Part shown: positions 1 to 39,266 of the stretch, one piece after another
Position numbering within the stretch: position 1 is the stretch's first letter
How the letters are laid out: each line of letters begins with the position of its first letter
Assembly: GCA_002715305.1 (NCBI GenBank)
Contig: PAYV01000007.1
Span: 1 to 39,266 of the forward strand
Source: Rickettsiales bacterium
GTDB lineage: Bacteria; Pseudomonadota; Alphaproteobacteria; Methylaequorales; Methylaequoraceae
DNA length: 39,266 nucleotides
Direction of reading: 5' to 3'
Made by a program: the position numbers and the translations under genes
Notes under the pieces: generated by a model
What the model was told of the DNA's origin: nothing
What the model saw: only the letters and a program-made list of their open reading frames with translations
Databases searched by the model: none

Positions 1-855
1 CGATATCCTCTGAAGTGGTCCTAAAAAAGCATTTACTGTTTGATTCTTAATACTTGAACGAATGTATGACTCAGCTACTAAATTAAATTTTTTTGCCATT
101 CTTTTTTGCTGCCTGAAGTTTTGAATAATTGGTAATGCATTAATTATTTCGTTGGCTTTTGACGCTATCATCTCAAGTCCTATTCTCATTCCTTTACTAT
201 AATAAGCTTGATGTTTGTATGCAGTTTTTAAAAGTAATAAAATTATTATTGATATTGAAAATATTATCAAAGTAAACTTTATATCAATCATCAGCATTAA
301 ACTTAAATATATTAAGATAATAATAATTTGAGGAATATAAGAAACCATACTAAAAACGAAACTTGATACAGATCTTGGTAAAGAATTAAGAAGAGTATAT
401 ATTTCACCAGAATCTTTATCTTTGTATTTTTTGAAATCAAGGTTAAGTAATGTAGAGTAAACTCTATTTCTCAAATCAAGCTCAAAATTATGCCTTATTC
501 TTAAATTAAAAAATTCAGTTATATATAAACTAAATTCTCTTATTATTTGTAAACAAATTAGAATTATCAAAATTCCTAAAATTTTTTGATCATTATTCCA
601 AGTATTAAAAAAATTTAATAAATACATTTGAAGTTCGCTCAAATTTTCCGTAGATATATTTTGATTTGAAAAAATTAAAATTATAGGTTGTAATAACGCA
701 ATTGTTAGAAAGTCAGAAAAACCCGAAATTAATGACAAAAAAATTACAATGAAAAAGTGTATCTTTGAAATCTTTGAATAATGTATTAATGAATTCCAAA
801 GTCCAACTTGTTCTTTGAAATCTATGTTAAGAGCATCATATTTTTTTTTTTTCAC
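1..855 (-). CDS. ABC exporter, N-terminal transmembrane domain (MsbA/PglK-like type I exporter). The 3' part of the gene lies beyond the left window edge.
   Basis: Absent from the ORF track because it is truncated by the window edge. My own translation of the minus strand from GTG at 855 is open all the way to position 1 (285 codons): VKKKKYDALNIDFKEQVGLWNSLIHYSKISKIHFFIVIFLSLISGFSDFLTIALLQPII...LDLRNRVYSTLLNLDFKKYKDKDSGEIYTLLNSLPRSVSSFVFSMVSYIPQIIIILIYLSLMLMID...IINALPIIQNFRQQKRMAKKFN. The alternating hydrophobic helices and the f-d-k-GE-l-s-l motif pattern are typical of ABC_membrane domains. The start codon is uncertain: GTG followed directly by an A12 run. Confidence 0.6.
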   Translation of the reverse strand, partial: MKKKKYDALNIDFKEQVGLWNSLIHYSKISKIHFFIVIFLSLISGFSDFLTIALLQPIILIFSNQNISTENLSELQMYLLNFFNTWNNDQKILGILIILICLQIIREFSLYITEFFNLRIRHNFELDLRNRVYSTLLNLDFKKYKDKDSGEIYTLLNSLPRSVSSFVFSMVSYIPQIIIILIYLSLMLMIDIKFTLIIFSISIIILLLLKTAYKHQAYYSKGMRIGLEMIASKANEIINALPIIQNFRQQKRMAKKFNLVAESYIRSSIKNQTVNAFLGPLQRIS

Positions 856-863
856 AATTTTTT

Positions 864-1589
864 TTAAGAAATTATAACTGCATAGTTTTGGTTTCCGTCT
901 CTCTTAATCCATGGTTTTTTTCGATTAATCCCAATTTTTAAAATTTTAAAACCTTCATGTCTTAAAATTTTACAAAAAAACTTTGATCTTAATAGCAATG
1001 TATTATCCCTTGATATGTATTTTTGGTCAGAAACAAGTTCAACATAATTTTTCATTCTCCAATTAAATTTCAGATTACCTACATATAAACATGCAGGCTT
1101 TTGAGGCTTTAAAACTCTTTTAATTTCTCTAATATAATCAATTAAAACATTTAAGGTTGGTAAGTGTTGCATTACTATAAAGCTATAAATAAAATCAATA
1201 CTTTTATCTTCTAAAGGAATATTGTTTCCGGAACCTTTGATAAGTTTTACATTATTTATTTTTTCTCTCTTTAACATTTCTTTTACCGTAGTAAATGATT
1301 TGTGAATATCAATACCAATTACATTATTAAAATAATAACTTGCTGCCCTTAGAAGTCTTCCCCCGCCAAAGCCAATCTCCAGTGCATTGCAGTTATGGGG
1401 ATTGCCAAGATAATCAAGAATTTCATCTTTTAAAATATGATAAGAAAAATCCCACATTCCTTGCTTAAGATTATGATTATAATTTAGTGAATCATCAAAA
1501 TAAGAAAAAAATTCGTCACGGGACTTACCTGTTTTCTTCTTAATTTCTTTTCTCCACTTTGAAAAGTGACTTTTTTCTATATCACTCAT
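864..1589 (-). CDS. class I SAM-dependent methyltransferase
   Basis: 241 aa. Glycine-rich SAM motif I ALEIGFGGGRLL, followed by VIGIDI and IDFIYSFIVMQHL (motifs II/III). 4-nt ATGA overlap with galE upstream. Confidence 0.75.
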   Translation of the reverse strand: MSDIEKSHFSKWRKEIKKKTGKSRDEFFSYFDDSLNYNHNLKQGMWDFSYHILKDEILDYLGNPHNCNALEIGFGGGRLLRAASYYFNNVIGIDIHKSFTTVKEMLKREKINNVKLIKGSGNNIPLEDKSIDFIYSFIVMQHLPTLNVLIDYIREIKRVLKPQKPACLYVGNLKFNWRMKNYVELVSDQKYISRDNTLLLRSKFFCKILRHEGFKILKIGINRKKPWIKRDGNQNYAVIIS

Positions 1590-2593
1590 TCTTTATCTCT
1601 AGAGTTTTTGATTTTCTCTTCCCATAAACATGCAGTTTTAAGAATATTTGCAATATCTGAATATTTGGGATACCAAATTAGTTGTTTTTTTGCTTTTGAT
1701 ATATTTGCAACTAATCTTGCACTATCCCCATTTCTTCGATTTGTGAATTTAATTTTAATTTTTTTATTAAAAATATCTTCTGCTTTTTTAATTACCTCTA
1801 TAACTGAATAACCTCTGCCTGAACCTAGATTAAATACTTCATTTTTTTTATTTTTTAAAAGATATATTGATGCTTTAAGATGAGCATCTACTAAATCATG
1901 AACATGAATGTAATCACGAATACACGTACCATCGTAAGTTTGAAAATTATTCCCAAAAATTGAAATTTCATTCCTCTTTTTTTGGATATATTCAACTATT
2001 ATTTTCACTATATGAGTGGATTTTTTACCTAATTGTCCACATCTTATCTGCATATCAGCTCCTGCAACATTAAAGTACCTTAGAAAAATATAGTTAATTT
2101 TTTCTGAATTAGATAAATCTTCAAGGAGCCACTCAATTGACAATTTTGTTCTACTGTATGGACTGTAAGGATTGTTAAGATCAATCTCTCTAATTGTTTT
2201 ATTTTTTGTATTACCATAGATTGCTGCTGTAGAAGAAATTACAAAATTTTTAATTTTGCATTCAATACAGGTCCTAAAAAAATTAAATGCATTTATCAAA
2301 TTATTTTCGTAATATAACAAAGGCTTTTCATATGACTCGTATTGTATAATATTTCCTGCTAAATGAATGACTAAATCAGGTTTATTTTCATTTATTACTT
2401 TTTTTACAAGATTTTTATTTCCATAATTTCCTTTATAAAACTTAATATTTTTAGGAAGATATTTTTGAGTACCATTTGATAGATCATCAATAATTGAAAC
2501 TTGATGGCCAAGATCATTTAGTAAATGTGACATTTGAGTTCCTATGTATCCAGCTCCTCCAGTTAATAAAAATTTTATTTTTTTATTTATCAT
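1586..2593 (-). CDS. galE: UDP-glucose 4-epimerase family (extended SDR)
   Basis: 335 aa. N-terminal Rossmann motif LLTGGAGYIGTQ, catalytic YxxxK in YSRTKLSIEWLL, and RYFNVAGA, which is typical of GalE. Confidence 0.8.
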   Translation of the reverse strand: MINKKIKFLLTGGAGYIGTQMSHLLNDLGHQVSIIDDLSNGTQKYLPKNIKFYKGNYGNKNLVKKVINENKPDLVIHLAGNIIQYESYEKPLLYYENNLINAFNFFRTCIECKIKNFVISSTAAIYGNTKNKTIREIDLNNPYSPYSRTKLSIEWLLEDLSNSEKINYIFLRYFNVAGADMQIRCGQLGKKSTHIVKIIVEYIQKKRNEISIFGNNFQTYDGTCIRDYIHVHDLVDAHLKASIYLLKNKKNEVFNLGSGRGYSVIEVIKKAEDIFNKKIKIKFTNRRNGDSARLVANISKAKKQLIWYPKYSDIANILKTACLWEEKIKNSRDKE

Positions 2594-3677
2594 TTAAAAT
2601 CTGTTTAAGATTCCTCAAATAAATTTTAAGATTATGATTTTTTTTTATATACTCATAAGCATTTTTTCCAATTCTTCTTCTTTCCCTTGATGATCTTAAT
2701 TTTTCAATCTTTCCTGACAAATCTATGCTATTATTCTCATTAAATAAAAAACCGTTAACATTATCGATTATTATTTGTTTTATTCCTATTACATTGGATG
2801 CAATGACTGGAAGTCGTGATGCCATTGCTTCTAACATTGCTTTGGGATTGCCTTCATAAATTGATGGAAAAATAAATATATCCGAAGTCCTGTAGATATT
2901 TTTTAATTCTATATTTTTTTTTTGTCCCAAAAACTCTACAGGTAAACTATTTTCATTGACATAATTTTCTAATTGCAAACGTAGCTCTCCATCTCCAACT
3001 ATTTTTAATTTTATATTCTTTACATTTTTTATGGATTTTAGCAAAAATTCTAAGTTTTTTTGTTTAGTTAGCCTTCCAGTGAATACTAGTGTCAACTTAT
3101 TATTATTTTTATAGTTTCTCTTGGTATCAAATTTTTCAATATCAACGTAATTTGGTAATAAAAAAATATTTTTTTTTCTTTTTTTACTTATATATCGATA
3201 TTGATGTTCACTAGTTGTAATAATTTTTTCAGCAAATTTAAAAACAAAAAACTCTACAAATTTAAAATATATATAAATTAATGAAAACTTTCCGTATAAT
3301 TTTTTAGTGTGCAAAGATAGTGGAAACCCTGATCTTGCAATCATAGTTGTTTTTGTTAACTTTGATGCAATTAATGCCCATTCAGATCCAAATGTTTGAT
3401 TAGTAAGTAAAATAGAATTTTTATTCTTTCTCATTAATCTAATTAATTCTGGTATAACCCATATTCTAGATCTTATTTTTTTTTTATTCTCTACCAATTT
3501 TATAGGGTTAATTTTTTTAACAAATTTTTCATCTTCCCCTTTAGCCCAACTAAATAAAGAAATTTTATATTTTTCTTTTACAAGACCTTTCAAAAAAGCT
3601 AGTTCTCTGTCAATAGTTCCAAGCTCATTAAATTTTGATAAGGTTGTTCCTTGATCAAGATAAAAAATTATATGCAT
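2583..3677 (-). CDS. glycosyltransferase, GT-B fold (GT4 family)
   Basis: 364 aa. C-terminal GT4 signature FIFPSIYEGNPKAMLEAMASRLPVIASNVIGIKQII (E-x7-E type motif). Confidence 0.75.
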   Translation of the reverse strand: MHIIFYLDQGTTLSKFNELGTIDRELAFLKGLVKEKYKISLFSWAKGEDEKFVKKINPIKLVENKKKIRSRIWVIPELIRLMRKNKNSILLTNQTFGSEWALIASKLTKTTMIARSGFPLSLHTKKLYGKFSLIYIYFKFVEFFVFKFAEKIITTSEHQYRYISKKRKKNIFLLPNYVDIEKFDTKRNYKNNNKLTLVFTGRLTKQKNLEFLLKSIKNVKNIKLKIVGDGELRLQLENYVNENSLPVEFLGQKKNIELKNIYRTSDIFIFPSIYEGNPKAMLEAMASRLPVIASNVIGIKQIIIDNVNGFLFNENNSIDLSGKIEKLRSSRERRRIGKNAYEYIKKNHNLKIYLRNLKQILNDK

Positions 3678-3680
3678 AAA

Positions 3681-4457
3681 TTATTTTTTTTGTGCAACTG
3701 CAATTAGCATGTGAGCGAATAATTTTGATGGAAGTAATTTTGAAATAATTATAACCAGCCTATCAAAAAAGAACGTTGGTAAAAAATCAAGTTTTAAAGA
3801 GGTAAGAAGTCTTTTTGTTCCCTGAATTTTATGAATATAGTTGATTTTTAGAACTTCAAAATTATTGATACTTAATTCATTAAATAACTCGTGTTCTCTC
3901 AATCTCCACTGATAAAAATGAAAATTATCATTAGGGTTGTTTTTTATTTTTCTTTTCTGAAGTCTCATACGAAAGTTATCATAAGGAACACTTATAATTA
4001 GATATCCTTTTTTTCTTAATACTCTGTAGGCTTCTTTTAAAGGTCTGGAAAAACCATCTTCAAAGTGCTCAAAAACACCCCAGGAAAAATATGTATCAAT
4101 TGAAGAATCTTTATAACTAAGATTTGTAATATCATCTTTTTTCCATGAATATTTTGGATAATGTTTTTTTAAACCTGTAATAATTACATTGCTAAAATCT
4201 AATCCATCCGTTATAAAACCTAATTCATTTAAAAGAATTACCCATTCACCATGTCCACATCCACCATCAATTATTCTCGATTTCTTTGGCAGAATTTTAA
4301 TAAAATTTTTAACTATACCGTATTCTTCACTATTTTTAGTTTGATTTACTATGAATTTTATATCATTTTTAAGTTTTTTTTTTTTCCATAAATTTGTCCA
4401 TAGTATTTGTGGATTAACACCATTTTTCTTATTTTTTATTATATAATCTTTAATCAC
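3681..4457 (-). CDS. class I SAM-dependent methyltransferase
   Basis: 258 aa. SAM motif IIDGGCGHGEW, then LDFS and a GYLIISVP-type post-motif. Contains an in-frame A12 run (KKKK, 4374-4385). Confidence 0.7.
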   Translation of the reverse strand: MIKDYIIKNKKNGVNPQILWTNLWKKKKLKNDIKFIVNQTKNSEEYGIVKNFIKILPKKSRIIDGGCGHGEWVILLNELGFITDGLDFSNVIITGLKKHYPKYSWKKDDITNLSYKDSSIDTYFSWGVFEHFEDGFSRPLKEAYRVLRKKGYLIISVPYDNFRMRLQKRKIKNNPNDNFHFYQWRLREHELFNELSINNFEVLKINYIHKIQGTKRLLTSLKLDFLPTFFFDRLVIIISKLLPSKLFAHMLIAVAQKK

Positions 4458-5394
4458 AGTGAAATAATTCTAAATATTGATTTGCTACATTTTGAATATC
4501 AGGAACTATAATCTTATTCTGTAAATCATTATAATTATGCACAACCTTTTTAATTAAGTCTATTATTTCCTCGTTTTTTGAAAAACTATACCCAGCCTGT
4601 CTAACAATTTCAGGATGTCCTCCAGAATTAAAATATACTACTGGTAAACCACAAGCTAGAGCCTCCAAGACAGCATTCGAACAGGGATCATTTTGACTAG
4701 CTGTCAAAAAAATATCGTGGTCACGAAGAATTGAAGCCAAATCTTCAGATTTCTTAGGGCTTATAATTTTAATATTTTTAAATTTTGCATTAATATTCCC
4801 TACAAAGGTAAAATCGTACTTTTTGAAGTTTAGGTTTTTGTCAATCCATTCATAGGTCTCCTGTCCCTTTCTAATATTAGATGACCAGCTTGTAGCAATA
4901 ATTTTGATTTTTGTTTGTTTTGAAATTTCCTTTCTATTTTCTGAATTAAAAATATCAGGGTCTGGTGCATTTTGGATAATTTTTATTTTATTGTCATCAA
5001 ATAAAAATCCTAAATTGATATGTTCATTATAGCTGTAATTACTTTGAAATATTGTATAATCAGCATAGGACCGATTGAAATCAACAATTCTTTTGTCTAG
5101 ATCAATATTCTCTCCTCTGTAAAGAGCAATAGGTCCATCAACCCTATGAACTGTAGAATATTTTTTTTTTTTTAATTTTTTACTGAGCCAATTCATATCA
5201 AAATTAAAAGAATTAAATAATACATATTTAGTATTTATTCCTATTTTGTTTGGTCCTATATCATATCCTGCTTTTTTAACCCATTTTTTTAAGGCTAACA
5301 AGAACTGATTGCCTCCTCCGTAAGGAGGTGGTACGAATTGGTTAATTATACTTATTTTGTATCCAGTAAAATATTTAAGAAGATTTAGTTCCAT
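4450..5394 (-). CDS. glycosyltransferase, GT-B fold (GT1/GT4-like)
   Basis: 314 aa. N-terminal PPPYGGGNQF and C-terminal FLTASQNDPCSNAVLEALACGLPVVYFNSGGHPEIV nucleotide-sugar binding motif. Confidence 0.7.
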   Translation of the reverse strand: MELNLLKYFTGYKISIINQFVPPPYGGGNQFLLALKKWVKKAGYDIGPNKIGINTKYVLFNSFNFDMNWLSKKLKKKKYSTVHRVDGPIALYRGENIDLDKRIVDFNRSYADYTIFQSNYSYNEHINLGFLFDDNKIKIIQNAPDPDIFNSENRKEISKQTKIKIIATSWSSNIRKGQETYEWIDKNLNFKKYDFTFVGNINAKFKNIKIISPKKSEDLASILRDHDIFLTASQNDPCSNAVLEALACGLPVVYFNSGGHPEIVRQAGYSFSKNEEIIDLIKKVVHNYNDLQNKIIVPDIQNVANQYLELFHCD

Positions 5395-6436
5395 ATATTT
5401 TTTTTTTGAAAATTTTTATTAAAACAATAATCATCTCTTTGGGAAATTTGACAAATATTTTGGTTAGAAAAATGATTTCAGAAATTATCTTTCTAGGATT
5501 CATTAAATTGAATTTAAAACTTGAAATAAGAATTCTATTTATAAAAAAGAAATTAAACTCCTTGTCAATTTTGTATTTTGTTAAAATAAATTCATAGAAT
5601 CTAAAGTATATTTTACTTAATTTTAATCTATCTATATTTTTTTTATCAGCAACTTTTCTGGAATCTGAAAAATATTCTTGTATTTTAAAAATTTCACCTG
5701 TTTTTATTTTGAAAAAAATTTTTTCTTTTTTTAACCTGTTTTTTATGATTGATACATTTGAAACTATATTTTTTTTCATATAAGTTTTTGTCATATTAGA
5801 ATCATGAACCCTATACTGTAAAAGTCTTTTTTTGATATTAGCAGCTTTATGGTTCAGTAATATTCTTGACCAAAGATCAAAGTCCTGATTAATATGCTTG
5901 TTACAATAGGCTTTGTGAGGATTCGTAAATATTTTTTTTTTCATTAATATACTCGGATGAATAAAAGGGTTGTGCATCAAACTATATGCCCAGATTGCCG
6001 AGTGTTTCGAAGGTACATCTATTTCCCCAATTTCAATGTCGGATTTATTAATTATTTTAGCTTGAGAGCCCAAGATATCAATTTCTGGATTTTCTTTAAA
6101 ATAGTTAATTTGTTCCTTAAACCTATTTCTAGTTGAAATGTCATCTGAATCCATTCTAGCAATAAAACTACCATTAGATAATTTTATTGCCTTATTAAGA
6201 CTTAAAGTTTGACCTATATTCTTTTTATTAAAAATTAATTTGAGACGATCAAAATTTAAAGATTTTAAAAATTTAGAACTATCATCAGTAGAACAATCAT
6301 CAACAATGATAAGTTCAAAATTTTTGTAAGTTTGTGATATAATACTATCAACTGACTTTTCAAGAAATGGCATACCATTGTAGTTTGTTAATATTACACT
6401 AATCTTAAAATCTGAATTTTTGTCTAAATTAGGCAT
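5375..6436 (-). CDS. glycosyltransferase family 2 (GT-A fold)
   Basis: ISVILTNYNGMPFLEKSVDSIISQTYKNFELIIVDDCSTDDS followed by ARMDSDD (DxD). I prefer the start at the internal ATG at 6436 (MPNLDKN...), which gives an 8-nt overlap with the acpS stop. The track ORF extends to 6463. Confidence 0.8.
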   Translation of the reverse strand: MPNLDKNSDFKISVILTNYNGMPFLEKSVDSIISQTYKNFELIIVDDCSTDDSSKFLKSLNFDRLKLIFNKKNIGQTLSLNKAIKLSNGSFIARMDSDDISTRNRFKEQINYFKENPEIDILGSQAKIINKSDIEIGEIDVPSKHSAIWAYSLMHNPFIHPSILMKKKIFTNPHKAYCNKHINQDFDLWSRILLNHKAANIKKRLLQYRVHDSNMTKTYMKKNIVSNVSIIKNRLKKEKIFFKIKTGEIFKIQEYFSDSRKVADKKNIDRLKLSKIYFRFYEFILTKYKIDKEFNFFFINRILISSFKFNLMNPRKIISEIIFLTKIFVKFPKEMIIVLIKIFKKKIYGTKSS

Positions 6437-6839
6437 TAAAAAAGTATATTGAAACAAAAGCAACAGAATATTCTTTTTCGCTTGATATAGATAAAGTCAC
6501 ACCATGATTTCTGTAATCGCTTTTGACCTCTTTTAGTAAAGTTTTTGATCTTCCTAAAAAATATAGACTTGGTTTTCCTAATTTGTCATTAATTATTTCT
6601 AAATCGGAGAAACGAACTCCATTAGTAAATCCTGTTCCAAGAGCTTTTGCAGCTGCTTCTTTAGCAGCAAATCTATTAGAAAGTTTTTCACTTAATAATT
6701 CATTGTTTTTAGAAAATTTGATAAGGATTTTAAGCTCTTTTTCTGACAGAATTTTTTCCATAAAGCGTTTGCCGAATCTATGTAAGATCTTTCTTATCCT
6801 TTTTCGTTCTACAATATCAGTCCCATTAATTATACGCAT
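6429..6839 (-). CDS. acpS: holo-[acyl-carrier-protein] synthase (4'-phosphopantetheinyl transferase, AcpS type)
   Basis: MRIINGTDIVERKRI...NRFAAKEAAAKALGTGFTNGVRFSDLEIINDKLGKPSL...VTLSISSEKEYSVAFV aligns over the whole length with E. coli AcpS (GTDIVE, RFAxKEAAAKAxGTG, NDxLGKP). The start is taken at ATG 6839, one nt after the upstream stop. The track start at 6869 is probably over-extended. Confidence 0.8.
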   Translation of the reverse strand: MRIINGTDIVERKRIRKILHRFGKRFMEKILSEKELKILIKFSKNNELLSEKLSNRFAAKEAAAKALGTGFTNGVRFSDLEIINDKLGKPSLYFLGRSKTLLKEVKSDYRNHGVTLSISSEKEYSVAFVSIYFFNA

Positions 6840-6840
6840 T

Positions 6841-7671
6841 TTATTCACTAAAATTAATTGTAAACCCATCTTTAATTAACTTCGCAGTTCGTACATCTAA
6901 ATATCCTTTTTTATATCCGTCCATTGTACTTACATCACTCGCTCTAAAGATTTTTCCATGATGATTTCTATTCGCAATCTCAGTCATTGTACCCCCATTT
7001 ATAATTCCAATTTCTTTATAGTATTTCCAATATTCGCAAAAAAAATCTTTCTCTGTAATTAAATCGTTTTTAGACAACTTATTAAAAATTTTTTTTAAAA
7101 CTTCAATTCTATTTAAACCTACAATTTTAGGATGAAGATTACTTTTATAAAGATTATTCGAACTTAAAATTTTATTAAAATACGCTTTTACATTTGTTGG
7201 GTATGATTTTAATCTAATAGCGTCATTTACAAATTTCGAAAAAAACAAATCTTTGTCATATAAAAATTTAAATAATACACTAAATTTTTGACATCTTATT
7301 GATCCAATATCATTGTTATTATCCAAATAATATTCAGCTTCAATTAACTTATCCAAGTCAAAGTGAAAACAATCTGATTCCATGAAATATAAATAACTAT
7401 ATTCTTTCTTAAGGTATTTTTTATAATTGTTCAGTAACCAAATAATTGCACCCCACAGCCCAATGTTTTTTGAAGATTTAAAAACTTTTGGAAATTTCTT
7501 CAAATTAGATTTAGTTTTTTTAAAGGTTGATGCATTATCGAAAACAATAAAATCTTCAAAGAATCTAAACTTTTTTTCAAGTTGAAAGATATTTTTTGAT
7601 ACTTTCTCAAATACATCATCTCTTGATTTATCAAGAGAACAAGTAATTAGAACAAAAAGTATTTTTTTCAT
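6841..7671 (-). CDS. hypothetical protein, possibly a divergent GT-A-fold glycosyltransferase
   Basis: 276 aa with no recognisable family. Weak GT-A-like succession: ILFVLITC (beta1), IVFDNAST (DNxST-like), SSKNIGLWGAI, YFMESDC (acidic DxD-like). It is the first gene after the largest intergenic gap in the operon. Confidence 0.4.
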   Translation of the reverse strand: MKKILFVLITCSLDKSRDDVFEKVSKNIFQLEKKFRFFEDFIVFDNASTFKKTKSNLKKFPKVFKSSKNIGLWGAIIWLLNNYKKYLKKEYSYLYFMESDCFHFDLDKLIEAEYYLDNNNDIGSIRCQKFSVLFKFLYDKDLFFSKFVNDAIRLKSYPTNVKAYFNKILSSNNLYKSNLHPKIVGLNRIEVLKKIFNKLSKNDLITEKDFFCEYWKYYKEIGIINGGTMTEIANRNHHGKIFRASDVSTMDGYKKGYLDVRTAKLIKDGFTINFSE

Positions 7672-7730
7672 TTTGCTAAATTCATTTATAGTAATTTATT
7701 TAAAATTTAATTTTTGCTTGTAAAATTTTA

Positions 7731-7743
7731 ATAGCTACCGCAG
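7731..7743 (-). promoter_or_regulatory. ops-like element copy 2 (TGCGGTAGCTATT on the coding strand)
   Basis: Plus strand reads AATAGCTACCGCA, identical to the 13-mer at 23621-23633. The core GCGGTAGC equals positions 2-9 of E. coli ops, GGCGGTAGCGTG. It lies 59 nt upstream of ATG 7671, in the 186-nt gap after wzx. Confidence 0.5.
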
Positions 7744-7805
7744 TCTCTTTAATAAGCGACAAAAAAAGTTGATCCAAAAGTCAGAATACAGTTAAATTAT
7801 TAATT

Positions 7806-7833
7806 ATTATATACAAAAAGAAATATTATTCAA
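7806..7833 (-). promoter_or_regulatory. candidate sigma70-type internal promoter (TTGAAT-16 nt-TATAAT)
   Basis: On the minus strand, TTGAAT (7833-7828), a 16-nt spacer, then TATAAT (7811-7806), about 60 nt upstream of the ops-like motif. AT-rich hexamers arise easily by chance in this genome. Confidence 0.25.
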
Positions 7834-7857
7834 CACTTGAAATTCAAATAGAGAACT

Positions 7858-9303
7858 TCAATATTTTATAATTTTTTTGAAAGAAATATTTTTCATTATA
7901 TTCCTCTCATCCCTGGTAGAAAATAAATACGATATGAATAAAAATGAAACAGAAAAAATTAGAGATAGCAAAATCACTTCTTTAATAGCGAAGATTTGAT
8001 GCAATTTTATAAGAAAAATAGAAAGGATTAAAAGTAACAATTTCAAAAAAATAATTCTTTTAATTTTCCAAATAGCTTTCCAATATTTTTCAGCTAATAT
8101 GAGGTCAATAACTATTTTTATAAAAAAACTTACCGCAATAGATGATGCTATACCAAGAATACCGAAGTATTTACAAAGTATGTGCAATGAAATTATTGAA
8201 GTGATTATGTAAGCTGTGAATCCGAATAGTATCAATTCAGGTTTTTTGGAGATATATATTCCAATCTCAAGCATCCACCCTAGAAATTGTAAAGAATAAC
8301 CATAGCAAATAGGAAGAATTAAGAAAATACATGCTATGTATTTCTCTGAAGAGAGAAAAGAAACAATATTTTTAGAAAAACCAATTATTAAAATAATTAA
8401 AAATGAGATTGTCGTTGCAAATAAAAATAATATTAAATTAAAAATTTTTTCAGAGTCTTTTTCTTGATACTTTTTAAGCGCGAAAGGTCCCCAAGCTGAT
8501 TGAAAAGCTTGAGCAAGTACCCCAATGCATAATGAAATCTTAATTGCTACTGCAAACAAACCTAATTCATAATCACCAATAAATTCTTTTACAAAAAATC
8601 TTTCTAAAATTGGAACAAAAATTGAAATAACACAAACAATCCCGCATGGAATAGCATATTTCAAAAGTTTTTTAATCAGTATTTTATCAATCTTAAAATA
8701 AAAAAAATTTATTAATAGAAAAAATGAAATTATCGTAATAAAAAATTGGCCATATAATAAAAAATTGAAAAATGTAATTATATTTTTGTTCGTAGTTACT
8801 ACTAGATAGGTGCAAACCACAATAAGAAAAAAATTTAATATTGAAATAATCAAAAATTTAGTTTTTGAAAAAGTCCATCTAAATATATTTTCAGAAAAAG
8901 AAATAAATAAGATAAATGGAATTTGTAAAGTTATAATTAAAAATAATTCATTTGTATAAAAAAAATTTTCTAAATAGTCCCTTAGATATATTAATAAAAT
9001 TAAAACTATTACTAAAAAAATTATATGTATAAGAAAGGAGTTTGTTACTACAATTTTTTGTTTGTCTTTTGTTTTTTGTTCTTGAATATACCTTCCAACT
9101 GCAGAATCTTGACCAAATGTTGTAAATACGATTATAAGACTTATTAAACTTAGTAAAAAATCTAATCTTCCATAATCTTCTACACTAAAATAACGAGCTA
9201 GAAAAGGAAAGGTAATAAGAACAGATAATTTATTTAAACCTGTCATGAATCCATAAAATATAAGATCTTTTAAAAAAAGGAAAAAATTTTGATTCTTTTT
9301 CAA
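7858..9303 (-). CDS. wzx: Wzx-type oligosaccharide flippase (MOP superfamily polysaccharide biosynthesis protein)
   Basis: 481 aa and almost entirely hydrophobic, with about 12-14 predicted helices. The N-terminal pattern LNKLSVLITFPFLARYFSVEDYGRLDFLLSL is typical of Wzx/RfbX proteins. It sits inside a glycan cluster. Confidence 0.7.
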   Translation of the reverse strand: MKKNQNFFLFLKDLIFYGFMTGLNKLSVLITFPFLARYFSVEDYGRLDFLLSLISLIIVFTTFGQDSAVGRYIQEQKTKDKQKIVVTNSFLIHIIFLVIVLILLIYLRDYLENFFYTNELFLIITLQIPFILFISFSENIFRWTFSKTKFLIISILNFFLIVVCTYLVVTTNKNIITFFNFLLYGQFFITIISFFLLINFFYFKIDKILIKKLLKYAIPCGIVCVISIFVPILERFFVKEFIGDYELGLFAVAIKISLCIGVLAQAFQSAWGPFALKKYQEKDSEKIFNLILFLFATTISFLIILIIGFSKNIVSFLSSEKYIACIFLILPICYGYSLQFLGWMLEIGIYISKKPELILFGFTAYIITSIISLHILCKYFGILGIASSIAVSFFIKIVIDLILAEKYWKAIWKIKRIIFLKLLLLILSIFLIKLHQIFAIKEVILLSLIFSVSFLFISYLFSTRDERNIMKNISFKKIIKY

Positions 9304-10118
9304 GATATACTCTCATATAATTCAGTGTAATTCTGAATCATTTTATTAAAGTCATATTTTTTTGAATCTTTTAATGCCTGCGCCCCCAATTTTTTAATAA
9401 TTTTTTTATTAATGATTAAATATTTCATAATATTGAAAAGCTTATGATGGTCATTTTTATCAATCAAAAAACCATTCTTATTATTTATTACATCCAGGTT
9501 GCCTCCAACACGTGTTGCAATCACTGGTATACCAAAACTAAGAAATTCCAAGATACTATTGGAAAAACCTTCTTCGTCAGATGATGATATTCCAATATCA
9601 CTAATTTTATAAAAATCCTCTATATTTAAGGATTGTTTAAAAAAATGAATGTGATTTTTAAGATTATATTCTTCTATCAAAATTCTCAGAGAACGTTCAT
9701 AAACTATATCACCACTTCCAACAAAGATAATTTTAAAGTTTTTATATTCTTTCAAAAGCAAATGTGCTGCCTTAATAACCATTTTATGATTTTTATATGG
9801 AATCAAATTGGCTATAACAGAGAAAATAATACTTTTTGAATTAGAATATTTGTTGAGGATACTAAAATCTGTAGACTTACTAAGTCGAGTTTTATTGTTT
9901 TTAAGCACTCCATTATATATGAGCTTGAGTTTATGTTTCATTACACCTTCTTTTTCAAGTTGACTAATTACTGCTTTTGAATTTCCTAAAGCATATTTAA
10001 CTTTAGAATGTAAAAATTTTTCAATTCTAGAAATTGGTATAAATTTGTATTTTTTTTGATAATTATTTAAAGATCTTCTACTCATTAATACATTTTTTTT
10101 TTTTAAGTATCCAACCAA
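9300..10118 (-). CDS. glycosyltransferase GT4, C-terminal half only (frame-shifted continuation of 10078-11610)
   Basis: Contains SSDEEGFSNSILEFLSFGIPVIATRVGGNLDVI (GT4 E-x7-E region) but lacks the N-terminal Rossmann half. The first ATG is at 10085 and the track start at 10118 is TTG. It overlaps the upstream ORF across an A12 run. Confidence 0.7.
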   Translation of the reverse strand: MVGYLKKKNVLMSRRSLNNYQKKYKFIPISRIEKFLHSKVKYALGNSKAVISQLEKEGVMKHKLKLIYNGVLKNNKTRLSKSTDFSILNKYSNSKSIIFSVIANLIPYKNHKMVIKAAHLLLKEYKNFKIIFVGSGDIVYERSLRILIEEYNLKNHIHFFKQSLNIEDFYKISDIGISSSDEEGFSNSILEFLSFGIPVIATRVGGNLDVINNKNGFLIDKNDHHKLFNIMKYLIINKKIIKKLGAQALKDSKKYDFNKMIQNYTELYESIS

Positions 10119-11610
10119 TTAATCCACCAAATATATATGATTGAGGTAAAAAACAATGAATAATCTGAGGTTTAAATAAATTCAAGTAATAAAGTACTTT
10201 AAAAAAATTTATGAAGTGATCAATTTTTTTAAAAATTGGTTTTTTTGGCTTAATAACTCTAACAAACGGATTTAGTTCTTTGAAAAGATTTCCTTCTTCA
10301 TTTAAAAGAAATAAATCAATATTGAAAATATTTCTGTCAAGATTATTAATTAAACTAATTAGATGTCTTTCTGTACCGCCAAGATTCAAAGAACCAATAA
10401 TAAATGAAATTCGTATTTTTTTATTTTTATTTTGATACTGTATTTCATTTTTTAATTTTGATATATATTTTTTTTTAAACTGAAAATACCATTTTCTATT
10501 TTGACTTCCTTTTTTTACTTCAATACTTTTATCAAACTTTAATAGATAATTTGCAATTTCACTGGGATTATTTATGTTTATAAAATTAGGAAGTGTTATC
10601 TTCTTTTCTAAATATCTGTCTTTAATACTAAGTTGATGAAAAAAATTTTTTCCTCTATTTATGAATTCCCAACCGCAGGAACCCCAGAACATATTTGCAA
10701 ATTCTGAGGAACCTATATCACAAACATCAATAAGATTATAAATTTCTGTTCTTTTAAGTTTAGGTATCCATAAAAAATGCTTTTCTAATCCATATTTTGA
10801 AATTAGTTTTTTAGTATCTTCAACATCTGGACCATACTCAGTAAGAATTACATAGATATTTTTTTTGTATGAAAGGGAGTAATATTGCTTAACTCCTTCA
10901 ACCAACCAATTGTTTCTTTTACCAAATCCATCCATATAATTTTTATATGGTAAATTTTTCCAAAAGTGAGCTACATGAGAAAATATTTTTATTGAGCTTT
11001 TTGGAAGTTTTCCAATTTTATGCATCCACAATTCATTAGTCTTATAAAGTTTTTCTTCAAATAGGGGAAAAATTGGGATTATATTTGGTAGAATTCCCAT
11101 TTTTTTAAATGTATTCAATGAAAAATCATGAAGATTAAATGTTGTTATACTATTGCAATTATCCAATGAACTATACTGAAGAAAGGAACAAATTTTAAAC
11201 CATAATATCTTCGGAAAATTTAACATTTTTCTTGAAAATATTATTTCTTTCAAATTATCAGTATTTTCGTTTATATGCTCAATACCTTCCCCATAAGGCA
11301 TAAAAATGTTTAATTTTCTGTGAATTTTTTTTAAAATATAAGGTGATATCCCGTTTCCAATTAAAAAATCAAAAGTTTTTAATTTATCTATTAAGAATTC
11401 CTTATTAAAAAATAGAATATCAGGTTTACCATTGGAAACTCCTAAATTATGAATAAATTTTTTCCATTTAGAAAGATCATGGGAATCTTCTTCTGGAAAA
11501 AAAAATTCATTGTTGAATAAAAATAAATGGGCATCATAACCTTCATTTCTAAGTATTCTCATAAGAGAAAAGTTATTATTATTCATATTTCCTAAAAGTC
11601 CAATTTTCAT
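10078..11610 (-). CDS. two-part protein: ~400-aa uncharacterised GT-B-like domain plus the N-terminal half of a GT4 glycosyltransferase, truncated by a frameshift
   Basis: The last ~110 aa (IRISFIIGSLNLGGTERHLISLINNL...IIHCFLPQSYIFGGLIGWILKKKK) form a GT4 N-terminal domain that stops just after an A12 run. Residues 1-400 (MKIGLLGN..., IYVILTEYGPDVEDTKKLISKYGLEKHFLWIPKLKRTEIYNLIDVCDIGSSEF) look like a second, divergent GT-B unit. Confidence 0.65.
   Translation of the reverse strand: MKIGLLGNMNNNNFSLMRILRNEGYDAHLFLFNNEFFFPEEDSHDLSKWKKFIHNLGVSNGKPDILFFNKEFLIDKLKTFDFLIGNGISPYILKKIHRKLNIFMPYGEGIEHINENTDNLKEIIFSRKMLNFPKILWFKICSFLQYSSLDNCNSITTFNLHDFSLNTFKKMGILPNIIPIFPLFEEKLYKTNELWMHKIGKLPKSSIKIFSHVAHFWKNLPYKNYMDGFGKRNNWLVEGVKQYYSLSYKKNIYVILTEYGPDVEDTKKLISKYGLEKHFLWIPKLKRTEIYNLIDVCDIGSSEFANMFWGSCGWEFINRGKNFFHQLSIKDRYLEKKITLPNFININNPSEIANYLLKFDKSIEVKKGSQNRKWYFQFKKKYISKLKNEIQYQNKNKKIRISFIIGSLNLGGTERHLISLINNLDRNIFNIDLFLLNEEGNLFKELNPFVRVIKPKKPIFKKIDHFINFFKVLYYLNLFKPQIIHCFLPQSYIFGGLIGWILKKKKCINE
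10093..10104 (-). repeat. A12 homopolymer (coding strand) at the frame break between the two GT4 halves
   Basis: Confirmed by ORF arithmetic: the four Lys codons AAA of ...GWILKKKKCINE* occupy 10093-10104. Removing one A gives ...GWILKKKNVLMSRRSLNNYQKK..., which reads straight into ORF 9300-10118. Confidence 0.9.
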
Positions 11611-12362
11611 TTATTTAAAACCTCAACAATTTTTCTTGTATCTATAAAATTTACTAAAACACCCATATTTTTTTTTTGGTAAACAACCATACTACCAAGA
11701 CCTACGGCTGACACTCCACATTTTAGAATTTTTTTAATATGTTTTAAATTTCCTGCACCACCATGAGCAATAACTGGAATATTTATCGCCCTTACAATTT
11801 GCTCTATAAATTCATAGTCAAATCCATTCCAAGTTCCTTCATGATCTATTGATGTTAAAATAATTTCACCAACACCATCATATTCTAATTGTTTAACCCA
11901 ATTTAGGATTTCATATTTTTGTTTATTCCTACCAGAATTTGAAAATATTATTTTTTTGCCGTTTATATATCTATAATCAATAGAAGCAACAATCGCTTGA
12001 CTTCCGAATTCATTTGACAAATTCTTCATAAAATTTTTATCAATGTAACTGTGTGTGTTCACAACTATTTTTTCAACACCAAGTCTAAAAAGTGACTCTG
12101 CATCCTTGATTCTACAAATCCCACCTCCATATGCTAATGGCATGAAACATTCCGAGGCTAACTCTGATATTAAGTTGAGATTAATTTTTTTTTGGTTGGT
12201 TGCATCTACATCAAGTAAAATCATCTCATCAACTTCGAGTTCATTGAATATTCGAGCAGTATTACATGGATCACCTATATAATTAAACTTATCAAAGTTT
12301 ATTGTTTTTATTAAACTTCCATTTTTAATCAGTAAAACTGGAATCATTCTTGGTTGTATCAT
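11607..12362 (-). CDS. hisF: HisF-like cyclase subunit (WbuZ / HisF2-type, acetamidino-sugar module)
   Basis: 251 aa. MIPVLLIKNGSLIKTINFDKFNYIGDPCNTARIFNELEVDEMILLDVDAT and GAGNLKHI match the imidazole glycerol phosphate synthase HisF fold. Its location in a glycan cluster next to hisH-like and wbuX-like genes marks it as the paralogue, not histidine biosynthesis. Confidence 0.8.
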   Translation of the reverse strand: MIQPRMIPVLLIKNGSLIKTINFDKFNYIGDPCNTARIFNELEVDEMILLDVDATNQKKINLNLISELASECFMPLAYGGGICRIKDAESLFRLGVEKIVVNTHSYIDKNFMKNLSNEFGSQAIVASIDYRYINGKKIIFSNSGRNKQKYEILNWVKQLEYDGVGEIILTSIDHEGTWNGFDYEFIEQIVRAINIPVIAHGGAGNLKHIKKILKCGVSAVGLGSMVVYQKKNMGVLVNFIDTRKIVEVLNK

Positions 12363-12964
12363 TATATTTCACAAAAGTTTTTTAATATTTTCATACCATG
12401 CTTATGACTCTTCTCTGGATGAAATTGAACTCCATAAAAATTTTTAAATGCAAAAGATGAAGTGAAGTCTTCACCATAATGTGTTTCTAAAATTTCATAT
12501 TTTTTGTTCTTTAGTTTAACAACGTATGAATGAATAAAATAAAATTTGGTTTTTTTGGTGAGATTGGAATTTAATTTTACTTTATTTTTTATTTTTACAT
12601 TATTCCAACCCATGTGAGGAAGTATCAAATTAGAACTTTTAATTTTTTTCACTTCTCCATCAACCCATCCAAGTCCAGGTAGTTGACCTTCTTCGCTTTT
12701 TTTAAAAAGAATTTGCATTCCCAAGCATATTCCTAAAATTGGACTTTTTTCTTTCAAAACTTTATGTTCTAAGATGGAAAAAAAAGATGATTCTTTTACT
12801 TTTTGCATGGCATTATCAAATGAACCAACCCCTGGTAAAATAAACTTATTAGATTTGTTTAAATCATTTTCATGGCGACAAATAATATTTTTTATACCCA
12901 TTCTTTTGTACATATTGCTTATTGATGCAATATTTCCTAATCCAAAGTCAAGTATTCCAATCAT
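12362..12964 (-). CDS. hisH: HisH-like glutamine amidotransferase subunit (WbuY-type)
   Basis: 200 aa. Class I GATase triad context: ILPGVGSFDNAM, GICLGMQILF (nucleophile Cys), GVQFHPEKSHKHG (His/Glu). 1-nt TAATG overlap with the hisF-like gene. Confidence 0.8.
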   Translation of the reverse strand: MIGILDFGLGNIASISNMYKRMGIKNIICRHENDLNKSNKFILPGVGSFDNAMQKVKESSFFSILEHKVLKEKSPILGICLGMQILFKKSEEGQLPGLGWVDGEVKKIKSSNLILPHMGWNNVKIKNKVKLNSNLTKKTKFYFIHSYVVKLKNKKYEILETHYGEDFTSSFAFKNFYGVQFHPEKSHKHGMKILKNFCEI

Positions 12965-14133
12965 TTACAATATTTTAAATAAAAGCTATAAGGTACAAGG
13001 TTTCTTTTTGATAAAAATAAGAATAATAATCTCATTCTTTCAAAAATTTTTTTATAGGTTTTATAGTCCTTCCAGCATTTAGGACGAGCATTCATTATTG
13101 AATTGTATTCATTATTTTTTATACTGAGTCTTTTTTGAAAATACTCAATTAACTCAGTGGTATCAGTTATTTTTTTATTATAGGTTTTCCAGGCTTGTGT
13201 TCTTGACATCTTTTTGCTTCTCACCTGGGCTGACAATGTATTATTCCTTAGATCAACGTTAAACTTCTGGGGGTTATAAACTTTATGGTAAAACGAAGTC
13301 ATAATATTTTCAAGATGATGTCCACCATAATACTTCCATTTGAAGTTTTTCTTCAAAAATTTCTGTGCTTCTTCTTTTGAATATTCAATATACCAAAAAG
13401 GTCTTATTTTTTTTATTTTTTTAAAACATGTCCAATATAAAAACCTTGATAATGTCATTAGTGGGTAAGTTTGCATTTTCATTGTACCAAATTGTTTGTG
13501 TATATCTTTTATATACATTCCATCAAAATAGTTTTTATTTAATGGCGTAATACCTTCTTCAACAAATGAATGACCTTCTAGTATGTATGAAATATTATAT
13601 TTATTAGCTGCTCTATACATAACTTCTGCAAGCGCTAGGTCAGTTGAAGCTTCTATTTCTGGAACTCCAGCTTTAAAAAATGATCTAAAAATATCATCCA
13701 TTTCTTTGTTATTTACCACATAAGTATAAAGATCAATATCAAGAATCTTGAGTACTTTTGCTATATTCATAGTCGCTATTGATGAATTAAACGTATTATC
13801 AAAATGGACGGCTAGTGGACGCAATTTCCATTTTTTTTTCGCAAGATATAATAAATATGATGAGTCAGTTCCTCCACTTACACCTATAATACAGTCATAT
13901 TTCTTTTTCTGTCCAGCCCGTTTAATATCAATAAGAATATTACTTAATTTTTCTTTTCCAAGCTCCTTACCAGTACCATAATTACTCTTGAGCTCCAATA
14001 TTTGATTGCAGTAATTACAAACTCCATTTTTATCAAAAAAAATTCCAGGTACATCTAAATCATATATACAATTTGTACATACTTGAATTTCCTTACCTCT
14101 TTTTTTTAGTAACTTTTTATTTGAATCTTTCAT
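12961..14133 (-). CDS. N-acetyl sugar amidotransferase (WbuX/WbpG/PseA family, PP-loop ATPase)
   Basis: 390 aa. N-terminal Cys-rich motif CTNCIYDLDVPGIFFDKNGVCNYCNQ and PP-loop CIIGVSGGTDSSYLLYL, as in the LPS-cluster amidotransferases that make acetamidino groups. Confidence 0.75.
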   Translation of the reverse strand: MKDSNKKLLKKRGKEIQVCTNCIYDLDVPGIFFDKNGVCNYCNQILELKSNYGTGKELGKEKLSNILIDIKRAGQKKKYDCIIGVSGGTDSSYLLYLAKKKWKLRPLAVHFDNTFNSSIATMNIAKVLKILDIDLYTYVVNNKEMDDIFRSFFKAGVPEIEASTDLALAEVMYRAANKYNISYILEGHSFVEEGITPLNKNYFDGMYIKDIHKQFGTMKMQTYPLMTLSRFLYWTCFKKIKKIRPFWYIEYSKEEAQKFLKKNFKWKYYGGHHLENIMTSFYHKVYNPQKFNVDLRNNTLSAQVRSKKMSRTQAWKTYNKKITDTTELIEYFQKRLSIKNNEYNSIMNARPKCWKDYKTYKKIFERMRLLFLFLSKRNLVPYSFYLKYCK

Positions 14134-15049
14134 GATTACACTTTAACAATTCTTCTATTAATTGTTTTCCACCTATATTTTCTGCATCTAAAATTTCTAA
14201 TAAAAAATCATTACATTTTACATAAATTTTTTTTTGCAAAACAAATATTTGTCCTGGTTTTCCAAAAACTAGGGGTTTATAAGCAATTTTGGACTTGAAG
14301 ATTATTACTTGCTTTTTATTAAGAAATGTAAATGCTCCAGAATATGGTCTGGAAGATGCTCTTATTAAATTATATATTTTATGAGCTTTAAAATTCCAAT
14401 CGATTATTGAATCATCTGGTATTCTATTGAGTCCATATGACTCTTTTTTTTTTCCTGAAGAAGTTTTTTTATTCCCTTCTAAAATTTGTTTTAAATTTTT
14501 ATCTAATAAATCTAATGTCGCGACTTTGCATTTTTCAATCAAGTCAGAAATATAATCAGTTTTTTTAATTATAAATTCTTTTCTTGCATATATTTTTCCT
14601 GCATCAATATTTTTAGATATTTCAAAAAGGGATACTCCTGTTTTTTTTAATTCATTTATAATTGCCCAGTTCAATGGTGCATGCCCTTTTAGTTGAGGCA
14701 ATAAAGAGGAATGAATTCCAAGGCAAATCCTTATGTTATTTAATATTTTAGGTGGTATATTGTGAAACCAGCCCGCTGCAAGTATTACTTCTGTTTTAGA
14801 CGTGTTTAAGAAACTATTCAAATTGTTAGTATTATTCTTATAAAAGAAAGTGGGGATATTATGCTTGTCTGCTATTGATGAAAGATTTGTAAATCTAACA
14901 TTTTTTAATTTCTTTTTACTATAGCTAATAGAAATTTTTTCTTTAATGGTAACCACGCCATTCAAATTATACCCTTTTTTTAATAAATAATTGAAAATAT
15001 GCAAAGTTAAGTCAGTTGAACCAAATAAAGTGATTTTATTTTTTTTCAT
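14117..15049 (-). CDS. formyltransferase, Fmt/ArnA-N-terminal-like (probable sugar N-formyltransferase)
   Basis: 310 aa. N10-formyl-THF site pattern ILAAGWFHNIPPKIL...GIHSSLLPQLKGHAPLNWAI...DAGKI, plus an Fmt-like C-terminal domain (IDWNFKAHKIYNLIRASSRPYSGAFT). Confidence 0.7.
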   Translation of the reverse strand: MKKNKITLFGSTDLTLHIFNYLLKKGYNLNGVVTIKEKISISYSKKKLKNVRFTNLSSIADKHNIPTFFYKNNTNNLNSFLNTSKTEVILAAGWFHNIPPKILNNIRICLGIHSSLLPQLKGHAPLNWAIINELKKTGVSLFEISKNIDAGKIYARKEFIIKKTDYISDLIEKCKVATLDLLDKNLKQILEGNKKTSSGKKKESYGLNRIPDDSIIDWNFKAHKIYNLIRASSRPYSGAFTFLNKKQVIIFKSKIAYKPLVFGKPGQIFVLQKKIYVKCNDFLLEILDAENIGGKQLIEELLKCNHERFK

Positions 15050-16151
15050 TTTTTTTTAAACTTAAAAATTTATTAAATATTTCTAGAACATAACTTTGTT
15101 CATTACTTGTCATTTGATAATAAAGAGGTAAGGCTAATGTGTGTTGAGCAAGGAAGACACTGTTATTTAAATTTCTACAAACTTTTACATTTTTATTTTT
15201 TTTGAATGCATTATGCTGATTTAAAGCATAATAACCAATTTGAGCCTCTATTCCCTTAGATCTTAAATACTTCATAGCTTGATCTCTATTATTAAGTGTA
15301 ATACAAAAAGTTTGATAAGAATGTTTTGAATTTTTAGTTACTTCTTGTATTTGTATATTCTCGTGTTTAGACAATTCATTTTTATAATTTTGTACAATAT
15401 TATGTTTTTTTTTCAAAATTTTATCAAAAATTTTTATTTGATTGATTCCAAATAACGCATTTATATTAGACATTTTAAGATTAGTTCCTGAAATTTTAAA
15501 TATAGATTTACCCTCTTTTTTTAACCCAAAGTTTTTAAACATTCGCAACCACTCAATTTTTTTTGTATGATTGGATGCAACTACCCCTCCTTCTCCAGTA
15601 GTAATTGATTTCCTGGGATGAAAGCTAAAGATTGTATAATCTGCTATATTTCCAATTTTTTTTTTTTTGTAAGTTGTTCCTAAAGCAGCTGCAGCGTCCT
15701 CAATAATTACAAATCCATACTTTTTCTTAAGCTTAAGAAGTTTATCGTAGTTTAATGAATTACCAAAAACAGAAACAGGAATAACAACTTTTGTTTTTGT
15801 CGATATGTTTTTAGACAGTTCATCAAAACATAAATTATAATCGTATTTATTAACATCAATTAATTTTATTTTATGATTATAAAGTATTGCAGGAGATATC
15901 GTAGCAGGGTAAGAAAAATTTGGAGCTATAATTTCGTCATTTTTTTTTAAATTTAAACTTTTAATTACAGCTTCTAATGCTGTAGTAGCAGATGTAAAAG
16001 CAATACAATCTTTACAACCAATATATTCTTCAAGAAGTCGTTCAAATTTTTTTGTGTAATTTCCTTCAGTTAAGAATCCTGTTTGTATTAGGTTTCTGAT
16101 TTCTTGATATATACTTTTTGTTATGTATGGTCTAGCTAATGGAATTTTCAT
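15036..16151 (-). CDS. DegT/DnrJ/EryC1/StrS family PLP-dependent sugar aminotransferase
   Basis: 371 aa. LEEYIGCKDCIAFTSATTALE, IEDAAAALG, and the PLP-lysine context FSFHPRKSITTGEGGVV. Confidence 0.8.
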   Translation of the reverse strand: MKIPLARPYITKSIYQEIRNLIQTGFLTEGNYTKKFERLLEEYIGCKDCIAFTSATTALEAVIKSLNLKKNDEIIAPNFSYPATISPAILYNHKIKLIDVNKYDYNLCFDELSKNISTKTKVVIPVSVFGNSLNYDKLLKLKKKYGFVIIEDAAAALGTTYKKKKIGNIADYTIFSFHPRKSITTGEGGVVASNHTKKIEWLRMFKNFGLKKEGKSIFKISGTNLKMSNINALFGINQIKIFDKILKKKHNIVQNYKNELSKHENIQIQEVTKNSKHSYQTFCITLNNRDQAMKYLRSKGIEAQIGYYALNQHNAFKKNKNVKVCRNLNNSVFLAQHTLALPLYYQMTSNEQSYVLEIFNKFLSLKKNEKK

Positions 16152-16178
16152 AAAAGCTTTTTGTTTTAAAATGCGTAT

Positions 16179-18047
16179 CTAAATCTCTCTTGTTATAAAG
16201 GTTTTAATAAAGTAATTTAAATATAGCATCGACCAAATATGTAATCTGTTATTTCTTTGGCCCTTTATGTGCTCGTCTACTTTTTTTTTGACAATTTTAA
16301 AGTCAAGATATTTAAAAATATCTTGATTTTTGTCTAGCAAGTTATCTTTAACAAAATCAATACTTTGGCCTTTGAACCATGATTTATCAGGTCCAGAAAA
16401 GCCTTGTTTCCTTTCATTAGAAATATCAAATGGAAGGATATCATGAATTGCTTCACGAAGTATTAATTTTCCATCATTATAATTATTATAAAAATAATCA
16501 ACTTTATTTTCATTTGTATTTTCATCGAAACTAAAATTTTTATTAATATTTTTTAGCTTCATCTTTAATGGAATTTGTGATGCTAGTTCACATAATTCAT
16601 TATCCAAAAAAGGAACTCTAGTTTCTAATGAATGAGCCATTGATAATTTATCTTCAACAATTAGTAAACCATGAAGAAATGTTTTTATCTCAAATTTTAA
16701 AGAGTAATTAATTAAATCAGTATGGGTAGGATTATTTTTTTTTATATTTATTATTGATTTAAACTTTTCAAAAAACATAAATTTTTCATATTTCTTCCCT
16801 AGTAATTTATTTAGTTCTTTATGGTCGAATAATCTATTCCAAAAACTGAAATATTGATTATAAAAATGATCGGTATTATTTAAAACCTTATTCTTATAGT
16901 ATCTCCAAGGGTAACCAGCAAATAATTCGTCTCCACCTATACCGGTTAATAAAACTTTTCCAAAATTACTAGCTAATTTCGATGCGTAATAATTTGGGTA
17001 ACTTTGTCCAACTCTTGGTTCTTCAAGATGCCAAACGATTTTTTTGAAGGCTCTTTCCATGTCTCCTGACTTCAGTACTAATTCATAATGTTCAGTTCCT
17101 AATTCAGCTGAAACTTTTTCTGCTTTCTTTCTCTCATCAAAAAAAAGCTCAACACCAGAAACAGAATCCATATTAAATCCAATTGTGAACGTTTTCATTT
17201 TTTTTATTTTATTACTTGCAAGTGCTGTAATTACACCTGAGTCAATTCCGCCACTTAAATAAGAAGATACAGGAACATCACTTATAATTTGATTATTTAC
17301 AGCATTATTGAGAGCATTCTTAAGTTTAATCTTTGTTTTATTAAAATCAGAAAGTTCAGAGTTTTCTTCAAAATTAAATTCAAAATAATCCCTTTTTTGA
17401 ATATCTCCATCAAGAGATAATTTCAAAAATGAGCCGGGTTTTAGAATCTTAACATTTTTAAATAAAGTATCGCAATCTATAAAATTCTGAAATGTTAAAT
17501 ATTCAGCAAGACTATCTGAACATATCTGCAGTTTATTTTCTGGATAAAATAAAAAAGACTTAATTTCTGAAGAAAATAAAAAGAAGTCTTTTTTTTTATA
17601 GTAATAAATTGGTTTTATACCGAATCTATCTCTGGCAAGAATAAGTTCTTTTTTTTCTTTATTAAAAATCGAAAAAGAAAACATTCCATTAAATTTTAAT
17701 AAACATTCAGGTCCCCACTCGATAAATGAATTGAGAACAACCTCAGTATCACTTTGTGAAAAAAATTTATAACCACGTTTTTTTAATATTTCTCGCAATA
17801 AAAGAAAATTATATATTTCCCCATTATAAGAAATGACCCATTCTCCATTTTTTGATTGCATTGGTTGAGAGCCTTTATTTGATAGATCAATGATTGAAAG
17901 CCTGGTATGACCTAAAGCAAGGTTTCTAAAAATATATTGTCCTTTTCCATCTGGACCTCTATGACCAAGAGACTCGATCATTTTTTGAAGAATATTAGCA
18001 TTCGCTTTATTTTTTTTTAAATCAATAAAACCAACAATGCCACACAT
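16179..18047 (-). CDS. asnB: asparagine synthase (glutamine-hydrolysing) family amidotransferase, copy 1 (WbpS-like)
   Basis: 622 aa. N-terminal MCGIVGF (Ntn Cys2), HRGPDG, and PP-loop YLSGGIDSGVI. Confidence 0.8.
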   Translation of the reverse strand: MCGIVGFIDLKKNKANANILQKMIESLGHRGPDGKGQYIFRNLALGHTRLSIIDLSNKGSQPMQSKNGEWVISYNGEIYNFLLLREILKKRGYKFFSQSDTEVVLNSFIEWGPECLLKFNGMFSFSIFNKEKKELILARDRFGIKPIYYYKKKDFFLFSSEIKSFLFYPENKLQICSDSLAEYLTFQNFIDCDTLFKNVKILKPGSFLKLSLDGDIQKRDYFEFNFEENSELSDFNKTKIKLKNALNNAVNNQIISDVPVSSYLSGGIDSGVITALASNKIKKMKTFTIGFNMDSVSGVELFFDERKKAEKVSAELGTEHYELVLKSGDMERAFKKIVWHLEEPRVGQSYPNYYASKLASNFGKVLLTGIGGDELFAGYPWRYYKNKVLNNTDHFYNQYFSFWNRLFDHKELNKLLGKKYEKFMFFEKFKSIINIKKNNPTHTDLINYSLKFEIKTFLHGLLIVEDKLSMAHSLETRVPFLDNELCELASQIPLKMKLKNINKNFSFDENTNENKVDYFYNNYNDGKLILREAIHDILPFDISNERKQGFSGPDKSWFKGQSIDFVKDNLLDKNQDIFKYLDFKIVKKKVDEHIKGQRNNRLHIWSMLYLNYFIKTFITREI

Positions 18048-18050
18048 GAC

Positions 18051-19025
18051 TTATTTTTTTACCTTCTTTAGTTTTTTTTCTCTCCAAGTAATTAAGTCTT
18101 TTAACCCTTCTGCTAGACCTACTTTACTTATGAATTTTAAATCTACCTCAGCTTTTTTTACTGATCCAATTCTATTTTTAACGAGTGTGCTATTGAAATT
18201 TTTTTTGAATTTAATTTTTTTTTTTTTTCCCACTAAATCATAAAGTGTTTCAGCAAGATTAAGAAGAGAGGTTTTTTTTCCGGTTCCAACATTATAAAAA
18301 CCTTTTTTTACATCAGAAGACATAGCTAAGATATTTGATCGAGCGCAATCCTTGACTGAAATGAAGTCAAATGACTCACTGCCATCTCCAAAAATAGTTA
18401 CATGTTTATTTTTATCAATAGCATCTAACATTCGCATTATTACAGCAACGTAAGCTCCTGAATAATCTTGTCTTGGTCCGTAAACATTCATATATCTTAG
18501 ACCAACAAAATTTAAGTCATATCTATGATGAAACGCATTGAGCATAGATTCTCCACATATCTTTGTTGCACCATAAAAATTTTTAGAATTAAAAGGATGT
18601 TTTTCTGTCATTGGTTCCTCCTCTGCATCACCATATACTGATGCTGATGAAGAAAAGATAAGTTTTTTTATTTTTTTCTTTATACAACAATTTAATATAT
18701 TGAATGTTCCTTCAATATTAGTTTTGAAGGCTGATTCAGGATATTCATGACATTGAAGTAACCACAATGCTGCAAAATGAAAAACTCCATCAATACCACT
18801 CATTGATTTTTCTAAAATATCTTTTTGAAGAATACCCCCGCCATGATCAAAAACTTTTACTTTAGGATTTTTTAGTGCTTCAGACAAATTTTCAGTTCTA
18901 CCGCGAAAAAAATTATCAAATACAATAATTTCTTTTATATTTTCTCGTAAAAGTAAATCAACTGTGTGTGAACCAATCAATCCTGCTCCACCAATAACTA
19001 AAAATTTTTTATTTTTTAAAATCAT
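18051..19025 (-). CDS. NAD-dependent epimerase/dehydratase (extended SDR, WbpP/TviC-like or UDP-uronate decarboxylase-like)
   Basis: 324 aa. VIGGAGLIGSH, SSSASVYG, YGATKICGE (YxxxK), RYMNVYGPRQ. The exact reaction cannot be assigned from sequence alone. Confidence 0.7.
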   Translation of the reverse strand: MILKNKKFLVIGGAGLIGSHTVDLLLRENIKEIIVFDNFFRGRTENLSEALKNPKVKVFDHGGGILQKDILEKSMSGIDGVFHFAALWLLQCHEYPESAFKTNIEGTFNILNCCIKKKIKKLIFSSSASVYGDAEEEPMTEKHPFNSKNFYGATKICGESMLNAFHHRYDLNFVGLRYMNVYGPRQDYSGAYVAVIMRMLDAIDKNKHVTIFGDGSESFDFISVKDCARSNILAMSSDVKKGFYNVGTGKKTSLLNLAETLYDLVGKKKKIKFKKNFNSTLVKNRIGSVKKAEVDLKFISKVGLAEGLKDLITWREKKLKKVKK

Positions 19026-20176
19026 TTTTTATAGAAATTATTTATTGTTTCAGCAATGTACTCAGCTTGACTATTACACATATAACCGTGAATTGGAATG
19101 CTTAATACTTCTTTGCAAGCTTCTTCACAATTTATAAGTGAATTGTTAAAATTCGTAAATTTTTTATATGCCTTTTGCTTATTAAGTGGTTTCGGATAGT
19201 AGATCATCGTTGGAATTTTTTTTTGTAATAAAAATTCTTTTAAATTATCTCTATTTTTTGTTCTTATTGTGAATTGTGACCATACTGAATAAGATTTATC
19301 TTGTTTATCTGGTAATTTGATATTTTTACATAAATTTTTTAAATAAAAATCTGATATTTCGTTTCTTCTTTTTATCTCTTTTTTAAATAATTTTAATTTC
19401 TCAAGTAAAACACTAGCTTGGATGGAATCAAGTCTACTGTTTAATCCTACAAAAATATTATCGTACTTATTTTCACCTTTGCCGTGGATTTTAAGAGAAG
19501 AAATCTTTGACGCTAATTTTTCTGACTCTGTAAATACACAACCTCCATCTCCATAACAACCAAGAGGTTTAGAAGGAAAAAAACTTGTTGTTGTAACATC
19601 AGAATATAATGTTATTGATTTTTTATTATATTTTGATCCAAATGCTTGAGCTCCGTCATTTATCCATAAAAGATTATTTTCTTTACAGACCTCCAACAAT
19701 TCTGAATAATTTGCAGGTTCACCAAATAAATCTGCTGTAATTATACCCTTAATTTTAATCTTTTCATTTCTAGCTTTAATTATAATTTTTTTTAGTTCAT
19801 TAATATTTATTGAGAAATTATCTTTATTAATATCTACAAAAATTGGTTTGACTCCTAACTGTGTTGGTGATTCAACAGTTGAAATAAAACCAAAAGCTGG
19901 TGTTATAATATAATCGTCAGATTTAAAGTCTAATGCCATTAGAGCTAATGTAATTGCATCGGTACCATTGGCACAAGTTATTGAAAACTTACTTTTACAA
20001 AAATTAGATAACTCGGTTTCAAGTTTTTTTACCTCGGGTCCCATTATAAACTTTCCACGTTCAAGTGTTTTTTGAATTGATTGATTAATTTTTTTTTTAT
20101 TTACATCTAACTGTATATCAATTCCACTAAATGAAATTTTTCTTGAGCTATATAATTGATCTTTATTTTTTTTCAT
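19022..20176 (-). CDS. DegT-family aminotransferase, WbpE/WlbC-like
   Basis: FIMGPEVKKLETELSNFC, ITCANGTDAITLAL, NDGAQAFGS, TTSFFPSKPLGCYGDGG. The start is taken at the internal ATG 20176 (MKKNKDQ...). The track start at 20293 would overlap the upstream acetyltransferase gene by 131 nt. Confidence 0.75.
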   Translation of the reverse strand: MKKNKDQLYSSRKISFSGIDIQLDVNKKKINQSIQKTLERGKFIMGPEVKKLETELSNFCKSKFSITCANGTDAITLALMALDFKSDDYIITPAFGFISTVESPTQLGVKPIFVDINKDNFSININELKKIIIKARNEKIKIKGIITADLFGEPANYSELLEVCKENNLLWINDGAQAFGSKYNKKSITLYSDVTTTSFFPSKPLGCYGDGGCVFTESEKLASKISSLKIHGKGENKYDNIFVGLNSRLDSIQASVLLEKLKLFKKEIKRRNEISDFYLKNLCKNIKLPDKQDKSYSVWSQFTIRTKNRDNLKEFLLQKKIPTMIYYPKPLNKQKAYKKFTNFNNSLINCEEACKEVLSIPIHGYMCNSQAEYIAETINNFYKK

Positions 20177-20732
20177 GAACCAAAAACCCATTTTTAATGA
20201 TATAAAAATTTTTTTCTCTTGGACATTTAAGATTTTTATCCAAAACCTCACCTGCATGACTAACCCATCCTTTTTGAATTGCTGGAACCCCAATCATAAG
20301 AGAATGTGGCCTGCAATCTTTAGTCAAAACCGCACCAGCTGCTATTAAAGAAAATGAACCAACTTTTGTTCCGCAAATTATAGTTGCATTAGCACCAATA
20401 GATGCACCTTCAAAAACATGAGTTTTTAAAAATTCATTTTTCCTTGAAACAAAACTTCTCGGAGTTTTTACATTAGTAAAAACTACACTAGGACCACAAA
20501 ATACATTATCTTCTATTATAATATTCTCATAAATCGAAACATTATTTTGAATTTTGACTCCATCACCAATTACTACATTTTCTCCCACAAAAACATTCTG
20601 ACCTAGAATACATTCTTTCCCAATCTTGGCACCTTTTGAAATATGAGAAAAATGCCAAATCTTTGTATTGTCTCCAATTTCAACCTTCTGGTCAACAAAA
20701 GAACTTTTATGAATAAAAAATTTATTTTTCAT
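20163..20732 (-). CDS. hexapeptide-repeat (left-handed beta-helix) N-acetyltransferase, WbpD/WlbB-like
   Basis: 189 aa. Repeated [LIV]G-x4 hexapeptides (VEIGDNTKIWHFSHISKGAKIGKECILGQNVFVGENVVIGDGVKIQNNVSI) and the FTNVKTPRS segment seen in WbpD-type enzymes. Confidence 0.75.
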   Translation of the reverse strand: MKNKFFIHKSSFVDQKVEIGDNTKIWHFSHISKGAKIGKECILGQNVFVGENVVIGDGVKIQNNVSIYENIIIEDNVFCGPSVVFTNVKTPRSFVSRKNEFLKTHVFEGASIGANATIICGTKVGSFSLIAAGAVLTKDCRPHSLMIGVPAIQKGWVSHAGEVLDKNLKCPREKNFYIIKNGFLVHEKK

Positions 20733-21669
20733 TAATAAATTTCTTAGCTAAGGGATGATATTCCTCAATAAGAGGACTGATTTTTTTATGTCTAAGTTCA
20801 TAAACTGTTCTGATGGAATCTTCTGTATCATTTATTTGATAACCTTCATTACATAAAATTTTTTCATATGATATTGTATGAAGATCTTCAAAACCTTTAT
20901 TTAAATCAATTTTCTTACCATTTATAATCAATTCTTTAAATGTATTTTGTTTATTTTTAACTTTTGTAGGTAAATGATCAAAATTTAATGATAAAAACCA
21001 TCTCACTCTAGCATTTTTAAAATTAATTATTCCTGCTGCAAAATCTCTTTTTCTTATATGAATTTTTGTTGACTCAACTTTTCCATAAATCCAGCATAAT
21101 AAATCAAAAAAATGAATTCCTATATTTAATAAAATACCTCCAGATTTAGATTCATCTCCTTTCCAACTGTTATAATACCAATTTCCTCTTCCTGTTATGT
21201 AGGTTAAATCTATATCAGAGATTTGTTTAGAATTTTCTTCATTATTTTTTAGCTTTATAACATTCGACAGATATCTCAATTGAAGAATTGTGAAAACATT
21301 TTTTTTATTTTCCTGAGACATTTTTAAAATTGAATCAAGGTTCCAAGGATTAATAACAATTGGTTTTTCACAAATTACATGACTCCCAGATCTTAAAGAG
21401 AAACGAATATGTGAATCATGAAGATAATTGGGTGAACAAATACTTATAAAATTTATTTTTTTATTTTGAATTCTAAGTTTATCCAAATATCTATCAAATC
21501 TCTCTAACTCAACAAAAAAATGAGTTTTTGGAAAAAATTTATCTAAAATTCCGATGCTATCAAACGGATCATATGCTGCTAACAATTTATTACCAGTATC
21601 ATGAATAGCCTTCATATGTCTTGGAGCAACGAAACCTGAGGCACCAATTATTGCAAATTTTTTAGACAT
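20722..21669 (-). CDS. Gfo/Idh/MocA family oxidoreductase, WbpB/WlbA-like
   Basis: 315 aa. KFAIIGASGFVAPRHMKAIHDTGNKLLAAYDP N-terminal Rossmann fold and EKP motif (VICEKPIV). It is adjacent to WbpD-like and WbpE-like genes in the canonical order. Confidence 0.75.
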   Translation of the reverse strand: MSKKFAIIGASGFVAPRHMKAIHDTGNKLLAAYDPFDSIGILDKFFPKTHFFVELERFDRYLDKLRIQNKKINFISICSPNYLHDSHIRFSLRSGSHVICEKPIVINPWNLDSILKMSQENKKNVFTILQLRYLSNVIKLKNNEENSKQISDIDLTYITGRGNWYYNSWKGDESKSGGILLNIGIHFFDLLCWIYGKVESTKIHIRKRDFAAGIINFKNARVRWFLSLNFDHLPTKVKNKQNTFKELIINGKKIDLNKGFEDLHTISYEKILCNEGYQINDTEDSIRTVYELRHKKISPLIEEYHPLAKKFINEK

Positions 21670-21681
21670 AATTCTTTTTCT

Positions 21682-23595
21682 TTAAATATTAACTGTTTTT
21701 TTTTTAAAATTATCTAACCATGCCTGAAATGTTAGTACATTCCAAAGCAAGTACTTATTATTTATAATATTAATTTTATTTTCTTTAATTTTAAAAATCT
21801 CATCGTAGTCATAAAAACCTTCTTCGATAATTTTTTTTCTATCTAAAGTATCATGCATCCAGCTATGCAATTTACCGGTAAGCCACTCTCCAAGCGGCAC
21901 ACCAAATCCCATTTTAGGTCTTAAAAATAGATCCTCAGGTAAATAATTATTTAGGATTCTTTTAAGAATAATTTTTTTTTCCTTAAATTTTTGGTCAAGT
22001 TTCCATGATGATTCAATTACATCTTTATTTAAATATGGTACTCTTACTTCTTGCGAACAAAACATACTTGCTCTGTCTACTTTTGTAAGAATATCATCAG
22101 GAAGATAATGTAACATATCTTCCAACTGCATAAATTCGAAAAAATTTTTACAATCTAAACCATCGTTTAAACCTAAATTTATAGATGAAGTGAAGTCCTT
22201 TATGAGTTTATCAGAATTATGTTTAGTACTAATTAAAGTTTCATATATAAAACTATCTTTCTCACTTAAAATTAAAAATACTTTTTTTAATTTATCCATT
22301 AGTTGAGGTATTCTTGAAATATTAAATCTTTCATAGAATTGTAAACCATATCTTTGAAAAAAATATAGAAACAATTTTGAGATGTTTGTTAACAAAAACT
22401 TTGGAACTAATCTTTTCATAGCTCTGATTTTATCAGCATAAAAATATCTATTATAACCACCAAATAATTCATCAGCACCATCACCAGAAAGTACTACTTT
22501 TACATATTTCTTTGACATTTTAGAAACTAAGTAAGTTGGAATTTGTGATGAATCACCAAATGGTTCAGAATATATTTCTGGTAACTTTGGAATAACATCC
22601 AAAAGGTCATTGTCAGATAAATACAATTCATGATGATCTGTTCCTAAATATTTTGCAATTTTTTTTGAATGTTGTGCTTCATTATATTTGTTTTCATTAA
22701 AACCTATTGAAAAAGTTTTAAGGTTCTTAGTATGGTTATTCATGATTGATACTAATAAAGATGAATCAATGCCACCAGATAAAAAGGCACCTGTTGGTAC
22801 ATCAGAAATCATAGAGCTTTTAATTGATTGAGTAATTTTTTTTTCAATTTCTGAATCTATTTGATGTGAACTTAGTCCAGAAAATTTTGAATAATTTTTT
22901 AGTGATTTTGAATCCCAATATTTGTAATTTATTTTTTTTCTAAAAATATCAACACTTAAAATCTCTCCTGGTTTTAGTTTATGAACATTTTCAAAAATTG
23001 AATTTGGAGCTCTAATGTAACCATATTTTAGTAACTGTGATAAAGATGTTTTATTTATCTTCGGATCAAAATTTGGAATTGTTTTTAAACATCGAAGATC
23101 TGAACAAAAGAAAAAAAAATCATTGTTAAGTGTCCAGTAAATCGGCTTTATTCCAACTCTGTCTCTTGCAAGATAGATACTTCTTTTTTTTTCATCCCAT
23201 AAAGCTAATGAAAACATCCCATCCATATTTTTTACTGAATTTTCTAAGCCAAATTTAGATATATATTCCAAAATCACTTCGGTATCAGAGTTTCCTTTAA
23301 ATGATACATCCTTTTCAAGTTCCCTCTTTAAACTTAAATAATTATAAACTTCACCGTTATATGAAATAACAAAATTTCCTGAATTTGATGTCATTGGTTG
23401 ATTTCCGTTTGAGGACAAATCAATTATAGAGAGTCGATTATGAGCTAAAGCAACTTGATTATTTTCATGAAGCCAGAAAGAGTTATTATCTGGTCCCCTA
23501 AAATTTTGAGATTTTAAAGCTTTCTGAAGAATATTTATTATATTCTTTTTCCCAAACTTATTATTAAAATCAATTAGTCCTATTATTCCACACAT
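21682..23595 (-). CDS. asnB: asparagine synthase (glutamine-hydrolysing) family amidotransferase, copy 2
   Basis: 637 aa. MCGIIGL (Ntn Cys2), FRGPDN, and PP-loop FLSGGIDSSLL. It is the first biosynthetic gene after the ops-like element. Confidence 0.8.
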   Translation of the reverse strand: MCGIIGLIDFNNKFGKKNIINILQKALKSQNFRGPDNNSFWLHENNQVALAHNRLSIIDLSSNGNQPMTSNSGNFVISYNGEVYNYLSLKRELEKDVSFKGNSDTEVILEYISKFGLENSVKNMDGMFSLALWDEKKRSIYLARDRVGIKPIYWTLNNDFFFFCSDLRCLKTIPNFDPKINKTSLSQLLKYGYIRAPNSIFENVHKLKPGEILSVDIFRKKINYKYWDSKSLKNYSKFSGLSSHQIDSEIEKKITQSIKSSMISDVPTGAFLSGGIDSSLLVSIMNNHTKNLKTFSIGFNENKYNEAQHSKKIAKYLGTDHHELYLSDNDLLDVIPKLPEIYSEPFGDSSQIPTYLVSKMSKKYVKVVLSGDGADELFGGYNRYFYADKIRAMKRLVPKFLLTNISKLFLYFFQRYGLQFYERFNISRIPQLMDKLKKVFLILSEKDSFIYETLISTKHNSDKLIKDFTSSINLGLNDGLDCKNFFEFMQLEDMLHYLPDDILTKVDRASMFCSQEVRVPYLNKDVIESSWKLDQKFKEKKIILKRILNNYLPEDLFLRPKMGFGVPLGEWLTGKLHSWMHDTLDRKKIIEEGFYDYDEIFKIKENKINIINNKYLLWNVLTFQAWLDNFKKKTVNI

Positions 23596-23620
23596 AATCT
23601 TCTTTGAGTTTTTTTAATCA

Positions 23621-23633
23621 ATAGCTACCGCAA
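23621..23633 (-). promoter_or_regulatory. ops-like element copy 1 (TGCGGTAGCTATT on the coding strand)
   Basis: Plus strand AATAGCTACCGCA sits in the 80-nt gap between the RfaH-like gene stop (23676) and the asnB-like ATG (23595). GCGGTAGC is identical to positions 2-9 of E. coli ops. An exact 13-nt duplicate lies at 7731-7743. Confidence 0.55.
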
Positions 23634-23675
23634 TTCCAAGAGCAATCAAGGAATGGAAAATAAAAGTAGAATTAT

Positions 23676-24185
23676 TTAGTTTGGCAAAATGCAATCTTTT
23701 TCCAAGACTAAAGTTTTTTTATTCGAAATAAAATCTAGTAAAATTTTTATTCTATTATTTCCTACCATAGAAATTATTTCTCCAAACATTCTTTTGAAAG
23801 GTCCTTTTACTACTATGACACTTGAACTTGGTTTAAAAAAATAAATTTGTTTATTTATTAAACCATCATTGTTGGCGTGAAATCTTAAATTTTCTATAAA
23901 ACTCTTATCTATTTGTGAGGGAATAGAACCTATTGATAAAACTTTTTTTACTCCCTGTGTATACCTTATTTTTAACCATTGATAATTACTGAGATTGAAC
24001 TTTACAAAAATATATGACGGAAATAAAAATTCTTTTACAATCTTACCAATCTTACCATTCAATTTTTCTGTTTCAAAATAAGGACTGAAAGCATCAAAGT
24101 TCTGATTTCTTAGATTTTTTATTGCTCTATCTTCTTGGTTTGGTTTACACATTACAACAAACCAATTTTTTTCATTTTTTTCCAT
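23676..24185 (-). CDS. rfaH: NusG-family paralogue, RfaH-like transcription antiterminator
   Basis: 169 aa from ATG 24185. NGN domain WFVVMCKPNQEDRAIKNLRNQNFDAFSPYFETEKL...FLFPSYIFVKFNLSNYQWLKIRYTQGVKKVL. KOW-like C-terminus SVIVVKGPFKRMFGEIISMVGNNRIKILLDF. ATG 24185 overlaps the upstream stop by 14 nt. The track start at 24299 is over-extended into the regulator gene. Confidence 0.75.
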   Translation of the reverse strand: MEKNEKNWFVVMCKPNQEDRAIKNLRNQNFDAFSPYFETEKLNGKIGKIVKEFLFPSYIFVKFNLSNYQWLKIRYTQGVKKVLSIGSIPSQIDKSFIENLRFHANNDGLINKQIYFFKPSSSVIVVKGPFKRMFGEIISMVGNNRIKILLDFISNKKTLVLEKDCILPN

Positions 24186-24795
24186 ATTTTTTCTTTGGTT
24201 TGAAATTTGGTTTATTTCTACTAATAAAAAGCGAACTAACTGTAAATATTTTATTCTCATGATAATTTTCAGCAATTTTAAAATAAATTTCTTGAGCATT
24301 ATCAGTAGAACACAATAAAAATTTGAGGTTTTTTGAATTTTCTGGAATCTTTTTAATTATAGGTATATTAAAATAAAATTTTTTTTTTGTTTTTGGTTCA
24401 ATAACACCGATAATATTAGCATTAAATTCATTGGCCGAAAGAATTGCAATTTCACTTATTTCACTAATACCATAAATGATGAATTCACAGCTTAAATTTT
24501 CAGAAAAGAGTTGATTAAACTCCTTTCTCATAGATCTAAACAATGATAAAGAATCATTTAAATAGTTTAAAACAAGTTTAGATTTTTCAGAAAAACCCTC
24601 TGGAGTCAGATAATATACAAATCTTTTATAAGGAGCTTGTTGAACTTTTATTATACCTTTTTTTAAAAATTTTTTTATTAAAGCGTTGACGAAGCCAATA
24701 GATACAGAGATCTTGTTAGATATATTTTTTTGAGTAACCTCTTTTCCTTCTTCAAGAGAAGATAAAAAATCAAGTTCAGAATTCTTTTTTTTCAC
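24172..24795 (-). CDS. winged-helix (MarR-like, EPS-associated type) transcriptional regulator with a C-terminal Rossmann-like domain
   Basis: 207 aa. The N-terminus TQKNISNKISVSIGFVNALIKKFLKKGIIKVQQAPYKRFVYYLTPEGFSEK is a typical wHTH. The C-terminal half (FIIYGISEISEIAILSANEFNANIIGVIEP) resembles the N-terminal nucleotide-binding-like module of NeuD/sugar-transferase proteins. GTG start at 24795. Confidence 0.55.
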   Translation of the reverse strand: MKKKNSELDFLSSLEEGKEVTQKNISNKISVSIGFVNALIKKFLKKGIIKVQQAPYKRFVYYLTPEGFSEKSKLVLNYLNDSLSLFRSMRKEFNQLFSENLSCEFIIYGISEISEIAILSANEFNANIIGVIEPKTKKKFYFNIPIIKKIPENSKNLKFLLCSTDNAQEIYFKIAENYHENKIFTVSSLFISRNKPNFKPKKKYGKK

Positions 24796-24801
24796 AATAT
24801 C

Positions 24802-24829
24802 ATTATATCATCAAATAATTGTAATTCAA
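24802..24829 (-). promoter_or_regulatory. candidate sigma70-type promoter (TTGAAT-16 nt-TATAAT) upstream of the regulator/rfaH-like genes
   Basis: On the minus strand, TTGAAT (24829-24824), a 16-nt spacer, then TATAAT (24807-24802). The hexamers and spacing are the same as the candidate at 7806-7833. The -10 ends only 6 nt before GTG 24795, so either the mRNA is nearly leaderless or the true start codon or promoter differs. Confidence 0.3.
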
Positions 24830-24836
24830 GTATTGA

Positions 24837-24853
24837 AATTCACTGTGTGAATT
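24837..24853. promoter_or_regulatory. perfect inverted repeat AATTCAC-N3-GTGAATT, candidate operator
   Basis: 17-bp palindrome with 7-bp arms, read directly from the sequence. It lies immediately upstream of the candidate -35, in the 122-nt gap between fcl and the wHTH regulator gene. Confidence 0.4.
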
Positions 24854-24917
24854 TTAAGTTGAAATAAAGTTTTGTTGTTTGTTTTTATATGGCTTTAATA
24901 TTTAAAATAAACAAAAA

Positions 24918-25982
24918 TCATCTTCTTAAATATTTTAACTGTTTTTTATACCAATAATAATATTCGGCTAATCCATCATCAAGATTGATCCTCGCTTTCC
25001 AACCAAGAGAATTAATTTTCTTTACACATAACAATTTTCTAAAAGTTCCATCTGGCTTTGACCGATCAAAAATAATTTTTCCTTTAAATCCAACAATATG
25101 TTTTATTTTTTTTGCAAAATCTCTTATAGAAATTTCCTTACCAGTTCCAATGTTTATAATTTCGTTTGAACTGTATTTTTTTGATAAAAAAATACATGCA
25201 TCTGCAAGATCATCTACATGCATAAATTCTCTGAAAGGATTTCCTGAACCCCAGACTTTTACTTCTTTTGAATTTAAAATTTTAGCATTATGAAATCTAT
25301 CCAATAGAGCAGCAGGCACATGACTATTAATTCCGTTAAAATTATCTCCTGGACCATATAGATTAGTAGGCATAACAGAAATAAAATCACAACCATATTG
25401 TTTTCTGTAAGCTTGACAGAGTTTAATGCCAGCAATTTTTGCTATTGCGTACCATTCATTAGTTGGTTCAGGCTTGCCATTAAGAAGTTGGTCTTCGTTC
25501 ATAGGTTGTTTAGAATCTTTTGGATATATGCATGAAGACCCTAAATAAATTAATTTTTTTATTTTATTTTTGTAAGCAGCATTAATAACATTTGTTGCTA
25601 TAAGAATGTTTTGATATATAAAGTCTGCAGGAAAATTACTATTTGCGTGAATTCCACCAACTTTTCCAGCAGTTAAAAAAATAACCTCAGGCTTGTTAAG
25701 TTTCATCCATTTTTCAACAGAATTTTGAGACAATAAATCTAATTTTTTACGAGAAACTGTAATTACATCATAGTTTTTATTTAATTTTTTAAATATTGCC
25801 TTACCCACCATACCATTATGACCAACTACCCAAATCTTTTTGTCTTTAAGATTAAAGTTTTTATTAGGTTTGATTAATGACGATAATTTAGTGTCTCTTA
25901 ATGATTTTAAACCATTAATATCATACTTTAAGTCAAGTCTACTCTTAAAATTATCAGATTTATCTAAAATTTGAGTTCTCAT
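24918..25982 (-). CDS. fcl: GDP-L-fucose synthase (GDP-4-keto-6-deoxy-D-mannose 3,5-epimerase/4-reductase)
   Basis: 354 aa. IWVVGHNGMVGKAI, AGKVGGIHANSNFPADFIYQNILI, LGSSCIYPK, EPTNEWYAIAKIAG (YxxxK), PTNLYGPGDNF and VWGSGNPFREFMHVDDLADA all match Fcl/WcaG. It carries a ~45-aa N-terminal extension with no alternative start codon. Confidence 0.85.
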   Translation of the reverse strand: MRTQILDKSDNFKSRLDLKYDINGLKSLRDTKLSSLIKPNKNFNLKDKKIWVVGHNGMVGKAIFKKLNKNYDVITVSRKKLDLLSQNSVEKWMKLNKPEVIFLTAGKVGGIHANSNFPADFIYQNILIATNVINAAYKNKIKKLIYLGSSCIYPKDSKQPMNEDQLLNGKPEPTNEWYAIAKIAGIKLCQAYRKQYGCDFISVMPTNLYGPGDNFNGINSHVPAALLDRFHNAKILNSKEVKVWGSGNPFREFMHVDDLADACIFLSKKYSSNEIINIGTGKEISIRDFAKKIKHIVGFKGKIIFDRSKPDGTFRKLLCVKKINSLGWKARINLDDGLAEYYYWYKKQLKYLRR

Positions 25983-26117
25983 ATTTAAAATCCTAGAAAT
26001 AGACTAATTAATCAGCATTTTTCATGCCAAAATGTAATATAAGGAATTATATTTATTAAGTTCTCAATAGTAGTAATAATTTATTTCTTAGTTCATAATG
26101 TGTGTTATGTTAAGCTA

Positions 26118-26900
26118 ATGATTTCATTTTCAGAAATTGAATTTATAAAAAAAACAATAACATTAGCAGGAAAGAAAACCTTGGATTTTCAAAAAGAAAA
26201 TCTTAAAATAGAATTCAAAGAGGATGAATCCCCACTGACAAATGCAGATTTAATTAGTAACGAAGTAATAGTTTCTAACTTGAAAAGTAAATTTAATAGT
26301 ATTTCAATAATTTCTGAAGAAAATAAAAATAGAATAGTTTCAGATTATTTTTTTTTAATAGATCCTCTTGACGGAACAAAAGAATTTATAAAGGGAAGTG
26401 CCGAATTTACAGTAAACATCGCTTTAATAAAAAATAAGAAACCATGCTTTGGTTTTATATATATCCCTAGGCTTAATAAAATTTTCTGGAATGATAAAAA
26501 TAAATCATTTGTTGAAATAAACAAAAAGAAAAAAGTTATTGAATGTAGAAATTGTTTTAAAGTTTTAGATATAGAAATAAGTAAATCTCATATGGATAAA
26601 AAAACAGAAAAATTTGTTAAGAATATAAAATTTGGAAAAGTAAACAGGATTGGTTCATCATTGAAAATATGCAATATTGCTGAGGGAAAATCAAATATTT
26701 ACCCAAGGTTTGGAAAAACTATGGAGTGGGATATAGCTGCAGGTCATTCAATTTTAAAAAAAGCAGGAGGGGAAATTTTCTCTACTAGTCTTTTACCCTT
26801 GGCTTACGGAAAAAAAAATTTTTTAAACGAATCATTTATTGCTATCGGTGGAAGAGAAATTCCAAAGATGATAATCAAAAAATTTACCTCAAATCTGTAA
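26118..26900 (+). CDS. cysQ: 3'(2'),5'-bisphosphate nucleotidase CysQ (inositol monophosphatase family)
   Basis: DESPLTNADL, IISEE, FLIDPLDGTKEF, GSSLKICNIAEGKSNIYPRFGKTMEWDIAAGHSIL. The start is taken at ATG 26118; the track begins at GTG 26100. Confidence 0.8.
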   Translation: MISFSEIEFIKKTITLAGKKTLDFQKENLKIEFKEDESPLTNADLISNEVIVSNLKSKFNSISIISEENKNRIVSDYFFLIDPLDGTKEFIKGSAEFTVNIALIKNKKPCFGFIYIPRLNKIFWNDKNKSFVEINKKKKVIECRNCFKVLDIEISKSHMDKKTEKFVKNIKFGKVNRIGSSLKICNIAEGKSNIYPRFGKTMEWDIAAGHSILKKAGGEIFSTSLLPLAYGKKNFLNESFIAIGGREIPKMIIKKFTSNL

Positions 26901-28232
26901 ATGTTAAAAAAGAATTATTACAAAGAATCAATTATTTTTTTTTCTTGTGGGATTTTAATTTTATTTTTTTTTCCAAATTTTTTTTCTGAAATTGAACCTG
27001 ATAGTTATCAGTATATTTACAATAACTCAAATCGAAAAAGTTTATATCCAATGTTTATAGATATCTTTGGTATTGAAAAAGATGGAAATTATTTTTGGGT
27101 AATTTTTCTTCAACACTTAATACTCAATTTCAGTGTTGTCTATTTGATGTCAACACTTCACAATTTTAATCTTTCTATATTTATGAAAATATTATTTTTT
27201 ATTTTTTTATTTTTAAATATTTATTACATTTCTTTTCCAGCAACAATTTTGACTGAATCTTTATTTTTCTCAGTTGTAAATTTTTCAACAGGGTTATCAA
27301 TCAAAGTAATTTATGAGAAAAATAAAAGTTTTTTTTCTTTAGGGTTGCTTTTAGGGTTAATATTGTCCTTAAAATCTATAGGAATAATTTTATCACTATC
27401 TTTTATATTTTTTATTTTCTATTTAACAAAGCTTAATAAAAAAAAAATTATTTTTTTACTTTTTGGTCTTCTAGTTTTTCCGACTATTGAAAGATTTTAT
27501 CATGGTAAATATTCTATTGGTTCAAAAGGTGATTCAGTTTTATATCAGAGTTTTTTAGGTAAAATCTTTATGATAAGTGGTCAAAAAGATTTCGAAAAGT
27601 CTGTCTTTATTGATAAAGATGATAATTTAATTAAAGATTTAATAAAACAATCATCTTCCGTAAACAAATTTCTAGACGAAATTAAAAATCCATATTTGTT
27701 TCTTGATCTTCATGCTGATTACGAAGTTATTGCTCAATATCAAATATTAGAAATAAATGATCAAAATAGAGAGGAAATTCGAAACTTGTTTTTCAGAATT
27801 TTAGAAAAATATCCAACTCAATTTCTTAAGTTATCTTTAAATCATTATCTAGGACTATGGTTTCCTGGAGGAAAACAAATTTTTCTTAATGAATACCTTT
27901 ATGAAAATCAAAATGTTCAATTGCCACTTAAGGAGGAATTAAATAATGTTTCAGGATCTACATTAGGCATTTCGAAAATGCTTCTTTTGTTAAATCTTAT
28001 TTTTTTTAATATACTTTTATTGAGCTTTACATTAATCACAATAAATAGTTTAGTAAATTTATATAAACGAAAAATAGATTTGATTGACGCTTTTGTAATT
28101 ATAATTCAAATCTATTTAATAGCTGTTTCATTTACAAATATTTCTACGCCAAGATATTTTATGCCAATATATCCGTTAACTTTACTAATTGTTTTTTCAA
28201 AATTCAGAAATTATTCTCGAAACTTTATTTGA
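26901..28232 (+). CDS. polytopic membrane protein, GT-C-fold glycosyltransferase-like (ArnT/PMT_2-like)
   Basis: 443 aa with ~10 hydrophobic segments. The first periplasmic loop, EIEPDSYQYIYNNSNRKSLYPMFI, resembles the D-x-x-Y ... R-x-x-L-Y-P motif of GT39/GT83 enzymes. A ~190-aa soluble insert precedes the last helices. ATG directly abuts the cysQ stop. Confidence 0.45.
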   Translation: MLKKNYYKESIIFFSCGILILFFFPNFFSEIEPDSYQYIYNNSNRKSLYPMFIDIFGIEKDGNYFWVIFLQHLILNFSVVYLMSTLHNFNLSIFMKILFFIFLFLNIYYISFPATILTESLFFSVVNFSTGLSIKVIYEKNKSFFSLGLLLGLILSLKSIGIILSLSFIFFIFYLTKLNKKKIIFLLFGLLVFPTIERFYHGKYSIGSKGDSVLYQSFLGKIFMISGQKDFEKSVFIDKDDNLIKDLIKQSSSVNKFLDEIKNPYLFLDLHADYEVIAQYQILEINDQNREEIRNLFFRILEKYPTQFLKLSLNHYLGLWFPGGKQIFLNEYLYENQNVQLPLKEELNNVSGSTLGISKMLLLLNLIFFNILLLSFTLITINSLVNLYKRKIDLIDAFVIIIQIYLIAVSFTNISTPRYFMPIYPLTLLIVFSKFRNYSRNFI

Positions 28233-28354
28233 TATATTAAAGTTCTTCTATCATTTTTTTATTTAGTTAACATAAGATTTATTAAAATTTAAATTAAAAA
28301 ATTATATTTTATTTGCGTATTGATGTGTAAAATCCTTGAAAGTATATTAGTAAT

Positions 28355-28738
28355 ATGGATTTACAAAAAATTATAAGAATTGTACAGAGTGGAGCGGTTC
28401 TTCTTATCTTTCTAGGTGCAGCAATAGGCTTTGGAACAGAAATTCTTGTAATGTTTAATAAAGGATCAATCCAACTTGCTGATTTGCTTTTGCTCTTCAT
28501 TTATGTTGAAGTGATGGGAATGGTAAGAGTTTACCTTTTAAGTGAAGAAATAAGAATCACTTACCCTTTAATAATTTCAATTACAGCAATATCAAGATTA
28601 ATAATACTTCAGAAAAAAGACCTTGATCCTTCAATTCTTGTTTATGAATCTATCGCTATTTTAATAATTGCGGCTGCAATTATAGTTCTTCGTTTAAGAT
28701 ACCTAAGAGTACTTAAACCTAAAAAAGATCAAAAGTGA
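28355..28738 (+). CDS. psiE: PsiE-family (phosphate-starvation-inducible protein E-like) membrane protein
   Basis: 127 aa, 4 TM. LLLFIYVEVMGMVRVY and ITYPLIISITAISRLIILQKKDLDPSILVYESIAILIIAAAIIVL parallel E. coli PsiE ([50 protein letters not shown]). Confidence 0.65.
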   Translation: MDLQKIIRIVQSGAVLLIFLGAAIGFGTEILVMFNKGSIQLADLLLLFIYVEVMGMVRVYLLSEEIRITYPLIISITAISRLIILQKKDLDPSILVYESIAILIIAAAIIVLRLRYLRVLKPKKDQK

Positions 28739-29427
28739 TTAACTTTTTTCGTAAGAAAAATTCTTTATTTTTATTTTTTGCCTATAACTCTTTAGCCTTT
28801 ACTTTTTTTTTAATTATTTTTTTGTTATTCCCAAAATTAGACATAATAATCTCAAATTTTTTTTTTTTGGAAGGCAAATTTTTATCAGATAAATATATTT
28901 TTATTAAAGATTTAAGAGCTTTCTTAAAGAATTTAATGATATGTATACCAATTTTAGCTTTAGTTTTTTTATTAAAAAATATAATTGATAAAAAGAGAAA
29001 AATAATTGATAGAATAAAATTTAGAACAAAATTTTTTTGTATTGGATTAATTTTAGGACCAATACTTGGTTCTGGACTAATTGCTAACTTATATTTTAAA
29101 GAAAATTGGGGAAGGGCGCGTCCAGTCCATATCGAAGAATTTGGAGGTACAAAAAACTTCACACCTGCATTTATAAAGTCAGATCAATGTGAAACTAATT
29201 GTTCATGGATAAGTGGTGAAACATCAGCTGCGTTTTCATTTGTAATGGGGACTATTATATTAAAAAATTCTTTATTTTTTGTGTTAAATATAATTCTAGG
29301 AATTTTAGTTTTTTTTTGTAGGTTAACTATGGGAGGTCACTTTTTTACCGATAACATTTTTTCTGTTATTTTTATGTTTTATATAGCCATAATTTATAGA
29401 ATTTTAGTTTCTAAATTTTTTAAATAA
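28735..29427 (+). CDS. PAP2-superfamily membrane phosphatase (lipid A / lipid phosphate phosphatase-like)
   Basis: 230 aa. Motif 1 K-x6-RP = KENWGRARP. Motif 2 is SGE instead of SGH. Motif 3 R-x5-H-x3-D = RLTMGGHFFTD. GTG start with a GTGA overlap onto the psiE-like stop. Confidence 0.7.
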   Translation: MINFFRKKNSLFLFFAYNSLAFTFFLIIFLLFPKLDIIISNFFFLEGKFLSDKYIFIKDLRAFLKNLMICIPILALVFLLKNIIDKKRKIIDRIKFRTKFFCIGLILGPILGSGLIANLYFKENWGRARPVHIEEFGGTKNFTPAFIKSDQCETNCSWISGETSAAFSFVMGTIILKNSLFFVLNIILGILVFFCRLTMGGHFFTDNIFSVIFMFYIAIIYRILVSKFFK

Positions 29428-29432
29428 ATCCT

Positions 29433-29537
29433 ATGGTAAAAGTTTTAATTTTAGTTGATCAAAAAAAAAGTAGTGAAAACCAAGCCAATGCCTTATTTAA
29501 TAACTTAAAAAATCTAAGTAAAAAAAAAAATTGTTAA
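29433..29537 (+). pseudogene. detached N-terminal fragment of the ELM1/DUF1022-family gene (different frame from the main ORF)
   Basis: My translation from ATG 29433 is MVKVLILVDQKKSSENQANALFNNLKNLSKKKNC*. VLILVDQKKSSENQANAL matches the conserved ELM1-family N-terminus (vLsDGkaGhENQalGLAeaL). The fragment ends just after a poly(A) run. Confidence 0.55.
29520..29530 (+). repeat. poly(A) run (about A11 by my count) at the frame break of the ELM1-family gene
   Basis: Read from the sequence as ...ctaagt a(11) ttgttaaag. With one A fewer, the frame from ATG 29433 continues as ...SKKKIVKETRVILKKKIHFLPNLGIFLIL, into ORF 29584-30387. The run length is not covered by a tracked ORF, so it needs recounting. 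Confidence 0.6.
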
Positions 29538-29583
29538 AGAAACTAGGGTTATTTTAAAAAAAAAAATTCATTTTTTACCCAAT

Positions 29584-30387
29584 TTGGGTATTTTCCTTAT
29601 ACTAAAAATACAATCTTTTTTCGTCACTGAAAATAAAGAAAAATTCAATTTAATTATTTCCTGTGGAAGAATAACTGCCCCTTATAGCGTTATTTTAAAG
29701 CAGAAATTAAATATAAAGAATATTCATATTCTTAACCCCTATTTAAATTTCAAAAATTTTGATACGGTCATATTACCAAACCACGATAAAGTAAAAATAA
29801 ATAAAAAAGTATTAAATTCAACTGGTATCTTAGCTGATAAACAAAAACTTATTTTTACGAGATCACAGTTATCAAATTTTGAAAATATTTTAGAACTAAA
29901 AAAAAAAAAGGTAATATCAATTCTTATTGGAGGTTCAGGAAAAAGTTCAACAATGTCACTAGATGATATTAGACCAGTTTTAAAAGTAGTTAACGATCTA
30001 AATGATAAACATAAAGTCATTTTTCTGTTTTCAAGAAGAACACCAGAATTTATAAAAAAATTCATAATAAATGAAAAAAGATCTATTGATAACTTCTACC
30101 CACAAAACAATTTTAACCCATATTGGTTCCTATTAAATAGATCTGATTGTATACTTGTTACTGCTGATTCAATTAGTATGACATCTGAAGCTTTACTGAC
30201 TGGTAAACCAATACTGATAATACCAATAATAAAAATTAAGGAAAAAATTAAAAATTTTCATTTTGATTTAAAAAAGCAAGGGTTAATAAAATTTTTTAAA
30301 AATGATATTATTTTCTGGAAGAATAAGTGCTTGGATGAATCAAAGAGAATTGCCTATTTAGTTAAAAAAAAAATTGGATCTTTTTAG
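29584..30387 (+). CDS. ELM1 / DUF1022 family protein (predicted GT-B-like nucleotide-sugar enzyme), main body lacking its N-terminus
   Basis: NLIISCGRITAP, FDTVILPNHDKV, ILIGGSGKSS, FSRRTPEF, NPYWF, ILVTADSISMTSEALLTGKPILI and NFHFDLKKQGLI follow the conserved blocks of the alphaproteobacterial ELM1 family (GRrTap, FDlvvvPrHD, LIGG, SRRT, NPY, VTgDSvSMvSEA-TGkPV). The track start is a TTG. The frame is open upstream to about 29518. Confidence 0.75.
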   Translation: MGIFLILKIQSFFVTENKEKFNLIISCGRITAPYSVILKQKLNIKNIHILNPYLNFKNFDTVILPNHDKVKINKKVLNSTGILADKQKLIFTRSQLSNFENILELKKKKVISILIGGSGKSSTMSLDDIRPVLKVVNDLNDKHKVIFLFSRRTPEFIKKFIINEKRSIDNFYPQNNFNPYWFLLNRSDCILVTADSISMTSEALLTGKPILIIPIIKIKEKIKNFHFDLKKQGLIKFFKNDIIFWKNKCLDESKRIAYLVKKKIGSF

Positions 30388-30389
30388 AG

Positions 30390-31253
30390 CTACCAGCGAT
30401 TATGAATCCATAACCATTGTTCAGGGTTTTTTTTGATCCATCTTTCTATATATTTATTTAGATAAGATAGAATTTCATTTTCATTCTTTATTTCTCTTAA
30501 TTTTTTGTATTCAATTTGTTCAAAATATTCTATTTTAAATTTTGTTCCTTTAATTCTTGTACATACTGCTGGAATAATTGAACATTTAAATTTCAAAGCT
30601 AATTTTGCTATTGCAGGTGCTGTCATCACATTTGTACCAAAAAACTTAGATTGAATTCCATCATTCATTTTTTGATCAATCAACATTCCTAAACTTTCAT
30701 TATTCTTCAACGCTTTGATACAATCTTTGGCTCCTTCTTGTCCTTTTTTTATTAGGTTAACACCATAGTCTAAACGAATTTTTCTTAAAAGCCATTCAAC
30801 GTATTTATTATTCGGTGCTCTATAAATAAAATGAATTTTGAAACCACTTTGAGTTAAAGGATGAGAAGTAAGTTCCCAATTACCTAAATGAGCTGAAAAG
30901 AAAATACAATTTTTATTTTTTTTTAAAGGATTAATTAGATTTTGTAAATTTTTTATATCTATATTAGAGTTTTCAAAAACCTTTATTTTTTTTAAATGAG
31001 GATATTCACCGATTATTCTCCCAAAATGGAACCACATTTTTCTTATAATCTTTTTTTTTTCCTTAATACTTTTTTTAGGAAAAATTCTGTTTAAATTTGA
31101 AATTGCTAATTTATTTCTATTTGAAAAAAAACCAAATATCAAAAAAATCATACCACCAGAAAAAGAAGAGAGTCTTAATCCAATGAATTTACTAAATAAA
31201 AAAAAAAAGGAAATTAAAAAAAATTCAAAAAAATTTTTTATCAAATTTATCAT
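30390..31253 (-). CDS. lpxL: lipid A biosynthesis lauroyl/myristoyl acyltransferase family (LpxL/HtrB-like)
   Basis: 287 aa. N-terminal membrane anchor, H-x4-E/D acyltransferase motif FFSAHLGNWELTS, GMLIDQK, and C-terminal PEQWLWIHNRW, typical of the family. Confidence 0.75.
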   Translation of the reverse strand: MINLIKNFFEFFLISFFFLFSKFIGLRLSSFSGGMIFLIFGFFSNRNKLAISNLNRIFPKKSIKEKKKIIRKMWFHFGRIIGEYPHLKKIKVFENSNIDIKNLQNLINPLKKNKNCIFFSAHLGNWELTSHPLTQSGFKIHFIYRAPNNKYVEWLLRKIRLDYGVNLIKKGQEGAKDCIKALKNNESLGMLIDQKMNDGIQSKFFGTNVMTAPAIAKLALKFKCSIIPAVCTRIKGTKFKIEYFEQIEYKKLREIKNENEILSYLNKYIERWIKKNPEQWLWIHNRW

Positions 31254-31303
31254 TTAATTCGATTATAAATCAAAAAGTAATTAAATGAAAAAAAAATGTA
31301 AAA

Positions 31304-32038
31304 TCAATCTACTACTATTATCGCAGGAGACTTAACATCCGCTTTTTTTTTTAAATTTTTTAAATTTCCAAGCTTTAATTTCCATATTTTTTCATTTTCT
31401 AGAGATGCATTATAAATAATGGAAACCTTTGTATCTTTACTTTTACCATTTTCAATTAATTTACAAGAAATTTTTTCTAATTGTCCAATTCCCATGTAAA
31501 TAATTATTCTACCATTATTTGAACAAATTGATTTGAAATTAATATCTACATTTGGATAATTAATTGATTTATGACCTGTAATTAAATTACAAATATGAGA
31601 ATCATTAAAGAAATTTGAATTTAATTTTTTTATAGATTCTTGAGAAGCTGTTATACCAGAGAATACTTTAAATTTAATTTTATTGTTCTTCAAGTATTCT
31701 GATTCTTGACTTACTCTACTGAAAAAAGATGGGTCTCCCCCTTTAAGTCTTAAAACTTTATTACCTTTTTTAGCATATTTAACCAGCCAAAGATTAATAT
31801 CATTTTGAGAACATGCTTTTTTATTTTTTAATTTTCCTGCAAAAATCAATTTTGCATACTTTTTACAATATTTTAAAATTTCCTTATTCACTAGCGCATC
31901 ATAAATCACAACATCCGCAATCATTAAAATGTTTAAGACTCTATATGTTAGAAGTTTAACTGATCCCGGTCCTGCTCCTGCAATTATTACACTGCCATCT
32001 TCAAATTCTGTTCTTATAGGTTTATAATTACTAAGCAT
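31304..32038 (-). CDS. cobA: uroporphyrinogen-III C-methyltransferase (SUMT, CobA / CysG C-terminal domain type)
   Basis: 244 aa. VIIAGAGPGSVKLLTYRVLNILMIADVVIYDALV and VLRLKGGDPSFFSRVSQE match the tetrapyrrole methylase signatures. Confidence 0.75.
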   Translation of the reverse strand: MLSNYKPIRTEFEDGSVIIAGAGPGSVKLLTYRVLNILMIADVVIYDALVNKEILKYCKKYAKLIFAGKLKNKKACSQNDINLWLVKYAKKGNKVLRLKGGDPSFFSRVSQESEYLKNNKIKFKVFSGITASQESIKKLNSNFFNDSHICNLITGHKSINYPNVDINFKSICSNNGRIIIYMGIGQLEKISCKLIENGKSKDTKVSIIYNASLENEKIWKLKLGNLKNLKKKADVKSPAIIVVD

Positions 32039-32067
32039 TTTATAAATAATACCATCAATTTTACTAT

Positions 32068-32787
32068 ATGAAAAATAAGATTGTTTTAAATAAAGCTAAT
32101 GTAATTTTAGGATCAAAAAAGATTTTAACTGATATTTCTTTTCAAGTAACTCAAGATGAACCTTGTTGTATAATTGGGATGGGATCTTCAGGCAAAAGTG
32201 TTTTATTAAAATCAATCCTAGGTTTAATTAATCTTTCCAGTGGAAACATTTCTGTTAATGAAATATCCATTCACAACAAACAATTTAGTTCAATTTTAAA
32301 TACTTTTGGTGTTGTTTTTCAAAAAGATGCACTTTTTGACAGTTTACCAGTTTGGCAAAATATTATGTTTAAAAGTTTAGGAGTAGAAAGTAAAAAAGAT
32401 AATCTAAATAAAGCCAAATCTTTGATTTCAAAAGTTGGTTTGTCAAAAAATGATGCTTTTCTTTTTCCAGCTGAGCTTTCTGGTGGAATGAAGAAAAGGG
32501 TGGCTCTTGCAAGAGCAGTTTCTCATAATCCAAAATTTCTATTACTTGATGATCCAACTGCTGGGCTTGATCCCATTAAAACCAATGTAATTTTTAATCT
32601 TATAAAAGATCTTTCTTATGAACTCAAAATAACATTATTGGCAATTAGCTCTGATATGAGAGGTGTACTTAAATATTTTAATAAAGTTGCAGTTCTAAAA
32701 GAATCGAAGCTTCATTGGTGGGGAAATACAAGTCAAATAAAAAAAAAGCCAACAGAACATATAAAAAAATTACTTGAAAGAACGTAA
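32068..32787 (+). CDS. ABC transporter ATP-binding protein (MlaF/Ttg2A-like) with degenerate catalytic residues and no adjacent permease
   Basis: 239 aa. Walker A GMGSSGKS, Q-loop VVFQKDALF, signature LSGGMKKRVALARA. Walker B is FLLLDDP (Asp162 where the catalytic Glu is expected). The H-loop is AISSDM (Ser195 where His is expected). Confidence 0.7.
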   Translation: MKNKIVLNKANVILGSKKILTDISFQVTQDEPCCIIGMGSSGKSVLLKSILGLINLSSGNISVNEISIHNKQFSSILNTFGVVFQKDALFDSLPVWQNIMFKSLGVESKKDNLNKAKSLISKVGLSKNDAFLFPAELSGGMKKRVALARAVSHNPKFLLLDDPTAGLDPIKTNVIFNLIKDLSYELKITLLAISSDMRGVLKYFNKVAVLKESKLHWWGNTSQIKKKPTEHIKKLLERT

Positions 32788-32788
32788 T

Positions 32789-33181
32789 TTATTTTCTGGT
32801 TAATTCTGCGCATCCAGCCGTAGCGTCAATTCCAGCTTCTATATAACAAGCACTCATTAAATTTTCTCCTAATAATTTTGCCATATTATATCCTCTACTA
32901 TTAGAGGCTACCCATGTTATGGTTGTATTATCTGGATGAACAACCCCAAAAAAATTTTTTGTTCCATCCGTGTAAGAGAAGGATCCTTTAAATCTTCTGT
33001 CTTTTTGTTCTAAAATCTCAACTTTCTTTTCCCAGCTTCTAAATCCTCTTTGCTCTGAAAGAGTTTTATTAACACCTACCCATGTTCCAACTAGATCTGG
33101 AATATTATCATGATCATTGGTTAAGGAAATATTTGGAAATAAAAAAGCTGATATTAAAAAAATATTTATTAAAAAAGTCAT
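32789..33181 (-). CDS. small exported hypothetical protein
   Basis: 130 aa. N-terminal signal-like segment MTFLINIFLISAFLFPNISL, then a hydrophilic body with two Cys near the C-terminus. No family recognised. Confidence 0.45.
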   Translation of the reverse strand: MTFLINIFLISAFLFPNISLTNDHDNIPDLVGTWVGVNKTLSEQRGFRSWEKKVEILEQKDRRFKGSFSYTDGTKNFFGVVHPDNTTITWVASNSRGYNMAKLLGENLMSACYIEAGIDATAGCAELTRK

Positions 33182-33220
33182 GATATAATTATTGTTATTA
33201 TTTAAATTTTTTCAATAAAA

Positions 33221-34474
33221 ATGAATTTTAATTTTATTAAACTCTATTTACAAAAAAAACTTATTTTAATTTTTCTTATGGGGATTAGTAGTGGAATTCC
33301 TCTTTATTTAATTTTATCAACACTTTTTATTTGGTTAACTAGAGAAAATATAGATATTTCAACAGTTGGTCTTTTTGCTTTAACACAGTTGCCATGGACT
33401 TTGAAATTCTTATGGGCGCCATTTGTTGATAATTTTAGAATACCATATTTGTACAAAGTTCTTGGTCATAGAAAATCATGGTTATTTATTACACAAATTT
33501 TTTTGATTATTTCAATAATTTTTCTAGGATATTCAAATCCCAAAGAAAATTTATATATAACAGCTTTTTTTGCATTAATGGTAGCTGCATTTTCTGCTAA
33601 TCAAGATATTATTATTGATGCCTTTAGAATAGAGATTTTAGACGATTCCTCTCAGGGAGCTGGTGCAGCAATGACACAATTCGGATATAGAATTGGAGGA
33701 ATAATGGCTGGAGCTGGAGCATTATATCTTAAAGAAATTTTTTCATGGTCAGAAATTTTTTTAAGTATAGCAATTCTTATTTTCATGCTAATGGTTTTAA
33801 CTATTTTTTTTATTCCTATTAAAGCTTCAAAAAAAAATAAAAGTGAAAAAAATTTTATAAAGCCTTTTTTAGAGTTTGTTAACAGAAATACTTATTTTAA
33901 AATTTTAACCATAATATTATTTATTTTCTTTTTTAAATTTGGAGATGTAATAGCAGGTGTAATGGCAAATCCTTTTTATGTAAAACTAGGATTTTCTAAT
34001 ATTGAAATTGCTAATGCAAGCAAGATGTTCGGAGTTTTAATGACAATATTTGGGGTATTTGCTGGAGGGATTCTTGTTAATAAATTTGGAATTTTAAATT
34101 CACTTATTATTTCTGGTTTTCTTCAAATTTTGTCAAATTTGTTATATGTTTTACTGGCCAAATCTGGGCCAATTTATGATTTATTGATATTGACTGTTGC
34201 AGGTGAGAATTTTTCAGGAGGAATGGGTTCAGCTGCTTTCGTAGCTTACTTGTCAGTTTTATGTAATAAATCATATTCTGGAACGCAGTACGCTTTACTT
34301 TCTTCCATAATGGGTTTAACTAGAACAGTACTTTCGTCTCCAGCTGGATTTATTGTAGAATGGGTAGGGTGGGCTTATTTCTTTTTTATTTCAACTTTTC
34401 TTGGAATACCAGGTTTGATAATTTTACTTTGGATGAGAAAAAACTTTACAATTGAAATGCAAAAATCTAATTAA
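33221..34474 (+). CDS. ampG: AmpG-family muropeptide MFS permease
   Basis: 417 aa, ~12 TM. GISSGIPLYLILSTLFIWLTRENIDISTVGLFALTQLPWTLKFLWAPFVDNF is the characteristic AmpG N-terminal block. Confidence 0.8.
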   Translation: MNFNFIKLYLQKKLILIFLMGISSGIPLYLILSTLFIWLTRENIDISTVGLFALTQLPWTLKFLWAPFVDNFRIPYLYKVLGHRKSWLFITQIFLIISIIFLGYSNPKENLYITAFFALMVAAFSANQDIIIDAFRIEILDDSSQGAGAAMTQFGYRIGGIMAGAGALYLKEIFSWSEIFLSIAILIFMLMVLTIFFIPIKASKKNKSEKNFIKPFLEFVNRNTYFKILTIILFIFFFKFGDVIAGVMANPFYVKLGFSNIEIANASKMFGVLMTIFGVFAGGILVNKFGILNSLIISGFLQILSNLLYVLLAKSGPIYDLLILTVAGENFSGGMGSAAFVAYLSVLCNKSYSGTQYALLSSIMGLTRTVLSSPAGFIVEWVGWAYFFFISTFLGIPGLIILLWMRKNFTIEMQKSN

Positions 34475-35090
34475 CAATATCTTTAAATTCTTTTAAGTGA
34501 TTAAATGATTTAAGATTAGATATTTCTTTGTAAAATTTTTTTAAAATAGGATATTTATCAATAAAATCTAAAGGTATTTGATCGAGTTGACCGCTTATAA
34601 ACCAGTGAATAACTCTCCAAGCAGTAATGTCAGCGATAGAAAATTTTTGAATAAAGAATTTTCTATCTTCAGAAAATGAATCAAAAAGATTTTCTAAATA
34701 TCCAAACCAAGTGTGTAATTCATTTTTTATAAATTTTTTTCTTAGTAATGAAGATTTTTCAATATTTTTTTCTCTAATTGACGGAGCTATTCTGAGAGTT
34801 ATTTCATTGGCCCAATCTATAACTTGATCAATCACTAGAGCTTTTATGGGATCTTGAGCATATAAACCTGATTGAACTGCGCAATACCTTACCATAGAGT
34901 GTGTATGAGCAAATATTTTTCCATCAATTTCCATGATTGGTAACTGACCAAATGGGAATCTTTTCTTTTCTTGAGGCCAATTGGCTCTAATAATCCTTTT
35001 ATAATGGTATGGAATTTTTCCATGAGAAAGAGATAATCTTAAAATGTCTACTCTCCAAAAGTTAAAATCAAAATAAACTAGCTTTATCAT
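34467..35090 (-). CDS. glutathione S-transferase family protein
   Basis: 207 aa. Thioredoxin-like N-domain with FGQLPIMEIDGKIFAHTHSMVRYCA (GSH-binding cis-Pro/Ser region) and a helical C-domain. Confidence 0.7.
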   Translation of the reverse strand: MIKLVYFDFNFWRVDILRLSLSHGKIPYHYKRIIRANWPQEKKRFPFGQLPIMEIDGKIFAHTHSMVRYCAVQSGLYAQDPIKALVIDQVIDWANEITLRIAPSIREKNIEKSSLLRKKFIKNELHTWFGYLENLFDSFSEDRKFFIQKFSIADITAWRVIHWFISGQLDQIPLDFIDKYPILKKFYKEISNLKSFNHLKEFKDIVN

Positions 35091-35854
35091 TTTTCAGCAA
35101 ATGCTTTCTCAATTACAAAACCTCCTTGAACTTTTGTAGAGCCTTCTTCTGAACCAAGTTTTTCAAACATGCTTTTCAATTCATTGGTCATATCTTCAGA
35201 CCCACATATCATCACTCTATCTTGTTTTGGATCAAATCTATCAACTCCAACCTCATTCCATAATTTATTTTCCCTTATCCATTTAGTAATACGTCCTGTT
35301 CTTGGCCATTTATCACGAGTGACTGTATTAAAGTATACAAACTTTCCTTTAGTTACTTCGGAATATATCTCATCACTATTAAGCTTTTTAAGCATATCTT
35401 CATATGCTAACTCTTTTGGATTCCTAACTGTATGTGTAAGAATTATCTTATCAAATTTTTCATAAGTTTCTGGATCTCTTACTATACTCATGAAAGGTGC
35501 TAGTCCTGTCCCAGTTGATAAAAGAAAGAGGTTTCTACCAGGTAACAAATAGTCACAAACTAAAGTTCCAGTTGGCTTTGAATTAATTAAAATCTCATCA
35601 TCATTTTTTATATACTGTAGTCGGCTTGTAAGAGGCCCGTTGGGAACTTTGATAGACAAAAATTCTAAGTGATTTTCATGATTAGGACTTACGACTGAGT
35701 AGGCTCTTAATAATGGTCTACCTTCGATTTCAAGACCTATCATTGCAAACTCACCGTTTTTAAACCTGAATGACATATCTCTTGTAGTCTTAAAACTAAA
35801 CGTCTTATCTGTCCAATGATGAACATCAATTACTTTTTCTTTTAATAGTGCCAT
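35087..35854 (-). CDS. fpr: ferredoxin--NADP(+) reductase (bacterial Fpr type)
   Basis: 255 aa. FAD motif RAYSVVS, NADP motif LLSTGTGLAPFMSIVRD, MICGSEDM, and the C-terminal aromatic-containing tail. Confidence 0.85.
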   Translation of the reverse strand: MALLKEKVIDVHHWTDKTFSFKTTRDMSFRFKNGEFAMIGLEIEGRPLLRAYSVVSPNHENHLEFLSIKVPNGPLTSRLQYIKNDDEILINSKPTGTLVCDYLLPGRNLFLLSTGTGLAPFMSIVRDPETYEKFDKIILTHTVRNPKELAYEDMLKKLNSDEIYSEVTKGKFVYFNTVTRDKWPRTGRITKWIRENKLWNEVGVDRFDPKQDRVMICGSEDMTNELKSMFEKLGSEEGSTKVQGGFVIEKAFAEK

Positions 35855-35961
35855 TGAATAATGTTCTCCTTATCCACACCCAAAAATTAAATATTGGTTA
35901 AAAAACTTCATTAGAAAAAAAACTATGATATAAAACGATTAAATATAAAATTTTTTTGGAA

Positions 35962-38900
35962 ATGACAAGCATTAATATTAGAAAACTATCTCATTCTGAG
36001 ATGGATTTATACAGAAAACCTTTACTTCCAGAAACCTGGAGTTGTTTTCCTGTTGACAAAGAGATTGATACTCAGCAACTTAGAAAAATCTTACAGAAGG
36101 ACCTTGATAAAATTAGATCAGGTGCCGAAAAAGATCCTTTCTCAAATTCTATTAATATGCTGGCTTTAGATATATCAAGAAGATTAGAAAAAAATAAACT
36201 AAATTATTCAGCTTTGGAAGCTTTGATTCAGAGACTAACTGTAGGATCAGTTGGTTTAAGAGCAGATAGATTAAAATCTTATATGGGTGAAACAGATCTT
36301 GAGAAAAATAAAAAGATTTTATCTCAACTAATTCAAAATTTAATTTTGCGTAAAGACGGGTCTATTAAAAAATTTGAAGAATTTAATGATACGATTAATA
36401 AAGATATATTTGGTATTGTATTAACTGCTCATCCAACATTTGGAATGACAACCCAAATGATGGACGATTTAGCGAAGCTTGCATCAATGACAGATTGTGA
36501 AGGAAAAAAAATTTCTAAGTCTGAAATAAAATCTATCATAAAACAAATTTTTAAAACAGAACAAAGACCAGAAAAAAATATTTCTCTAAATTTTGAACAT
36601 GAATTATCAATGAAAACCTTAAAATTTCTTCAAAGCTCATTAAGAATTTTCTATGATGTTATTTTGAAGATATCAAAACGGTTTTATCCAAATGAATATC
36701 ATAAAATAAATCCACAATTTTTTCGTTTACATACTTGGGTTGGTTATGATGTCGATGGGAGAGGCGATATTTTTTGGAATAATTCTTTCTCAAAAAGATT
36801 GAAAGTAAAAATTGTTCAATTAGAACTTTATTTAGATAAACTTAACAATGTATTAAAAAAATCAAAAGTTAAATCATTGTCATCAAAATTAAATGAAGTT
36901 TCTAAAATTCTTAAAACTGCAATTGAATTCAACAAAAAAATTTTCAGAGTTTTTTCTGATCCTGAGCTTTTATCTAAAGTTGATGAGATTAAGGAAATAT
37001 CAAAATTTATGTTTGATAATAAAAATAAATTGTTAACTAACAATCTTGTATTAGTGGATAAACTTGAATCTATAATAGAAATTATTGTGTCATCACATGA
37101 AAATAAAGAAAAGAAAATTTTAGATGAATTGGTTTTATTAAAAATTGAAGTTGCAAATTTTGGTTTAGGACTAGGAAGAACCCAGATAAGACTCAATGCA
37201 AATCAACTCAATAACTCAATTTCGAAGGAAATTGATTTATCTGGAGATCCTAATGATCCGTCAAATAAAATCACCTATCTTAATGCAATATCCAAATTAA
37301 TTGAAAATGTTAGACCTGTAAAAATTAACTTCGGTAGTATTCTTGAAGAGAATATGAATGCAAGAAGATATTTTATGATAATTAAGCAGATCTTAAAATA
37401 TGTGGACGAAAATCAAACCATAAGATTTTTAATTGCTGAATGCGATTACTCATTAACAGTTATGACTGCTTTATATTATTCTAAAATTTTTGATGTTGAA
37501 GAAAAAATAGATATTTCACCATTATTTGAAACTGAAAAAGGACTTATAACTGGTCATAATGTAATTGGAACTCTTCTTAAAAACGAGCATTTTAAAGGAT
37601 ATTTAAAAAAGAGAAAAAAACTTTCAATTCAAACAGGATTTTCAGATGCAGGTCGTTATCTTGGACAATCAGCAGCAGTATTGTATATTGAAAATCTTCA
37701 AAGAAAAATTGCTTTTATTTTATCTGAAGAAAAATTAAAAGATGTTAAATTATTGATATTTAATACCCATGGAGAATCAATAGGAAGAGGAGGTCATCCT
37801 GTTTCATTATCAGACAGATTAAACTATGTTAACTGTCAATATACTAGAAAAAAACTTAAAGATTGGAAAATCCAACTTATTCAAGAAATGAGTTTTCAAG
37901 GTGGTGACGGTTATCAATATTTTATGAACAAAAATTTAGCCTTTTCATGTTTATGCAGAATAACTGAGTTTTGTCTAAATGAAGAAGTAGAAGAAAAACA
38001 TGATATTCTTTATGAATCACCTGACTTTGGAATTGAATATGTTAATACGATTAAGAATTTCAATACAGAAATAATGGATGATCCGAGTTACGCTGTTCTA
38101 TTAAATATATTTGGTTCAAATATCACACACTCAACAGGTTCAAGGTCGGTAAAAAGACATGTTGATGGTTCAATGAAAACTTTGTCCTATCATCCAAGTC
38201 AAACTAGAGCAATTCCACAAAATAGTGTTCTTCAGCAGATTGGAATGATGGCTAATTCTTTGGGTGGGTTCGGAAGATTTTTAAGAAAAGATTATGATAA
38301 ATTTGAACAATTTTATGCAAAATCTGAGAGATTCAAGAGAATAACAGATATAATAAAATATGCCTTTGCTTTCAGTGATATTGAAGTTTTAAAAGCTTAC
38401 ATTGACTGTTTTGATCCAGGTATGTGGTTATCATGGTCAACAAGAACAGTTGACCAAAATAGAAGTGAAAACATGATTGAAGTTGCAAATCTTCTTGAAA
38501 AATTTGATATTCACTGGAGACTTAATAAAGTTTACAGGCTTTTGCATCAAGAATATATGGATATTAGAAATTGGATTTTAGGAAGGAAATTAAGTGGAAG
38601 GATTGCAGTAGGACGTGGAAGAGCTATTGAAAAAGAAATTAGGGATGAGCTTTTACTTATGCATGGAATTAGAGTAGCTGTTTTTCACGAGATTTTTCTT
38701 CTTTCTGTAAGGATACCTAAATTTAGTGATCAAGCTGGTACATCTCGAGAAGAGATAATAGCAAAATTAATTAGATTTGATATTGAGGATGCAGTAAAAG
38801 ATCTAAGAAAAATTTTCCCTGCTGGAAAATTAATAAAAACATCTGTTAATGATTTCGGTGAAGAGACAAATTATATTAACGAAACTAATATTGATTATAC

Positions 38901-39000
38901 TAGAGAGGAACTTACAATTTTTAAACAACTAGAAGCTTTGTACGAGTGCTCGAGGAGAGTAAGCTCTGGCATTTCACATTTTATTGGTGCAGTTGGTTAA
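35962..39000 (+). CDS. ppc: phosphoenolpyruvate carboxylase, divergent long form
   Basis: VLTAHPTF (canonical VLTAHPTE), ISPLFETEKGL (PLFET), GFSDAGRYLG (canonical GYSDSxKDxG), HGESIGRGGHP (canonical GRGGSIGRGGxP), QTRAIPQN (TRAIPW). The start is taken at ATG 35962; the track starts at TTG 35956. Confidence 0.8.
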   Translation: MTSINIRKLSHSEMDLYRKPLLPETWSCFPVDKEIDTQQLRKILQKDLDKIRSGAEKDPFSNSINMLALDISRRLEKNKLNYSALEALIQRLTVGSVGLRADRLKSYMGETDLEKNKKILSQLIQNLILRKDGSIKKFEEFNDTINKDIFGIVLTAHPTFGMTTQMMDDLAKLASMTDCEGKKISKSEIKSIIKQIFKTEQRPEKNISLNFEHELSMKTLKFLQSSLRIFYDVILKISKRFYPNEYHKINPQFFRLHTWVGYDVDGRGDIFWNNSFSKRLKVKIVQLELYLDKLNNVLKKSKVKSLSSKLNEVSKILKTAIEFNKKIFRVFSDPELLSKVDEIKEISKFMFDNKNKLLTNNLVLVDKLESIIEIIVSSHENKEKKILDELVLLKIEVANFGLGLGRTQIRLNANQLNNSISKEIDLSGDPNDPSNKITYLNAISKLIENVRPVKINFGSILEENMNARRYFMIIKQILKYVDENQTIRFLIAECDYSLTVMTALYYSKIFDVEEKIDISPLFETEKGLITGHNVIGTLLKNEHFKGYLKKRKKLSIQTGFSDAGRYLGQSAAVLYIENLQRKIAFILSEEKLKDVKLLIFNTHGESIGRGGHPVSLSDRLNYVNCQYTRKKLKDWKIQLIQEMSFQGGDGYQYFMNKNLAFSCLCRITEFCLNEEVEEKHDILYESPDFGIEYVNTIKNFNTEIMDDPSYAVLLNIFGSNITHSTGSRSVKRHVDGSMKTLSYHPSQTRAIPQNSVLQQIGMMANSLGGFGRFLRKDYDKFEQFYAKSERFKRITDIIKYAFAFSDIEVLKAYIDCFDPGMWLSWSTRTVDQNRSENMIEVANLLEKFDIHWRLNKVYRLLHQEYMDIRNWILGRKLSGRIAVGRGRAIEKEIRDELLLMHGIRVAVFHEIFLLSVRIPKFSDQAGTSREEIIAKLIRFDIEDAVKDLRKIFPAGKLIKTSVNDFGEETNYINETNIDYTREELTIFKQLEALYECSRRVSSGISHFIGAVG

Positions 39001-39266
39001 TTCTTTTTATTTGCTTTACCTTTTTGGCTATAGTGTTCTTCAATAGACAGTATGTCTTCTTCTGATAAGTTTAATTTTTCTGAGAGTTTTCTTAATTCCT
39101 CTCTCTCGCTATCATCAATTACGTTATCCTGTAACATAAATTTAAGTTTATTTTCGTATTTTTGTTGATTTCTTCTGGAGAATTCAGTGAAAGCTGATGC
39201 TAATATACCCGAAGGTAAAGCAACGGTTCCAATTCCTAAAATAATTATGATTGATCCAAAGACTTT
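38997..39266 (-). CDS. ion transport (K+ channel-like) protein, C-terminal fragment. The 5' part lies beyond the right window edge.
   Basis: Not in the track because it is truncated. My translation is KVFGSIIIILGIGTVALPSGILASAFTEFSRRNQQKYENKLKFMLQDNVIDDSEREELRKLSEKLNLSEEDILSIEEHYSQKGKANKKN*. GIGTVALPSGILASAF resembles the S6 inner helix of 6TM ion-transport proteins. Its stop codon (38997-38999) overlaps the ppc stop (38998-39000). Confidence 0.5.
   Translation of the reverse strand, partial: KVFGSIIIILGIGTVALPSGILASAFTEFSRRNQQKYENKLKFMLQDNVIDDSEREELRKLSEKLNLSEEDILSIEEHYSQKGKANKKN

Follow-up and report, generated by a model that had tools for sequence, protein, structure and literature searches.

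The largest intergenic gap of a glycan cluster from an uncultured, genome-streamlined family of marine Alphaproteobacteria probably heads a second transcription unit that is co-regulated with the first and has an RfaH loading site of its own, a site that would also permit the factor to reload on polymerases reading through from upstream; we put the probability of this reading at about 0.6. The gap itself is best explained as a copy of the cluster's control region (the promoter P1, marR, an rfaH-like gene, a hairpin and the loading site ops1) from which both regulator genes appear to have since been lost. RfaH-type factors board the polymerase only at ops, so the placement of ops defines which parts of a locus get made. 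The parts of the gap and of its proposed parent are given in Table 1, with coordinates referring to the window, the whole 39,266-nt stretch of DNA analysed here.

Table 1. Parts of the candidate second head, of the distal unit and of the proposed parent head (window coordinates)
Feature	Position	Strand	Remark
Whole intergenic module (operator palindromes, P2, hairpin, ops2, leader)	7672..7857	-	wzx stop to next ATG
Operator-like palindrome 1, TTCTC-TAT-TTGAA	7843..7855	-	same register as TTCAC-ACA-GTGAA of P1
Operator-like palindrome 2, TTCAA-GTG-TTGAA, overlapping the -35 hexamer	7829..7841	-	TGAATTTCA-N4-TTGAAT shared with P1
-35 hexamer TTGAAT of candidate promoter P2	7828..7833	-	hexamer and 16-nt spacing same as P1
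-10 hexamer TATAAT of P2	7806..7811	-	TATTAT in G022 and L161
Hairpin GTCGCTT-ATTA-AAGAGAC	7743..7760	-	ends 1 nt before GCGG
ops2, TGCGGTAGCTATT, non-template strand	7730..7742	-	invariant in G022 and L161
AT-rich leader, 58 nt, ops2 to ATG	7672..7729	-	poorly conserved relative to G022
Distal unit, proposed to be served by P2/ops2	1..7671	-	runs off contig
P1, proposed parent promoter/operator	24802..24851	-	6 nt before marR GTG; profile E = 7.9e-8
MarR_EPS-type regulator gene	24172..24795	-	TIGR04176 and Pfam MarR
RfaH-like NusG paralogue gene	23676..24185	-	TIGR01955 is best NCBIfam match
Hairpin (23633-23654) and ops1 (23620-23632)	23620..23654	-	first copy

The 13-mer TGCGGTAGCTATT occurs only twice in the 942,604-base assembly, and both copies lie between genes on the coding strand of the glycan cluster, which runs co-directionally on the minus strand from ~25982 down to base 1. 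The first copy, ops1, lies directly 3' of the RfaH-like gene. The second, ops2, lies in a gap of 186 nt that separates the stop of wzx (7858) from the following ATG (7671), its last base being 59 nt upstream of the A of that ATG; the remaining gaps of the cluster are 122 nt (before marR), 80 nt (at ops1) and otherwise at most 27 nt or overlaps. A candidate promoter, TTGAAT-16-TATAAT (7833-7806, minus strand, a 10/12 match), ends 63 nt upstream of the 13-mer. Downstream lie, in order, an orphan 276-aa gene, ACPS, a GT2, a GT1, a methyltransferase, a second GT1, an epimerase, a second methyltransferase and the membrane protein of an ABC exporter. A preliminary description of this DNA had reported the second exact 13-mer in the largest gap of the cluster, its distance from the ATG, the hexamers further upstream and this distal gene content, and our analysis bore out each of these observations. 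The 8-mer core of the motif, GCGGTAGC, is found twice in the window as against 0.03 expected, a count of two being reached in none of 100 shuffles, and no third copy of the 13-mer with up to two mismatches was detected in the window except for an in-frame, chance-level match at 8543.

The gene that precedes ops1 encodes a NusG paralogue. Among NCBIfam models this protein scores highest with RfaH (TIGR01955; 104.7 bits, under the cut-off of 144.5), as compared with 60.6 bits for UpxY and 53.8 bits for LoaP, and among solved structures its closest relative is RfaH of E. coli (E = 1e-11; 3e-7 for NusG). Two of the five residues that we take to contact ops in E. coli RfaH (K10, H20, R23, Q24 and R73) are identical in this protein (K14 and Q28), with the others aligning with N24, N27 and Q77. 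Because of the sub-cut-off score and the small number of contact residues kept, the protein is named RfaH-like rather than an orthologue. Its gene is preceded by that of a MarR_EPS-type protein, which matches TIGR04176 with 58 bits (under the cut-off of 88) and also has a Pfam MarR match.

Similarity between the gap and the promoter of this marR gene forms the second line of evidence. The motif TTGAAT-16-TATAAT would by itself be weak evidence for a promoter because such matches are common in AT-rich DNA: six promoter-like hexamers were found in the region (22% G+C) as against 4.4 expected, and the spacing of P2 falls within the sigma-70-type range of 16-18 nt. The hexamers are, however, embedded in a longer arrangement. 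P1 reads TTCAC-ACA-GTGAA-T-TTCAA-TAC-TTGAAT-N16-TATAAT and the gap (7855-7806) reads TTCTC-TAT-TTGAA-T-TTCAA-GTG-TTGAAT-N16-TATAAT in the same register, giving the common pattern TTCAN-N3-NTGAA-T-TTCAA-N3-TTGAAT-N16-TATAAT; the combination TGAATTTCA-N4-TTGAAT is present in the 0.94-Mb assembly at these two places only. An nhmmer profile made from five marR promoters, into which no gap sequence was put, detected the window gap with E = 0.002 (the next unrelated match had 1.3), the corresponding gap of the genome G022 with E = 0.002 and a site in G017 (site a) with E = 0.0012. Local alignment of the gap to P1 scored above 498 of 500 shuffles. Judged by these sequence comparisons, the ~50 nt upstream of ops2 are a paralogue of the promoter/operator before marR, a relationship that is new here.

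The palindromes within this paralogous stretch resemble a MarR-type autoregulatory operator. The pattern TTCA-N5-TGAA was present upstream of marR in all 12 of 12 genomes as compared with 2.25% of random 80-nt windows (binomial p = 2e-20). The first half-site of palindrome 1 is TTCAC in G022 and in Tara and other metagenome contigs but TTCTC in the window. In five genomes, including G017, G022, G030 and that of the window (24795-24811, GTG start), 6-7 nt separate the -10 hexamer from the start codon of marR, and the marR mRNA would therefore be leaderless.

Conservation of the loading site was examined in a motif survey of 42 species genomes of the order and family, which are AT-rich marine Alphaproteobacteria. 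Fifteen matches to GCGGTAGCTAT were obtained in 12 of the 42 family genomes, as compared with six for the reversed control. Twelve sites (eleven with GCGGTAGCTAT and that of G010 with GCGGTAGCCAT) are located closely 3' of a marR and rfaH-like pair on the same strand. The remaining GCGGTAGCCAT matches were discarded as they fall within conserved coding sequence. Two matches to GCGGTAGC (G017:C6:80678 and G009:C1:3802) were found by eye to be inside tRNA-Ala(UGC)-like sequence, a predictable false positive of ops scans, and matches on contigs C1 and C15 were likewise set aside as false positives. These two contigs have ~50% G+C as compared with ~27% in the rest of a 56%-complete assembly, and are probably contamination. 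Outside the family, GGCGGTAGCGTG or TGCGGTAGCnTG follows the RfaH-like genes of many Alpha- and Gammaproteobacteria, and Alphaproteobacteria are known to carry RfaH genes (PMC7593976).

A second constant of these sites is a hairpin directly upstream. Its 3' arm ends 0-3 nt before GCGG at 16 of 16 family sites, as against a background of 13%, with stem sequences that vary by genome, and the 34 nt upstream of the sites have a mean folding energy of -6.07 kcal/mol as compared with -2.0 kcal/mol for random 34-mers (p = 3e-9). Because the loop lengths are too variable for alignment with MAFFT, the sites were assessed with folding statistics anchored by position and not with a covariance model. At ops2 of the window, a G/A mismatch lies within the hairpin, whose folding does not surpass that of shuffled sequences (z = -0.35); the G022 counterpart has a full stem, with 7 pairs and -8.6 kcal/mol. 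In other Alphaproteobacteria (L071, L075, L086, L104, L112 and L147) we also observed, before the ops sites that follow RfaH-like genes, a hairpin with a conserved 3' arm, TCACCCG(G/A)A(N)(T/G), which seems to correspond in Alphaproteobacteria to the upstream half of JUMPstart. The suggestion that the 13-mer is a loading site for the RfaH-like factor is thus supported by its core being 3' of an RfaH-like gene in 12 genomes and by the hairpin at every family site. A template-strand location in relatives would have spoken against it, and all of the sites were on the coding strand.

The gap itself could be compared between two lineages. G022, which belongs to another genus, has the same cassette and the same gap, with 93.4% identity over 21.7 kb (window 1-21721 and G022:C7:47166-68873), while its RfaH-like and MarR proteins are 42% and 53% identical to those of the window; this pattern points to recent horizontal exchange of the 21.7-kb cassette. 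The 13-mer is present in the homologous gaps of G022 and L161, and the whole module is near-identical in independent Tara and NCBI metagenome contigs (L151-L159). Functional positions (palindrome half-sites, hexamers, hairpin stems and the 13-mer) were set from P1 and ops1, though partly picked with hindsight. Between the window and G022, 2 of 49 functional positions (4%) differ as compared with 36 of 142 other gap positions (25%; Fisher p = 0.0007), and of the two functional differences one brings back the TTCA consensus in G022 and the other retains TAnnnT. The functional positions thus appear to be under constraint, although this comparison has little depth because the homologous gaps represent two lineages only (the window type and the G022/L161 type) whose cassettes are 93% identical.

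Identity within the cassette is uneven. Window and G022 are ~95% identical except for an island at ~7900-6300, beginning at the gap, where identity falls to 65-82%. This island (6300-7900) reaches from the edge of the gap across the orphan 276-aa gene and ACPS into the beginning of the GT2 gene, and may be an older allele retained via recombination or a product of fast evolution. Two independently assembled contigs, L155 and L156, both begin with AGAGACTGCGG..., 78 nt before the ATG and within the 3' arm of the hairpin, and this shared start may mark a branch point between strains that differ upstream of ops2. In G022 only (L035, ~61080-61160 of C7), a frame of 24 codons begins at an ATG 8 nt after the -10 hexamer, spans the hairpin and ops and ends with the TAA that immediately follows the 13-mer; this frame is lacking in the window. 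The orphan 276-aa protein had no Pfam or NCBIfam match even with E up to 10, and formed three clusters only in a large protein collection; a metagenome scan with it returned one contig, 99.7% identical. A 59%-identical homologue of this first distal gene in L160 follows a divergent gene, with no ops upstream. A terminator-like hairpin with a weak T tail (TCTCTTGA-TAAA-TCAAGAGA, 7619-7638, minus strand) lies 33 nt into the same gene and ~92 nt after ops2, and could be an attenuator read through by modified polymerase or a chance product of the codons. Two ORFs of the window, of 510 and 272 aa (9300-11610), represent one glycosyltransferase split by a frameshift, the intact 769-aa form being present in G022 and three metagenome contigs; contig L150 (99.7% identical) differs from the window by one gap.

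Three other family sites have no intact marR and rfaH-like pair upstream, namely those of G022, G017 (site a) and G025, and the last two indicate how a head such as that in the gap could arise. G017 site a (G017:C6:37300-37609; L026, L029) is situated between divergent genes, where it heads a module of 20 kb. In order, it comprises a promoter resembling P1, an ATG that begins 6 nt past the -10, what is left of the KOW domain of rfaH (residues ~110-158 with two TAA stops, E = 2e-8) and then the hairpin and ops; 22 kb further on, an intact P1-marR-rfaH-ops head precedes a second module. In G025 a promoter/operator (TTGACG-[GTTCATAAAATGAAC]-TATAAT) is followed after ~100 nt by a hairpin-ops directly ahead of asnB, with a divergent gene upstream and with neither marR nor rfaH. 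These sites indicate that a regulator-less head can derive from a full head by deletion, and that such heads occur where a promoter must exist. In the window, the gap possibly keeps a trace of the 5' end of marR between the -10 and the hairpin; a blastx search of the gap against 12 RfaH-like proteins of the family gave noise for an rfaH remnant (best E = 0.3), while the same search does detect the remnant of G017 (E = 2e-8). Heads of this kind are not universal: some glycan units of G030 are without ops, and no internal ops site was found in the flanks of other clusters examined, including >30 kb of G030 and with the exception of G022. The preliminary description had taken two ops sites in one locus to imply modular, separately boosted sub-operons, a view that G017, with two modules each under a promoter-ops head, and G025 favour but that the ops-less units of G030 prevent from being a general rule.

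These observations can be combined into a model. A sigma-70-type polymerase would start near 7799, the predicted start of P2, and the MarR_EPS protein would repress this step by binding, as we infer, to the palindromes that overlap the -35. Some 45 nt after the promoter the polymerase would transcribe the hairpin and pause at ops2, with the nascent hairpin ~11-12 nt behind the RNA 3' end. This distance is the geometry of hairpin-stabilized pauses such as that of his, whereas the pause at the E. coli ops is of the backtracked type. The RfaH-like protein would then load at ops2, giving processive transcription of at least 8 kb of distal DNA, and of at least 18 kb in G022, where the co-directional run continues to at least 79.5 kb. 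As RfaH-type factors load only at ops, any unit that starts from a separate promoter needs a separate ops as well. No terminator is predicted between wzx and ops2, and hence polymerases reading through from P1 should also cross ops2, where they could reload. Recent single-molecule work has reported that RfaH dissociates and that without ops there is no reloading (PMC13596475), which makes reloading a plausible second use of ops2. The RNA of the gap folds worse than shuffles (z = +1.64), the Rfam JUMPstart family (RF01707) was not matched with E up to 5 in the whole window or up to 10 at 7660-7870, and no other credible Rfam RNA family was found in the gap.

Reloading could instead be the only function, in which case the promoter-like part would be inactive and the 13-mer would re-recruit the factor to P1-started polymerases that had lost it over the first 16 kb. 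The co-directional genes with no predicted terminator up to ops2, the known fall-off of RfaH and its need for ops to reload (PMC13596475), and the example of EAEC, where an ops2 works inside a cluster, are consistent with this alternative. We nevertheless consider it unlikely, since the upstream 50 nt are a specific P1 paralogue with intact -35, -10 and palindromes, and its P1-like positions are kept relative to G022 while neighbouring positions of the gap drift. Furthermore, the sites of G025 and G017 (site a) are in divergent regions where a promoter must exist, and the flanks surveyed in other clusters have no internal site outside the shared cassette. Between a re-loading site and the leader of a second unit, both raised in the preliminary description, the second unit is therefore better supported, TTGAAT-16-TATAAT being part of the 50-nt paralogue, with reloading keeping a place given that no terminator is predicted. 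The gap could also be an evolutionary scar without function, left behind either when two clusters fused or when a duplicated head lost marR and rfaH. Such a scar would fit the decay in progress seen as the rfaH pseudogene remnant of G017, the weakened hairpin and deviant half-site base (TTCTC) of the window and the possible remnant of marR. This explanation appears improbable, however, as the 13-mer is letter-perfect, the hexamers and their spacing are the same as in P1 and functional positions differ by 4% as compared with 25% in the rest of the gap; moreover, an origin by deletion is no argument against present function.

The head might also serve mainly as a patch of homology for swapping of glycan modules, in the way that JUMPstart and gnd flank the O-antigen cassettes of E. 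coli. The high identity of the cassette between two genera with divergent regulators, the divergent island that starts at the gap and the two metagenome contigs that break at the same base just upstream of ops2 could all be read in this manner, but a 13-mer and a ~50-nt promoter are short for homologous recombination, and in the window the shared cassette has its 5' junction at a place other than ops1. We regard a role as anchor in place of regulation as very improbable; such a role would add to regulation and not replace it. Chance recurrence of a G+C-rich 13-mer, for which nothing speaks but the shortness of the motif, was rejected as having a negligible likelihood on the basis of the motif counts (two intergenic, coding-strand copies in 0.94 Mb and a strong excess of the core), the family survey and the hairpin statistics, with both copies sharing their hairpin and promoter context. 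A second transcription unit with its own loading site remains our preferred reading of the gap.

Our findings indicate that this family builds variable glycan islands from modules, each of which can carry the same small predicted head of repressor sites, promoter, hairpin and ops; we propose that these heads arise through duplication or fusion and then lose the regulator genes. More tentatively, the promoter/operator with its hairpin-ops may be a portable 'plug' that makes glycan modules expressible in any family host with a compatible pair of MarR_EPS and RfaH-like proteins, with heads of the P2/ops2 type marking the seams between modules and the abutting hairpin giving a hairpin-stabilized pause, unlike the backtracked pause of the E. 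coli ops. If this possibility were true, the distal module of modification and export genes could be expressed and exchanged on its own, which would help to explain movement of the 21.7-kb cassette between genera whose regulators are 42-53% identical. The model provides a testable account of how glycan cassettes are co-regulated and exchanged in organisms for which genetics is not available.

Comparison with the RfaH/ops system of E. coli (GGCGGTAGCGTG, in the JUMPstart leaders of rfa, rfb, kps, hly and tra) reveals the same core, GCGGTAGC, which corresponds to ops positions 2-9, in the same setting, namely the non-template strand of the 5' leader of a long polysaccharide operon, and a factor that is a NusG paralogue with RfaH as both best family and best solved relative. 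Judged against the ops core GGCGGTAG(nnTG), both window sites carry an exact GCGGTAGC, and both are on the coding strand, ahead of the next gene. The differences are a T in place of G at position 1 and TAT(T/G) in place of GTG at the 3' end (positions 10-12), a transcript hairpin that abuts the site, a factor gene located in cis between the promoter and the first ops, and identity at only two of the five presumed ops-contacting residues. The predicted MarR-type operator and the proposed origin of the internal head as a deletion derivative of the main head further distinguish this locus from known RfaH/ops systems.

The group 1 capsule loci of E. coli K30 and Klebsiella have a JUMPstart after the promoter and a stem-loop attenuator between wzc and the serotype-specific genes. 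These loci resemble the present cluster in consisting of a proximal and a distal block, and RfaH is needed for expression of the distal block (PMC3438125). They rely on one ops and an internal attenuator, whereas here the gap has no predicted terminator but a second promoter and a second ops. UpxY of Bacteroides and LoaP of Firmicutes are specialized NusG paralogues, and a leader hairpin contributes to the recruitment of LoaP. Both share with the RfaH-like protein a gene located inside the polysaccharide or secondary-metabolite locus under their control, but the present protein is far closer to RfaH by score and its DNA signal is an RfaH-type ops core.

The closest parallel is the sci1 T6SS cluster of EAEC, which has two functional intergenic ops sites (bioRxiv 10.1101/2025.02.08.637259). 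Both clusters are long and have more than one ops, each in an intergenic gap, and the distal ops of EAEC boosts the genes after it. In EAEC, however, ops2 is a weaker variant of the consensus, whereas the two copies here are identical; the second site here is accompanied by a duplicated promoter/operator; and the EAEC sites were tested by mutation while those described here are predicted from sequence. The mechanism known for RfaH is left unchanged by our findings, which place an independent, predicted example beside the one published cluster in which two ops sites work.

Follow-up and report, generated by a model that had tools for sequence, protein, structure and literature searches.

A 23-kb surface-sugar operon on the minus strand of a marine AT-rich alphaproteobacterium carries within it the gene for an RfaH-like paralogue of NusG. 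Past the end of this gene stand a short hairpin and an element resembling ops, the recruitment signal of Escherichia coli RfaH, and the same arrangement recurs further down the operon. We consider it likely that these parts make up an operon-embedded module for processive antitermination of the RfaH/ops type. The comparisons with related loci presented here support the preliminary description of this DNA, which had proposed an antitermination system dedicated to the operon.

Operon layout

The window, by which we mean the whole analysed stretch of 39,266 nucleotides, belongs to a metagenome-assembled genome that NCBI labels 'Rickettsiales bacterium'. The preliminary description had spoken of SAR11-like genomes; no Pelagibacter name occurs among the 120 closest homologues of its AmpG. 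The features of the operon are collected in Table 1.

Table 1. Regulatory features and gene blocks of the operon
Feature	Position	Strand	Evidence
Promoter-like site, TTGAAT-16 nt-TGaTATAAT	24802..24829	-	Consensus scan; ends 6 nt 5' of the wHTH GTG start
wHTH regulator gene, 207 aa	24172..24795	-	TIGR04176 58.1 bits; Pfam MarR/HTH_24
RfaH-like NusG paralogue, 169 aa, NGN and KOW-type C-terminal domain	23676..24185	-	HMM, Pfam, PDB match, AF2, Foldseek
Hairpin 1, ATTCC...GGAAT	23633..23654	-	MFE -5.3 kcal/mol, z -3.2 against shuffles
Ops-like element 1, TGCGGTAGCTATT	23620..23632	-	Core GCGGTAGC at 23624-23631
Proximal operon block, 14 co-oriented genes	7858..23595	-	ORF list; Pfam/NCBIfam matches
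Promoter-like site, TTGAAT-16 nt-TATAAT	7806..7833	-	Consensus scan; internal gap, about 64 nt upstream of element 2
Hairpin 2, GTCGCTT...AAGAGAC, one mismatch	7743..7760	-	MFE -3.8 kcal/mol, z -1.4
Ops-like element 2, TGCGGTAGCTATT	7730..7742	-	Core at 7734-7741; 186-nt gap 3' of the flippase gene
Distal operon block, 8 co-oriented genes	864..7671	-	ORF list; Pfam/NCBIfam matches

The wHTH gene and the start of the rfaH-like gene overlap by 14 nt. An 80-nt gap (23596-23675), whose coding strand contains CTTGGAATTGCGGTAGCTATTGATTAAAAAA, separates the rfaH-like gene from the ATG of an AsnB-like amidotransferase at 23595; this gap and the internal one (7672-7857) are the two largest of the operon. 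The proximal block encodes two AsnB-like amidotransferases, aminotransferases, epimerases, one formyltransferase, a WbpG/HisH/HisF-like trio, glycosyltransferases and a Wzx-type flippase. The distal block consists, in order, of a gene of unknown function and genes for a PPTase, a GT2, a GT1, a methyltransferase, a second GT1, an epimerase and a second methyltransferase.

The preliminary description had counted about 24 co-oriented genes free of terminators. The co-orientation holds and the count, from 23595 to 864, is 22. Strictly, terminator-like sites do occur, yet they are no more numerous than expected by chance, because six were found in the window against 4.7 expected; five lie on the operon strand, all of them intragenic, and none falls in a gap. 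Nor do promoter-like sites exceed expectation in this AT-rich DNA (111 in the window by consensus scan against 130 expected), and for that reason we only infer that the site upstream of the wHTH gene may drive the regulator pair and the operon. The site in the internal gap is likewise a putative promoter by consensus. A tRNA scan gave no match.

Ops-like elements and their upstream hairpins

The first ops-like element lies on the coding strand 43 nt past the stop codon of the rfaH-like gene and 24 nt before the first biosynthetic gene, close to the 40 nt or so originally estimated. Its 13-mer recurs as an exact second copy, likewise on the coding strand. This copy lies in the operon's one other large gap, shifted by one position from the 7731-7743 first given. 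The argument that such a repeat is unlikely by chance is borne out: a search allowing up to two mismatches gives 3 matches where 0.23 are expected, a number that none of 100 shuffles reaches. The core GCGGTAGC occurs in the window at these two places only, on either strand.

In the E. coli ops element, T11-G12 is pause-inducing. The window copies do not carry this dinucleotide in register, nor the full G1/G2 flank of the E. coli element; their position 1 is T, and after C9 they read TATT where E. coli has GTG. The consensus of the clade of related loci is NN-T12-G13, one base 3' of the E. coli T11-G12, and the second element of the window has no G nearby. Positions 2-9 are identical to ops in both copies, as had been recognised, including C3, G4, G5, T6, A7 and G8 with the C3:G8 pair. 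These are the bases on which recruitment depends in E. coli, where mutations of C3 and T6 reduce it and mutations of G4, G5, A7 and G8 abolish it (PMC5995543). The motif was also considered as a promoter -10 element and rejected, because neither TAGCTAT nor TAGCCGT has the A2/T6 pattern that such an element requires, and these sequences differ from locus to locus. A literature string search for GGCGGTAG returned primers only.

The core is conserved in orthologous loci, where its absence would, by the preliminary description, have spoken against the proposal. Across 29 related AT-rich loci (231 kb) it occurs 23 times in the sense orientation and never in antisense, against about 0.17 expected per strand, and every occurrence lies in the leader or an intercistronic gap of a glycan operon; sense-strand enrichment at such positions was what the preliminary description had proposed to look for. 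Besides the two window copies, the core is found in sense in 21 further related loci. It is invariant in 17 aligned leaders, in which the invariant columns read T-GCGGTAGC-NN-T. A single variant, GTGGTAAC, stands in the orthologous place of locus L006, where C3>T together with G8>A keeps the C3:G8 pair as T:A. The position of the element tracks operon leaders rather than the rfaH gene: in locus L040 it lies in the leader at the start of the operon, and rfaH is 7.5 kb inside. Homologues from GC-rich genomes, at 24-30% identity, are followed by the canonical GGCGGTAGCGTG 75-130 nt past rfaH.

A hairpin lies 0-3 nt upstream of every core and is present in 18 of 18 distinct clade leaders; both hairpins of the window end 1 nt before TGCGGTAGC. 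Stem sequences differ across lineages and pairing is retained. The hairpins are more stable than their shuffles in 17 of 17 cases tested (median p 0.012), and more stable than other segments of the same locus (median percentile 0.039). The two in the window are individually weak, and the second sits in the conserved position. An ungapped alignment analysed with RNAalifold recovered only the G2:C9/C3:G8 mini-stem, missing the upstream hairpin because loop positions differ. Registering each sequence on its own minimum-energy hairpin yields an alignment that is fitted to the structure, and we therefore put the weight on the shuffle and same-locus tests. No T-run follows the hairpin, which rules it out as an intrinsic terminator. 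We regard hairpin 1 as a candidate nascent-RNA pause hairpin.

Conservation of pairing rather than sequence could also mean that the unit works as RNA, the hairpin and a single-stranded UGCGGUAGCUAU tail serving as a site of processing or stability, or else as an RNA that binds protein, such as the EAR/epsC-type antiterminator RNAs. Its place at boundaries between regulator and structural genes, whose mRNAs might usefully differ in stability, suits this account, and Rfam itself files the JUMPstart element as an RNA motif. We nevertheless judge it quite unlikely: what stays invariant is precisely those bases that E. coli RfaH requires on DNA, a homologue of that known DNA reader is encoded alongside, and no Rfam family matches. 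At gathering level Rfam has no match in the whole window, and E-value scans of both gaps returned noise (snoRNA, lncRNA), with no JUMPstart at E up to 10.

The RfaH-like protein and its wHTH neighbour

The 169-aa protein begins MEKNEKNW and contains the NGN domain previously read from its ORF (Pfam, residues 6-100, E 1.5e-17). Its likeness to E. coli RfaH, noted in the preliminary description, is confirmed by an alignment of residues 6-155 with residues 2-148 of RfaH in the PDB (E 1.3e-11), and the RfaH HMM spans residues 8-163, as expected of the two-domain NGN plus KOW architecture of about 160-170 aa. Classification against profile HMMs, proposed earlier as a check between NusG and RfaH, makes RfaH the best family, though below the NCBI cut-offs: the protein scores 104.7 bits on TIGR01955 (cut-off 144.5) and 86.6 on NF006534 (cut-off 124), against 60.6 on the UpxY model NF033644 (cut-off 100), 53.8 on LoaP and 53.3 on NusG. 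RfaH is likewise the top-scoring model, yet below cut-off, for all clade members and the nearest outgroups, and a GC-rich homologue in the same gene context clears the cut-off at 151.7 bits. In the ORF list no small UpxZ-like gene lies 3' of the rfaH-like gene, and the preceding gene is the wHTH gene. A role as housekeeping NusG is disfavoured because the family comprises about 50 protein clusters, where AmpG from those lineages has more than 6,800; the gene also lies in a glycan island.

The side chains that contact ops in E. coli are kept in part. K10 and Q24 are retained as K14 and Q28, H20 and R23 are replaced by N24 and N27, and R73 corresponds to Q77 in the window, at a position that varies in the clade; of the four ops-contacting side chains K10, H20, R23 and R73, only the first is therefore kept. 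K14, N24, N27 and Q28 are invariant in the 17 closest clade sequences, and N24 is more than 90% conserved in a set of 42. The equivalents of E. coli E48, I93 and R138 are kept, and that of F130 is Ile.

With 42 sequences, AF2 predicted an NGN domain and a five-strand barrel at a mean pLDDT of 88.8, with an all-beta C-terminal domain at about 90; with 17 sequences this domain fell below 50 and was uninterpretable. Foldseek matched the AF2 model over its full length to NusG and to active-state RfaH (8phk_P). The alpha-hairpin packed on the NGN domain, which the preliminary description had suggested looking for, did not appear: AF2 gives a NusG-like beta-barrel and no autoinhibited state, a result compatible with a second state. 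The published model couples ops dependence to autoinhibition (PMC7593976), and the predicted lack of an autoinhibited state is a caveat against the RfaH/ops reading.

The predicted beta fold and the changed equivalents of H20, R23 and R73 are also what one would expect of a protein that loads on polymerase in cis without reading DNA, as proposed for monomorphic beta-RfaH, with GCGGTAGC and the hairpin serving as a mere pause site that allows time for loading or ribosome coupling. RfaH homologues that are predicted to be monomorphic and are encoded beside LPS operons are reported to act without ops in E. coli (PMC13015549). Such loading seems distinctly improbable here. Bases G4-G8, which in E. 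coli are not needed for pausing and are not fixed in the consensus pause, are invariant in the clade, whereas the pause-determining 3' bases vary (PMC5995543). Moreover, the constancy of N24, N27 and Q28 falls in the DNA-contact helix, and both the second element of the window and the element of L040 lie far from rfaH.

The wHTH gene encodes a divergent regulator of the MarR_EPS type, TIGR04176 being its best and nearly sole match at a score below the cut-off of 88. Its pairing with the rfaH-like gene is conserved in loci L037-L040, and a bona fide MarR_EPS (139-147 bits) adjoins RfaH in the GC-rich L023, L031 and L036. Gene order shows the regulator gene to be a conserved companion of rfaH. 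Since it is co-conserved with the motif as well, co-occurrence alone cannot separate the two candidate readers.

The motif might accordingly be a duplex operator of the wHTH protein, controlling initiation or acting as a roadblock, with its likeness to ops incidental. This co-conservation spans AT-rich and GC-rich loci, and most copies in the AT-rich clade contain the palindrome TAGCTA, on which the preliminary description had based this alternative. The palindrome, however, is not conserved: L018 and L040 read GCGGTAGCCGTGG, and it is lost from all GC-rich loci as well, whereas GCGGTAGC, which is no palindrome, does not vary. E. coli has this same core in an element that RfaH reads without a MarR_EPS partner (PMC5995543). 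The strict 23:0 sense bias and the placement after genes or promoter-like sites fit a transcribed signal, and a duplex operator offers no reason for the double change in L006 to retain an intrastrand pair. We hold a duplex operator to be very unlikely.

Chance, or a generic dispersed repeat of the genome, is effectively refuted by the shuffles and the strand bias, the strand-specific enrichment in related AT-rich loci exceeding 100-fold; the 14-mer ACTGCGGTAGCTAT does have at least 120 matches in a viral contig collection, but these lie in DNA of 33-68% GC, several with identical flanks in different contigs, have no rfaH-like neighbour or consistent upstream hairpin, and are as many as expected by chance for the database size.

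Proposed mechanism, known relatives and significance

Under the RfaH/ops reading, RNA polymerase would start upstream of the wHTH-rfaH pair and transcribe both regulators. About 20 nt past the rfaH stop codon it would transcribe the short hairpin and then, directly, TGCGGTAGC. The non-template GCGGTAGC in the transcription bubble would fold into a small loop closed by C3:G8 and exposing G5 and T6, to be bound by the NGN domain of the RfaH-like protein, while the nascent-RNA hairpin, with its base 11-14 nt upstream of the invariant T12, would stall the polymerase for loading. Once loaded, the factor would displace NusG and keep the polymerase processive over the 16-kb proximal block. The second hairpin-ops unit (7730-7760) may reload the factor, or load it onto polymerases that started at an internal promoter, to cover the last 8 genes. 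The factor probably acts mainly on its own operon, because it would be produced within a few dozen nucleotides of the site where it loads and has a predicted NusG-like beta C-terminal domain. A more specific version, which we find possible but doubtful, is that this operon-encoded RfaH relative has a non-autoinhibited beta-KOW domain, reads the GCGGTAGC hairpin through Asn24 and Asn27, and relies on the nascent-RNA pause hairpin in place of the TG backtrack pause, so that ops reading would be uncoupled from fold-switching.

With the E. coli system the module shares a NusG paralogue that scores best on RfaH models, the equivalents of E48, I93 and R138, and identity to ops at positions 2-9 in the coding strand of leaders of long surface-glycan operons. 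It differs in scoring below the RfaH cut-offs, in having Asn for H20 and R23, a variable residue for R73 and a predicted beta-barrel, and in an element with T at position 1 and a TG that is one base further 3' or absent. JUMPstart (RF01707) also places a stem-loop immediately 5' of GCGGTAGC, at 0-3 nt, in the 5' leader of glycan operons. Its covariance model gives the E. coli rfb control 60 bits, with the stem ending 2 nt before GCGG, and the GC-rich L023 24 bits, against a threshold of 35. Unlike JUMPstart, the window sites have unrelated stem and loop sequences and no upstream GGTAGC direct repeat, and the model does not match them.

Other specialised NusG paralogues resemble the module in part. 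Bacteroides UpxY, which operates with UpxZ and opsX, is encoded inside the (capsule) operon that it controls, and its loading site combines a non-template mini-hairpin with a nascent-RNA pause hairpin, its ops sites using pause hairpins stabilised by NusA (Saba et al. 2024 preprint, PMC11213015). UpxY, however, comes first in its operon and follows its ops, whereas here there is no UpxZ-like inhibitor and the core is that of RfaH. The predicted monomorphic beta-RfaH homologues of Idiomarina and Pseudidiomarina (PMC13015549) and the RfaH cluster CL4 (Wang et al. 2020, PMC7593976) are likewise encoded in or beside LPS/EPS operons with an HTH neighbour, have a predicted NusG-like C-terminal domain and show changes in some ops-contact residues. 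In contrast to the conserved core found here, they are reported to be ops-independent and no cognate ops has been described for them. LoaP of Bacillus and TaA of Myxococcus are also encoded with the long operons they serve, but these are polyketide operons with different or unknown recruitment signals, and the score on the LoaP model is lower here.

The preliminary description knew of no ops/RfaH circuit in such lineages. We found no paper joining RfaH and SAR11, and literature searches for RfaH with SAR11, PEP-CTERM or MarR returned nothing on this module. RfaH genes in Alphaproteobacteria, and RfaH clusters beside HTH regulators and envelope genes, are already published, however (PMC7593976). 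The novelty is therefore less than first thought, since both alphaproteobacterial RfaH and operon-encoded RfaH beside HTH regulators are documented. What we describe adds a further lineage to the known RfaH/ops system, without being a system of a new kind.

RfaH/ops is the standard example of recruitment of a factor through a DNA hairpin on the non-template strand, and to our knowledge its recruitment mode has been worked out in E. coli only. This clade retains the eight core bases even though the phylogenetic and compositional distance is very large (26% GC), while it has altered half of the side chains that read ops, the part of the signal that causes pausing, the location of the gene and probably autoinhibition. 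This combination makes the module a natural variant for testing which features of RfaH are essential and in which order they evolved. Were ops reading indeed uncoupled from fold-switching, ops recognition would predate autoinhibition in RfaH evolution, and streamlined marine alphaproteobacteria would dedicate an elongation factor to a hypervariable glycan island. Surface-glycan islands of this kind are thought to drive strain-level differences and phage susceptibility. For annotation, the findings give an RfaH-like identity to a gene product that NCBI now labels hypothetical. Abundant AT-rich, regulator-poor alphaproteobacteria appear to carry in such an island a dedicated elongation-control module, in which hairpin-ops sites are combined with an RfaH-like factor and a neighbouring wHTH regulator.

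The ops-like element and its operon

In the window, the ORF, the repeated 13-mer, the gap and the operon layout were all found, which confirms the observation made in the preliminary description. The 13-mer TGCGGTAGCTATT is present in two exact copies, the second lying one nucleotide away from where it had been placed, and its core GCGGTAGC is identical to positions 2-9 of ops, the loading element of E. coli RfaH. With up to two mismatches, the 13-mer matches the window three times against 0.23 expected, a count reached by none of 100 shuffles, and a search of both strands of the window found no further occurrence of the 8-mer core. Downstream of the element, 22 co-oriented and for the most part overlapping genes (not the approximately 24 described before) run from 23595 to 864. 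They encode glycosyltransferases, methyltransferases and sugar-modifying enzymes and are flanked by lipid A genes (LpxL, LpxF-like phosphatase), CysQ and AmpG. The RfaH-like protein has the N-terminus MEKNEKNWFVVMCKPNQ. A longer ORF starting at 24299, annotated at NCBI as a 207-aa hypothetical protein, is unsupported because every homologue begins at the MxKN position and measures 167-170 aa.

Features of the window and of related loci
Feature	Locus	Coordinates	Strand	Remarks
Promoter-like site 1	window	24802-24829	(-)	putative, extended -10, TTGAAT-16 nt-TGaTATAAT; ends 6 nt before wHTH GTG start
wHTH regulator gene	window	24172-24795	(-)	207 aa; 3' end overlaps rfaH-like gene by 14 nt
rfaH-like gene	window	23676-24185	(-)	169 aa
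Gap 3' of rfaH-like gene	window	23596-23675		80 nt; then AsnB-type amidotransferase gene, start MCGIIG
Hairpin 1	window	23633-23654	(-)	z -3.2
ops 1 (13-mer)	window	23620-23632	(-)	
Promoter-like site 2	window	7806-7833	(-)	hairpin-ops unit 2 about 64 nt downstream
Hairpin 2	window	7743-7760	(-)	z -1.4
ops 2 (13-mer)	window	7730-7742	(-)	
Internal gap	window			186 nt; between Wzx-type flippase gene and last eight genes; holds ops 2
Hairpin-ops unit	L040	2441-2448		divergent intergenic leader
marR-rfaH pair	L040	10001-10510		7.5 kb inside operon
MarR_EPS + RfaH + canonical GGCGGTAGCGTG	L023	1746-2795		GC-rich metagenome locus
MarR_EPS + RfaH + canonical GGCGGTAGCGTG	L031	2923-4051		GC-rich metagenome locus
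MarR_EPS + RfaH + canonical GGCGGTAGCGTG	L036	2420-3570		GC-rich metagenome locus

Several other genes deserve mention. ORF 10078-11610(-) breaks off partway through a Glyco_transf_4 N-domain, covering positions 2-96 of the 170-position profile, and the matching Glycos_transf_1 C-domain is found in ORF 9300-10118(-), which has a TTG start and a 41-nt overlap; 9300-11610(-) thus looks like a single GT4 gene with a fused 400-aa N-terminal part, interrupted either by a frameshift or by a mistake in assembly. Genes for WbpG-like PP-loop, HisH-like and HisF-like proteins, together with two AsnB-type amidotransferases, two DegT aminotransferases and one formyltransferase (11607-14133, 16179-18047 and 21682-23595, all on the minus strand), form a set typical of the synthesis of acetamidino, amidated or formylated amino sugars. 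A 1014-aa ORF at 35956-39000(+) matches phosphoenolpyruvate carboxylase weakly and partially (85 bits, cut-off 815) and is either a very divergent member of that family or something else.

Conservation of the element and its hairpin

Related loci were collected from one GTDB genome, 35 metagenome contigs and exact-protein look-ups. As the preliminary description would have it, the motif recurs in leaders on the sense strand: across 29 AT-rich loci (231 kb), GCGGTAGC occurs 23 times sense and never antisense relative to the rfaH-like gene, where base composition predicts about 0.17 per strand. Most lineages have it 44-56 nt 3' of the last rfaH-like codon. The lineage of loci L040 and L014 has no copy after rfaH and carries it instead in the operon-start leader, 7.5 kb upstream; in L040 the marR-rfaH pair sits inside this ops-led operon, and these regulators would therefore fall under their own antitermination control. 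Since this copy and ops 2 of the window both lie far from rfaH, the element tracks operon leaders and not the rfaH gene. Distant GC-rich homologues (24-30 % identity, DNA 46-66 % GC) also have GCGGTAGC 71-130 nt after the gene, and three of these loci contain the full E. coli sequence.

Invariant columns of the aligned AT-clade elements read T-GCGGTAGC-NN-T, with NN being TA or CG and G usually next. The motif as an operator of the wHTH regulator is an improbable though live alternative, given that the wHTH gene is co-conserved with rfaH and the motif. Against it stand three facts: what is invariant is the ops core, which is no palindrome; every copy is in sense orientation; and in E. coli these bases are read by RfaH with no wHTH-type partner. 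The palindrome TAGCTA, previously taken as a hint of a duplex operator, is not conserved, L018 and L040 having GCGGTAGCCGTGG. One metagenome contig, L006 (a close relative of L047), provides a single observation of GTGGTAAC at the orthologous place (1003-1010), in a context where both the hairpin and the TATGG flanks are preserved; through C3>T and G8>A, T:A takes the place of the C3:G8 pair, a pair-keeping change of the kind predicted by the non-template mini-hairpin model (Zuber et al. 2018, PMC5995543).

A hairpin that had gone unnoticed ends 0-3 nt 5' of GCGG in all 18 distinct AT-clade leaders, with stem arms varying by lineage (ATTCC/GGAAT, GTCTC/GGGAC, GTTCTTCA/TGAGGAAC, CTTTCTATT/AATAGGAAG, TCCTGAA/TTCAGGA, GCTTT/AAAGC). 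In 17 of 17 sequences, the 30 nt 5' of the core form a more stable fold than composition-matched shuffles do (median p 0.012, Fisher 3.5e-16, the shared ancestry of the sequences meaning that combined p-values overstate independence). These 30 nt are likewise more stable than windows taken elsewhere in the locus (median percentile 0.039). In an alignment whose register was set manually from the individual hairpin of every sequence, and which is thus fitted to the structure, 92 % of cells are paired and 6/6 outer pairs are changed on both sides. The hairpin belongs to ops and not to the rfaH 3' end, because it is also present at ops 2 and at the L040 ops, neither of which directly follows rfaH. 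The stem base lies 11-14 nt 5' of the invariant T12, a distance that, in his-type pauses, lets a nascent-RNA hairpin stabilise the paused polymerase. An intrinsic terminator is ruled out, as the T-run is absent 3' of the hairpin.

The RfaH-like protein and its wHTH partner

Among NCBIfam models, RfaH ranks first for the protein (TIGR01955 104.7 bits, NF006534 86.6 bits), ahead of UpxY (60.6), LoaP (53.8) and NusG (53.3), in line with the earlier assignment to RfaH over NusG, although it scores under the curated cut-off of every model matched, RfaH included. Pfam reports the NGN domain only. A PDB search places E. coli RfaH chains at the top, at E about 1e-11 and with residues 6-155 aligned to 2-148, and NusG below them. 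The clade is compact: it has a single representative at 50 % identity, after which scores fall from 304 to 150 bits. The family around it numbers 2,283 representatives (E up to 1e-10), and the nearest outgroups of the clade likewise score best to RfaH. The family is rare, counting 53 clusters where AmpG, which belongs to the core genes of these lineages, has more than 6,800. This rarity and the gene's placement in a glycan island argue for an accessory paralogue, not the housekeeping NusG.

Of the E. coli RfaH residues contacting ops, K10 and Q24 are retained (K14, Q28), H20 and R23 are both replaced by Asn (N24, N27), and R73 corresponds to a Gln that is variable across the clade. K14, N24, N27 and Q28 are invariant in the 17 closest clade sequences, N24 exceeding 90 % in a 42-sequence set. 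The autoinhibition residues E48, I93 and R138 correspond to E52, I97 and R145, and F130 to Ile. From 17 sequences, AlphaFold gave no usable model of the C-terminal domain; from 42 it gave a mean pLDDT of 88.8 and, in place of the alpha-hairpin raised by the preliminary description, a predicted five-strand C-terminal domain (pLDDT about 90). In Foldseek, the model matches over its full length both NusG and RfaH 8phk_P, an active-state structure described as 'fully recruited'; structures of autoinhibited RfaH match over the NGN domain only. The prediction favours a NusG-like beta state, beside which the protein may still have a second fold.

The wHTH protein scores 58 bits to MarR_EPS (TIGR04176), under the cut-off of 88, and the overlapping wHTH-rfaH gene pair recurs in L037-L040. 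In GC-rich loci, RfaH has a bona fide MarR_EPS gene beside it (139-147 bits): L023 and L036 are arranged marR-rfaH-ops, L031 rfaH-ops-marR. The L023 RfaH, at 151.7 bits, is above the RfaH cut-off. MarR_EPS, RfaH and ops look like a widespread, undescribed regulatory trio in EPS/LPS loci. Residues from about 105 to 207 of the wHTH protein (24172-24485(-)) have no family match, and the GC-rich partners (145-192 aa as first-start ORFs) have their additional residues on the N-terminal side of the domain, so the AT-rich clade gained a C-terminal extension.

A putative elongation-control module

We consider it likely that the window carries an elongation-control module of the RfaH/ops type; the antitermination reading proposed earlier appears essentially right, judging from motif conservation, strand bias and RfaH-first profile scores. 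Transcription would probably start at promoter-like site 1, whose distance from the GTG start means that the wHTH mRNA may be leaderless or nearly so, and proceed through the wHTH and rfaH-like genes. Polymerase would then make the hairpin, exposing GCGGTAGC on the non-template strand, where the NGN domain could bind it while the hairpin holds the complex in a presumed pause. The modified polymerase would read through the 16-kb proximal block between the two elements, and hairpin-ops unit 2 may reload the factor, possibly with a preference in cis, for the distal eight genes.

Systems of this kind are already known, and so are RfaH relatives encoded within operons beside HTH genes. Wang et al. 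2020 (PMC7593976) place 18 % of rfaH genes in Alphaproteobacteria, with clusters CL2-CL8 adjoining envelope genes and CL4 an HTH regulator, and note that the recruitment mode is known for E. coli only; the P. stutzeri EPS273 locus has an RfaH-domain gene (PMC5532660). According to a 2026 preprint (PMC13015549), about 14 % of RfaH homologues are predicted monomorphic beta forms, which adjoin LPS operons, act without ops in E. coli and are missing some ops-binding residues. At Bacteroides UpxY ops sites, NusA-stabilised pause hairpins aid loading, which the authors contrast with E. coli RfaH ops (PMC11213015). The E. coli rfb JUMPstart (RF01707, 60 bits) shares the layout of the window's units, its own stem-loop having 5 bp and stopping 2 nt short of GCGG. 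RF01707 does not match the window's elements. The literature searched contained no mention of RfaH together with SAR11, and no description of a conserved hairpin-ops unit beside an operon-encoded rfaH as in the window and the GC-rich loci.

The organism is an uncultured marine alphaproteobacterium labelled 'Rickettsiales bacterium' at NCBI, whose nearest named AmpG homologues (69-75 % identity) carry the labels Pseudomonadota, Alphaproteobacteria or Rickettsiales bacterium, or alpha proteobacterium MED-G10. The window holds an AT-rich, diverged form of a MarR_EPS, RfaH and ops module found more broadly in proteobacterial EPS/LPS loci. Its interest lies in the combination of a predicted beta C-terminal domain with a conserved ops, in the altered reading residues and in the putative pause-hairpin architecture.
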